Shown: positions 1 through 64,000 of the stretch, one piece after another | Layout: each line of letters opens with the position of its first letter | Position numbering within the stretch: the stretch's first letter is position 1 | Assembly: GCF_039654945.1 (NCBI RefSeq) | Contig: NW_027361707.1 | Span: forward strand, 36,270,001-36,334,000 | Source: Dendrobates tinctorius | Taxonomy: Eukaryota | Length of the DNA: 64,000 nt | Direction: 5' to 3' | Translations under genes and position numbers: made by a program | Notes under the pieces: model-generated | Told to the model about the DNA's origin: nothing | Databases searched by the model: none | The model's input: only the letters and a program-made list of their open reading frames with translations

Positions 1-57
1 ACTTTATTCGGATTCCCATGACAGCACCTCGAGAGAATTACAGAGATGTAAACTAAC

Positions 58-1100
58 TTAGGGACAGACTACAGCCTGCAGCACCCTTAGTCCAAAAGTG
101 AGATCCGAGGAGGCACCCATATCTAACCTATAGTGGTTAAAAAAGGTGGAAGGAGATGACCAGGTGGCCGCCTTACATATCTGGTCAATTGACACTCCAT
201 ATCTCTCCGCCCAAGATGACGCCATGGCACGAGTGGAATGCGCCCTCAGGTTCTGTGGAGCCGGACCGCCACCTGTTGTATAAGCCAGAGAGCCTCCCTA
301 ATCCACTTTGCTAACGTGCGTTTTTACACTCTAAAACCTTTTAGGGCCTTGGAAGGATAAAAATAATGTGTTCTCTTTCCTCCAAGGATCAGTAGCCGAC
401 ATATATTCTAGTAGGCATCTTTTAACATCTATCGCATGAAGCGTCTGCTCTTTAGGGTTGGTAGGAAGGGAGAACTATCTCTTGTGTCCTGAGAAAAATT
501 GATACTACCTTGGGCAAGAATGCTGGGTCCGGTTTTAGGATTACTCTATCATGCAAAAACTCTGTATAAGGGGGCAACCTGGAAAGTGCCTGTATGTCAC
601 TTATTCTACATGCAGATGTTATTGCTACCAAAAAAGCTGTCTTAAGGGATATACGGTAATCTTTAACGAGGTTGAATCCAGAGGTTCGAATGGCTTCTCT
701 GTCATTGCTGTAAGGACTAAATGTAAGTCTCATGGTATACATTTATCCCAGTATATGGGTCTGGATCTACTAGCAGCTTTGATGAATCTAGTCACCCAGT
801 AGTTGCTAGCAATATCACAGGTAAACAGGGCCCCCAAGGCTGAAACCAGCACTTTAAGAGTACTCGTGGAAAGACCCAACTCGAGACCCCTCTGAAGGAA
901 TTCTAGAATGTTTCGTGGGTATTCCCTGAGATTAAACTCAGAGGTGGACAGGAATTGCCTCCAGGTTCTAGCATAGATATTTGTAGTAATCTGCTTCCTA
1001 CTCTTCAGAAGGGTATTAATTAAATTTTGGGAGAAACCTCTATCCCTCAACAGTGCCCTCTCAAACTCCACGCCGTCAAGTGGAGTCCTGTTACTTGTGG
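58..1100 (-). pseudogene. DIRS tyrosine recombinase ORF, frameshifted
   Basis: ORF pieces 730..1236 and 452..742 ('AITSACRISDIQAL'), plus manual translation of 61-260 giving 'HSTRAMASSWAE..ICKAATWSSPSTFFNHYRLD', with stop TAA at 60-58. The start coordinate is approximate. Confidence 0.9.
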
Positions 1101-2890
1101 ATGGTTGACTGGTCCCTGGTAGAGAAGATTCGGAAGGTTCGGCAGTACCCAGGGATCGCATACTGACATGGTCCTCAACCATGCGAACCAGGTCCTCCTG
1201 GGCCAGAATGGGGCAATTAATATGACTCTTGCTCAATCTTCCCTAATCTTTCTCACCACCAGAGGTAAGAGGGTTAACGGTGGAAAGGCATATGCCAGGG
1301 AGAAATCCCATTTTATTAGGAAAGCGTCCACTGCCAGTGGATTTTCCCTGGGGTTCAGAGAGCAAAACTTTTTTACTTTCCGGTTTTCTTTGCTGGCAAA
1401 GAGGTCTACCTCCGGCTGACCCCATCTGCGGACAATCTGGTTGTAAACATCCGTGTTTAAAGACCATTCTCCTTACCTTAGCCCCCTGCAGCTTAGAAAG
1501 TCTGCCTTCGTGTTGTCTTTCCCTCTGATATGGAGCTCAGTTAAAGATTGAAAATTTATCTCGGCTATTTGAAATGGCCCCGGGAGCGCGTTCCACCCTG
1601 GTGGTTGATATAGGCTACTGCTACCTGGTTGTCCGAGAGGATCCTGACATGATGACCCTGTAAGTACATAATGAGTTTTTTAACTGTCAACTCAATCGCC
1701 AACAGCTCCCTCTGGTTAGACGAGGTCTCAGCTTTGGAGTCCCATTGTCCCTGGACCATTATGTCCCCCATATGTGCCCCCCAACCCGAGGGGCTAGCAT
1801 CTGTGGTTATTATGCGGGTAATCTGCGTCACCCAGGGCACCCCTGAGGATAAGTTGTTCTTGTCAAGCTACCATCTAAGAAATGTAAGAGTCAAAGGGCT
1901 CAATGATATCTGACCTTGTAGAGACCCCTCTAAGGCCCTGTCGCTAACTAGGACATGCTTCTGAAAGAAACCGGGGGAAACTGCGCCCACCTGACTGCTG
2001 GCATACATGAGGTCAGAGAACCTAACAGTGACATGGCTTGCCTGAGGGTCATGGAGGGTTTATCAATCGCCCGAAGTACCTGCTGTTGTATGTGTTCTAA
2101 CTTATCTGATGGCAGAAGACACTGCTGGGTTTCTGAATTTAACAGTAAGCCTAGGAATTTTTGAACTCTTAGGGGCTGAAATCGGGATTTCTCGTAATTT
2201 ATTATCCACCCGAGATGCTCTAGTCTTGACTTAGTCCTTTCTATCTGAGAGACAATGGTCCACCGAATTCCCCACAATCAAAAAATCATCTAAGTACGGG
2301 ACAATCAGGATATCCGCCTCCCGTAGATGAGCCATGACTTCAGCCACTATCTTCGTAAATACCCGGGGGGCTGCTGAGAGACCAAAAGGGAGAGCCCTAA
2401 ACTGAAAATGACGGATTAACCCGTCCACTGAAACTGCCACTCTCAGGAACTGCTGGAAGTCTGCGTGGATATGCACATGATAGTACGCGTCTTTCAAATC
2501 CACAACTGCCATAAAACACCCTTTAAACAACATCTTTATTGCTAAACTGATAGACTCCATCTTAAAGGTTCTGTTAACCAAGAATTCATTAAGGGAACGT
2601 AAATTAATAATGGTCCTGAATGATTTATCCGGCTTTTGGATCAGGAACAGGGGAGAGTAGAAGCCTCTACCTCTCTCAGATTCCGTAACCTCCACCAGGA
2701 CCTTTTTTAGTCACAGACTCAAGACTTCTGATTCAAAAGCAGTTTGTTCAAGTCACGAACGTAAGGGAGTTAGTTTAAAGGTATCTCGAGGAACATAACT
2801 AAACTCCAGCTTGAGTTCGGTGGATATTACTTTGCGCACCCAGTCACTATTGGTGATCCGCAGCCATGCTGGAAGGAAGGCCGACAGTCT
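1100..2890 (-). pseudogene. DIRS pol (RT, RNase H, methyltransferase-like domain), frameshifted
   Basis: ORF pieces 2231..2695 (YLDD), 1948..2277 and 1565..1840 (TDAS, SDN). Manual translation of 1261-1430 gives 'WGQPEVDLFASKEN..AYAFPP'. Boundaries are approximate. Confidence 0.9.
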
Positions 2891-4200
2891 ACCCCCCACG
2901 GGAATCGCTAGTCATTGTCCAGACTCTTTTGCTCTCTTGAAGAACGCCTGAACATAAAGCCCGTACCTCTCCTTCTATCCTCCCATCTGTGACGGTCTCT
3001 ATTAGTCGATGGGTTGTGCCTTCTTCCCTGACCGAATTTCCTTCTATTGAACGAACGTCGGTAGGATGCAGACCACAGATTAGGGAACTTCTTGTTGTCA
3101 TCCCCGGCTTTATCAAGCAACTCATCCAGGACTGTTCCAAATATTCTCCTTCGCACGGGATAATGCAGAGTTTTGACCTGGATTGGATGTCTCCCGGCCA
3201 GCACTTTAGCCACAGGGCTCTACGAGCCGCATTGGAAAGTCCTGCTGCCCTAGCAGCCATTCTGACCGCATCAGCTGAGGCATCCGCTAGGAAGGCTGCA
3301 GCCCCTTGGATTACTGGTAGGGCACCCAAAATTGTCTGTCTAGACGACCCGTTTTAATTGAGACTCCAGTTGGTCTAACCAGACCATCATGGACCTGGCC
3401 GTACATGTTGAGGCTACTGCTGGTCTTAGGGAACCGGCTGCCATTTCCCAGGTTCCTTTAAGGAAGGTATCTGCCTTCCTGTGTAGGGGGTCTTTAAGGG
3501 TCCTCATGTCCTCGGAGGGTAGTGAGGCTCTTTTTGATGCCTTGGCGATTGCCGCATCCAATTTAGGGGCTTTGTCTTAAGTGCTAACCGCCGGATCATC
3601 AAAGGGTTATCTACGTTTGAGGGCTGGTGGTAGCGAACCTCTTATCTGGTTTCTTCCATTCTCTACGAATTAGTTACTGAATTTTCTCGTTCAAAGGGAA
3701 GACCCTTCACTTTCTCTGATCCAGCCCCCCGAACATGACGTCCTGCATGGATAACTGTGGTTTGGGCTCCTCCACCTCCATTGTTCCTCTCACCACCTTT
3801 ACCAGCTTGTCCACCCGGTCTAGCGGCAGACAGAACCGACCGGAATCCTCTTCCTCCGAGGACGAGGGGGATTAGCCAGAGGGGTCCTTATTTCTCCTCC
3901 ATTCCACCGAGGAATCTGACTCCAAAGGGTCCATAACCCTTGAGCTACCCTCTTGGGACAGGGATTTTAGGGTTTCTCTCATTTCTGCCTTATGTCTTTT
4001 AGGCTTGCAGCGATTTTAGGCGATTCCTCCGCCACCATCTGCTGGATACAGAGGGGACACAACTTTTTTGGGCATGAGCCCGGGAGTGGGCATGCACAGA
4101 GAGCGCATTCCCTATGTTTTGCCTTACTCGTGGCCTTCTTTCCCAGAGAATAAAAACAGAGGGAGGCTCTGTCACTGAGTGAACATTCACGTAGATCACT
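2889..4200 (-). pseudogene. DIRS gag-like ORF, disrupted
   Basis: Fragments 3340..3561 and 2889..3329 ('AFLADASAD..NAARRALWLKCW'), with a Cys cluster at about 4040-4115. Confidence 0.8.
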
Positions 4201-5949
4201 TACCAGTGCAGCAATTAGGTACCGGAGTATGAGGGGGATCTTTTATGACTGGATTGGTCACTTCCTTTGGCACACTCCTTACTGTCCCGTGATTCTTTTT
4301 TCTTTTGCTTGACCTGCTGAAGGTCTCTTAGGGGAGGCAGCGATGATTGTCACTGCTGCTGCCGTTGCTGCTGCTTTTGTTCTCTCTCCATCATTGCGTG
4401 CAATAATGTGGCCACAAGCATGGAACCCCCCTTGGGTCCTGCTTAAATACCCCTTCTCCGGTCAGCAGACATGCCGCGCCCCCCCCCTCTAATTGGTCTC
4501 CCTCCCCTCAGCTGGCGCAGCTATCGCCCGGTGAGTTGGCGTTTACCGGGCGCTTGTTCCGATGGGCGCCGCCATCTTGGATCCCTCGAGCCTGCGCAGT
4601 GATGCCGCTGACCCAGAAGCACCCCCGGCTCCGCCTCCGACATCACCGCAAACACTTGCTGTGTAGCAGGGAGTCACGCGGGATGCCCAGGCATCCTCCT
4701 GCAGTGCCTCCGGGTCCCGGACACCACTCGGTTGCACTGGCAACCCCGACCCCAGCCAGCGCGCCGCTGGAGCATGGAGACCCCGGGGGCCATACTCACC
4801 GGCAGTGGCTTTCCTTAACGGAGGCGGATATCCTCCGGACACCGCTCTCTGCTGCGAACACCACTGCAGTGCAGCCCAGCAAGGACCACCATGGCGTCTC
4901 CAGGAGCTCCGCACCTGGCCGAGGTAGGAGACCCCCCGCTACATGTGTCGGCCTGGGATCCATTTGGACTTCCATCTGTAGGATCCCGTCCCCTCAGGAA
5001 CAGGAAACCAACTGATGCGTGCCGCCTTTCTGTCTGTAGGTTTCCTGTTCCTTAAGGGCGGATCCCCTCTCTCGTGGTGCTGTCATGGGAGTCCGAATAA
5101 AAAAAAGGTTTTTCAGTCACCTTACAGCCCTATATAATACAATAAGCATAAAAAATGCATATGAACCCCCAAATTTGCACCAATAAAACAGACTGTTTGC
5201 CTTGCAAAAAAGAAGCCCACAGCTTCATCCACAGGAAAATAAAGTGAACGAGGTTCCTCAAGTCTTGAGCACATGTTTATTTTTTCCTTGAAGATTTGAA
5301 GCTGTATGGTTTTTGCAGTGTTTTTCACTCATTTTAATGAATGGGTAAAGAAAAACATGTAAAAAATTGTGTAAAAAAAAATGCACACGTTTTATGCTCC
5401 ATTTTTCCTGCCAATGTGTCTGCATTTGAAGCAGATTTGCAGAAAATTTTTCTTCTACAAATAATGAACACGTGCACATACCCCTATGCCCATTGTTATG
5501 GAACGGAAGGATAAAATAAAGTTATGGCTTTTGAAAAAAAAAAAAAAAACAAGAATGGAGCAACAGGGAAAAATAATTGGAAATCTGAAAACTGCAGTTA
5601 TAGGTGGTTTTTGGCAACAATGACCGTTTTACTGCTGACAGCTATGATCATAACCTGCACTGGAGTGTGTTTCTGGGTATTTATTGGGGACTTATTCTGC
5701 ACAGTATTCATGCACTTCATGCCATGCAGGGTTATTATTACTTGTATTGTAAAGCATGTCTATCATAATTGGTTAGTTTAGATGTACAAGCAGGTCTGCC
5801 ATCTTCAGATCCGCCGAGTGTTTGTCCTGTCTCACAACCAATATACTCGAGCCTAGCACACAATGTGGAGAGACTCCTCACTATTTGCTTCAAGTATCAG
5901 GAACATATTCACGGAAAATCAATATCAGACAAAGCAAGAAGCAACTTAC

Positions 5950-6058
5950 GGCAAGATGGCTACAGCGGCAGAATTCACTGGTAACCCGCTCTTCTCCCCA
6001 CCGAGGCTTTGGCACAGTTGATGTACTGCAGCTTTCGCCATTCCATAGGCAATCATTC
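5950..6058 (-). CDS. QDPR: Dihydropteridine reductase, coding exon 5 (109 bp)
   Basis: ttttttag|GA ATG ATT GCC TAT GGA ATG GCG AAA..TTG CC|gtaag. Translates as [37 protein letters not shown] and contains the SDR YxxxK motif. Confidence 0.96.
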
Positions 6059-6603
6059 CTAAAAAAGACAATCATGAAAGTTGCCATTTTCTCTAAAAAC
6101 ATCAAACAATGTTATTTTGCTCGGATGCTATTCCATTTCTGCAATGCTTTACGTTTAACACCAGTGTTCTCAGCCATGTCTGCTTGTGAAGCTGCAGGCT
6201 TTGAGCTCGGTGGACATTCTCTGTGAAACATTCTGTCTCTTCTTCCTTGCCCTTTGTTGTAGCCTGCGAGTCTTAAATCACACAATTGTGTTTTTCAAAG
6301 AGAAAATATATCGAGGGAATCTACTCCAAAGAAACCAACACGATACCTGAGGTTAATACCAACCCGCTCTAGCCATAGCTGCCTCAGTGCCAATGAGTAG
6401 GTTAGCAGTGGAGCAATATATCATTAATATTAACGATTACACAAAAGGTTTGTTAGTAGCATGTAACCTTAGTGAAGCAAATGAATCAGTGTGATGCACA
6501 TAGATTGGCACAGGAGCTGTACACATAAAACATCTTCAGTGGTGCTACTTAGACCTAAGAAAAAAAGATTTCTTCTGCTCTGGTCCAGTGTAGAGTCTGG
6601 TTT

Positions 6604-7829
6604 TCTGTGGCAGCCAGGCCAGAGTAGTCCACCTCCTCTGTGGCAGCCAGGCCAGAGTAGTCCACCTCCTCTGTGGCAGCCAGGCCAGAGTAGTCCACCT
6701 CCTCTGTGGCAGCCAGGCCAGAGTAGTCCACCTCCTCTGTGGCAGCCAGGCCAGAGTAGTCCACCTCCTCTGTGGCAGCCAGGCCAGAGTAGTCCACCTC
6801 CTCTGTGGCAGCCAGGCCAGAGTAGTCCACCTCCTCTGTGGCAGCCAGGCCAGAGTAGTCCACCTCCTCTGTGGCAGCCAGGCCAGAGTAGTCCACCTCC
6901 TCTGTGGCAGCCAGGCCAGAGTAGTCCACCTCCTCTGTGGCAGCCAGGCCAGAGTAGTCCACCTCCTCTGTGGCAGCCAGGCCAGAGTAGTCCACCTCCT
7001 CTGTGGCAGCCAGGCCAGAGTAGTCCACCTCCTCTGTGGCAGCCAGGCCAGAGTAGTCCACCTCCTCTGTGGCAGCCAGGCCAGAGTAGTCCACCTCCTC
7101 TGTGGCAGCCAGGCCAGAGTAGTCCACCTCCTCTGTGGCAGCCAGGCCAGAGTAGTCCACCTCCTCTGTGGCAGCCAGGCCAGAGTAGTCCACCTCCTCT
7201 GTGGCAGCCAGGCCAGAGTAGTCCACCTCCTCTGTGGCAGCCAGGCCAGAGTAGTCCACCTCCTCTGTGGCAGCCAGGCCAGAGTAGTCCACCTCCTCTG
7301 TGGCAGCCAGGCCAGAGTAGTCCACCTCCTCTGTGGCAGCCAGGCCAGAGTAGTCCACCTCCTCTGTGGCAGCCAGGCCAGAGTAGTCCACCTCCTCTGT
7401 GGCAGCCAGGCCAGAGTAGTCCACCTCCTCTGTGGCAGCCAGGCCAGAGTAGTCCACCTCCTCTGTGGCAGCCAGGCCAGAGTAGTCCACCTCCTCTGTG
7501 GCAGCCAGGCCAGAGTAGTCCACCTCCTCTGTGGCAGCCAGGCCAGAGTAGTCCACCTCCTCTGTGGCAGCCAGGCCAGCGTAGTCCACCTCCTCTGTGG
7601 CAGCCAGGCCAGAGTAGTCCACCTCCTCTGTGGCAGCCAGGCCAGAGTAGTCCACCTCCTCTGTGGCAGCCAGGCCAGAGTAGTCCACCTCCTCTGTGGC
7701 AGCCAGGCCAGAGTAGTCCACCTCCTCTGTGGCAGCCAGGCCAGAGTAGTCCACCTCCTCTGTGGCAGCCAGGCCAGAGTAGTCCACCTCCTCTGTGGCA
7801 GCCAGGCCAGCGTAGTCCACCTCTGTGGC
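6604..7829. repeat. 33-bp minisatellite, about 37 near-identical copies, in QDPR intron 4
   Basis: Unit TCTGTGGCAGCCAGGCCAGAGTAGTCCACCTCC. Only two variant units (GCCAGCGTAG), near 7580 and 7811. Confidence 0.98.
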
Positions 7830-8774
7830 ATCCTTGTCCTGGCATCCTAGATGCCTCTTGAACTTGACAGGCCCAGCAGCATCATGACGTTAAAGAAAGG
7901 AGAAGAGATCCAGTGCCACGGAAATTAAAAATCTTTATTGATACATATTAACAATTCATCCATATTGGCAAAGAACAGTAAAAACCACCAACGTCACGAT
8001 GTGCATTGTGCTGGAAACTGTTGTTGAAAGACCCAGTAAGTGAAGAGATGCCAATGATGCCAGACCAAGGGTGCCACCGCAGACTTGAAGACCGCTGTCA
8101 TGTAGGACTGGACTGGACACCGAAAGAGGGCAGCACAAATGATAATTTATTTCACTAAATATGTAACAAATTATGTAAGAAAGTATATAACAAATCAAAC
8201 TTTATTTTTGTTTGCTTTTTAATCATGGATATTGTAATTAGATATATTTTCTTCTGCAATTTGTTTTAATTAGGCCAAACAAGCCTGTGGAGGACATTGC
8301 CCAACACATGTGTAACACATACCGTCTCCTCCAAAATGAGACGCACATGTCCCATAGACACAGAGACATTCCTGAGGGCCCCTGGATGTGGTTTCCAGGA
8401 TGAGACAATGGGACATTATTCTTTATGTTGCACAACAGACATACATGGCCCTGACATTATTAGGTCTCCCAGCCTTCATTTCAGTCTTCATTTCAACTTC
8501 GTGAAGCAGGAAATCACTGACTGTTTCAGGACAAATGGCTGAGTCTACCAGGAGGCAAAGGTCTCTTTACTCAGGACACGGACACACTCACCATGTAAGT
8601 GGAGAAATCCTGAAATCAGATCTACAGAGACTACATGTAGGCCAGATCCTCACGGGGTAGCAATCTGGAGATGGTAATAGGTGTTACTACTCCCCAATGC
8701 CCAGAAATAAAGAGCAAATTAAAGCTAATAACATGCCAAGAAAACCTAATTTTTTCAAAATATCTAATATAAAC

Positions 8775-9995
8775 TATATGTACAAACGTACTGGGATACC
8801 TGCACATTACATCTACAGGAACTTTGAGGACATCCCATAGTAAATCCATACTTATTACTAGGAGTTGGTTGCCCTTTGCAGCTATAAACAGCCATTACTC
8901 GTCTGGGAACATTTTCCCACAAGATTTTGGAGGTGTCTGTAGGGATTTCTGCCCAATCATCCAGAACATTTGCGAGTCTCACAATCGCTGTTCTAGTTTA
9001 TCCCAAAGATGATGGATGAGGTTCTTCTTCTCGCATCAAACTCCCCCAACCATGACTTTATGGATCTTGCTTTGTGCTCTGGGAACAGTCATGGGGAACA
9101 CAAATGGGCCTTCCCTAAAAAGTTTCCACGAAGTTGGAAGCTACAATTTTCAAAAAGGATTAAGACTTCCCTTCCCAGGAGGCAAGGGGCATATGCAGAT
9201 CCCTGAAAAACCACCCACATAACGTTATCCCTCCTCCACCAAACTTTACAGCTGGCACAATGCAGTCGACAAGTAACATTCTCCTTGCATTCACCAAGCC
9301 AAGACTTGTCCAGCAGACAGAGTAGTCACTACACAGGACATGTTTCCTCCTGATGTTCAGCATTGTGATGCAGCTGCTCAGCCAGTGTGTTTGTGCCGAT
9401 GTCAATGCCAGATGAGCTTTGGACTCTGCAGTTATGGAGTCAGCGGAGTGTTGGCGACCTCTGCTCCTCATTCGGTGACCCCGCTCTACAGGAAATGGTC
9501 TCCACTTCGGAGTTACTGCAGTTTCTTCCACTTCGTAATATTATCACTCACAGATGATGGGGAAGATTTAGGAGGGAAGAAAGTCATGATCGGACTTGTT
9601 ACACCAGTGGTTCCTAATACAGGACCACGCTGTTATCAGTGAACTCATAAATCATCCTGTCGCACATCATATTCCACAGCACTTTACTGAAATTACTGCT
9701 GTACCCACTGGGGTTCACAATCTAAATCCCCTATCAGTTGGTCTGTGGACTGCGAGGGAAATCAGAATATCCAGAGCAAACCCATGCAAACACGGGAAGA
9801 ACAAACTTCTTGCAGATGTTCTCCCAGGACCCCAGCGCTGCAAAGCAGTAGTGCTAACCACTGAGCCACTGTCCCACCTCACTCATTAGTAAACTCAGAC
9901 CGTAAACCAAGAGGCCAGATAATAAACAACGGGGGAAATGAAGAGTTCGATTCGATGATTAAGATGGGTGTCCCAATACTTTTCTCCTTAGAATA
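8775..9995 (-). mobile_element. Decayed Tc1/mariner-like element with an internal SINE-like insert (about 9660-9880)
   Basis: Ends resemble each other in inverted orientation (AAACGTACTGGGATACC / GGTGTCCCAATACTTT). Remnant peptide 'CIVPAVKFGGGGITLCG' resembles the Tc1 'PTVKHGGGSIMVWG' motif. Confidence 0.7.
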
Positions 9996-10059
9996 TATGT
10001 TTATTCATCCGTTATGCCGTTTATGTATTTTTTCCTGCGGCCAATATCCTGGCCTTTAC

Positions 10060-10200
10060 CTGGAGTAGCGGATAATCCAGCATTCGCCCCGGATAATGTG
10101 AGCAGGCCGCCTTCTTTCAGGTGTTTCGTAGCTAGGTGACTGGAAATGGTCGATGTCCAAACACTCTGCTTCCACATGAGATCACAATTCTTATAAAAAG
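10060..10200 (-). CDS. QDPR: Dihydropteridine reductase, coding exon 4 (141 bp)
   Basis: ttttcag|CT TTT TAT AAG..ACT CCA G|gtaaag. Translates as [47 protein letters not shown]. Confidence 0.96.
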
Positions 10201-11603
10201 CTGAAAATCAAGAAAACAGAAGCGAAGGGAATCATTCAGTAGGTTTTTGCTATGTACTCTGAGAAAAGCGAACTGTAGAGACCTTGATTCCAGCGATCTG
10301 TCACTTACTGTGTTGCATGCAGCAGTTTTGATAGAATCCCTGTTTTCCCTTCTGTAGCAAAGCTAAGAATGCGGAGCTCTGTACATGGTCAGCAAGCTGT
10401 GTACATTGGCAGCTTGCTGACAATCAGTGGTAGTGGAGGAGTTACACAGATTAGCTGGACTGCTGTGATGTGACCCCTAGTCCTGTAGTGACATGCTTCT
10501 GCTGATAAAACACTGATTGTATTGAAATTACAGAAAATAGCCCAGTAAGTGACATCATTGGAATCAGGGTCTCTGCCCCTACATTATACTGCACTCAGAT
10601 TAAATAGCAGACCCCTGCTGACAGATTCTTTTTTTCAAGCCAGTTGAATTAAGCTGAGATGCACATATGTTCTAAAGAGTTTTTTTTTTCCCCATAGTCA
10701 TAATTGAGGCATGAACACCAGGCTGCAGTCCCTTTTTCTGAATGACTGGAGATCTGACAGAAACCCGGCGATTAAAGTATTCCATTCTCATATGACACTT
10801 GGATAACATGATATTTTAGATATGTTCCCGGATTTTTTTTTTATTATTCTTTTTAAATTACAGTGAGGAACCAAGCTCACAAAAAAAAAAAAAAAGGGAG
10901 AAGCTATATAGTTACACAGAAATCCTTCATTGGACTGGAAAGAAAGGACGTCCGGACCATCAGATGATCTTGCAGCTAGAAAAAAGCAAGTCAATTTGCA
11001 GGACCCTCGTTCTGCAGCAACATCGGTGGTCCGTGGCTGCTGAAAGGGAGCCCTGTGAGCAGCCTCCTACCAGAATCCAACGCGCCTCTTGATTTTTCAG
11101 CCCGGCACGGTCAGCATTGTGATGTGATGCAGGCACATTGAATCAGGTCTATTACTCCAACAAGGCGCTGGGGTCTCTGGCAGGTAGGAAGCAGCTCGCA
11201 GGGCACAATCCGCTGGACCGGGCTCCTGCAAATCATCTCACTTATTTCTAGCAGTTACCCATTGTGGCCGCAGCAGTCGGATCATTGATGGACCCGATGT
11301 CATCATTTGTGGTCCAGCAGACACCAGGGCTCCCCACCATTATTCTTTTCAGAAAGATGGAAAATCCCTCTAAAATCAATGACATATCCAAATCCACAGA
11401 GAAAAAAAAAAAGCTAGAATACTTTGCCTCTTACAGATCAATAGAGCAAATGCACACGGGTTATCGTTCCTGCCAACTAATGATTAACTACCGAAGACAG
11501 GGATCTGTGCAGCAACGTCCAGGCAATATTCAGGCTTTCAATGATAGAATACATTGCACATTTACTCACAATTGACCCAATTTACATCTAATATCAACCT
11601 TAA

Positions 11604-14170
11604 CAGATTCTGTTTGGGTAAGAATACAAGGACAGAACAATGGAAAGGACACCATTGTAGGCATTTACTACAGGCCGCCTGTGCAAGCTGAAGATATGGA
11701 TGAACTCTTTATGCATCAAATGGCCAAGTTCTCCAAAAAATATGACATAGTTGTCATGGGAGATTTCAACTATCCAGACATTTGTTGGGAATCTCTCTCA
11801 GGCAAAACTAACAGGTCAAGGAAATTCTTATCCTCTCTTGCTGACAACTTTATCTTCCAAAAGGTAAGGGAGAAAACAAGGGGAACTGCTACCTTGGATC
11901 TAATCCTTATAAACAGGGAGGAAATGGTTGAGGAGGTAAAAGTGGCTGGGACCCTAGGAGGTAGCGACCATGCTATTTTAGAATTTGGGATAACTAGAGG
12001 AGGAAGACCTGTGAAGACTCAGACGTCAAGGTTAGATTTCAGAAAGGCAGATTTTAAGGGATTCAGAAAGAGAATTGGAGGGATCCAATGGCTGGATATC
12101 CTTAAAGACAAAAATGTCCAGGAAGGATGGGAAATCTTGAAAAATGAAATTCTCAAAGCACAATTGTTAACAATTCCGAAAAGAGGGAAGAATAGGAAGC
12201 ATTTAAGGAAACCAGGATGGATGAACACAGAACTCAAGCACATGCTAAAAAGGAAGAAAGAAATGTTTATAAAATGGAAAGAGGGAGGCATATCTAAAGA
12301 AGAATATAATGCTGTCTGCAGAACCTGCAGGGCACAAATCAGATTACTAAAGCTGACAATGAATTGAGGCTTGCAAGAGATGTCAAAAGCAATAATAAAG
12401 GATTTTGGGGATATGTCAAAAGTAAAAGAAAAGTCATAGATGCTATAGGATTTTTACAGGATGAAAATGATGAAATGGTAAGACAGGATGTTGAGAAGGC
12501 CGAACTTTTAAATTCCTATTTTGCATCTGTTTTCTCTTAGAAAGGAAATGTAACATCAACTGTTCTTCACTGTCCTATTAAGGGAATAGAAGAATCCAGG
12601 ATATCTAAACAGAAAGACAGTGAGGAAACACTTAGCTAACCTAAATGAATTCAAGTCTCCAGGTCCAGATGAATTACACCCCAGAGTACTGAAGGAGATA
12701 GCAGAAGAAATGTTTGAACCCCTCTCCATATTCTTTGAAAATTCTTGGAGAACAGGAGAAGTCCCAGAAGACTGGAGAAGAGCAAATGTTGTTCCTATCT
12801 TCAAAAAGGGGAAGAAGGTGGACCCAGGCAACTATAGCCCGGTGAGTCTGACTTCTATACCAGGAAAGATCTTTGAACAAATTATTAAACAACATGTATG
12901 TCAGTACCTGGATAAGAATGAAGTGATTAAACAGAGTCAGCATGGGTTTGTAACTAATAAGTCATGTCAGACTAACTTAATTTCCTTCTATGACGGAATC
13001 ACTGATTGGGTGGATCAAGGAAATGCTGTAGATATAGTATATCTTGACTTCAGCAAAGCAATTGACAAAGTATCTCATACAATCCTTATTGAAAAAATGA
13101 CTAAGTATGGAATGGACAAGGCAACTGTTAGGTGGATTCATAACTGGCTTAGTGATCGGACCCAAAGAGTGGTCGTAAATGGCTGCACATCCAGTTGGAA
13201 GAATGTCTCAAGTGGGGTACCACAGGGCTCTGCCCTGGGCCCTGTATTGTTCAACATCTTTATCAACGATTTAGATAAAGGAATTGAGGGTAAACTGATT
13301 AAATTTTCTGAGGACACAAAGCTAGGAGGGATAGCTAATACTAGAGAAGAGAGAGAGAGGATTCAAAAAGATATAAATAAACTGGAGCAGTGGGCAGCAA
13401 CTAACAGAATGGTTTTTAACAGGGAAAAATGCTAAGTACTACATCTGGGCAATAAAAATGAAAAAAGCATATACGGAATGGGAGGAATAGGACTAAGCAA
13501 CAGCACATGTGAAAAAGACTTGGGTATACTAATAGATCACAGACTGAATATGAGTCAACAATGTAATGCAGCAGCAAAAAAGGCAAATGCAATTCTAGGA
13601 TGTATTAACAGAAGCATACAGTCTAGATCACGGGAAGTCATAATTTCCTTCTACTCCTCTTTGGTCAGACCTCATCTGGAATACTGTGTCCAGTTTTGGC
13701 CACCACATTTTAAAAAAGACATCAACAAACTGGAGCAAGTTCAGAAAAGAGCGACCACAATGGTGACCGGTCTGCAAACCCTGTCTTATGAGGAAAGGTT
13801 GCAGGATTTGGGAATGTTTAGTTTGCAAAAGAGAAGACTGAGAGGAGACTTAATAACTGTCTACAAATATCTAAAGGGCTGTTACATTGTAGAAGGATCA
13901 ACTTTATTCTCATTTGCACAAGGAAAGACTAGAAGCAATGGGATGAAACTGAATGGGAGGAGACACAGATTAGATATTAGAAAAAAACTTTTTGACAGAG
14001 TGATCAATGAGTGGAACAGGCTGCCACGAGAAGTGGCGAGTTCTCCTTCAATGGAAGTCTTCAAACAGAGGCTGGACAGACATCTGACTCGGATGATTTA
14101 GCGAATCCTGCTTTGAGCAGGGGGTTGGACCAGATGGCCCAGGAGGTCCCTTCCAACTCTACGATTCTAT
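11604..14170 (+). mobile_element. CR1-clade LINE, 5'-truncated, ORF2 broken; antisense in QDPR intron 3
   Basis: APE endonuclease tail ('GDFNYPDI','TLDLIL','SDH') and RT ('GVPQGSALGP','YLDFSKA'). The catalytic FADD has become FSED, with several stops and frameshifts. The CR1-type 3' end is GGTCCCTTCCAACTCTACGATTCTAT. Confidence 0.95.
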
Positions 14171-14846
14171 ATACTGGCTACATTGAGTGATCAGAAATCA
14201 CATTTTTTTCTTTTTTCAGTAAAACTGAAATAAAAAAAAATTATATTTAAAACAAAAAAAAAAAATAAAACAAAGCCCTTGTGTGGTTTCAAGAACGTCA
14301 TAAAATATAACCCAAATAGTCCACATCTGGCTCTTATGAAAACAATTAGCATAAATTGGTACCAGGTGCACGTGTGGTTAAAACAGCTGACTCACTCTGA
14401 ATTGTGGATTTTTTTTTATACATTCTCTGTGGTAACACTGGTATTGTCCCTTTAACGTTGAATAAGACATAAGGAAACGGCTAGATTCCCGAAAATTGGA
14501 GGAAAACATGTTATCTAGTACTGGAACAGGACAAAGCACCGACTAAAAGTCAGTTTCAAAGTCCGTGATTTCTGGACTGGCCGCTGGCTAACCTGAACAC
14601 CGACTCAATGCGGAGCTCTGACCACCAACAATGCAGAATAGGGAAGCTCTGCAGCCCTGGCTTGGTGGAGCGAAGGTGCCCATGCTCATCCTCCATTCAG
14701 TGCCTATGGGAGTGCTGGAAATAAGAGAACTGCACTTGGCTTTCTCTAGCAGTCTAATAGATAATGACTAGAGAGCAGAGGTTGAGCATGGACATCTCCA
14801 CCATATTCAATCCAGGGCTCTGCAGAGTCACAGGTCTATAAGAGTG

Positions 14847-14945
14847 GTTCTCCTGAAGAAGAGGCTGGTATGGACTAGAAACATGTTGTGAATAAAACAG
14901 AATAAATCAATGCAATCTCCACCAGCAGAGCAACATTTAGCCGCA
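14847..14945 (+). mobile_element. Penelope-like terminal-repeat fragment with a degenerate minimal hammerhead motif
   Basis: GTTCTC-CTGAAGA-A..-GAAA-CATG-TT-GTGAAT followed by AATAAA. Helices I and II are partly broken. Confidence 0.45.
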
Positions 14946-15338
14946 AAAAAAAAAAAAAAACCTCTTCCAGCAGCTATGGCATACTAGACTTCAATAGGTG
15001 CGGTGTCCTCACACAAATCCCTACAGGTCAGCGCTACCTTCACCCTCAACCCGCATCCTGCTCCATACAGGCCTACGGACTCATCAAGATTTCCTGAGTT
15101 CTCAGGATCACAGCCATCGGCCCCCCATTCTATAGATGGGTATAACCCCTTTACGATTGCAGAACAAGACACCATTCAGGTAGCAAGAATCAGCGCGCTG
15201 TAAAACTTTCCACTACATTTTAGGCCAAGGAATAATCCCTCATGTTTTGATCCCTCCATTGTAAACATCACTAATAAGTTTGTGAAAAGTAGCAGGTGCA
15301 ACATGAAAACCCTCCGTACCAAAACCCCATTTCCTTAC

Positions 15339-15435
15339 ATTTGGCCTTTGCAGACCCTCCTGCCCAGCCTCCGGCTACACACAAGATGGCATCCACCTTC
15401 TGTCCCCCGAGGAGCTGATCCACCGCTGAGCTGAC
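15339..15435 (-). CDS. QDPR: Dihydropteridine reductase, coding exon 3 (97 bp)
   Basis: tcatcag|GTC AGC..GCC AAA T|gtaagg. Translates as [32 protein letters not shown]. Confidence 0.97.
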
Positions 15436-16002
15436 CTGATGAAAGGAAGGGAGAAAGAAAGAAGCAATGGGTCGAACTCGCAACAGAACAATTCACATTC
15501 CCACTGATTAATGGGAAATCACAATACAGGTCAAACATTTATACAGAAATTATAATTATCTGCACTACGAGCAGCCAAATATTCAAAGTCCGAGACCCCC
15601 GAGGGTTCGCGTAATCCTCCTGCCTTCGGAACAACAAAGATTCCGAAGATTAAGCTCCACCATCTAACTAGAAGACACATGTCCTACCCGGACACCATGA
15701 CCCGTTTATTGTCACTGGAAATTAAACCTTTCACTGTAATGTTTGCGATTTGTTTTTTATCTTCCCCTTCTTCCAAGAACTATAACTTTTTTTATATTTT
15801 AAGTAGGACGATGGTATGGGGGTTCTTTTTTTTTCCTTTTGGGACATGCAGTGGTTTTGTAATCCACATTCATTTTACCATAAGATGTACTAAAAAATGT
15901 GAAAAAAATATATAAAAAAATAAAGCAGCTTTGCCGTAGCTTTTCCATTTTCAGCAGTATTCATTCTGCAGAACCTACGCTACACAAATTATAATATACT
16001 AT

Positions 16003-16048
16003 GCTGGACCCGAAGAAGCGAGTAATCGTGAAACGGCCGTTGTCCGGC
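16003..16048 (+). ncRNA. Minimal type I hammerhead ribozyme-like motif within a Penelope-like fragment (to about 16175)
   Basis: GCTGGAC-CCGAAGA-A-GCGA-GTAA-TCGT-GAAA-CGGCCG-TT-GTCCGGC: 7-bp helix I, GNRA-capped helix II and palindromic helix III. AATAAA and GGTGAGTG follow downstream. Confidence 0.7.
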
Positions 16049-16972
16049 TTTCACCTCCCCCAACATTCCTCTCACGTCCTGCTTGTCCTTTCATCTGTCC
16101 GTGGCACGGTTGTGAAATAAAGGCCATTTAACTTTTCAGCTCAGCCGGTGAGTGTTGCATTTTTTCTTTATTTACTATATATATGTTTGCATAACCGTTT
16201 TCTGAGATCCATATTTATATTTTTTTCTTTAAGATAAATATTGGATGAAAACTTTCATGGGAGGATGAGGAGGGCTTCTTTAATGTCATGTCAGAGGATG
16301 ACCGTGGCATTTAAATGATCGGAGCTAGCTCTGGTCACTGCTAACTGTATAACACAGCCTGACCCAACACGTTAACACTTCATAGACATGAACGTCACAT
16401 GTAGGAGAGCAGTTGAGGGACGTTATAGCCTGAAAATCTCATCCTAAATATAGAGCAGATGTACACACCGCCATGCTGAGCGGCACATGGATTTTATCAC
16501 CGTGTCAATAAAAGGGGATAGTTTTAGCAACCCTTTTCACAAATTGATGCCAGCACTACGGTCAGCTGCAGAAATCCCTGACAATCATCAGATGACTGGC
16601 AGCTATTGAAGGCTTTTGGCATCACCTAATTAGGGACCCAGACACCATCCGGCTGAGCTAATGCACTGATCACAATAATATCTCCTGCATGATACATGTA
16701 CTGTCTATAAAAGTGGAACGTTCCCGATGTATCCAACCACAAGAGACATCGTAGGGCCACAGCCACATGTAGGGACTCGAGGACGAGGTAGCACTTCTCA
16801 GATATCGTCACTGGATAGTTTGCTCTTACAGTAATTACATCGGACCTTTGATAGGAAATTAAATAATCAGAGCATCCGTTCTATCATGGTTGTCACTGTA
16901 CACATCAGTCGGCATCCAGTAACCTGGGGCTGTGCAGACGCGATGTGGACAGACGGCCGCCCGCTGACTCAC

Positions 16973-17065
16973 CACTTCTGCTTGCTCGGAGAAAGAATCG
17001 GACGGTTTAACAACAACGTTGGCATTTGCGGCTGCGTTTTCTGTTATGTCTATGGATGCCACCCA
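16973..17065 (-). CDS. QDPR: Dihydropteridine reductase, coding exon 2 (93 bp)
   Basis: cgcag|TGG GTG GCA..GAA GTG|gtgagt. Translates as [31 protein letters not shown]. Confidence 0.96.
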
Positions 17066-17387
17066 CTGCGGGAATAAAAGGGAGACAGTAAAAGCAAGAA
17101 TAAGGCAACATTATAAAAAGGGATACCAACATCTACATATAGCAAAAAAAAAAAGGGGGGGGGGGGAGAGAGACAAAGCGCAATAGGGTCTCATCCACGT
17201 TACAGGATAGAGTCTAACATGAAATCTGCTCACCTGGTTAGGATGAGATAAGAGCATGTAGGTAGCGGCTGCTGCAGATCCACAGGTCCTCAATGACCAG
17301 AAGAAATTATATAGTCAAAGGGAATTCATAGTTATATTCCGCACTAAGGCTGGGACAAATTCCAGGAGAATGCTGTAGGATTGCAGC

Positions 17388-17440
17388 GGTTTTATTCAAC
17401 GCGTTTCAGGGGTCTCATGCCCCCTTCATCAGGAAATACC
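17388..17440 (-). ncRNA. Minimal type I hammerhead ribozyme-like motif (Penelope-like fragment), on the sense strand of QDPR intron 1
   Basis: The minus strand reads GGTATTTC-CTGATGA-AGGGG-GCATGAGA-CCCCT-GAAA-CGCG-TT-GAATAAAACC, with an intact CUGAUGA/GAAA core. Confidence 0.7.
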
Positions 17441-17793
17441 ACACGGAATATAACTACGAATTCCCTCTGAATACGACATCTACATATAGGCAAATCTGGC
17501 ATCTCAGCTGAGACTCCTGTTCTGCTCTATGGGACAGGTCTCCAGTATCCCAGCAATGGAAACAACTAGAATGGAGGCAGCAGGGCAGGTCCGCCATGGG
17601 GCACCAAAACTTGTGCTCCAAAAAAACTTTTTTATCCAGGACTGCCTGTTGACATCATCTACATGCAATCCATGGATCAGCTCTGCTACACATGCATCTG
17701 GGCAGCGACTCCTGGACACAGGTGACCACTGTACCTGTCCAGCACCACAGTGCCCCTATCACACAGAGGACACAGGAAAACAAAGCCACTCAC

Positions 17794-17892
17794 CCAGTTC
17801 CTGGACTTGAAGTAGTCCACGCACCTGGAGCCCAGGGCGCCTCTGCCCCCGTACACCAGCACGCGCTGAGCATCACTAGCAGCAGCCGCCAT
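17794..17892 (-). CDS. QDPR: Dihydropteridine reductase, coding exon 1 (99 bp)
   Basis: ATG at 17892. Translates as [33 protein letters not shown]|gtgagt, with the Rossmann GGxGxxG motif. Confidence 0.97.
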
Positions 17893-17954
17893 CTGCACAG
17901 CCGGGAGAGGAAAGCGGCGCCGCGCCACACACTGTCACACAAGAGGCAGGCGCT

Positions 17955-18092
17955 GAGCCCGCCCCCTCTGACGTCACCCTGCCGTCAAACACGGGCCCAC
18001 GCTAAAGTGACCTCGCTCTGACGTAGCGCGTTGTGATTGGACGCTGCGGGCAGCTGCTCTGCCTGGCAGAGTGGTCACATGATCCGCCCCTT
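17955..18092 (-). promoter_or_regulatory. CpG-rich QDPR proximal promoter
   Basis: GC boxes at 17958-17965 and 18084-18090, perfect CRE TGACGTCA at 17969-17976, half CRE at 18019, CCAAT on the minus strand at 18036-18040, and E-box GTCACATGA at 18074-18082. Confidence 0.7.
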
Positions 18093-18364
18093 AGTGTCTG
18101 TGTGTGTTTATGGTCTGTCCGTCACACAGTGGTCGCAGGTTGCGGCCGTCGCCGCTCTCGTATCAGTCTCTGAGCAGGGTGTCATCTATGGAGCGCGGCT
18201 GTAGCGTGGGCAGCTCACAAGCGGGGAGCGCTCTCCCCCTCTGTACCTTGAGACACCCCTTCTGTAGGGCTTGATGTTAATTTAGGGGTCTGAGGATAAA
18301 TATAAATATAGGGTTTTGGTAGGAGGTATAATATTCATATAGGGTCTGGTGTAGGCTCTGATAA

Positions 18365-18749
18365 GGCTACTTTCACATTAGCGTCCCTGCGTCGGGGCGA
18401 CGTACCGTCGCGCGCTGTGAAAGGCGTGCACAACGGGGGCAGCGGATGCAGTTTTTCAACGCATCCGCTGCCCCATTGTCATGTCCGGGGAGGAGGGGGC
18501 AGAGTTTCGGCCGCGCATGCGCGGTCGAAAATGGCGGAGACGACGCACAAAAAAGTAACGTTTTTGTGTGAGTCACGGCCGGCAAAACACGACGCATCCG
18601 TCGCACGACAGATGCGACGTGTGGTAATGCGTCGGTAATGAAAGTCAATGGAAAAAAAATGCATCCTGCGGGCAACTTTGCAGGATGCGTTTTTTCCCCA
18701 AAACGATGCATTGCGACGTGCGTCGCACGACGCTAATGTGAAAGTAGCC
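18365..18749. mobile_element. Harbinger/PIF-type MITE
   Basis: TIR GGCTACTTTCACATTAGCGTC / GACGCTAATGTGAAAGTAGCC, with TAA target duplication on both sides. Confidence 0.9.
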
Positions 18750-18923
18750 TAAGATAGGGTAGTCTGCTGTGGAATCGGAGATTAATATTGGGGTCCTGGT
18801 GTGAGGTCTGACATTAAAAGAATTTTTCAGTTTAAGAAGCTTTGTCTCCAGGATCAGACGCATTCCAGTGTTTTTATACCAGCAATCAAACTGTTAAATG
18901 TTTAATTCCCGATTTGGGACTAA

Positions 18924-19124
18924 GGCCGGGATCACACTATCGTGTGTGATGCGGGAAACTCGCACGAGTCTCTCACATCAACACCCGGAGCTGCCGCCGG
19001 CACTCGGGACCACAGCTGGGGCTGCATAGAAATACAGCCGCACACTCCGGTCCTGAGTGCCGGGTGTTGATGAGAGAGACTCGTGCGAGTTTCCCGCATC
19101 ACACACGATAGTGTGATCCCGGCC
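18924..19124. mobile_element. Harbinger-type palindromic MITE
   Basis: TIR begins GGCCGGGATCACACTATCGTGTGTGATGCGGGAAACTCGCACGAGTCTCTC (about 60-bp inverted arms), with TAA TSD. Confidence 0.92.
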
Positions 19125-21876
19125 TAACACACAGAAAAAAAAAAGCTTTAGAAAAATAATAAATTGCCATTTTTTGCTTTTTAGCCCCTTTTTAAATGGA
19201 TAAATGACAATCACTGCAACTGTAGAGACTTAAACTCTAAAGCTAATATGTCATTCAGCCCCACTAGTGAATGCTGTAAAAACTATTACAACACAAAGAC
19301 AGGATTGCTGAGCTCTTATCATCTCAAAATAAATTGAATAAAAACGTCACATGAATATAAGGATTATACCTATAAACTCCACAGTTCATACTGCAAAAAA
19401 AAAACCCTCAGCTTCCTCAACAAAAAAAATAAAAAGAGTATAGCTCTACAAATATAGCGAGACATATTTTTTTAAAATTACATTTTTATAAGATTTTATT
19501 GTAAAAAATATAATAAGATATTACGAAACTACACAAATTGGGTATTGCCATGTCTAATGACTAGAACTAAAATAAGGATGCAATTTATCAGACCCAGTAA
19601 GCGCAATGAAAAAAAAAGCCAAAATTGATGTTTAGTGTTATTGCCAGCAAAAAAATGTAATAAAAAGCTCTACAAAAAAAGTCATAAAATGGCACCAATA
19701 AAAACTATGTCCTGCAAAAAACAAGTCCTCATATACTCCTATCGACAAACATAAAAAAGTTGTGGCTCAATAGAGCAAAAAAATTTTTTAACCCCTTTCC
19801 ATCATCCGTCGTACATGTACAGCGCAAGCTGGTAGCGAGTGCGTGGAGTGGATTCATGGGATGAGCTCACCCCATACCGAGCAGGCAATGCCTGTGCGTG
19901 GACCTGCCTCTAACAGCTGCAGGTGGAGAAGAGCTTTGTCTGCAAATGTTAGGCTGCGTTCACAAGTTGCGTTTTTTTCGCGCTTTTGCTGTAATTTTCC
20001 TCTGCAAAAATGCTAAGAAAATGCATCCCATACAGTCCTATGGGACTCTCATCGCGGTAAAATCAGCAGCATGGTCATTCTTTTTGCGGAACTCTCAGCG
20101 TTTCCGCACCCATAGGAATGTGTGACGCCCTGTGTCTTTACCACCACAAAAGGGTTAAATATGTACTGTTTTGTATGTGTTTTGTGAGCAATGGGAGTTA
20201 TGCTTTCTCTTACACATTAGAGCTCCCATACACATTAGGCCCCATACCGTACACATTATGGCTTTCACATGTTGAATTTTAACACTCAATCTTTAGTACA
20301 GTTTACTCTCTCCTTCCCACACATGCACAGGGCTCCCTGGTACTTGTAGTCCCCCACAGCTCCTCGCATTACACGTCGGGGTCTTGTAGTCAATATTGTA
20401 GCGCAGCACCTCATACCCTTGTTCGGCGCTGCAAGGGTTAATGAGTGCTCCTGCCCCCTCGTGGTCGGGTGACCGCAGCACTCGCACACATCATCACTCT
20501 GCGACACCTGAGCTGTCTGTGTGGGGGACCCCGAGGGTGTGCTCCTGCTCTGCGGGCAGAGGCTGCCGGTGCTGCCTGTCTGCGTGGGGATGGCCGCTCT
20601 CCGTGCTCAGTACAGGGGAATATCCATGTTGCATCATTGCAGGAGGGGGACCCCGCAGTTTGCGTGGATTGCCCCGGAAGCAGAAACAGATCGAGCGGCC
20701 CAATACAGGCACCAGCCCTTCTGGCATTTGCCAGAAGTGCCCGATGCTCAGTCTGTCCCTGCCTGCAGGTAACTATTTTTAACAGCAAACTGGTGTCAAT
20801 AACTTTGCTAACACACTGCAATGAAATTTAAATGGAGGCCAGAAATGGAAGAATTTCGAGTGCACTTTTTATATGTGATCCGTGTGACGGACAAACCACA
20901 GATTTAAATAGATGGACTTTTAGCGCTGTAATATGGAAAGGATCTGGCTGTATTCTGCAGTGCCAACAATCAAATGGAGCAGAAAAACGGTGTTCTCTGG
21001 ATTGCTTTTTAAGCAAATAATCAGGATTAAGAGCCCCAAAAAATATTCCTGTCCCCTGATTCCTGGGGCTATGTCTAGTAATATCTGTAAAAGCCGCAGC
21101 AGCAAACAGAACTGGAATGGACCCTCTTGCTATATGCACTGCAGTCTGCCACATACACTGCCTAGCACTGATATCTATGCAGCTGGATTAGTCCTCAGAA
21201 GGACTGTTAGTTGAGATGGATATGTGTCAAATATTTTGTGGTATACCTACACTAACTAAGACACAAGCAAATCTATCCCTAGCTCAGCAGCAGCTCTACC
21301 TACACTGACTGATTCCAGAGCAGACTGTGACGAGCAGGGCGGCGCCAGGTCTGATATAGACCTGATGATGCTGTGCAGCCAGCCAATCACTGTAATGCCA
21401 CAACCAACATGGCTGCGGAGTTACAGTGTGTGGCAGACTATCCCTGCATGTTCATTGGCTCTCTCAAGAGCGCCAAACATGCAGGGTGGGGATCGGAGCT
21501 CCTGCTGAGCAGCCCTGGAAATAGCGAGTTCCGAGCATCTCGAGCAGTGAGATGCTCAGGCGAGTACTGAGTAGTGGCGAGCATGCTCGCTCATCACTAG
21601 TACTAACCAATATGTCTCTATGCATATAACTGCCTGTTGCTTGTAAATGATACTGTGAATATTGTTCTTGTGCATTTATCTGTGATAATAATCTTTCCCG
21701 CATTTAACCCTGTTACATAAATAAATTAAAAGTAGATTGTTGATCCCGCCTGTACATTGACATACTTCATGGACAAGAGCAGTAGTAACACCCAGTTGTG
21801 AATTTTTTTTATCAATTTTTAGGAGGAACAGTAGAGGAACGGCACAATGTCAAGGTATAAAGGAAGATGATTTACA

Positions 21877-22050
21877 CTCAGTGGTTAGCACTGTTTCTTT
21901 GCAGCGCAAGGAGTTTGTATGTTCTCCCCGTGTTTGTGTGGGTTTCCTCCATGCCCTCTGGTTGTGAGCCCCAATGGGGACAGTGATGGCAAAGTCTTTT
22001 AATGCTCTGTGGAATATGATGGCGCTATATAAGTGAGCATAATAAATACA
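21877..22050 (+). mobile_element. SINE remnant (tRNA-derived, V-SINE-like)
   Basis: CTCAGTGGTTAGCACTG head and TGTTCTCCCCGTGTTTGTGTGGGTTTCCTCC core. A reverse-orientation relative lies at about 9660-9880. Confidence 0.65.
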
Positions 22051-22509
22051 TGTAATACATTTTTTTAAGTAATGCAAGCATTTTAGTGAAACAGACATGT
22101 TAGGAGAGAAGGAGGCATGAAAGTGATAGAAATGATTTCCTTAGGAGAGATAAGGTAAGAGCTGTCCGTCTCGTGCTGCTATTCAGCAAATGTCATCTGA
22201 GTATTTGCCGAGGAGACAATGCAGCGGGCTGATGAAACACTAGTAGGGCCCTGGAGATAGGGTTACTGCCTCCAGGATCCAGCACTGGGTACACTCTGCT
22301 GAAGATCTTCATTGCCGGAAGCCCCTCCGCGTACAACCTGCATCACAAGGCTTCCTCCATATCGGCCCCCATCTTTGCCTTCACTGCAAGTAACCCAAAG
22401 CTAACAATGGAATGTCCCCAGGATCTGCATCCCCAGAGATGTGCCAGCGGTGACAAGCGGTGTCCTTACAGCAGGGCAGTGCCAGGGATGATTTCTTGAA
22501 CATTTTATA

Positions 22510-22762
22510 ATGCCGGGGTGCTTCAAGAAAACTATATTCTCCTTAGCTTCAGCATTAAGTTTCGTGTCGTTCTTGCTGATCGTTGTTGCCATGGCGACTC
22601 AAAAATGGATGACCGGGAAGACACTATGTCAGACAGGAGTTGATTTGGTCAATGCTTCTGATCCGGAGCTGGTCAAGTTTATTGGGGATATTTACTACGG
22701 ACTTTTTCAGGGGGGAAAAGTGCGCCAATGTGGATTGGGGAAGCGAAGTTTCACGTTCAAAA
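22510..22762 (+). CDS. CLRN2: Clarin-2, coding exon 1 (253 bp)
   Basis: [55 protein letters not shown]|gtgagt. Confidence 0.96.
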
Positions 22763-22999
22763 GTGAGTACATTATCATTGTGACTATGGGGATAAGTCCC
22801 ATTTCTTGTTACATGAAAATACGGTATATCTAATTTTTTAAGGAACAGATGACATTTAAAAAAAAAAGATTAATTGTGTATTCACACTGTGTAATGTATG
22901 TTTGGCGTATGCAACGGTAAAACTATTAACATAGACAATATGTCCAACATAGCCATAGGCCCCTGTTCATCCCATATTGGTCCAAAGGACATCCATATA

Positions 23000-23624
23000 C
23001 AGGGTGGGCCATTTATATGGATACACCTAAATAAAATGGGAATGGTTGGTGACCCAGATCGGCGCGATGAATTTGCTGAATGGGCAAAACAAAAACTGGA
23101 GCAGGACCCTTAGTTTACACAGAACATTATGTTCAGTGATGAGGCAAACTTTTTTGGGTGGGCCATTTATATGGATACACCTAAATAAAATGGGACCAGT
23201 GACAGTTTTCTTGCATAGGGTGTCTTGCATTGAAATCTGCTGCAATGACCCGGGTACTGCGTTCACCAGACATCAGCACAATTTCTATCTGCTCTTCACG
23301 TGTTAACCTCTGCGACATGTCAATGGCTGTAGACAAAGAGAAACTTGCAAATAACTCATGAAAAAAATAAAGTTATGTTAAAACCAAGCACACCATTGTT
23401 TTTCTTGTGAAATTCTCAATAAGTTTGATGTGTCACATGACCCTCTTCCCATTGGAAAAAATAAAGTTGGATCCAAAATGGTTGATTTCAAAATGGCCGC
23501 CATGGTCACCACCCATCTTGAAAAGTTTCCCCCCTCCCATATACTAATGTGCCAATAGCAGGAAGTTGATATCACCAACCATTCCCATTTTATTTAGGTG
23601 CATCCATATAAATGGCCCACACTG
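23000..23624. mobile_element. Non-autonomous Tc1/mariner-type element
   Basis: About 50-bp TIRs (CAGGGTGGGCCATTTATATGGATACACCTAAATAAAATGGGAATGGTTGGTGA), with TA on both flanks. A third partial TIR copy lies at about 23156-23193. Confidence 0.88.
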
Positions 23625-23639
23625 TATATGGATATATAT

Positions 23640-25440
23640 TCTCAACATTGAAATTGCAACACCAAGTAGGAAAAGTTGTGGAATTATGGAAATCAATAAA
23701 TCGATATATGTCAATTATATGGAAATGATGAAAAAAATGGAAGCAAAATTTTCCAAACATCTCGATCTATTCAGTATTATGACCACCACATGCCGAATGG
23801 CTGCTGTCAATGACATTATTAATGGTTGCCTGAGGAATGTTCTGCCACGCTGAATGCACTTTGGCAGCAAATCATCAAGATCCGCTCCTGGCAGCTCCTT
23901 TGTAATTACCGACCAATAACATCCCAGATGTGCTTGATGGGAAACAATTCTGGAGACATTGCAGGCCATAGTAGCACATTTAGGCCTCACAGTACCACAA
24001 GCAATAAGCAGTCTGGCATTGCTGTGTTGAAAAATAACTCCTGGGACACTTTGGAGAAATGGCAGTAGCATTGGTTCTACGACCAAATTAATGTAACGGT
24101 GATCTGGCTACCATACATTATGCCGCCCCACATCATAATCCTAGGAGTATAACAATTGTGATGTTCCCTCTTGAAGGCTTCTTCATGGTGGTGTCCAATT
24201 GCTCTAAAGACAAATCTCCGGCTGTCATTGCATTCAAGACAAAAGTGGGACTCATTGCTGAACAGGATAGACTTCCATTCTGTCACGGTCACTGTGTGTC
24301 TGGGCGCAAGTGTTACCGCAAGACGAACCCACAACACACGTGACCCTGGATACAGCGCCTCCAGTGGGGCGAATTTAAATAATAAAACGTGCAGATGGAT
24401 ACACCGCCTCCACCTGGCGAATTTAGGTATTACACGTTAATATAAATTCTGGAAACCCCGCCTCCAGTGCGGCGAATTTAAATAATAAGGGGGACCTGGG
24501 AAACATTAACAATGGTGGGCCCTGCGATAGGGAATAGGGAAGTGGAGACCTCCTGAGCTCCCCTGAGCCAGTGTCCCTGCACTCCTAACGTTCCCTATGC
24601 CTGTTCCGCACCGGGCACCGCACGCGTACCTCAAAGCCCTTGCTCGCCCTGACCCTAAACCCTCACTAGGGAATTGGTCGGTGCGGAAACTAATCCCACC
24701 ACTGCACTAACAACACACATGAGGAAAGAAGACAATACAGGGGGACACCACTTAGCTTTATGCTCTGTGCTTATGCTCCTGCAACAGAGCCCTCCACCTG
24801 CGTGCGTCTTCTCCTCCACCCGGATCCATCACCATAACAGGATCCTTCACCATAGTGCTGCCTAGGAGCAGAGTCCACCACCAGTTGCTGCTGCTTAGTA
24901 ACAGAGTCCCAAAGATGAGTTCAGCTTCTGACACGAAGTCAAGCATGCTTGAGTCCAGCTCAGCAGCCAAGTCCCACATGGTGAGTGCCACTCTCCATAG
25001 TCGCCACTCCACCAGTCCATGCAGACACTTCCCGCTGATACCATCACTGCGACCCCACCACGCCATGCCAGCCCTTCGTCCAGACACCATAGCTGACACA
25101 CTTCCCCCCTGGCTAAGCTGCGCAGGACTCCTCCTCAGCTCCATCCTTCCACCAGGCTCTCACCAACTCAGAATCCATGAAAGAATGAATGAATATCACC
25201 AGCCGTGATTGCACACCCTGAGACTCATTTATAGAGCCCCACACCTGAATCATAATTACAGAGAACTTTAAACTGAAAACCTAAGGTGCGATACCACTAA
25301 CCACCACCGGGGACAGTCAAGTCACCTTGGCAACTTGCCAAAAGGAAAAAAGTTCACTCTGTGCTTTTAAAACTGTCAGATCACTTCAGATCATGACACA
25401 TTCCAGCCACCATTGCCATCTTACTCTGCACTATGATAGC
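23640..25440 (-). mobile_element. Decayed Tc1 transposase split by a solo LTR
   Basis: Peptides 'EWKSILFSNESHFCL','IMMWGGI','IFQHSNAR'. The frame resumes across the 24281-25398 insert. Boundaries are approximate. Confidence 0.75.
24281..25398. mobile_element. Solo LTR
   Basis: TGTCAC...ATGACA ends, with 5-bp TSD CATTC at 24276-24280 and 25399-25403. Confidence 0.85.
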
Positions 25441-28084
25441 CTTTAAAACAGGTGTTGTGATGTCAATAGAGCACCTGTAATTGGACGTCTGGCTCGGAGC
25501 CCAATGTTGGGCACACTCCTTCAGATGGTTTTTTAAATCCGTTTGATGTCTTAAACTTAGTATGTGATGTCTAAGTTCACTTGCAGTATACAATGGATCA
25601 ATTATTTTCCCAGGGGTATGGCTATTTCTCCAAAGTATCCCAAGTGCTGTTTTTCAACATGACAACACCATTCCACATGATGCTGATGCTACTGTGAGTA
25701 GCCTAAATGTGTTACCAGGCATCTGTAGGGTCTCCAGACTTGTCATCCATCAAGCACATCACATCTGGGACGTTATTTTTCGGAACTTCCAAAAGGAGCT
25801 GCCAGCAGAGGATCTTGATGGTTTCCGTGACAAGTATCTTTCCATCTATCATATCGGCAAAGCTAATAGGTAAAATATACCACTGTGTGCCTATACAGAT
25901 ATTGGAATAGGTTGGGGCTTACTTGATAAACTTGTGGGTGCAAGTGAAGGAAGTGTGGAAACCCCTAATGTCAATGTCCATAAAGGACTCAATGCTCACG
26001 CTCTGGTATAATGCAGTCAATGAAATATTAGTTTATTTTCAAATATGTAAATTCTGGAGGATAGTCTTCTCCGTCGACCAAAATAATCTCACTTTTTGAC
26101 TCTCTGGGGTCTTTGTAAGAAGGTCACTGGGTGACAAACGTAAAATAAATATTACTTACATATGTACAACCAGTTGATTATAAAATGAATATTGTCAGCT
26201 ATGCAAAATAGCCATTATAAAGCAAGTGGAGCAGAATTGTATACTAAATTATACTTCAACAAGCATGTATTACAGATGTGATGAGGTCTAATTTGTAAAT
26301 GCATCGATGGTATGAATGCAAATACATAAAGAAACCATACATATTGTACTGTATATATATATATGTATATAATAATTTCTGAGTCAGTGCTGACACATAA
26401 AAATACATACACTATGAAGCATACACCAGTCTGGACAAGACTGACATGTGCATGAAGTGGCTGTATCGTAAATGCGTAAATAATATTTATTGTACGTTTG
26501 TCACTTAGTTCTACAGAAAATCTCATTTTTGTGCTTTCCATCCCAGCAATCTCCTCAACAAAGACCCGGGAAGGTCGAGATGACACGTAATTTTGTCACC
26601 AGAGTAGTGTATCCTACTGAATTTCTGTATTAGAAAATAAACAAATATTTCATTTATTGCATTTTGCTAAAGAATGATCATTGGATCCTTTATGGTTATT
26701 GCCTGTACAGCTATACGTAGGCTAATCTTACTGGTGTATATTTTCAACGTACACTGCAAATACCACGTGAATGCCAAGAAGATGAGCAAATCTGCCAAAG
26801 AATAATTTACTGGAAATAGACTGTACAATAATGTGCATCGTTCTGGTGTGAGACCCTCTCCAGACCACAGAACATAATAACCAGGGAAAACAAAATGAAA
26901 AAAAAATCATACTCACCTGTCCTGCCTTCACCTGTCCCCCACGCAGCCCTGCTCTGGTCCTCATGTCTTCTTCTGTCTGGTCACTGATACATTCTCATCA
27001 TCTTATCTATGGAATGCATCCACGGAAGAGAGTTGTAAATTAAGGTGTAATAAAACAACCATTGGAGACAAGGTGAAATGTGAAGTCATTGGGTGGTAAG
27101 GTTTTTCCCATGCTTTCACATTAGGAAAGCTGGGGGGAAGGCATGCCATCCAGGCAAAAGGCTCCAATACACAGATGAAAATTGGCTGAACAGATTTCAA
27201 CAGGACCGGCCGACGATCTGATTCTTATGGGGGCTCCTGACTCTTAGAGGTGATGTTGGGGGAGAGAAGGTGTCTGGTAGCGGCTTTCTTCTCTCTCCTG
27301 CGCTCTTGTATATAGGGGAGTTGGGAGTCGTAACGAGCATTTGGCCAACAACTATCTCATGAGTGTGTCCAGTTTTAGCTCCTAACGCATAGTTTTTGTC
27401 CCCTGTGCTATGAAGTTGTCACTTTTTGATAATTTGATTGCATGGTTTGGAACTGTTAAAGGAAAGAGATAGCATAAGATTTAATAAATCTGGGGACATG
27501 TAACTCATCCATCAAAACTATCTACACCATCGATCGGTACATAAAGCAATCTCCATGCACATCCCAGGGTCAGGCCCCCATACACATTAGGCTAATGTCG
27601 GCCGACCCTGACAATGGTCTGATGTTTATGGCGGCACCAGATGACTGTCGATTGGGGAAGATGTCTATCGCACATATCCGATTTCGAACTGCGGATCATA
27701 TTGTTCTGTCAGAGATCAGCCACCAGTAGAGACGTCAGTCCGCAACTTTGTCATAGAGAACACAGGAACACTCGGCTGATCGACCGCTCCTGTGTACGGG
27801 AGACTCTGCTGTGATTACTGTCAGCTGAAATATCAGCCAATTCAAAGTTCATGCAATAAGTCATCAAATGTGTATGGCCAAGATAATAGACACAAGTAAC
27901 AATGGTGCCCTATAGCAAAACTTCTAATGAACTCACAATGGCTACCGTCAGAGGGAAGATCGGAACGTGAAAAGTGTAGGATTATTTTGGTCCCCCGCCT
28001 TTTTTCACTAGTTTTAAATCCACAATCACACTTGCCGATCCTAATCAAACTCCACTTTGTCTCTTTTGTGTGTTGAAAGGCTTA

Positions 28085-28813
28085 GGCCATGCTCACATGT
28101 CTAGTCATCCGTTAGAACGGATCCAGCAGTGATCTGTTGACAAAAAAGTTGTGCTCACACAAAAAAAAATCTGATTTCTACTGGATCCAATTTTTTAACA
28201 TTGAAGTCTATGGAAAATGTATCCGTTAGCGATCTGTTTTCTTCCATTTGAAACTGATCCAGCCAACAAAAAATAGATCCTTTCAAATTAAAGAAAAACA
28301 GATAGCTGATTAACAGATCCTTTTTCCATAGACTTCAGTGTTAAAAATTGGATCTGGATGAAATCAGTTTTTTTTTCAGCTGGACCTAAAAGTTCTGTCT
28401 GCACAACTTTTTTGGCCATGATTTGCTGCTGGATCTGTTCTAACCAGGTACGGACTGGGGCTGAAATTCATCCCTGGCATTTGAAATCACACCGGCCCAT
28501 GCTGTCCCTTTCCCCAAGCACCAGATGGGAGATATTACTAATATTACCCTGGATGGAGGAAAGACAGATTTACTATAAGACCAATATTTCTAATAATACC
28601 CGTGGCCTGCTGGAATAAGTGACGGAGTCAGCGACTTTTTGCTTTCTCACAACACTTAGCAGTATGAGTGTCTTGAGAACACCGATTCTGTTAACAACGT
28701 AGCAGACAAGGCAGCCCATGACCAGACAAGCCCTTCTGACATTTGCCAGAATTGCCAGATGACCTGTCTGGCCCTGGTTCTAACGGATCATTTCTGAACA
28801 TATGAATATCGCC
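28085..28813. mobile_element. Harbinger-type MITE containing a nested hAT MITE (28445-28776)
   Basis: Outer element has TTA flanks and inverted arms. Inner element is CAGGTACGGACTGG..CCTGTCTGGCCCTG with an exact 8-bp TSD GTTCTAAC (28437-28444, 28777-28784). Confidence 0.8.
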
Positions 28814-28992
28814 TTAGTAGTTACTGTATGACAGTCGCCCAAGTGAAACAGAAGGTTGGACATGTTTGGTTTTCACTCGTCAAAATATTATTGGAAAATG
28901 TAGTCATTTTGGGGTTTTTTTTAATGTAGTTTTTATGGAGGATTCATTATGATTCAGTCATGTAGTAACAGTATTGTGTTTTCTGCTTCCAG

Positions 28993-29172
28993 TATTTCCA
29001 GACATGGTAAAAACACTGAACACCACCCTCCACGTGATCATTATCCTCTTCCTCTTTGCCGCCATTTCTTTTGCTCTGATCAGTGCTGGATTCTGTATAT
29101 ACAACGCACTGAAAGTCCCATACCGCTCCATTAAGGGTCCGGCAGGGATTTGTCTCTGGAATTTCATTGCAG
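28993..29172 (+). CDS. CLRN2: Clarin-2, coding exon 2 (180 bp)
   Basis: ttccag|TA TTT CCA..ATT GCA G|gtaaat. Translates as IFPDMVKTLNTTLHVIIILFLFAAISFALISAGFCIYNALKVPYRSIKGPAGICLWNFIA. Confidence 0.96.
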
Positions 29173-30901
29173 GTAAATTCACATGCATTTCATATCTCTG
29201 ATGTAAGGATGGGAAGATGAGGTCATGCAGCTGCTATGGGGCCGGGACCTTTGGTCCCATATTCATTGCCATTGAGTAGTGCGATCCTGTGCAGGTCTCC
29301 CCCCATACAGAGAAACCACATTGTTAGCAAAGAAAGGGGTGAGAATTGCTACAATATATCACAGTGTGGTGACCCCTTTGTCCTGGCTGCTAAAGTCCAA
29401 CATAATAATGGGAACCCATTTTGGTCTTAAAGTATACCATTCATTTTGGGTTTTTATTACAGATGAGCGAATATGTTCGAATACGATTTCCGAATCCCAA
29501 TTTGCCTTATCGTTGCACCTATTCGTGCAGAATTTATGTTTGATGATTGTTTGCAAACATATTTGCTCATTTCTGCTCCCATTGACTCCAATGGCGTTCG
29601 GCAATGTTCAGCGAATATTGCAAAAACAATATTCGCTAACGATCGTAATCCAAACCGAATATTGGAAAATTCACTCCACTCTAGTTTTTATATATTGCTT
29701 CCTTACATTGGATGCTGATCAGTGTGGGTCCAGGTCATGAGACCCCCCTGATTGCTGAAAAGATAGCTCAGACTGTCACTACTCAGAAGGCTGATGAGCT
29801 GAGCTCCCGCACGCAGCGTCAGCGTGGTGTACCGGCACAAGAGAAAGTCTATGAACCCATGTAGTAAGCGTTACGCAGGAGTTATATACCCTAATTCCAG
29901 CTAAAACAGACAATTTCATAAGATGGACCTTTTCCAAGATAACTCATAGTGTCTATGCTATCCTGCCCATGGTTTAACCCCCTTAGCACTACATGACTAC
30001 CACTATACCAGTGGGATGGGCCATATGAGCTCGCTGCTGACACATACAGGACACTGACCCCCCTCAGCCGAACCCCCTTAAGTTTGTCTACGCTATTAAA
30101 ATGGTCACAGTTGGGTTCTCCTTCTTTCCGCCCATTGTTACCGTCCACCTGTAAATGTGGAGGTGTCAATGCCCCCATGGCTGTCATCTTACAGTAGTTC
30201 TTTTGTTATACTGACAGGTCTCATATACTGAAGTACAGAAGTATTCATGACATTACATACAAAAAAATCTATTGTAGCAATGTGTTATTTTTACCGGTTA
30301 AACCTGATCCAAAAATGTGTTTCACCTGTAAAAACCTTGTTGCCAAAAATCTCAGCAACACATGGCAGAATCACTGGCTGCTTTTCTGTACTTAACAAGA
30401 GCACAAGGTATATTGTAATAAAATTATATTAAAATTATTATGTAAAAGCTTAATACCAGGAAAGTGCTTGCTTTAATGGAGTTGTTTAGGATTAGAAGGG
30501 AAGATCAACTGTGATTGAGACTGAGTGAGACTCCATGGACCACTCCTTTAAGAACTTTATTGCTATCTGTCATTTGGGGTAAACTTTAGAGGCCTCCGGT
30601 TCTGGACTTACTTTGCTGTCGCTTCTGTTCTTCTCTGCAGGTGATCTACTGCTTGGAAGAAACAGACCACGACCCATTAAGAAAAGTTTATAATAGCCAA
30701 AAATCATTTTACCAAAAAAGAGGTGATACTATTTAGATTGGTGTGGGTCTCCTCATTGGGGATGTGTCTAGCGTTCCCTGGGATAAATAAAAAAATGAAT
30801 TTCCTGGGTTTTTTTTGCTAATTTAAAGGGGCTTTCCATGTTTATATTTTTTTCACTGCACAGGCCAACTCTGATAAAAAAAAAAAAAAAAAAACAAGTC
30901 A

Positions 30902-31359
30902 GGCCTGTTTCACACTTCAGTTTTTGACATCAGTCAAAATCTGTCAGTGTGAAAAAACAGATCCGTTTCCGTTTTGCCACAAGCGGATGTCACAGGATCC
31001 GTTTTTGGAGCCAAGGTGATGAAATTTAAAGTTAAATGACTCTGGAAAAGGAGAGAGAGAGAGATCTGCCGCCCGTAGGCAACCATTATAACGAATGGTG
31101 GATAGCTGCGGATCCGTTGTTATCCGCTATTTTGACGCAGCCAAAAAACGTTTCGTTGTCCGTCAACTCAAGTCAGCGGACGCCAAAATTATGGCGGATC
31201 CGTCAAAAAACGGATCCAACGGATGGCCATCCGTCAAAATCCGCCGCTATTGCAAGTCAATGGGGAAAAAAACGGATCCGCCAAAAAAATGGTGGATCCG
31301 TTTTTTTGCAAAACGGTGGATTTTGACTGATGGCAACAAACGGAAATGTGAAACAGGCC
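30902..31359. mobile_element. Harbinger-type MITE
   Basis: TIR GGCCTGTTTCACA / TGTGAAACAGGCC, with flanks TCA and TTA. Confidence 0.8.
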
Positions 31360-31785
31360 TTACATAACCCACTGCTACCTCAGCGATGCCTTAATGCTGC
31401 TGCGCCCACAAGAAATGTTTACTATGCCAGCAGCAGTGATGTCATGGCTACATCATGTAAACACTGCAGCCAATCATTCTGCTCAGTGTTCATGTGCCAT
31501 ATGCTGATGAGCCACCTGATTTGATGTCAAGTGCTGTTTTCGTGACATGAGCTGCCATGTCAACAAAGACCAGTGGCATGTGGTAAGTAAAGCCGCACAG
31601 AGGCAGCATTTGCACTAAAAAATCTAAACTTGGAAAAACCCCTTTACAATGAGTAAACATAAACACCGTAGACATAAAATAGTTCTTACTGTTTTCCTTG
31701 TACATACTGAGTGGTGGGCACACATGGCTAAGCTTCAGGGAAGGTGCCAACAAACCAATTACCGTGGCCATGGTGTTTGGATATG

Positions 31786-34700
31786 GAGTATATCACAAAA
31801 GTGAGTACACCCTTCATATTTTTGTAAATATTTTATTATATATTTTCATAGGACAACACTGAAAATATGAGACTTTGATAAAATGTACAGTAGTCAGTGT
31901 ACTAACCTATTTGGTTCAGATGGTGTCAATCGTGTGTGGCCACAACCAGGTGAGAAGTTCAAAGACAAGTGTGTCATGCCTACCGTCAGGCATGGTGTTG
32001 GGAGTGCCATAGTTTGGGGCTGCATGAGTGCTGTCGGCTGTGGAAAGCTATAGTTCATTGATAGAACCACGAATGCCAACATGTATTGTGACATACAGAA
32101 GCATAACATGACCTCCTCCTTTTGGAAACTGGGTGTCAGGGCAGTATTCGAGCATAACAACCCCAAAATCACCTTCAAGATCACCACTACCTTGCTAAGG
32201 AAACTGAGGGCAAAGTTCTGGACTGGCCAAGCTCTGCCTTGTTCCTCCCTATGGTCTCTGTCTTTGCTTGCTCTGCCTCGCTCTCTCTGCTATGGTGCTT
32301 TGTAGTGCTCCCTGGTACACGCACCATTCTTCCTCTCTTTCAGTTTGTGCTCTTTTCCATGTCTAGTCCCAAGGCTCTGCCTTGGCCCGGCTCTGGGCTT
32401 CGGCCTACGCTCCGCTGCTAGACTCTTTCCTATTATGCTCTCTTGCACGTTTCTAGGCTAGTCCCAAGGTTCTTCCTTGGCCCGGCTCTGGGCTTCGGCC
32501 TACGCTCCGCTGCTAGCTCTGTTCTTGCTCTGACCTGATTCCGTGTTTCTGCCTATGCTTCCGTTCCTGGTTCTGTACTCTGAAGCCCTGCCTTGTTTCT
32601 CGTCTTGTCTTCCCTTCCTCTGTTTCTTCGTATGCTCTTTGCATGCGCCTGGCCTTCCTAGCCTCCTGTTTGTGCCTCAGCTGTGCCTGCCCTAGCCGTG
32701 CCCGCCTGCTTGTGCCTCAGCCATGCTCGTCGGTCAGTGACAGCTGTGTCGCCTGCCATGCCTCAGTCGGGTTCGCTGGAGTCTTGCCCGTCTGTCTGTG
32801 CCGCAGCCCGATCAGCTAGCCAGTGCCCCAGCCGTGCCCTCTGTGCTCCCTTGCACTTCACGCTGTTTCTGCACTGTGCTCTGCATGCTCTCTAAAGCAC
32901 GCGCAGGCCCTCGCCTGCCCATGGCATACCTCCCCATGCTTCTGTAAAAGTACGCGCAGGATTTGCCATGTCCCCTGTCGTGCCCTCTTGTTCTAACCCG
33001 GTCCTTGAACCCTGACCCTGGCATGCCTCTCTGTTATGAGTTCATTTTCCCCTTCACCATTGAGGTCTGATGAACTCCCTCTTCTGGTGAAGGAAGGTAG
33101 TGAGGCTGATTACCAAGCACCTGAGCTGGGAGAGGATGACTGGGCGACGGGGATCTCTGACTGGATATAAGGCAGCCGACGCCCTTCTGCCTCGCTGGTG
33201 ATTTCTCTGTGGAATTCTAGGAGACCAGTCTGATTCCTGCTCCTCAAAAGCTAAGTTTTCTGCTTTGCCTTTTTGCATTTGTGTTTTGGTTTTTGTTTGC
33301 CTTGCTTTTCTGGATTCTGCCATTCCCTGCTGGGGTGAGCTGAATTCCTTTTTTGTCTGTTTGCTCTGTCTTCAGAAAATACGTGAGTACTGACATAGTC
33401 TTTTTGAAGCCTAGCGTCTTCAGGGCCTTTTTCCCTGTCAGTCTGTTGGTTCTTATTTTGATAGGGTTTTTCGCGGATTGCAGACAGCAGCTTTCCTATC
33501 CTGTCCTATCTAGTTAGCTTGGGCCCCATCATTTGCTCAGTCTATCTTTCTATCTGTGTTAGTATTTTTTCTTCTTGCTTCACCGTCATTATATGTTGGG
33601 GGCTGCCTATTGCTTTGGGGTCTGCTCTGGGGCAGTTTAGATTTCCCTTTCTGTCTTTAGGCTAGGCAGTTCTCCGGCTGTGATCGAGGGGTCTAGGGCA
33701 TCGTAGGAACCCACCACGGCTACTGCTAGTTGTTGTTGATAGGTTCAGGGGTCTGCAATCCGATAGCTGCCAACTTCTCTGGTTTTCTGGACTTAGCTAG
33801 CATTTCTGTTTTTGCCTCCTACGGTGACTCATTCATAACACCTCTCTGCACGCGCAGGACTCTGCCTCGCCTGACCCTGGCATGCCCCTTTGCACGAGCA
33901 GGACTCTGTCTTGTACCTTGTGCCTTGGCATGTCTCTACACACGCACTCTGCCTTGTACCTTGTGCCTTGGCGTGTCTCTACACACGCACTCTGTCTTGT
34001 ACCTTGTGCCTTGGCGTGTCTCTACACACGCACTCTGTCTTGTGCCTTGGCGTGTCTCGTCTCTACACACGCACCCTGTCTCGTTTTGTGAACCCTGGCG
34101 TGTCCCCTACACACGCACCTTGCCTTGCACCTAGCCTTGAACCCTGGCGAGTCCCCTACACACGCACCTAGCCTTGCACCTAGCCTTGGACCTTGGCGTG
34201 TTCCCTAACACGCACCATGCCTGGATATCTGATGTGCCTCCTTGCCTGAAACCTGGTTTGCCTGCCGGATGCCCGGAACCTGCCGATCGCTGCCAGAGAT
34301 CGTAAGCTGGATGACTGCGGCCTGATGTCCGGAGCTGGTGTCCGCAGCCTGATGCCTTGATCATGTCGATCGTTGCCAACGGTCCGGAGTCCGATGCCAT
34401 TGTGCCTTTACCTGTACCCAGGCGTGCCACCTGGCACGTACCATGCTATGGACCTTGGTGTGCCCACGCACGCACTTTGCACGTTTTGCTTGTTCTCACG
34501 TTTTTACACTGAATGTGACCCTGAAGATCTTAATGAAGATACCTTGCACTTACCTCTTGTCTTGTCTTATTTCCTGCCTGTCCCTGGTCGTCAGACACTC
34601 CCGCAGTGTCCCCCTGAGCTGGCCGTCTGGTCCTAGCAGTCGTGCTGGCTCACCCCCTTGGTCTTGCCCCTGACACTCCCTGTACAGGGGGTGGGTTCTC

Positions 34701-35830
34701 ACTAGGTCAGCTCGCCCTAGGTGGGTGGGTGCCACGGCCCAGAGGGTCCACTCTAAAAAGGAAAATGGGCTCAGCAGAAGCTGAGTCCGTCACACTCCAT
34801 GTCTTGAGCCCAGTGCAGGCTTTGACCTGCACACCTGGGGTTTATTATTGTGGCCTCTGTTTGGCTTGGGTAGAGCTTCTTATAGCCCTGGGAAGATCCA
34901 ATCCCCATCAGTTGTACTTTTGCCCTTGGCCGAGTGTGGTGACCCCTGTGTGTCTGTGCCTTGTGCCTGTCTTCTAGCTTGCTTCTATGGTTCTGACCCA
35001 GTTCTGTCCCCCGTTGTGAGTTTGTCTTTTGATTCTGTACTGTGTATCTGCTTCTCTGGTGTCTGATTACTGCTACGTCCTGATTATCCGCTCTGTCTAA
35101 TCCTTTGGTACTGTCGTACTATCTCGTGCTTTGACCCCGGCCTGATCTGGTTTATGTCCCTGTCTCTGCCCCTTGGTAACTTTGTCCCGTAGTTATCCTT
35201 CTAGGAGTTTTCCTTCAGCTCCTAGCTCTCTGGAGCTTAGGCCACACCCCCAGCAGTCACGTGCTTCAGGTCCTATTGGTCTAGCACGCATCTTCACCAC
35301 TGCTGCCCCGCTCCACAGGTATCTTGAGGCGCAGTTGTCTTACTCAGGACACACGCCCCTTTTCAGTGAGCAAGTGCGGTGCGGTGTTCTTGACACTCCA
35401 GACTTAAACCTTATTGAGCATCTGTGGTGCATCCTCAAATGGAAGGTGGATGAGTGCCAGGTCTCCAATGTCCACCAGCTCCATGATGTCATCATGGAGG
35501 AGTGAAAGAGGATTCCAGTGGCCACCGATGAAGCTCTAGTGAACTCCATGACCAAAAGAGTTAAGGCAGTGCTGGAAAATAATGGTGGCCACCCAAAATA
35601 TTTGGGCACAATTTGGCCATTTTCACTCAGGGGTGTACTCACTTTTGTTGCCAATGGTTTAGACCTTAATGGCTGCTGTTTTTTAGAGGGCGCACCAAAT
35701 TTACGTGGTTTTACAAGATGTATACTAACTTTACATTGTATCAAAGTGTCTGATCTTCAGTGTTCTCCTATGAAAAGATATAAAATATTTACAAAAATGT
35801 GAGGGGTGTATTCACTTTTGGGATATACTG
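31786..35830 (+). mobile_element. Deleted Tc1 element interrupted by about 3.2 kb of LTR-derived sequence (32233-35395)
   Basis: Long TIRs (AGTATATCACAAAAGTGAGTACACCC / GGGTGTATTCACTTTTGGGATATACTG-TA). Transposase remnants 'PTVRHGVGSAIVWGCM' lie before the insert and 'PDLNLIEHLW' after it. Confidence 0.88.
33032..33840 (+). mobile_element. Solo LTR nested in the LTR-derived insert
   Basis: TGTTATGA...TCATAACA ends, CCTCTC duplicated on both sides, and TATA-like GGATATAAGG at about 33163. Confidence 0.8.
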
Positions 35831-36020
35831 TAGGTCTAAGAGCAGGAAGCTTTGCTCTATGTTAAGGAAGGCACAGCTTAATCTCTGAGTTCAGCTGACA
35901 GCAGAGACATCAGAATGATCCAGCCCCGAAAACTGTCACCCCACACTTTTACTGATGCAATCTTTTACGCCCTGACTGAAAAATTGTTGTAGCTTTAATT
36001 CAAATTCAAATAAAGCTTAA

Positions 36021-37947
36021 AGTGAACCTGTCCACAGGATTGTGCTGAGTAACCCTGTAGGGATTCAACTCGCTCAGGAGCAACGGGAGACAATCAGGAG
36101 GCACGTTCCTTTAAAAGTTCATAAGGTTTATTGCTCCATAACCCATAAACCAGCACATAACATAAGGAATAGCCTTTAGCTCAGGCGAAAGTAAGTATAA
36201 GTGTCCATTGTTTCAGACTAAAGGTACTGTCACACTTAGCGATGTACCAGCGATCCCGACCAGCGATATGACGTGGTCAGGATCGCTGGTACATCGCTAA
36301 GTGGTCGCTAGTGAGCTGCCACACAGGCAGATCTCACTAGCGACATCACTGGGGACGGGGGTCGCTACTTACCTGTCACACCAGGCGATCCTGCGTCCTC
36401 CCGCCCGGCTCCACGCGTCGCTCGTCCTCACAGCAGGAAGCGCCGCAGGAAGCTGACGACGAGAAACGGTCCAGGACGTTCTTGCGCGATCAGCGATAAT
36501 CAGCAGTGGAGCGGGTCGCTGGTAAGTATCAGACACAGAGATATCGCTATAACGTCACTAGTTATAGCGATATTGCTAGCGATATCTCTTAGTGTGACAG
36601 GCCCTTTAGTCCTGGAGCCTCAGCAAACACAGGAGGCTTATCTCTCCTCACATACAGCCAATATACATAGGCCTCACCGGGTCAGCAGCCTCAGCATGTG
36701 GTCTTCCGGAAGGTAGCACACCTTCCTCCACTTAGGCCTCCCGGGACCTTCCACATGGCCCAATCAGATCCATGCGCTCTCTCTCATGTGACCGGACCTC
36801 AGGTACCTTATATGGTCCATAACCACACCCACAGGTGATCACATGGCTATGACCTCACTAAAGGTCCTATTACACACAGCCACACATATACTTTATTATG
36901 ACACTCTTAAACACACCCCTGGGTGGGTTTGTAGGTAACCAGGCCTGCCCATCTCTCTAGTTACATGGAGACTTCTCCCTTATACATTGAAGCAACACCT
37001 CAGCAATATCATTGCTGAACAACACATATGTCTCCATCCCAAAGCCACCCACTTTGGGATACATAATGGCCATTCCGTATTCTGCCATTCATCCTTTCTC
37101 CTGGGACATCCACACAGCGCCCCCTAGCGGACTCAGTGGTTACTACACCACAACCCACAGAAAGTGTCAGGTCGGCACCGTTATACTGATTAAAGTTATC
37201 TTGGTTGATGAAATTCATCTTGTGGTTGTTGTTTATTCTTTATTTGTAGTTTTTAGTTAATATTATGCTCGTGATCCGGGGCGACCTGTGGGGGTCTTCA
37301 TGTGGTGCTCTGATTAGGTATTCACCAGAATGGCTTCTGACAGGTCACTGATCCCTCACTGACCTGCTGCCTAGTTTACATAAAGAATATTATGTATACA
37401 TACTGAAAAAAACCTCTTCTGCAGGCATGTGCCGGCCATGTTACCTGTGCTACAGCATAATCGCATGTGTACTGTATTTATAATTAATGTGGTTAAGGTT
37501 ATCCTGATGTTAAAAAAAAATCCATTTGAAAATGGAGCCTGCGCAGTAGCAGCTATCGGTGTACATAGAGGTGATCCGATAGCAGCTATTGTGCATGCGC
37601 CGGCAATTATGTTGCAGCGAAGGTGCCACCGCTGGCGCCAGCCTGCAGAAGGGTTTTTTTTCCAAGATATACAGTATGTACATAATATTTATTATGTAAA
37701 CGAGGGGGCAGGTCTCTGAGGGATCAGAGACTTGTCAGAAGCCATACCTAATCAGAGCACCACATGAAGACCCCCCACAGGCCGCCCCCAGAGCACGAGC
37801 ATATCATTAACTCAAAACTGAAAATAAAGATTAAACAACAACCACAAGACGGATTTCATCAACCAAGGTATCATTGTAATCAGTATAACGGCGCCAACCT
37901 GACACTGTATGTAGGTTACTGTGCACAATCCTGCTGACAGGTTCCCT
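36021..37947. mobile_element. T2/Kolobok-type MITE hosting a solo LTR
   Basis: TTAA-AGTGAACCTGTC ... GACAGGTTCCCT-TTAA. The long inverted arms resume after 37156. Confidence 0.85.
36056..37152 (-). mobile_element. Solo LTR containing a Harbinger-type MITE (about 36222-36605)
   Basis: TGT...ACA ends with 4-bp TSD ACCC (36052-36055, 37153-37156). Minus-strand TATA (about 36810) and AATAAA (about 36130). Inner TIR is GGTACTGTCACACT / AGTGTGACAGGCCC. Confidence 0.8.
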
Positions 37948-38541
37948 TTAAGTGCTCTGTGAAAGTGCAGTGTCTAAGCACTTCCTAAAGCTTTGCCTCC
38001 CAGGCTCTCTTTCCTCTTTTTGACTGACAACTCAAGAGCTTGATCACACAGTGTGTGCTGTCAGATAAGCAGAGGAAGGTGAGGCTTTTAGCAAGAAATA
38101 GAGTCAGAGAGACAAGGATGTTCTTTGACACTCCACTTAAGTCTCATTTGCATATGAAATAAAACAGTGATTTTTTTTTTACCTGGGAGCACCAAATTAA
38201 TTAATTAATGGTATGGATGCCATTAAGTTTTGTAGAGCAACATGACCATAGAAGCAGTTTCTGGGGCTGGATCGTGCAGACGTATTCCTTTTAAAACCTG
38301 GGTGACAAACTGTTCACCATCAAGGAACCTGCCAGCTTTCACAGACTCCTAAGTGACAAGGTTTCCTACATGTTTTTGTATAAGTACGCAGATTGAAAGC
38401 TGTAACGGTGGACATGGTGGTTTCATAACTGGTCTTCAAAAAAAATCTCAATGAAGATTTTCTCCTTTTGTAGCACTACTGTATTAGTTGTGATATTGTT
38501 ATGTGGATTTCTCATGCCTCATTTTTCACTGTGTATCGCAG

Positions 38542-38807
38542 GTCTGTTCATCGTGTTTGCCGTTACCAGCTTTATTGCTGCTGTCCAACTTCATCAACTA
38601 ACAGAGAGGATTGCAAATTTTAGAGAAAATGTCTTCAGGATCGTCATCCTAGAGGAACATTACGAGGACTCCTTCTGGTTGTGCGTGGCAAGTGGAGCAA
38701 CTCATGCCTTTAACATTCTGCTCATGGCAGCAAGTACGATCCGTCTTCCTAAATTTAAGACGAAGACAGAGGAGGCAAATGTAAATGCCGAGGACATCAT
38801 GTACTAA
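38542..38807 (+). CDS. CLRN2: Clarin-2, coding exon 3 (266 bp including stop); spliced CDS is 699 bp, 232 aa
   Basis: atcgcag|GT CTG TTC.. translates as GLFIVFAVTSFIAAVQLHQLTERIANFRE..EEANVNAEDIMY*. Phases fit exons 1-2. AATAAA at 38885-38890. Confidence 0.96.
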
Positions 38808-41579
38808 TCCTAAGGGATTTTTTTTACAGAAGGAAGTAGGAGCAGATATTCCATATTTTGGTGCAGCATTTCAATGGAAGGTATAATAAAAACTTGCTTG
38901 TATCAAGTGAATCTCCCTTGTGGATCAGTTGGTTCTCCATGACCTGGATAATCTTTTGGACCTCTCGCTTTGGACATGTACAGATGGGGTTTGGACTTTC
39001 AGTTACTGGATCTTCGATATGATATGGTAGAAGGTGTATCTAACATAACTTCAGAAAGAAGAAGCTGGATTTGGAGCCTCTATCACCATCATCACATTCC
39101 AACTCTCATGATCTGATTTCAGATCCTTCTTATTTCCATTCTCCCTGATATAAAAAGCTTTGACTTTTCCTGAGGATAGTTCACTGTCTCCCACAAGAAC
39201 ACTCATATGTTTTCTTATTTAGCCATGTGATTAATTTCATCATTTGTTTTATCCTTCAAGGTGAGATAGATATGTTCAAACCTTAGTATCGTCCTCCAAA
39301 ACTGCTGTATATACATAAGGAAAATAAAATTTTTCAAATTATCCAGAAACCAGGGCTGGATCCCGCCAATCATTTTCCTCTCTGTTTAACCTAAGCCCCC
39401 CATACACATTAAACTAAATTCATCCAAACTCATGGATATGTGTAGAAATGACCGACAGTCTAAAGCATCTGGTGACCTCCTGACTCTCCGCTTGATAGAT
39501 GATGCTGGAGAGGAAAAAGATCCGCAATTTGTAATTTCAATGGCTGATCCTTTTTTCAGGTCACAGATAAGGTGCTGCAAGAGCAGTCTGGCAGTGGCTC
39601 ACTCATAGAAAGCTTATCGTGGGGCATTAAGACAGTGGACATCCATCTAATAGAATGTGGAGACCCAGTAGTTTCACTTACCAGCCCAATCCTTTATTCT
39701 GAATATATTTCAAAACAATCCAGTTTCCCAAAAATATCCATTATGGAATATAAAGCACTTAGTATTATTTTTTTTTTAAATTTTTTTAACTGATTCTCTT
39801 AGAGAAGTTATCGGTGGGATGACCAGCAATGATCGAAAAGCAGCTGAAAATCGCAATGTTGCTTGGTAAGATTGAATACAATTTTCATCTTCACCTTACA
39901 CCCTCAGAAGAAGACTTGTCACTATGTTCATGTAGCAGGAGTTGAGTTTTGGCATATCCGTTCTATTTGTAATTTAAGCAGGATATAATAGTGCACTACT
40001 ACATTATAAAATAAGTTGTGCCACCATTATAAAACACAAGGCCTGGGGAAATAAATCTGCTTGCACTCCCTTCTCCTTTCTCTTTTTAATGGCTGACAGA
40101 TTTCAGTCCAAATACTCAGAAAAATGACCTTCTGATATCTTGTGAAAATAATACATTGGTGAAACCAGCAATAAATTCATGGCGGTGACCGAAGATGAGT
40201 AGGGATTAAAGGGAACCTGTCATGGCTCCAAACTGGGGTTAATCTGCAGGTAAATACCGTTACAACGCAGCCTGTTCACAGTACTGGGATGAAATCAACT
40301 TTATTTCTCCCGGGAGAAGCTTTCAGTCATGGGGCAGCTACAGTAACTGATCACAGCGCGGCTCACTATACCGTAAGATTACTCCTGTAGTTTGGTTGAC
40401 GACTCGCTGTACACAGACGTGCTGCAAAGGGAGCTGTCAAAGTATGGGTGGGCTTACCTCCGCCGCTCACTGTGTACTGACCAATGACTGTAGCCGCTCT
40501 GGGCATGCCTCTACGACTGAAAGCCAGAGGCTTCCAGGAGAAAATAAGTTTGTTTTCTCCCATTATTGTGGCCGGAGAGCATTGTAAAAGTGTTTTATCT
40601 GCAGATAAATAGCATTTGGAGACATGGCAAATTCCCGTTACGAATATTGGACAACCCATTGAAACCACCCAGAGTCTGATTCAGAGTACAATGCTACAAC
40701 CATTTCACCTCTGCTGATCCAGCACTGGGTACCAGATTCTTCCCACTGATCATTCTCAGTGGTCCATGGGGTGTATGAAGCTGTCATTTCAGGTCGTCAG
40801 ACTCGGGCTGGTGCTTACATTCATAGTTAAGCTGCACATACCGTAATTCACTTGTGTGAAACTAACCTAAGGCTCTGCTCCCAGATATCATCCGCACTGC
40901 GGACCTCCCGCAATGAAGAATATGCAGCGATATCTGCAGCGGCATTTAGCACTATGGATATCATTTAGAAGAAGTAATGCAACTTGCACCTCCATTCGCA
41001 GAATAAACATGAGGCCGATCTCAAACCTGCGGTTCCTGACAATTTACATTACGGATATACTGTATTTTGCAGCATGTGCAAAGATTTTTTTGAGCTCTCA
41101 TGCACTGTGCTGGCGCTGTAATACGCAGCAGATATTCTGCAAATGAATACGCAGTGGAAAATCTGCTATGTTTTCACACAATGGGGGGACGTAGACTTAC
41201 AGTGCACTGCAAATAGTGATCAGGGCAGAAGGGGTGATGTGAGGTCCGCAGACCCTTTTATTTATATCCATTAGATTCTATGGATGGGGATGATCATTTT
41301 AAGTCAACCCTTGTTCCAGATCAAAGACAGAAGAGTAATTTTCTGTTAATTGAAAGGTATAAAATAAGCAAAGCATTCCTCGGTCACTGCCTAGTCATTG
41401 GTAAGGGAAGCCATCCATTAGGAGATAGCAAGATTGCACAATCCAAGGAGTCAAATAAGAATAGAAATCATCTGTTTTTAACATTCAGATTTCTCTGTAA
41501 TAATAAAACATTGGTAATAAAACCGCTTTCATGTGGTTTACTTAATCTCATCGAGCCTTATACAGACAACGCATGCAGA

Positions 41580-41895
41580 CAGTGGCGCATCGTGTTGCCA
41601 ACGCCTGGGCAGTGCCAGTATTGTGACCCCTAACCAAGTAATAATGCCCTATTTAAGCAAATAATGCCCCTTGTGTTCCCCATCTCCCCTGCACATAGTG
41701 CACCATTTTGCCACTTGCGCTGGGATACTGACGTGTTATGGGCCATAGTCTCGAGGACAGAGCGTGGTGGCTCACTACTTTATCACAGGGTCCATCCCTA
41801 TTGCTATCATCAGAGATCCAGGGAGCCCGGACAGGAGTGAAATTTTGAACCTGTGAGTGACAACTACCCCTGTGTCCCTACATTCTATGTCACTG
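41580..41895. mobile_element. hAT-type MITE
   Basis: CAGTGGCGCA..TATGTCACTG ends, with 8-bp flanks CATGCAGA / CCTGCAGA. Confidence 0.65.
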
Positions 41896-42671
41896 CCTGC
41901 AGATCCTCCTCCGCAGCAGTCTGTGCAACTCTTCACAAACTTTTGGCACAATTTATTAGGCTCATAATATCAATCTAATCTAATTTTTAACATTTTTTAC
42001 AAATTTTTCAAAAGTTATTATTGCAAAATATTGAGTAAAATTCAAAGAAGTGGTTTGGGGATTCATTTTCTTTTGTACATACCTGAGATGAATACTGTAT
42101 TGTGTACCCTGACCCAACCAGATATGTGTTTTTGGCCGCTGTACCTGCCATCTCTACGTCATGCAGCTTCATTAAATACTGAGAAGCTGCAGCTGCATCC
42201 CCCTCCTCCTGTTTAATAATTTCTGTTCTCAATCAGTGATGGGCAAAGATGTCTTTTGGGTGATCTGGATCATTTGACTCCTCTCACCAAGAGTCATCTC
42301 TTTTTTATCCCAAATAATCCTTATTAAATATGTGTTTACCTGCAATTGAACACTTATTTAAGGGAAAATTACTGCAGTCCGATACTTTAAAAACCAGATC
42401 TACCTGAAGCCAGTGAATGCCAGAGCGTTTTTCAGACTGGGTGGGTAGGGTTTCTGTAGTAATGGCAGCCAGACACTGGCATCTTTACCCCCCCGGTAAG
42501 AGCCATTCAGTAGATGTAAGTGGCTCTCACTGGGTTGCTGGATCCCATCACTCTCAGCAGGCAGTCGGCTCTTTTTGCTGGACCGGTCGAACAAGGTCCA
42601 TTACTAATTTTAATGGTTTTGGTGACAAATGAGGTTTTAATAGGGTGTAACAGTCTTTTTGAAGGTGTAAA

Positions 42672-42830
42672 CAGGAGCGTAACTACAGTAGTTGCAGGGA
42701 ATGCAGATGCACCCTGCCCTGGAGCCTAAGGGGCCCAAACGTCCTCCTTGGCCAATATGAGAAGACCAATATTTAGGGGTCCTCTTGGAGATTTTGCATT
42801 GGGGACCATGAGCTTCAACTTACACCACGG
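42672..42830. mobile_element. hAT-type MITE
   Basis: Exact 8-bp TSD GGTGTAAA (42664-42671, 42831-42838), with degenerate CAGGAGCGTAA ends. Confidence 0.65.
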
Positions 42831-44284
42831 GGTGTAAAGGAGGTCGAATTCCCCCTAAAAGACTCTCACAAGTACTAATGTATTGTCCAAGACGAGCACT
42901 ACAAAAAAACCTAAAGGAACATTTAAGACCAGGAGAATGTGACCCAGGTATTTAATCATTCTGCTAATGCAAGTCTGGCTGGATGTAGGGACGGAAAGCT
43001 GAACTCCATGCGCAGAGTCATCTTTCAGCTGAGTGGATCACGTTACTGTGATTACTTAATTCATTCGAGGATTCGGCTCTGGGGAGCAGGACGCAGATAA
43101 GGCCCCGGCTCTCTGCCGCAGGATATGATGCTTTCACTAATTGCACTTTTTCAGGCCATGTATTTACGGTGTACGTTATCAGTGACAAGCGTTATCCTGT
43201 ATGATGAAGACACCGGTCCGGCATTAGAGCGCGACATGGACGTTTTACCTCCCACATTATGCCGGTTTGTTGTTTTTTTATAAATTTGAGTACTTTTTTA
43301 CCCATAAAATATTCCATCGCGCTGGGTCCACTTTGTATTTCATCTGGTCTTTCCCAACCAGAAGCGCCAAAGTTCAGCATTGTGCTCTGCACTTCTTGTT
43401 AAGTTTGATGCTCAGACGTCACAAGCTCCGGGGCGTCTCCTACCGCTCCTTCCCTCGGCTCTATATCATACGCTGACCCCGCTCGCTGCTCAGCCTCCTA
43501 AACTTCTAACTTCCTATTCACATGCAGCGTTTTTCCTAGGATGTTTTTGCCATGAAAAACTGCAGACTTTTACTGTACCAGCAAAATGATTCAGATTCCT
43601 GAGGTCTTGTGCATACGCTGCTTATATTTTACTTGCAGATGTGAAGCAGTTTCATATCCGTCAGGTCAGTTTTTTCAGCGTTTTTCATTCATTTAAATGA
43701 ATAGGGTGAAAAAATCATCAAAAACACGGCAAAAATGCGCATGTTTTACCAGTGTTTTTCCTATTAACAGACACATTTTTGGTCCAGAAATGTCTGCTGC
43801 AGATACATAATGTGTGCACAGTCCCTATAATGCGCCTCTCTGTCGCACGCTTGTATGAGCCAAGGGCTATAAACCCATCATGAAGTCATTGCACTAGGAG
43901 GAGCCGTATTTCTCTCTTGGGCCGGGGTCACACTAGAGAGAAATACAGATGAGTGAGAGGCGTTAAAAGCACACATTACACACGGACAAATGATTCTCTA
44001 TGGGGTACATCGCACCAGCCGTATATTTCTCATCCGTATTCTACGGTCCGTGCCAATCTCAGCATGCTGCGATTCTCAGCGTACTACGCCAATGCAAGTC
44101 TATGGGTGCGCAAAAAATACGGATTACACACGGACCACACGTGTGACCTGCAAGAAATACGCAGGTCTTTTGGCTGCTGACAGGAAATGGCCCAATCCAT
44201 CATCAGGAAGCTGATACATGCAAATCACCTCAAATAGCGCTCCAGACATCCAGGAAGTACGCCTCCACGGAGTACAGCAGCGTC

Positions 44285-46070
44285 ATGGCGACATTTTATC
44301 TGAATGTGGAAACGCTAATTGTCCTGGTGCAGGAGCGTCCCGAAGTATGGGACCAACGTGATGCCCATTATGCCAACCGGGCAAGAAAGGAGGCGTCATG
44401 GAGGCGCATATGTAGGCAGATGTTCCATGACTTTGGTGATCGGCCACGTGAGGAGCAGCAGAAAGTAAGCAGGAGTAAGTACAAGCCAAAAAATTAGTAA
44501 AATTACCGGACAACAAAAAATGAATATAGAATCGGCACCCCCCTTCCTGTGCTTGTACTTTTTTCCTCATGAGGCCGTTAGATATTGATGTGACACGTGG
44601 TTTGACACTGCAATAATTTGGCCCAGGCCACAAGCTCCTAATCCTCCTAGCCAAACAAGTTATTAAGTGTAGTTACTTGATACATCAACTAATGTGACCC
44701 TATGTATCTGGCCTTTATGCCCCAATTAGATATGCCACCATGGGTAGAAAGCACACCCCAGAAGGCCCCATGCCTAGACCACTGGTAGCAAATGTGACCG
44801 ATGATCAAATATGTGAATTTGACAATATTTCCTGTCACATTGCAGTGGAAGATGTGATGAGATGCTGGCGAAGCATCCGGGACCAATAACGCTGGGAACG
44901 TCAGCAGCGGTCCAGGAGTGGGGATGCGGGCTACGTCAAGAGAAAGTACATATACTATGACCGCCTCTCCTTCCTCGCCCCAATTCTGGATCTCAGACCG
45001 TAAGTAGATACCTCACACCACATTACACAGATACTTTGCAGGGCCAAAAATATTTAGTTGTTTTTGGCTCTGTTCTATTTCATAACAGAACTCAGTCCAA
45101 CCTTACGGACAGAGGAACTGGCTCCGAAACTGACCCCATCATCAATCCTGTGTCTGCAGGGGAAGAGGTGGCTGGCCAATCTTCTCCGCCTACTAGGAGC
45201 ATGGCTGAAGATTTTAGTCTGGAAGTGCCATTGCCTGCGAACCAAAGCCCACAGCCAGGACCATCTGGTGCTGCTGCAGCATCAGTAAGAGCAGAGGAGC
45301 AGGGCAACATCAGCAGCAGCCCAACTGGCCACATCCGGGGCTCCCCACACCCTGCTGCCACATCCCGGTGAGGAAGAAGCCGAAGGCGGCAAATACCTGC
45401 CACTGATACCCACACTAATGTGGACACCGGGGTCCTAAATTATTTATCCAGAGTAAATAGTGATGATGGGGAGGAGGCATACTCACGCAGCCTGGCCCTT
45501 TATCTCCGTGCCCTTTCCCGTGAGGTCAGGCTCCGTATTCGAGGATGTTTTCAGATCCTGCTTGATGCGTGCACATACCCCAATACCCCCTACGAATTAT
45601 TTGAATATATTGAGAGGTGGTAGCTTTCCCCAAGAAATCTCATGCGCCTTAGGCACCCCCCACAAATGCATGCTCAAGCAGGATCTGAGGATCCTCAAAT
45701 ACGTGGGCCTACACCTCACCCCCTTCCTCCCACTACCCAACCTTCAATACAGCAGCCACAAATGTCTGCCTCTAGCCAACCACACCAATATGGCCACTTG
45801 TTCCCACCCAGTGTTGGAGGCTGGTCCCAACCTGGTTGGGGATGATATGGCTATCTTGGTGGGTATGAGACACGTGCCTAACACAGCCAACAAGACGCCC
45901 CTCCTCATTATTACTCTGGCCAGTACCACCAACAATCACAGGAGGCAGGACACTACCCACATCATGGGCAACAGTATGGCCCCACACAGGGCGATGTTGG
46001 GCAGAGTAGCCAGCAGCAACCACAGGCTGCTCTTCCGCCTTCTCCTTCCCCAACGTATAAGAATTTATAA
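44285..46070 (+). pseudogene. Harbinger Myb/SANT (MADF)-like DNA-binding gene; 3 exons (44285-44474, 44846-44999, 45089-46070); premature stops
   Basis: 'LIVLVQERPEVWD..Y..KEASW', then 'WRSIRDQ*R' (TAA at 44887) and 'KYIYYDRLSFL'. Further stops at 45369 and 45621. GT-AG sites are in phase. A BESS-like segment and a Pro/Gln-rich tail follow. Confidence 0.85.
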
Positions 46071-46137
46071 TTCTGTGTCCACAATCAGTCTGATGCCAGG
46101 AGATGTCCAGTGCGGTTTCACCAGTGATACAAATACC

Positions 46138-46654
46138 AATCCAAAGGAAAAAACAGGTGGTCTCCATCACCAAACTTTGTGAAAAAAGTGACAACTCACA
46201 TTTTTTCAGACAGATATTACCTTACGCCTTTCAGACAGATATTACATGTCTGTACAAAAGAGAATATTTCACCATTCTATACTGGTCAAGTGAAAGGATG
46301 AAAATACACTACTCACTTGTTAAGACATAGAGAGCGCGTGATGTTCTTAAGGCTGGTCGCCTTGATTTGTGACTATAGATAGCTGGCTAAAAAGGTGACT
46401 ACTTCACTAAGGCCAGCACGCCTGTTCTAGGCATTAGCAAGTGAGTAGTGTATTTTCATCCTTTGACTTTACAGTATAGCGCGGTGAAATATTCTCTTTT
46501 GTACAGACATATAATATCCGTCTGAAAGGTGTAAGGTAGCCTTGCCTGTCATGGTGGAATATTAATATGATTGGAAAACATTCAGAAGAAATGTGAGTGT
46601 TACCTTTTATCAATAATTTTGGTGCTGGAGACCACCTCTTTTTTCCTTTGGATT
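46138..46654. repeat. Long imperfect inverted repeat (arms 46138-46323 and 46434-46654)
   Basis: For example AAAGGATGAAAATACACTACTCACTTG vs CAAGTGAGTAGTGTATTTTCATCCTTT, and TGTCTGTACAAAAGAGAATATTTCACC vs GGTGAAATATTCTCTTTTGTACAGACA. Confidence 0.9.
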
Positions 46655-47299
46655 GAAAATTTCTTATGTAGCAATGTTGTTATTGCATAATGTTATTTTG
46701 TGTTCTGTTTGAAAATGTTACTTTTCAAAAAAGTTTTCTTATGCAAAAAGGGCAATTTGGCCCATTGCCACAGTTTTCATATGGCAATAATATGTTTGCC
46801 TTTTAACCCCTTCACTACCAAGGGTGGTTTGCACGTTAACTACCGGGCCAATTTTTACAATTCTGACCACTGTACCTTTATGAGGTCATAACTCTGGAAC
46901 GCTTTCATGGATCCTGGTGATTATGACATTGTTTTCTCGTGACATATTGTACTTCATGTTCGTGGTAAAATTGCATTCAAATAACTTGCGTTTATTTGTG
47001 AAAAAAACGGAAATTTGGCGAAAATTTTGAAAATTTCGCAATTTTCCAACTTTGAATTTTTATGCCCTTAAATCACAGCGATACGGCACACAAAAAACTT
47101 AATACATAACATTTCCCACATGTTTACTTTACATCAGCACAATTTTGCAACCAAAATTTTTTTTTGCTAGGAAGTTATAAGGGTTAAAATTTGACCAGCG
47201 ATTTCTCATTTTTGCAACACCATTTTATTTTTAGGGACCACTTCGCATTTGAAGCCACTTTAAGGGGTCTATATGATAGAAAATACCCAAAAGTGACAC

Positions 47300-49990
47300 C
47301 ATTCTAAAAACTGCACCCCTTAAGGTGCTTAAAACCACATTCAAGAAGTTTATTAACCCTTTAGGTGCGTCACAGGAATTTTTTGAATATTAAAAAAAAA
47401 ATGAACATTTAACTTTTTTTCACAAAAAAAATACTTCAGGTTCAATTTTCTTTATTTTACCAAGGGTAACAGGAGAAATTGGACTGCAAAAGTTATTGTG
47501 CAATTTGTCCTGACTACGCTGATACCTGATATGTGGGGGGGAACCACTGTTTCGGCGCATGGCAGAGCTCAGAATGGAAGGAGCGCCGTTTGACTTTTTC
47601 AATGCAAAATTGGCTGGAATTCAGATCGGACGCCATGTCACGTTTGGCGAGCCCCTGATGTACCTAAACAGTGGAAACCCCCCCAAGTGACCCCATTTTG
47701 GAAACTAGACCCCCCAAGGAACTTATCTAGATATGTGGTGAGAACTTTGAACCCACAAGGGCTTCACAGAAGTTTATAACGTACAGCGGTACAATTAAAA
47801 AATCATATTTTTTCCACAAAAATGATCTTTTCACCCACAATTTTTATTTTTCCAAGGGTAACAGGACCCTAAAAGTTTTTGTGCAATTTGTCCTGAGTAC
47901 GCTGATACCCCATATGTGGGTGTAAATGACTATTTGGGCGCATAGCAGAGCTCGGAAGGGAAGCAGCGCCATTTGACGTTTTTGGCTAGAATTGAGATCG
48001 GACACCATGTCGCGATTGGAAAACCCCTGATGTACCAAAACAGTGGAAACCCCCCACAAATGACACCATTTTGGAATCTAGACCCCCCAAGGAACTTATC
48101 TAGATGTGTGGTGAGAACTTTGAACCCCCAAGGGCTTCACAGAAGTTTATAACGTACAGCAGTACAATTAAAAAATCATATTTTTTCCACAAAAATGATC
48201 TTTTCACCCTCAATTCTTATTTTTCCAAAAGTAACAGGACCCTAAAAGATATTGTGCAATTTATCCTGAGTACGCTGATACCCCACATGTGGGTGTAAAC
48301 CACTATTTGGGCGTATGGCAGAGCTCGGAAGGGAAGCAGCGCCATTTGACGTTTTTGGCTGGAATTGAGATCGGACACCATGTCGCATTAGGAAAGCCCC
48401 TGATGTACCAAAACAATAGAAACCCCCCACAAATGACACCATTTTGGAAACTAGACCCCCCAAGGAACTTATCTAGATGTGTGGTGAGCACTTTGAACCC
48501 CCCAGTGCTTCACTGAAGTTTATAACGTCCGGGCGTGAAAATAAAAAAATCGTATTTTTTCCACAAACATGATCTTTTAGTCCCCATTTTTTTATTTTCC
48601 CAAGGGTAACAGGAGAAATTGGACCCCAAAAGTTGTTGTCCAATTTGTCCTGAGTACGCTGATACCTCATATGTGGGAGAAAACTACTGTATGGGCACAC
48701 GTCGGGGCTCGGAAGGGAAGTAGTGACGTTTTGGAATGCAGACTTTGATGGAATGGTCTGCGGGTGTCATGTTGCGTTTGGAGAGCCCCTGATGTACCTA
48801 AACAGTGGAAACCCCCCACAAGTGACCCCATTTTGGAAACTAGATCCCCTAATGAACTTATCTAGATGTGTGGTGAGCACTTTGAACCCCCCCAGTGCTT
48901 CACAGAAGTTTATAACGACCGGGCGTGAAAATAAAAAAATCGTATTTTTTCCACAAACATGATCTTTTAGTCCCCATTTTTTTATTTTCCCAAGGGTAAC
49001 AGGAGAAATTGGACCCCAAAAGTTGTTGTCCAATTTGTCCTGAGTACGCTGATATCTCATATGTGGGAGAAAACTACTGTATGGGCACACGTCGGGGCTC
49101 GGAAGGGAAGTAGTGACGTTTTGGAATGCAGACTTTGATGGAATGGTCTGCGGGTGTCATGTTGCGTTTGGAGAGCCCCTGATGTACCTAAACAGTGGAA
49201 ACCCCCCACAAGTGACCCCATTTTGGAAACTAGACCCCCTAATGAACTTATCTAGATGTGTGGTGAGCACTTTGAACCCCCCAGTGCTTCACAGAAGTTT
49301 ATAACGACCGGGCGTGAAAATAAAAATATCGTATTTTTTCAACAAACATCATCTTTTAGTCCCCATTTTTTTTATTTTCCCAAGGGTAACAGGAGAAATT
49401 GGACCCCAAAAGTTGTTGTCCAATTTGTCCTGAGTACGCTGATATCTCATATGTGGGAGAAAACTACTGTATGGGCACACGTCGGGGCTCGGAAGGGAAG
49501 TAGTGACGTTTTGGAATGCAGACTTTGATGGATTGGTATGCGGGTGTCATGTGCGTTTGGAGAGCCCCTGATGTACCTAAACTATTGAAACTCCCCACAA
49601 GTGACCCCATTTTGGAAACTAGACCCCCCACGGAGCTTATCTAGATGTGTGGAGAGCACTTTGAACCCCCAAGTGCTTCACAGAAGTTTATAACGCCTGG
49701 GCGTGAAAATAAAAAAAACATTTTTTTCCGCAAAATTATATTTTTGCCCCCAGTTTTTTATTTTCCTAAGGGTAACAGGAGAAATTGGACCCCAAAAGTT
49801 GTTTTGTAATTTGTCCTGAGTAGGCTGATACCCTACATGTGGGGGTAAAACACTGTTTGGGCACATGGCAGAGCTTGGAAGGGAAGGAGCACCGTTTGAC
49901 TTTTTCAACGCAGAATTGGCTGGAATTGAGATCAGACGCCATGTTGCCTTTGGAGAGCACCTGATGTGCCCAAACAGTGGAAACCCCCAA
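47300..49990. repeat. Tandem array of ~374-392-bp units
   Basis: Marker AAGGGTAACAGGA (or a variant) at about 47462, 47854, 48228, 48602, 48992, 49382 and 49768. Confidence 0.93.
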
Positions 49991-50033
49991 TTATAACTCC
50001 AACCCTAACCTCAACACACCCCTAACCCTAATC

Positions 50034-50181
50034 NNNNNNNNNNNNNNNNNNNNNNNNNNNNNNNNNNNNNNNNNNNNNNNNNNNNNNNNNNNNNNNNNNN
50101 NNNNNNNNNNNNNNNNNNNNNNNNNNNNNNNNNNNNNNNNNNNNNNNNNNNNNNNNNNNNNNNNNNNNNNNNNNNNNNNNN
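50034..50181. other. Assembly gap (148 N) at the telomere-like tract
   Basis: The N run is preceded by CCCTAACCCTAATC. Its flanks match those around the (CCCTAA)n tract in copy 2. Confidence 0.97.
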
Positions 50182-51794
50182 ATAAATACATTTTCTTTTA
50201 GTTTTATTATTTTTCTCTAACTAAGGGGGTGATAACGGGGGGTTTGATTTACAATTTATGGCGGTTTTTATGTTTGGCGGCTGTCGCACGCTAAAAGACG
50301 CTTTTTATTGTAAAAATAGTTTTTGCATCACCACATATTGTGAGCTATAATTTTTCCATATTTTGACCCACCGAGTCAAGTGAGGTCTTATTTTTTGCGG
50401 GACGAGTTGACGTTTTTATTGGTACCATTTTCGGGCACGTGACATTTTTTGATCGCTTTTTATTCCGATTTTTGGGATGCAGAATGAACAAAAACCAGCT
50501 TTTCATGAATTTCTTTTGGGGGGTGCGTTTACACCGTTCCGCGTGCGGTAAAATTGATAACGCGTTTTTATTCTTCGGGTCAGTACGGTTACAGCGATAC
50601 CTCATTTAGGTCGTTTTTTTATGTTTTGTCGGTTTTTTGCAATGAAAACAATTTTATATAAAAAATAATTATTTTTGCATCGCTTTATTCTGCGAGCTAT
50701 AACTTTTTTATTTTTTTGCGGATGATGCTGTATGGTGGCTCGTTTTTTGCTGGACAAGATGACGTTTTCAGCGGTACCATGGATATTTATATGCGTCTTT
50801 TTGATCGCGCGTTATTGCACTTTTTGTTCGGTGGTATGATAATAAATCATTATTTTTTGCTTCGTTTTTTATTTTTATTTTTTAAGGGGTTCGCTAAAGG
50901 GGTTAACTAATGGGACAGTTTTATAGGGCAGGTCATTACGGACGCGGCGATACCAAATATGTGTACTTTTATTGTTTTGTTTTTTTTTTTATTTTCAAAA
51001 AATGGATTTATTGGGGAATATTTTTTTTTTTTTTAAATTATTTTTAACACTTTTTTTTTTTTTTTTTTTTTTTACTTTATTACCTTGTCCCAGGTGGGAC
51101 ATCACTGTCCTGTGACAGATCGCTGATCTGTCACATCACAGATCACTGTGACAGATCAGCGATCTGTCACAGGCACTGCTGCAGACTTCCTCATGCCTGC
51201 GCTTTGCAGGCACTGAGGAAGCCAGCTTCCTCAGGCCCCCGAAGGCCCCCGTCGCCATCTTGGATTCGGGGGCCTGGAGGAAGGGAGTCCCCCGCAGCAG
51301 CGCTGCACATTGCGCTGCCGTGGGGGGCTCAGGGAAGCACGGAGGGAGCCCCCTCCCTGCCGATGCTTCCCTTTAACCCCCGGTACACCGCGATCGCGTT
51401 TGATCGCGGTGTGCAAGGGGTTAACGTGTCGGGGGCGGTCCGTGACCGCCCCTGACACATTGTGCCGGGTGTCAGCTGTGATAATTAGCTGACACTCGGC
51501 CGCGATCAGCGGCGCTCACCACGTGGGCGCCGCTGATCGCGATGACGTAATATTCCGTCCATGGTAATTAGGTCCATGGTCACATGGACGGAATATTACG
51601 TCAATTGTAGGTAAGGGGTTAAAAAACAAACAAAAAAAAGCAAAAGTAAACATTTGTCTACTACAGTTTACGTATCTGTGTGATTGATCAAAAACAGTGT
51701 CAGCATACTAACATACGCTTACCAATGCAATGAAACAGTCATAGAATCCGAAGGGGTATAAATATATATATTTAGACACACATAAAACCCAAAA

Positions 51795-53301
51795 TTATAA
51801 CATAGACACAGCATTCTCTTGCCAAGAAGTTGCCCCCTCAGGTGAGATAATGTAATTCGTGAATATATCACGCACTTTGAGGCCAGAGAGCGGTCTACGT
51901 TGAGGGATTATAGGTGGTCTCACCCTGCGCACATTGTCCGGCCTACGCACAGCACCAGCCAAGGAGGAACAATCATGTATCCTGGTGAAGTTATGCAGAA
52001 CCACACAGGCTTTTACAACTTCATTAACATTTTTTTCACTCAGCTGAATGGCAGACTGGAGTACCAGCCATTTGGCACAAAGAATGCCAAAGGAACACTC
52101 CACCAGTCGCCTAGCACGTGATAGGCGCAAGTTAAAAATTCTGCGCCTGTGGTCCAGGTTGCGCCGGGGATATGGCCTTATGACATTGCGCGATAACTGA
52201 AAGGCCTCATCTGCCACAAGGACATAAGGGACTGATTGTTCGGGGGAGCCTGGTAGCTGGCGTGGTGGTGGTAGATCCAACTGGTTGGTGCGTAGCCGCT
52301 GAGCCATTATGGAAGTATTGAAGACTCTAGAGTCTCCCGTCCTTCCATAGGCCCCATTGTCAACAATTATAAACTTGTATTGAGGGTCTACCAGAGCCAA
52401 CAATACAACAGAAAAGTATTGTTTATGATTGAAGAATTGGGAGCCAGAGTTCGGTGGCTTACGCACCCGGATATGTTTGCCATCAAGGGCCCCAATACAA
52501 TTAGGAAACTGGCATTCCTCCTCAAAGTCCCTTGATATGCTCAACCAGTCTTCCATCCTGGGCTCGGGCATGACGACTTGATGGAGTCTTGTCCAGATTT
52601 CTTTATATGTTGACCTGACTATGCCAGAAATGGTAGATCTTCCAATGAGAAACTCATGGTGGAGGGCGACATAAGACAGGCCAGTGGCCAGGAAGCTGAA
52701 GAACAACAGAAATGGATAATTTTAGAATGCAGAAAGTCCAAAAAAATCAGTTACATGCCGACCAAACTTGGTAGGAATTGAGATAGACTAACACACACAT
52801 ATTTGGTTGCACAATGACTAAGTGATATGCAGTACATATTAGAGCTAACATTCTGGTCTGTATATGTGGACTAAGATGAGGGCATTAAACTTAGTCCAAT
52901 AAGCCAAAAATACATACTTTGACCCACACATCTTGAACATAGAGAATGTGGTTGTGTAGTACATACCGTATTGTGAGTAGAATTCGCTCCTCTGCAGATA
53001 TAGCTTTGCGCATCCTTGTGTCCTGAAAGGTTATCCCAGGGCGCACTGTCTCCAAGAGTCGATCAAATGTGGAAATGCTCATGCGACAGTACTGGTAAAA
53101 TTTCTCCGGATGCTCCTGCAGAGAAGAATAGAGGCGGTGAAAATGACCTCTTGTGAGTTGTTCCCTCAAAAGTGGATAGACCCACATGCATCTCCTCCTC
53201 TGCGGATCCACTATCACTGGGTATGGGTGACCAGTGCGGCGTGACAAAAGCCAGTTGAAGAGAACCTGCTCAGTTGTGTTGAAACTCAGACCCTCTGCCA
53301 T
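51795..53301 (-). CDS. Harbinger (HARBI1-like) DDE transposase; 2 exons (53301-52967, 52695-51795); 411 aa; open frame
   Basis: ATA CG|gtatgt..ttcag|C TTC CTG GCC ACT GGC gives 'TIRFLATG'. Motifs 'FPNCIGALDGKH', 'LVADEAF', 'SRARRLVECSFG'. 335+901 = 1236 nt with no internal stop. Confidence 0.9.
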
Positions 53302-54241
53302 GTTGCACATACAACAGCAACACACCTAGTGAAGGCAAGGTCACAAATGGATAGAATGGAGGCAGCCACCTGTTCCTGAGGCAATAAATAGGGTGCAGAC
53401 TAATTATTTAAATAGTTAGCAGGCCTCAAAACCGTTAAATGTCCATTTTGCAAGGCTGCGAGAAAATCTCAGCGTACGGATTCAATACGGATGCCATACG
53501 GATTACATACGGATGCAGACATGCGCAAAATACGCAACCACACCTTGCTTACGGATGACATACGGAGCACTATTTAGGGGTCATTCATCCGTATACGCCT
53601 GTAAACTACGGACCGTATTTTGCGTCGGTTAGTGTGACCCCGGCCTTGTTCTCCTACTTCACAATCCAGAACTCTGTAGACCACACACAGAGGACAGGAG
53701 AGTGCGAAGATCACTGCTTCCCCTTCCATCCTTGCGTTTTCCTTGGGTGAAGAGTTAGGGTAGGTGCAGACGAGCGTATTTGCTGTCTGAGCGTGATCTG
53801 ACAAAACATAGGATCAGACCCAGGCCAATGTTATTCTCTGAGGTCAAGCACATGTCCGATTTTTTTCCTTGGAGACTGTCCCAGGAATAAAACACTTCAT
53901 ACCCGAATTTGATCCAATATTCAGATTACATCTGAGTGCAGTTCCAATTCTGTACACTGACACAATGAAGAAACTGAGGAGAAGATGGAGAAAAATTCAG
54001 ATCACACCCTGATCAGAGTTCCATTTGCATAATTGACCCAATTCTCTCAGATGGGAGAATACATGGTCGTCTGCACCTGCCCTTATAATGAGTGATCAAC
54101 TGCACAAAATTACACCTTTCCAAACAGGCGATCTTTTTTATTTTGTTTTTTTTTTTTATCATCCTTTTCTTACAAGAGCTTTTTTGGTAGCTTTATGAGG
54201 CTTGCTGTAGTTTTGGATGACACCATTCACATTTCTATATG

Positions 54242-54434
54242 CAGTTGTGGCCAGAAAGTGTTGGCACCCTTGAAATTGTTCCAGAAAATGAAGTATTTCT
54301 CCCATAAAATTATTACATTTACGTGTGTTTTGTAATGCACATGTTAATTTCCTTTGTATTGGAACAACACAAAAAAAAAAATCTGAAAAAAAGGCAAATT
54401 TGGCATAAGGGTGCCAACACTTTCAGCCATGACA
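54242..54434. mobile_element. Short Tc1-type MITE remnant
   Basis: AAAGTGTTGGCACCCTT / AAGGGTGCCAACACTTT inverted ends. Confidence 0.7.
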
Positions 54435-54730
54435 GTATGTATTGAAAAACAGGAGAAAAAAAAGTGACACCGACCAAACTCTAATGAAAAATGGGAATCA
54501 TACACTAATGAACCCCGGTACAGAAACGGAAGCCAACGCAAAACGCAAGTTGGGGCTGCATGTTCCGGGACCCTGTGAAGGGGGACTATGGGTAAGAGTG
54601 GCTTTGCCATTATTTTTTATATTACTTTGCACTTTTTTGGATATTTTTGCTCTCAGTGGCTCTATGTAGCCATTAGGGAGCCCTTATAATTACCTCGCAT
54701 TGGTCTATTTTGACCTGGGTGTTTAATTAA

Positions 54731-57700
54731 CCCCTTAAGCCCCAAGGGTCATTTGCACGTTCATGACCGGGCCAATTTTTATAATTCTGACCACTGTCCC
54801 TTTATGAGGTTATAACTCTGAAACGTTTCCATGGATCCCAGTGATTCTGACATTGTTTTCTTGTGACATATTGTACTTCATGATAGTGGTAAAATTTCAT
54901 TCATATAACTTGCGTTTATTTGTGAAAAAAACAGAAATTTGGCGAAAATTTTGAAAATTTCGCAATTTTTCAAATTTGAATTGTTATGCCCTTAAATCAC
55001 AGAGATACGGCACACAAAAAACTTAATAAATAACATTTCCCACATGTTTACTTTACATCAGCACAATTTTGGAACCAAAATTTTTTTTTTTTAGGAAGTT
55101 ATAAGGGTTAAAAAATTGACCAGCGATTTCTCATTTTTGCAGCACCATTTTATTTTTACGGACCACATCACATTTGAAGCCACTTTGAGGGGTCTATATG
55201 ATAGAAAATACCCATAAGTGACACCATTCTAAAAACTGCACCCCTTAAGGTGCTCAAAACCACATTCAAGAAGTTTATTAACCCTTTAGGTGCATCACAG
55301 GAATTTTTTGAATATTTAAAAAAAATGAACATTTAACTTTTTTTCACAAAAAAAATACTTCAGGTTCAATTTTTTTTATTTTACCAAGGGTAACAGGAGA
55401 AATTGGACTGCAAAAGTTATTGTGCAATTTGTCCTGAGTACGCTGATACCTGATATGTTGGGGGGAACCACTGTTTCGGCGCATGGCAGACCTCAGAAGG
55501 GAAGGAGCGCTGTTTGACTTTTTCAATGCAAAATAGGCTGGAATTCAGATCTGACGCCATGTCACATTTGGAGAGCCCCTGATGTACCTAAACAGTGGAA
55601 ACCCCCACAAGTGACCCCATTTTGGAAACTAGACCCCCCAAGGAACTTATCTAGATATGTGGTGAGAACTTTGAACCCACAAGGGCTTCACAGAAGTTTA
55701 TAACGTACAGCGATACAATTAAAAAAATCATATTTTTTCCACAAAAATGATCTTTTCACCACCCCCAATTTTTATTTTTCCAAGGGTAACAGGACCCTAA
55801 AAGTTATTGTGCAATTTGTCCTGAGTACGCTGATACCCCATATGTGGGTGTAAATGACAATTTGGGTGCATGGCAGAGCTCGGAAGGGAAGCAGCGCCAT
55901 TTGACGTTTTTGGCTGGAATTCAGATCAGACACCATGTCGCGATTGGAAAACCCCTGATGTACCAAAACAGTGGAAACCCCCCACAAATGACACCATTTT
56001 GGAAACTAGACCCCCTAAGGAACTTATCTAGATGTGTGGTGAGCACTTTGAACCCCCAAGTGCTTCACAGAAGTTTATAACGCCTGGGCGTGAAAATAAA
56101 AAAATCATTTTTTTCCACAAAAATGATATTTTTGCCCCCAATTATTTATTTTTAGGGTAACAGGAGAAATTGGACCCCAAAAGTTGTTTTGCAATTTGTC
56201 CTGAGTAGGCTGATACCCTATATGTGGGGGTAAAAGACTGTTTGGGCGCATGGCAGAGCTTGGAAGGGAAGGAGCACAATTTGACTTTTTCAACACAGAA
56301 TTGGCTGGAATTGAGATCAGACGCCATGTTGCATTTGGAGAGCCCCTGATGTGCGCAAATAGTGGAAACCCCCAATTCTAACCCTAACCCCAACACACCC
56401 CTAACCCTAATCTCAGCCCTAACCCTAACCCTAGCCCTAGCCCTAACCCTATCCCTAACCATAGCCCTAACCCTAACCCTAACCCTTGCCCTAACCCTAA
56501 TGGAAAAATGGAAATAAATACATTTTTTTAATTTTATTTTTCCCTAACTAAGGGGGTGATAACGGGGGGTTTGATTTACTATTTATGGCGGTTTTTATTT
56601 TTGGCAGCTGTCGCACGCTAAAAGACGCTTTTTATTGTAAAAATAGTTTTTGCATCACCACATATTGAGAGCTATAATTTTTCCGTATTTTGACCCACCG
56701 AGTCATGTGAGATCTTATTTTTTGCGGGACGAGTTGACGTTTTTATTGGTACCATTTTCGGGCACATGACTTATTTTATCACTTTTAGTCCGATTTTTGG
56801 GATGCAGAATGAACAAAAACCAGCGTTTCATGAATTTCTTTTGGGGGGGTGCGTTTACACCGTTCTGTGTGCAGTAAAATTGATAAAGCGGTTTTATTCT
56901 TCGGGTCAGTACGGTTACAGCGATACCTCATTTAGGTCTTTTTTTATGTTTTGTCAGTTTTATGCAATGAAAACTATTTTATATAAAAAATAATTATTTT
57001 TGCATCGCTTTATTCTGCGAGCTATAACTTTTTTATTTTTTTGCTGATGATGCTGTATGGTGGCTCGTTTCTTGCGGGACAAGATGACGTTTTCAGCGGT
57101 ACCATGGATATTTATATGCGTCTTTTTGATCGCGTGTTATTACACTTTTTGTTTGGCGGTATGATAATAAATCTTTATTTTTTGCTTCGTTTTTTATTTT
57201 GATTTTTTAAGGGGTTCACTAAAGGGGTTAACTAATGGGACAGTTTTATAGGGCGGGTCGTTTCGGACGCGGCGATGCCAAATATGTGTACTTTTATTGT
57301 TTGGTTATTTTTATTTTCAAAAAAAGAATTTATTGGGGAATATTTTTTTTTTACTAATTTATTTAGCGATTATTTTTAAATTATTTTTACACTTTTTTTT
57401 TAACTTTATTACATTGTCCCAGTTGGGACATCACTGTCCTGTGACAGATCGCTGATCTGTCACATCGCAGATCACTGTGACAGATCAGCGATCTGTCACA
57501 GGCACTGCTGCAGACTTCCTCATGCCTGCGCTTTGCAGGCAGTGAGGAAGTCAGCTCCCTACAGGCCCCCGAAGGTCCCCGTCGCCATATTGGATCCGGG
57601 GACCTGTAGGGAAAGAGCCCCCCGCATCAGTGCTGCACATTGCGCTGCCGTGGGGGGCTCAGGGAAGCACGGAGGGAGCCCCCTCCCTGCTGATGCTTTC

Positions 57701-57883
57701 CTTTAATCCCCGGTACACTGCGATCGTGTTTGATTGCGGTGTACAAGGGGTTAACGTGTTGGGGGCAGTCACATTGTGCCGGGTGTTAGCTGTGATAATC
57801 AGCTGACACCTGGCCGTGGGCGCCGCTGATTGCTATGACGTACTATCCCGTCCCAGGGAATTAAGTCTCATGGCAGAAAGGGG
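54731..57883. mobile_element. Non-coding piggyBac-ended element, copy 2, with 3 internal repeats and a telomere-like tract
   Basis: TTAA-CCCCTT...AAGGGG-TTAA. Same orientation and organisation as 46807-51618. Confidence 0.85.
56376..56500. repeat. Degenerate (CCCTAA)n interstitial telomere-like tract
   Basis: CCCTAA units mixed with CCCTAG, CCCTAT and CCATAG variants. Confidence 0.92.
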
Positions 57884-58420
57884 TTAAACGTTACTCTATT
57901 TGCACTTTATTACCTTCCTGTCTGTAATATCCATTGAGTGTACTTATACATTTTCTTGCACTGTTTGGCGGTTACTATGATTGATTTTATAATTATAAGT
58001 TGCTACTCTCCCACCTCTATATATTTATAATGCCAGGCCCGGTGTAACACACCTATTTGTCCGTCTCTCCCCTCTGTTCATGAACTTTATGATTATGTAT
58101 TTATGACATCATATGATATTGTATTTCATAAATAAAATATTGTATTTTTATATACTTAGGATGTACACTCTGTGTTTTTGGCATACTAATGAAACCCGGA
58201 CTGCTTTCTGCATTAAAGAAAACTCCCTGATGTGTGAAGGAGGCCTTACTCAATCAGCAATAGACACAGAGGCTATAAAGGCAAACGGGGCAGCGTATTC
58301 AATAAAACACAATTCCAAATATGAATTTTAGCCATAATTATATAAATTTAAGCAAGGGAATAATTTTTCCCTGAAGGTGGACACTCCCTTTAATTTTAGA
58401 TCCTTTGAGGTTTTGCTTTA

Positions 58421-58617
58421 GGCCGGGATCACACACACAGCGAGATACGGCCAAGTCTCGCAGGTTAAGAACAAGCTCTGGCGCCGGCACTCCGGAGCGG
58501 AGCGTGCAGCCGCACAGTAATACATGGAGCTGCACGCTCCGCTCCGGAGTGCCGGCACCAGAGCTTGGTCTTAACCTGCGAGACTCGGCCGTATCTCGCT
58601 GTAGTGTGACTCCGGCC
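58421..58617. mobile_element. Harbinger-type palindromic MITE
   Basis: GGCCGGGATCACAC...GTGTGACTCCGGCC, nearly fully palindromic, with TTA TSD. Confidence 0.92.
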
Positions 58618-59399
58618 TTAGGCCTCATTCAGACTTCTGTTTCTCTCGTACATGTGCGCCATGTGTTTTTCTGATAGAACGTGTCCCCCTTATACTCTGC
58701 TCACATGTCCATTTTTTGCCGAATGATTGTCTGTTAAAAAAAAACACAAAAAAAACCACTGAGACGTCAGAATTTATCCTAATTTGTGGATCGACCTTTA
58801 CTATCAGTATGTGAAAAGAGAAAACCGCACGGCACAATGGCCGCCTCCTAGTTGCACCCCAGTGACGTCTGCTTTTCTCTGTCTACGAGAAGTTTGAGAA
58901 ACCTCTACAAGTGTTGTTTTTTACATATCATGAAATCTAAATTCTGATGGAGCTTTTTAAGGACGTCAAAAACAACAAATTTTTCAAGTGGAACCGCTTC
59001 AGGAAAAACTCCTTTTTTGGGGAGGTTTTTATTATCCAGTATAGTGTGTGTATATATATATATATTATAATATGAAATGTTTTTTTTCAGCTGTTTTACT
59101 TGATGTGTAAAATTCGGAGTGGATTCCAGAAGATATTCGCCTCAGAGAGGTGACATGTAGCCGAAGAGGAAGAAAATGCTCAAAAACAAGATTTGAACAG
59201 CAGGGTGGCTTAACATTGATGGGTAAGCTCTGACCCAGTACAGTGATGGAGAGCGGTCTGCTTTTATTGTTTTTTATTCTTCACATATGAGAAAGGAAAC
59301 AGACGTGAGACTGAGACCTCAGAACAGTTTGTAGATCTTCTTAGAGCCTTGCAGTATGATGTACCGCCACAAGGTGGCACCCATGAGCTGTGATAGGTT

Positions 59400-59543
59400 T
59401 CTGCTGCCTGTGGCTGACGTCAATGCAGGGAGGCCGGGCGTCGTGGCTCCGTGTGATGACGTCCTCATCCTGGGTCTCTGTGCACATGTGCGGGGCACCA
59501 GCTGAGCCTCAGTGACAGCTACTGCCACTCCAGAGCGGAGATC
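59400..59543 (+). promoter_or_regulatory. CpG-rich LAP3 proximal promoter / 5' UTR
   Basis: Perfect CRE TGACGTCA at 59415-59422 and TGACGTCC at about 59457. GC-rich and directly upstream of the ATG. Confidence 0.6.
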
Positions 59544-59642
59544 ATGCTGCAGCCCCTCAGAGCGGCGCTCCACAGCAGTGTGCACAGGAGCTGCTGCAGA
59601 GCGTTCTCCGTGTCTGCACGTTCCTACAACTCTGGGCGCAAG
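59544..59642 (+). CDS. LAP3: Leucine aminopeptidase 3, coding exon 1 (99 bp), mitochondrial presequence-like
   Basis: ATC ATG..CGC AAG|gtaaaa. Translates as MLQPLRAALHSSVHRSCCRAFSVSARSYNSGRK (Arg/Ser-rich, no acidic residues). Phase 0 fits exon 2, and the position is syntenic. Confidence 0.82.
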
Positions 59643-60224
59643 GTAAAACCCCGCTATAACGCGAGCCGCCCTCATCTCGCCCCTTGCTATAGGTTCCTTT
59701 AACCTGTTCACGTCTGCACACATCTGTGTCATGCCCTGGCTGTATCTGTGCTGTTCCTCTGTGCAGTATACGGTGGAGGATGGCGCTGCGGCTGGCGTAT
59801 TAGGGCGCTCCGACCGCCGGCAGCTTTTTTTTTTGCCCTCTTGATCTGACTGATCAAACTCAACCGTGGGTCTGTTATAAAAACACGAAAAACCTCTCGG
59901 CTGCCCCCCGACCATAGGTAATAATGGCAACAGAATTTATTTCCCATGGCTCATAAATGGCTGAGAATTGGATCCAATACACTGGTTACATTTTTGGCTC
60001 CCCGGATTTGCTGCTAGCGCCATGTTCTGAAGCCGTGTGCATGGCCCACCGCACCTTCCACCATTTGTTACCTCTGTGATATAGATGTTTCCTTTCCCTC
60101 CCAGAAGCCGTGGTGGTGGGGGAGCATGAAGAAGCCTCGGAGTGGTATGGGGGCCATTATGGCGCCATATTACACATCGCGGAGCCGTACTGCGGCCTCA
60201 GCTATTTCCATCTTTCTGCTTTAG

Positions 60225-60340
60225 GGCCTTGTTCTCGGTGTATATGATAAGAATAAGGAGGATGAAAGTCTCCCCCTGAGCCGGGCCGCAGACAGGTTCG
60301 ACAATGCTGTTTCAGGAAAACTGCGACTTCAGCTGACAAG
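60225..60340 (+). CDS. LAP3: Leucine aminopeptidase 3, coding exon 2 (116 bp)
   Basis: ctttag|GGC CTT GTT CTC GGT..ACA AG|gtagaa. Translates as GLVLGVYDKNKEDESLPLSRAADRFDNAVSGKLRLQLT. Confidence 0.92.
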
Positions 60341-60423
60341 GTAGAAATCCAATGTTATCCGTGTATAACGCAGACTGTTCCCACCCCATCGCCCCCATAG
60401 TAATCCATGGTCTTCCTTTACAG

Positions 60424-60478
60424 GTCCGGGCCTGCACTGAAGAAGGGGAAGACGCGAGTGTTTTATGGTTTGCATGAG
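60424..60478 (+). CDS. LAP3: Leucine aminopeptidase 3, coding exon 3 (55 bp), probable GC donor
   Basis: ttacag|G TCC GGG CCT..CAT GAG|gcacgt. Translates as SGPALKKGKTRVFYGLHE. Confidence 0.9.
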
Positions 60479-61021
60479 GCACGTTCTCATTATTACTATG
60501 TGATGTGTAATTATCTGGTAATATAGCGGGAAAGATGAATGAGTATTATGAGGGTCCCGCTGTTTTGTGTATAAAGCCTTTATGCAGCCCTATGTGTCGC
60601 CATGGCTACACCCTGTCCTATAGTTGTGTATTACCCCTGTCCATCTGCTGCCATTTTTTGTATGTAGGTCAGGGGAAGGACGGGGTGTAGACAGCACTTA
60701 TATGTGGGTTTACATTCTGCCGTATCATTACTATGTCAGGGTTGAGTAACTTATCCCAAGCGGTGACATGAGACTGGCTGAGTAGGGCCGAACCAATAGA
60801 CTAAAACTAATTCTGTTCAATGTTAATATATTTTTGTTAATTTTATCATTTAATATTGAGCAGAATTAAGTATGTCTGGCTGTTACTGCTATTACATGTT
60901 AGGATTGGGATTACTGTAAGGTTTACGCTTATCAGTAACCGCTAATCACAACCATATACATCACTGTTTTCTATAATCATACATATCCAATTCAGCTTTT
61001 TTGCCATGATCAATAGCAACC

Positions 61022-61860
61022 CCCCGACGCTCAGTATGATGTGCCCCTCGCCACCATGCCCAACGCTCAGTATGATGTGCCCCTTGCCACCATGCCCAAC
61101 GCTCAGTATGATGTGCCCCTTGCCACCATGCCCAACGCTCAGTATGATGTGCCCCTTGCCACCATGCCCAACGCTCAGTATGATGTGCCCCTTGCCACCA
61201 TGCCCAACGCTCAGTATGATGTGCCCCTTGCCACCATGCCCAACGCTCAGTATGATGTGCCCCTTGCCACCATGCCCAACGCTCAGTATGATGTGCCCCT
61301 TGCCACCATGCTCAGTATGATGTGCCCCTTGCCACCATGCTCAGTATGATGTGCCCCTTGCCACCATGCTCAGTATGATGTGCCCCTTGCCACCATGCTC
61401 AGTATGATGTGCCCCTTGCCACCATGCTCAGTATGATGTGCCCCTTGCCACCATGCTCAGTATGATGTGCCCCTTGCCACCATGCTCAGTATGATGTGCC
61501 CCTTGCCACCACGCTCAGTATGATGTGCCCCTCGCCAACACGCTCAGTATGATGTGCCCCTCGCCAACACGCTCAGTATGATGTGCCCCTCGCCAACACG
61601 CTCAGTATGATGTGCCCCTCGCCAACACGCTCAGTATGATGTGCCCCTCGCCAACACGCTCAGTATGATGTGCCCCTCGCCGACACGCTCCGTATGATGT
61701 GCCCCTCGCCACCATGCCCGACACGCTCAGTATGATGTGCCCCTCACCAACACGCTCAGTATGATGTGCCCCTCGCCACCATGCCCGACACGCTCAGTAT
61801 GATGTGCCCCTCGCCAACATGCCCCTCTCCAACACGCACAGTATGATGTGCCCCTCACAG
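61022..61860. repeat. Compound minisatellite (36-bp units, then 29-bp units) in LAP3 intron 3
   Basis: CCCAACGCTCAGTATGATGTGCCCCTTGCCACCATG about 8 times, then CTCAGTATGATGTGCCCCTTGCCACCATG about 7 times, then a ..CTCGCCAACACG variant about 6 times, then decayed units. Confidence 0.95.
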
Positions 61861-62608
61861 CTCTCCCCGACGCAGAGCATATGGGACCCCACAGCCCTTC
61901 CCCCCACAAGCAGTTTGATGGCCTCACACAGCATGATGGAGCCCTCCCTCCCACAGCATGGGGGATCCCACAAACCTTTTCAACACACAGCGAGAGGGAC
62001 CCTAAAGCACTGTCCTCCAAACACCGTGTGATGGCTTCCTCATAGTACAGCATGATGGATCCCCCAACCCTCCCCCACACAAAGTATGATGCCTCCCAGA
62101 CTTCCCTCACTCACAAGTGAATGACTACTCGCCTCGCCTTGTTTCTCCCATGTGCTTTGCTGTAAGTACTGAGGCTCAGTAACAGACATCTAGTAATGTC
62201 ATCTTGCCCGCTGCGCTGTCTCATTCTGACTGGTGGAGGAGGGAGCTGACTCTTGCCTGTTCGACCGTTGTGTTCAGCAGTATCTACACTCTGAGGATGC
62301 AGATAGTGTTATACTGTACTTGTGATGCTATGCCATACCAGGCCCCTCACCCTGCCACCCCCAACTCCTGGGCGGTACTCCGCTGATTCCATGCCTTTGG
62401 CTGTTCCAGTCCACACGAAACCGCCAAAGGGCTGCATGTGACCCACAGGCCGGCCACAGTTTGTCCTAAGTGAATGTACACTATGGCGGTGTCCTGACCA
62501 CATTTTATCTCGGCATTTGATGGGTCTGACCTATTTCTACGTACAATTGTACCCATGAGCTGTGAACAGAATTTCACCCCGTCATTAACAGGTCTCTTTC
62601 AATGGCAG

Positions 62609-62714
62609 GATTTCCCCAGTGTGGTGACGGTGGGGTTGGGGAAGCAGTCGCCAGGTGTCCACCAGCAGGAGCTCTGGAATGAAAGCAAGGAGAACATTAG
62701 GGCTGCGGTATCAG
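62609..62714 (+). CDS. LAP3: Leucine aminopeptidase 3, coding exon 4 (106 bp); the gene continues beyond the window
   Basis: tggcag|GAT TTC CCC AGT..GTA TCA G|gtaact. Translates as DFPSVVTVGLGKQSPGVHQQELWNESKENIRAAVS. Confidence 0.93.
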
Positions 62715-63434
62715 GTAACTTAGTGTGACCGGTCGTGGCTGTGGTTACCGCTGACCTTTGTATTTTTGGCAGTGATTCTCTTAATACTTCAGTAGTGAAC
62801 TAAAAGGAAAATGTACATCAGCTTATTAGTTAAAGGGAATGGCTAGACTTAGTCTTGTCACATCTGACACCCAGCAAATATTCTGCTTGGTCCTCCTTTT
62901 CTAATTAAAGGGGCTATTCACCTTTTGGGAACTTTTTTTTCCCTGCTCACGTGAAAATATCTGTGGCTAAAAAATCATTTTGAAATGGGTTTCATTAAAA
63001 GTTTTTCACCCTTTGACTTTTGAAGCCTCAGTGTTGCACGGCCTATTGCTTGCCGCCGGATGAGTTAACTGAGAATCTATCAGTGAGCTTGGTCTGAATG
63101 AATTCGTAACTTTTCTGAGTTCACTCATCTGATCTATAACCACAGACCACATCGAAATGTGAGAAAACCTAAGAGCCTGGAAAACCTAAACTGTGCACAA
63201 TGTTTAATTAAAAAAACGCAATGTAAAAAAGTATATTTTCTGCTCCAAATACATGTTTCTAAGCAAAAGAAACCCTATATCTGTTGCCGGTGTATGCAGC
63301 CAGAATTGACTATTGTTGATGCTGTAAATGGACCCATTTCTCATCCTGCTGCTTTATTTTTCTTTGCTATTGTGATTGTTAATTATGGCAAATAACTACA
63401 AATGTGAATAAAACCCCATTACACATTACTCTAA

Positions 63435-63871
63435 GGCTAATTTCACATTAGCGTTTTTTTGCGCAGCGCATCGTGCGCAATACAAACGCATACAAAAAAC
63501 GCATGATGTGTTTTTGCATGCGTTTGCGTTTTTTTATGCGCATTCGTTCTCTAGGGGTTAAAATCAGTGTCTACACATTTACCCCAAAAACGCATGCGCA
63601 CGAAAACACAGACGAACGCATGTCCATGCGCACACCTGCATTCCCATAGACTGTAATGCGTTATTTTGTCACATTCCGTGCGCATGCGTTTTTTTACGCC
63701 TTTCAGTGGACCCAAAAATGCAACAGGTTGCGTCGGGCACGCCTAGGCGCACACGGCGAAAAAACGCGTGTGCACGAAAACGCATGCGCACGCCATGTTA
63801 AACATAGGTACACATGCGCATGGACACGCACGTTGTGCTGCGCCAAAAAAAATGCTTATGTAAAACTAGCC
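63435..63871. mobile_element. Harbinger-type MITE (same TIR family as 18365-18749)
   Basis: GGCTAATTTCACATTAGCG / TGCTTATGTAAAACTAGCC, with TAA TSD. Confidence 0.8.
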
Positions 63872-64000
63872 TAAAGTGGTCTGACCCTGCCAATGTAGGA
63901 GAGGTCAGCAGTGAGTCCGTGTACGGGGGTCTATGACAGGTCAGACACCTGTTTAAAAGCATCAACCCTTTTGTTCTCCATGGAGATGAGCTGACGCTGG

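What the first reader, a model, noticed from the sequence alone, without database searches (positions are those of the whole stretch)
17388..17440. Hammerhead motif with an intact core on the sense strand of QDPR intron 1
Seen: the minus strand has CTGATGA, a 5-bp helix II (AGGGG/CCCCT), GAAA, palindromic ACGCGT, a GUU site and a short bulged helix I (TATTTC/GAATA). An AATAAA overlaps it, about 350-400 nt downstream of the exon 1 donor. It is therefore part of every QDPR pre-mRNA. Inference: a transposon-derived cleavage plus poly(A) cassette that could attenuate a BH4-recycling gene. The weak helix I and GUU triplet predict low monomer activity.
Basis: partly seen in the sequence, partly recalled or inferred. 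Interest (0 to 1): 0.7.

Follow-up and report, generated by a model that had tools for sequence, protein, structure and literature searches.

The report
Solo frog hammerhead retrozyme in intron
The hammerhead motif is real, but it belongs to a single ~324-base copy of a very abundant frog "retrozyme" repeat sitting in QDPR intron 1; this ribozyme type needs two copies to cut well, and the RNA data show normal splicing and read-through, so it is ordinary.

Summary
Observation confirmed. On the minus (QDPR sense) strand, 17444-17386 carries a complete type I hammerhead. It has CUGAUGA, a 5-bp helix II, GAAA, one A-U pair closing a palindromic CGCG loop, and a GUU site cut at 17398|17397. AAUAAA lies at 17396-17391, about 400 nt into the 728-nt intron 1.

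It is not a host-built cassette. It lies in a ~324-nt insertion (17147-17470) flanked by a ~24-nt target-site duplication. In a DNA run of the same frog, summed contig depth on the motif is thousands of times that of the unique flanks. The 54-59-nt hammerhead is the most widely shared piece.

Size, long duplication and helix III match published amphibian non-LTR retrozymes, which depend on Penelope-like elements. Their ribozymes cleave well only as dimers in tandem copies. Only one copy is present here.

RNA contigs show abundant exon 1-exon 2 splicing. One exact 232-nt contig runs uncut across the cleavage site and the AAUAAA. No Rfam hammerhead model matches.

Attenuation of QDPR is unsupported, though contigs cannot exclude rare cleavage. 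This scan has already noted many such intronic frog hammerheads on other DNA of this genome. It is a new member of a known kind and of low interest.

The parts
17386..17444 (-). Complete type I hammerhead module, with both helix I strands, the core, helix II and a minimal helix III. It is the piece most widely shared among the frog's repeat copies.
   Evidence: Sequence. A 61-nt fold gives helix I plus helix II. In DNA run X1, summed contig depth is 21,800-27,000 over 17372-17459 against 4.67 on the unique flanks. Sharp loose ends lie at 17391 and at 17443/17444.
17426..17432 (-). CUGAUGA core box (C3-A9).
17408..17425 (-). Helix II hairpin AGGGG-GCAUGAGA-CCCCU. Its base pair is A10.1-U11.1; the alternative register has a bulged A with a G-U wobble.
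   Evidence: both registers were found by the descriptor.
17399..17407 (-). GAA of the core, followed by the ACGCGU palindrome. As a monomer it forms only one pair, A15.1-U16.1, closing a CGCG tetraloop. Between two copies it forms an intermolecular helix III.
   Evidence: Sequence. Co-folding two copies gives -37.3 kcal/mol, against 2 x -13.5 for the monomers, with an intermolecular AACGCGUU helix.
17397..17398 (-). Predicted cleavage site, after U17 of GUU (17398|17397). About three quarters of the family depth has A here (GUA).
   Evidence: Position follows from the hammerhead numbering applied to the sequence. Variant 17398 A>T on the + strand accounts for 7639 of 10273 depth in X1. Cleavage itself was not shown.
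17391..17396 (-). AAUAAA hexamer. It lies in the helix I 3' strand and internal loop of the hammerhead and is nearly invariant in the family.
   Evidence: One search lists only one minor variant within it (17394). The X6 contig covering 17278-17509 reads through it.
17147..17470 (-). Retrozyme-like insertion of ~324 nt, a single unit. It ends in a CTCTCTC(C)n(T)n tract at 17148-17182.
   Evidence: It is bounded by the duplicated target site. The repeat depth seen in X1 spans about 17183-17465. No internal duplication and no second copy in the window were found.
17471..17494 (.). Target-site duplication, copy on the gene-upstream side.
   Evidence: Local alignment with 17123-17146 has 22 identical positions, one mismatch and two one-base gaps. 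None of 2000 shuffles reached its score.
17123..17146 (.). Target-site duplication, copy on the gene-downstream side.
   Evidence: (families D1 and D2, spacing 347).
17444..17473 (-). 5' arm of a 30-nt inverted repeat. With 17312-17341 it closes a long stem around the hammerhead and two small hairpins.
   Evidence: I1, 90% complementary. Fold z-score -6.9. 'Opposite strands' joints at 17442-17444 in other copies suggest that this is a family feature.
17312..17341 (-). 3' arm of the same inverted repeat. It is internal to the insertion, so it is not a terminal inverted repeat.
17066..17793 (-). QDPR intron 1 (728 nt). The insertion makes up about 45% of it.
   Evidence: The spliced joint 17794>17065 is seen in RNA contigs of X6 (depth 191) and X7 (depth 160).
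17794..17957 (-). QDPR exon 1 (ATG at 17891). RNA contigs end at 17957 and run into sequencing adapter there.
   Evidence: adapter loose ends at 17957 in X5 and X6.

Best explanation
The motif is the resident ribozyme of one solo unit (~324 nt, 17147-17470) of an abundant frog non-LTR retrozyme. Such elements are thought to be non-autonomous and mobilised by Penelope-like elements. This unit was reverse-transcribed into QDPR intron 1 in the sense orientation and left a ~24-nt target-site duplication.

In its family, the hammerhead processes multimeric element transcripts. The palindromic ACGCGU of two neighbouring copies pairs to form a shared helix III. A lone copy has only a single-pair helix III and cleaves poorly.

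In QDPR it is therefore a passenger in a short, efficiently spliced intron. The AAUAAA is part of the ribozyme's helix I strand, not a demonstrated poly(A) site.

Shown here: the motif, the insertion boundaries, the high copy number, the single-copy state, the splicing and the read-through. Inferred: the family assignment, the dimer mechanism and the lack of effect on QDPR.
For: **Anatomy**
- The core is complete and all three helices can be drawn.
- The chance rate is low.
- The target-site duplication is significant.

**Repeat status**
- In DNA run X1, summed contig depth is three orders of magnitude above the unique flanks across 17196-17460.
- It peaks on the hammerhead, where no variant reaching 10% is listed between 17400 and 17443.
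- The flanks of those copies are heterogeneous.

**Single copy**
- The window holds no second copy.

**Match to published amphibian retrozymes (PMC7229834)**
- Published units measure 330-350 nt.
- Their helix III is a single pair closed by a palindromic tetraloop.
- A monomer cleaved 6% in one hour, while dimer constructs cleaved much more efficiently.
- Their target-site duplications are longer than 4 bp.

**Frog data from a preprint (10.64898/2026.07.22.740005)**
- About 44% of Xenopus retrozyme copies are intronic.
- Only 1 of 9 dimer constructs cleaved in vitro.

**Folding**
- Two copies co-fold through the palindrome.
- The monomer hammerhead fold costs +7.5 kcal/mol relative to the best fold in a 181-nt context.

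**RNA**
- Spliced exon 1-exon 2 contigs have depth 160-191.
- An exact contig covering 17278-17509 spans the cleavage site and the AAUAAA.
Against: - No Rfam hammerhead model matches, even on 81 nt at E<=10.
- The base pair of helix II is A-U (or G-U with a bulged A), not the G10.1-C11.1 called highly conserved in PMC4209133.
- Proximal helix I has only 3 contiguous pairs.
- No other copy could be fetched, so the family's unit, its tandem forms and its link to Penelope-like elements are inferred from depth tables and papers, not from an alignment.
- No intron contig covers 17066-17190 in any RNA run. This could reflect loss downstream of the element. A low-complexity tract and low depth explain it equally well.
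- Contigs cannot show RNA ends.
Confidence: 0.8

Rival explanations
1. One reading: the sense-strand hammerhead and the overlapping AAUAAA act together as a premature cleavage and polyadenylation cassette that lowers QDPR output.
For: - The core is intact, on the sense strand, and 396 nt into intron 1.
- AAUAAA is followed by CA dinucleotides and a UUUGU about 45 nt downstream.
- Intron contigs in X5 and X7 cover 17491-17756, but none covers 17066-17190.
Against: - Only one copy of a dimer-type ribozyme is present. A comparable axolotl monomer cleaved 6% in one hour (PMC7229834), far slower than splicing of a short intron (the splicing rate is my own knowledge).
- The exact X6 contig covering 17278-17509 reads through both signals.
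- No loose end with a poly(A) tail appears among those listed (112 rows were not shown).
- Depth of the intron upstream of the element is about 0.05% (X5) to about 2.4% (X7) of exon 1 depth, so no stable truncated transcript accumulates.
- The AAUAAA is a family-wide part of helix I.
- Poly(A) sites this close to a 5' splice site are generally suppressed by U1 snRNP (my own knowledge, not tested here).
Confidence: 0.07
2. The hammerhead-like arrangement is a coincidence within a repeat consensus. The family is an ordinary SINE- or satellite-like repeat with no ribozyme activity at all.
For: - No Rfam hammerhead model matches.
- Helix II has an atypical A-U base pair and helix I is interrupted.
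- In the preprint, 8 of 9 predicted Xenopus retrozyme dimers did not cleave in vitro.
- Across all repeat consensus sequences of a genome, a relaxed descriptor hit by chance is not negligible (my extrapolation).
Against: - All invariant core positions are present, together with the palindromic loop 3 that is the hallmark of amphibian hammerheads.
- The module is the best-conserved part and is shared among copies whose flanks differ, which points to constraint on the module itself.
- The family variant at 17387 turns a U-G pair of distal helix I into U-A.
- Unit size and the long target-site duplication match retrozymes.
Confidence: 0.1
3. The lone intronic hammerhead is cleaved in trans-assisted fashion. 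Abundant retrozyme RNAs from elsewhere in the genome pair with it through the ACGCGU palindrome and complete helix III.
For: - Other family copies are present in the RNA runs, with summed depth of 600-5300 in the repeat bins of X5.
- Two modules co-fold favourably.
Against: - The intermolecular helix is only 6-8 bp, so pairing between separate transcripts at cellular concentrations should be rare (inference).
- A read-through contig exists.
- There is no end evidence.
Confidence: 0.03

Closest known systems
Amphibian non-LTR retrozymes / newt satellite-2 type I hammerheads (Epstein & Gall 1987; Cervera & de la Pena 2020, PMC7229834)
   Same: - It is a type I hammerhead.
- Helix III is a single pair closed by a palindromic tetraloop.
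- The unit measures a few hundred nt (324 nt here, 330-350 nt in axolotl).
- The fold is a long, largely base-paired stem, rod-like or branched.
- The target-site duplication is longer than 4 bp.
- Copy number is very high.
- The architecture depends on dimers.
   Different: - This is a solo unit, not a tandem array.
- Helix II is 5 bp with an 8-nt loop and an A-U base pair, against the canonical 4 bp with G-C.
- Helix I has 3 pairs, an internal loop and then 5 pairs, instead of 6 contiguous pairs.
- The conserved loop 1-loop 2 contacts could not be recognised.
- The triplet is GUU in this copy.
Minimal hammerheads of Penelope-like elements (Cervera & de la Pena 2014, PMC4209133)
   Same: - Helix II is longer than usual and proximal helix I is short.
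[quoted passage not shown]
- Positions 15.2-16.2 are palindromic.
- Copies are mostly dispersed single motifs; about 9,000 are reported in Xenopus tropicalis.
- In vitro activity is low.
   Different: - No reverse-transcriptase ORF or terminal repeat of a Penelope-like element lies beside it.
- A loop 3 is present here, whereas minimal hammerheads usually have none.
- The G10.1-C11.1 pair is not met.
Conserved intronic hammerheads of amniotes (HH9, HH10; de la Pena & Garcia-Robles 2010; cited from my own knowledge and through PMC4209133)
   Same: It is a sense-strand type I hammerhead inside an intron of a protein-coding gene.
   Different: - Those hammerheads have a stable helix III, work as monomers and are conserved at orthologous sites.
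- The Rfam models for them do not match here.
- This one is a repeat copy of unknown age.

Membership tests
Hammerhead ribozyme, type I | The conserved core is present: C3 U4 G5 A6 N7 G8 A9, G12 A13 A14, an A15.1-U16.1 pair, and H17 at the cleavage site. | tested here: met
   CUGAUGA lies at 17432-17426, GAA at 17407-17405, A at 17404 pairing with U at 17399, and U at 17398.
Hammerhead ribozyme, type I | Three helices surround the core, with helix I open-ended. | tested here: met
   Helix I has 3+5 pairs and helix II has 5 pairs in the 61-nt best fold. Helix III is only one pair as a monomer and 6-8 pairs between two copies.
Hammerhead ribozyme, type I | The sequence matches a curated covariance model (Rfam Hammerhead_1, HH9, HH10, II or 3). 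| tested here: not met
   No hammerhead family was listed at gathering score or at E<=10, whether on 64 kb, 1.2 kb or 81 nt.
Hammerhead ribozyme, type I | The RNA self-cleaves at the predicted phosphodiester bond. | not testable with these tools
   Contigs cannot show RNA ends. One exact contig spans the site uncut.
Amphibian non-LTR retrozyme | It is a non-coding unit of a few hundred nt that carries a type I hammerhead with a weak helix III capped by a palindromic loop. | tested here: met
   The insertion is ~324 nt. The longest open frames across it are 30 and 67 codons, the longer running on past its 3' end. Helix III is A-U closing CGCG. Compare PMC7229834.
Amphibian non-LTR retrozyme | The family has a high genomic copy number. 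| tested here: met
   Summed contig depth in X1 reaches 27,000 against 4.67 on unique sequence. The tool warns that this is not a copy number, so only the order of magnitude is used.
Amphibian non-LTR retrozyme | [quoted passage not shown] | tested here: inconclusive
   This locus is a single unit. Other copies are present in the RNA runs, but their arrangement and circularity could not be seen.
Amphibian non-LTR retrozyme | The insertion is flanked by a target-site duplication longer than 4 bp. | tested here: met
   The duplication is ~24 nt with 22 identical positions, and 0 of 2000 shuffles reached its score.
Penelope-like element minimal hammerhead | [quoted passage not shown] | tested here: not met
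   The nucleotide before G12 is U at 17408. The only possible readings are A-U, or a bulged A with a G-U wobble.
Penelope-like element minimal hammerhead | It lies in a terminal repeat next to an RT/GIY-YIG ORF. | tested here: not met
   The insertion is 324 nt between duplicated target sites inside a 728-nt intron. No long ORF is present.
Functional intronic poly(A) site | RNA 3' ends with untemplated A lie 10-30 nt after the hexamer. | tested here: inconclusive
   None appears among the loose ends listed, and a contig reads through. However, only contigs were available and 112 loose-end rows were not shown.

The most novel reading that the evidence does not exclude
Solo sense-strand retrozyme hammerheads in promoter-proximal introns, such as this one, might be cut at a low but regulated rate. 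Abundant retrozyme RNAs from elsewhere could pair with them through the palindromic loop 3. With the family-conserved AAUAAA, this would couple host gene output to retrozyme expression.
Probability: 0.04. Interest if true: 0.6.

Novelty: new member of a known kind. Interest (0 to 1): 0.15.

Why it matters
It matters little on its own. The case documents one more intronic solo copy of a known class of amphibian ribozyme-bearing repeats, and it shows that a "ribozyme plus AAUAAA" pattern in a frog intron need not be a host device.

Two points are modestly useful.
- This family's hammerhead escapes every Rfam model, so covariance-model annotation undercounts frog hammerheads.
- The AAUAAA is built into helix I of a very high-copy module. 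Across thousands of sense-strand intronic copies, a genome-wide test with 3'-end sequencing could ask whether such copies ever terminate transcripts.

Tried and rejected
- **Rfam** was run at gathering score on the whole window, and at E<=10 on 1.2 kb and on 81 nt. It found no hammerhead family, only chance-level hits to unrelated families.
- **Other copies in the window.** A 3-mismatch pattern search, sensitive blastn and a hammerhead descriptor found none.
- **Other copies in public collections.** An exact pattern and a gapped pattern in metagenome and viral contigs gave 0 hits. No family alignment, covariation test or covariance model could therefore be built.
- **Earlier-findings look-up by sequence** returned nothing.
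- **MITE or DNA transposon** was considered because of the 30-nt inverted repeat. It was rejected: one arm is internal, 165 nt from the end of the insertion, and a ~24-nt duplication does not fit cut-and-paste elements.
- **Remnant of a 347-nt tandem duplication of the intron** was considered. It was rejected because only the ~24-nt ends repeat.
- **The bacterial promoter/terminator scan** is irrelevant for a frog gene.
- **A MAFFT alignment** of this hammerhead with the intron 2 relic misaligned the cores, so I compared the two by eye instead.
- **Species.** I did not try to name it beyond "a frog", which comes from earlier notes.

Full report
**1. What is in the sequence**

Read on the minus strand, 17444-17386 spells the following parts in order:
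- GUGUGGUAUUUC
- CUGAUGA (17432-17426)
- AGGGG-GCAUGAGA-CCCCU (17425-17408)
- GAAA (17407-17404)
- CGCG
- U (17399), U (17398)
- GAAUAAAACCGC

In hammerhead numbering, every invariant core position is present.
- A15.1 (17404) can pair with U16.1 (17399).
- H17 is U at 17398, so the predicted cut is 17398|17397.
- ACGCGU (17404-17399) is a palindrome.

Helix II has 5 pairs. Its base pair is A-U. In the alternative register it is a bulged A followed by a G-U wobble.

In the best fold of 61 nt it has three parts:
- UUC/GAA next to the core
- an internal loop (AU against UAAA)
- GUGGU/ACCGC (17442-17438 with 17390-17386)

AAUAAA (17396-17391) lies within the 3' strand and internal loop of helix I.

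A descriptor for this architecture found exactly this one site in the window. It requires the core boxes, a helix II of at least 4 pairs, a palindromic segment between 15.1 and 16.1, and U-H. In first-order Markov windows it found 0.013 sites per 64 kb. The stricter form found none in 150 windows.

**2. Gene context**

- Exon 1 on the minus strand starts at ATG 17891 and encodes [33 protein letters not shown], a QDPR N-terminus. It is followed by GTGAGT.
- RNA contigs of runs X6 and X7 join 17794 directly to 17065. They skip 728 nt with GT..AG ends on the gene strand.
- Intron 1 is therefore 17066-17793 and exon 2 is 16971-17065.
- The motif lies on the sense strand and the cut site is 396 nt into the intron.

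**3. It is a mobile-element insertion**

The stretches 17123-17146 and 17471-17494 are near-identical direct repeats.
- They share 22 identical positions, with one mismatch and two one-base gaps.
- No shuffle out of 2000 reached their alignment score.

They bracket 17147-17470, about 324 nt. On the gene strand this piece ends in a CTCTCTC(C)n(T)n tract.

I laid contigs of a DNA run of the same organism (X1) on 16800-18100 at 80% likeness or more.
- Summed depth is 4.67 on both flanks.
- It is 3,300-12,500 over 17196-17371.
- It is 21,800-27,000 over 17372-17459.

The tool warns that this is not a copy number, so I use only the order of magnitude. The insertion belongs to a very high-copy family.

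The most widely shared piece has sharp ends at 17391 and at 17443/17444, which makes it the hammerhead itself. Beyond those ends the other copies run into mutually dissimilar sequence (agreement 0.5-0.6). Between 17400 and 17443, no variant reaching 10% of depth is listed.

Variants beside the core:
- 17387 is A on the gene strand in all 33 contigs laid there. This turns the local U-G pair of distal helix I into U-A.
- 17398 is A rather than U in about three quarters of the depth, giving GUA instead of GUU.

A module held constant among copies with different flanks points to constraint on the module itself.

**4. Internal structure**

A 30-nt inverted repeat (17473-17444 with 17341-17312, 90% complementary) closes a long stem around the hammerhead and two small hairpins.
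- The fold gives -65.5 kcal/mol with a z-score of -6.9.
- One arm is internal to the insertion, so these are not terminal inverted repeats.
- 'Opposite strands' joints at 17442-17444 in contigs from other copies suggest that the stem is a family feature.

**5. Comparison with what is published**

Cervera and de la Pena (PMC7229834) describe amphibian type I hammerheads in these terms:
- They are carried on 330-350-nt non-LTR retrozyme units.
- A monomer cleaved 6% in one hour, while dimer constructs cleaved far better.
- When target-site duplications are present, they are longer than 4 bp.

Their 2014 paper (PMC4209133) reports about 9,000 minimal hammerheads in Xenopus tropicalis, mostly as dispersed single motifs tied to Penelope-like elements. 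Those motifs have a long helix II, a short helix I and palindromic 15.2-16.2, and their activity in vitro is low.

A 2026 preprint (10.64898/2026.07.22.740005) adds three points:
- Amphibian retrozyme consensus sequences average 316 bp.
- About 44% of Xenopus copies overlap introns.
- Only 1 of 9 dimer constructs cleaved in vitro.

The element here fits this kind in size, duplication, helix III and abundance.

It departs in three ways:
- Helix II has an A-U (or G-U) base pair instead of the conserved G10.1-C11.1.
- Helix I is interrupted.
- No Rfam hammerhead model matches.

I therefore file it as a hammerhead by descriptor and context, not by covariance model. I could not align it with other copies, because none could be fetched.

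**6. Does it act on QDPR?**

- The window holds only one copy, so no tandem partner exists to build helix III.
- Two copies co-fold through AACGCGUU at -37.3 kcal/mol, against 2 x -13.5 for the monomers.
- The monomeric hammerhead fold costs +7.5 kcal/mol relative to the best fold in its 181-nt context.

RNA contigs:

| Run | Spliced or exon contig depth | Intron 1 contig (exact match) | Intron contig depth |
|---|---|---|---|
| X5 | up to about 25,000-34,000 (exon bins) | 17519-17754 | 12.6 |
| X6 | 191 (exon 1-exon 2 spliced) | 17278-17509 (232 nt) | 5.3 |
| X7 | 160 (exon 1-exon 2 spliced) | 17491-17756 | 3.9 |

- The X6 intron contig crosses both the predicted cut site and the AAUAAA without interruption.
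- No listed loose end carries a poly(A) tail.
- No stable exon 1-plus-intron fragment accumulates.

Limits of this evidence:
- Contigs cannot show RNA ends or low-level events.
- A hammerhead-cut fragment would be unstable.
- No intron contig covers 17066-17190. Part of that stretch, 17137-17182, is the low-complexity tract the tool skipped.

Rare cleavage is therefore not excluded. Nothing supports a functional attenuator.

**7. Verdict**

'Transposon-derived' and 'low monomer activity' are right. The attenuation cassette is unsupported.

The thing is a solo amphibian retrozyme unit carrying its family's dimer-type hammerhead. Earlier notes of this scan show that the same genome holds many such retrozyme units of 317-352 nt, as well as sense-strand intronic hammerheads. 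This is a repeat sighting of a known kind on other DNA.

Noticed in passing
window 16005-16060, + strand (antisense to QDPR, in intron 2): A second hammerhead-like relic reads CUGGAC CCGAAGA A GCGA-GUAA-UCGU GAAA CGGCCG UU|GUCCGG. It has a 6-bp helix I and a palindromic loop 3, and the base of helix II has the same 'A, then G...U' layout as the intron 1 copy. Its core has C in place of the invariant U4, so it is probably dead.
   Followed up: partly
window 17148-17182, minus strand: The insertion ends in CTCTCTC followed by a run of about 12 C and about 8-11 T, directly before the duplicated target. It is neither a poly(A) tail nor a tail I can assign to a known retroelement type. The read tool skipped this tract as a repeat.
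   Followed up: no
window 17957: RNA contigs of X5 and X6 end at 17957 and run straight into Illumina adapter sequence. This suggests a QDPR transcription start near 17957, giving a 5' UTR of about 66 nt.
   Followed up: no
window 17288 / 17391-17444: In several DNA and RNA contigs from other copies, sequence resembling 17265-17288 is joined to 17391/17392, skipping about 102 nt. In others, 17286/17287 is joined to 17443/17444 on the opposite strand. Some subfamilies thus seem to place the hammerhead at the tip of a hairpin made from a different pair of arms. The module appears to be shuffled among backbones.
   Followed up: no
window 17372-17459: Every Rfam hammerhead model misses this very high-copy frog hammerhead module. 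Annotation based on covariance models would therefore undercount hammerheads in this genome.
   Followed up: partly
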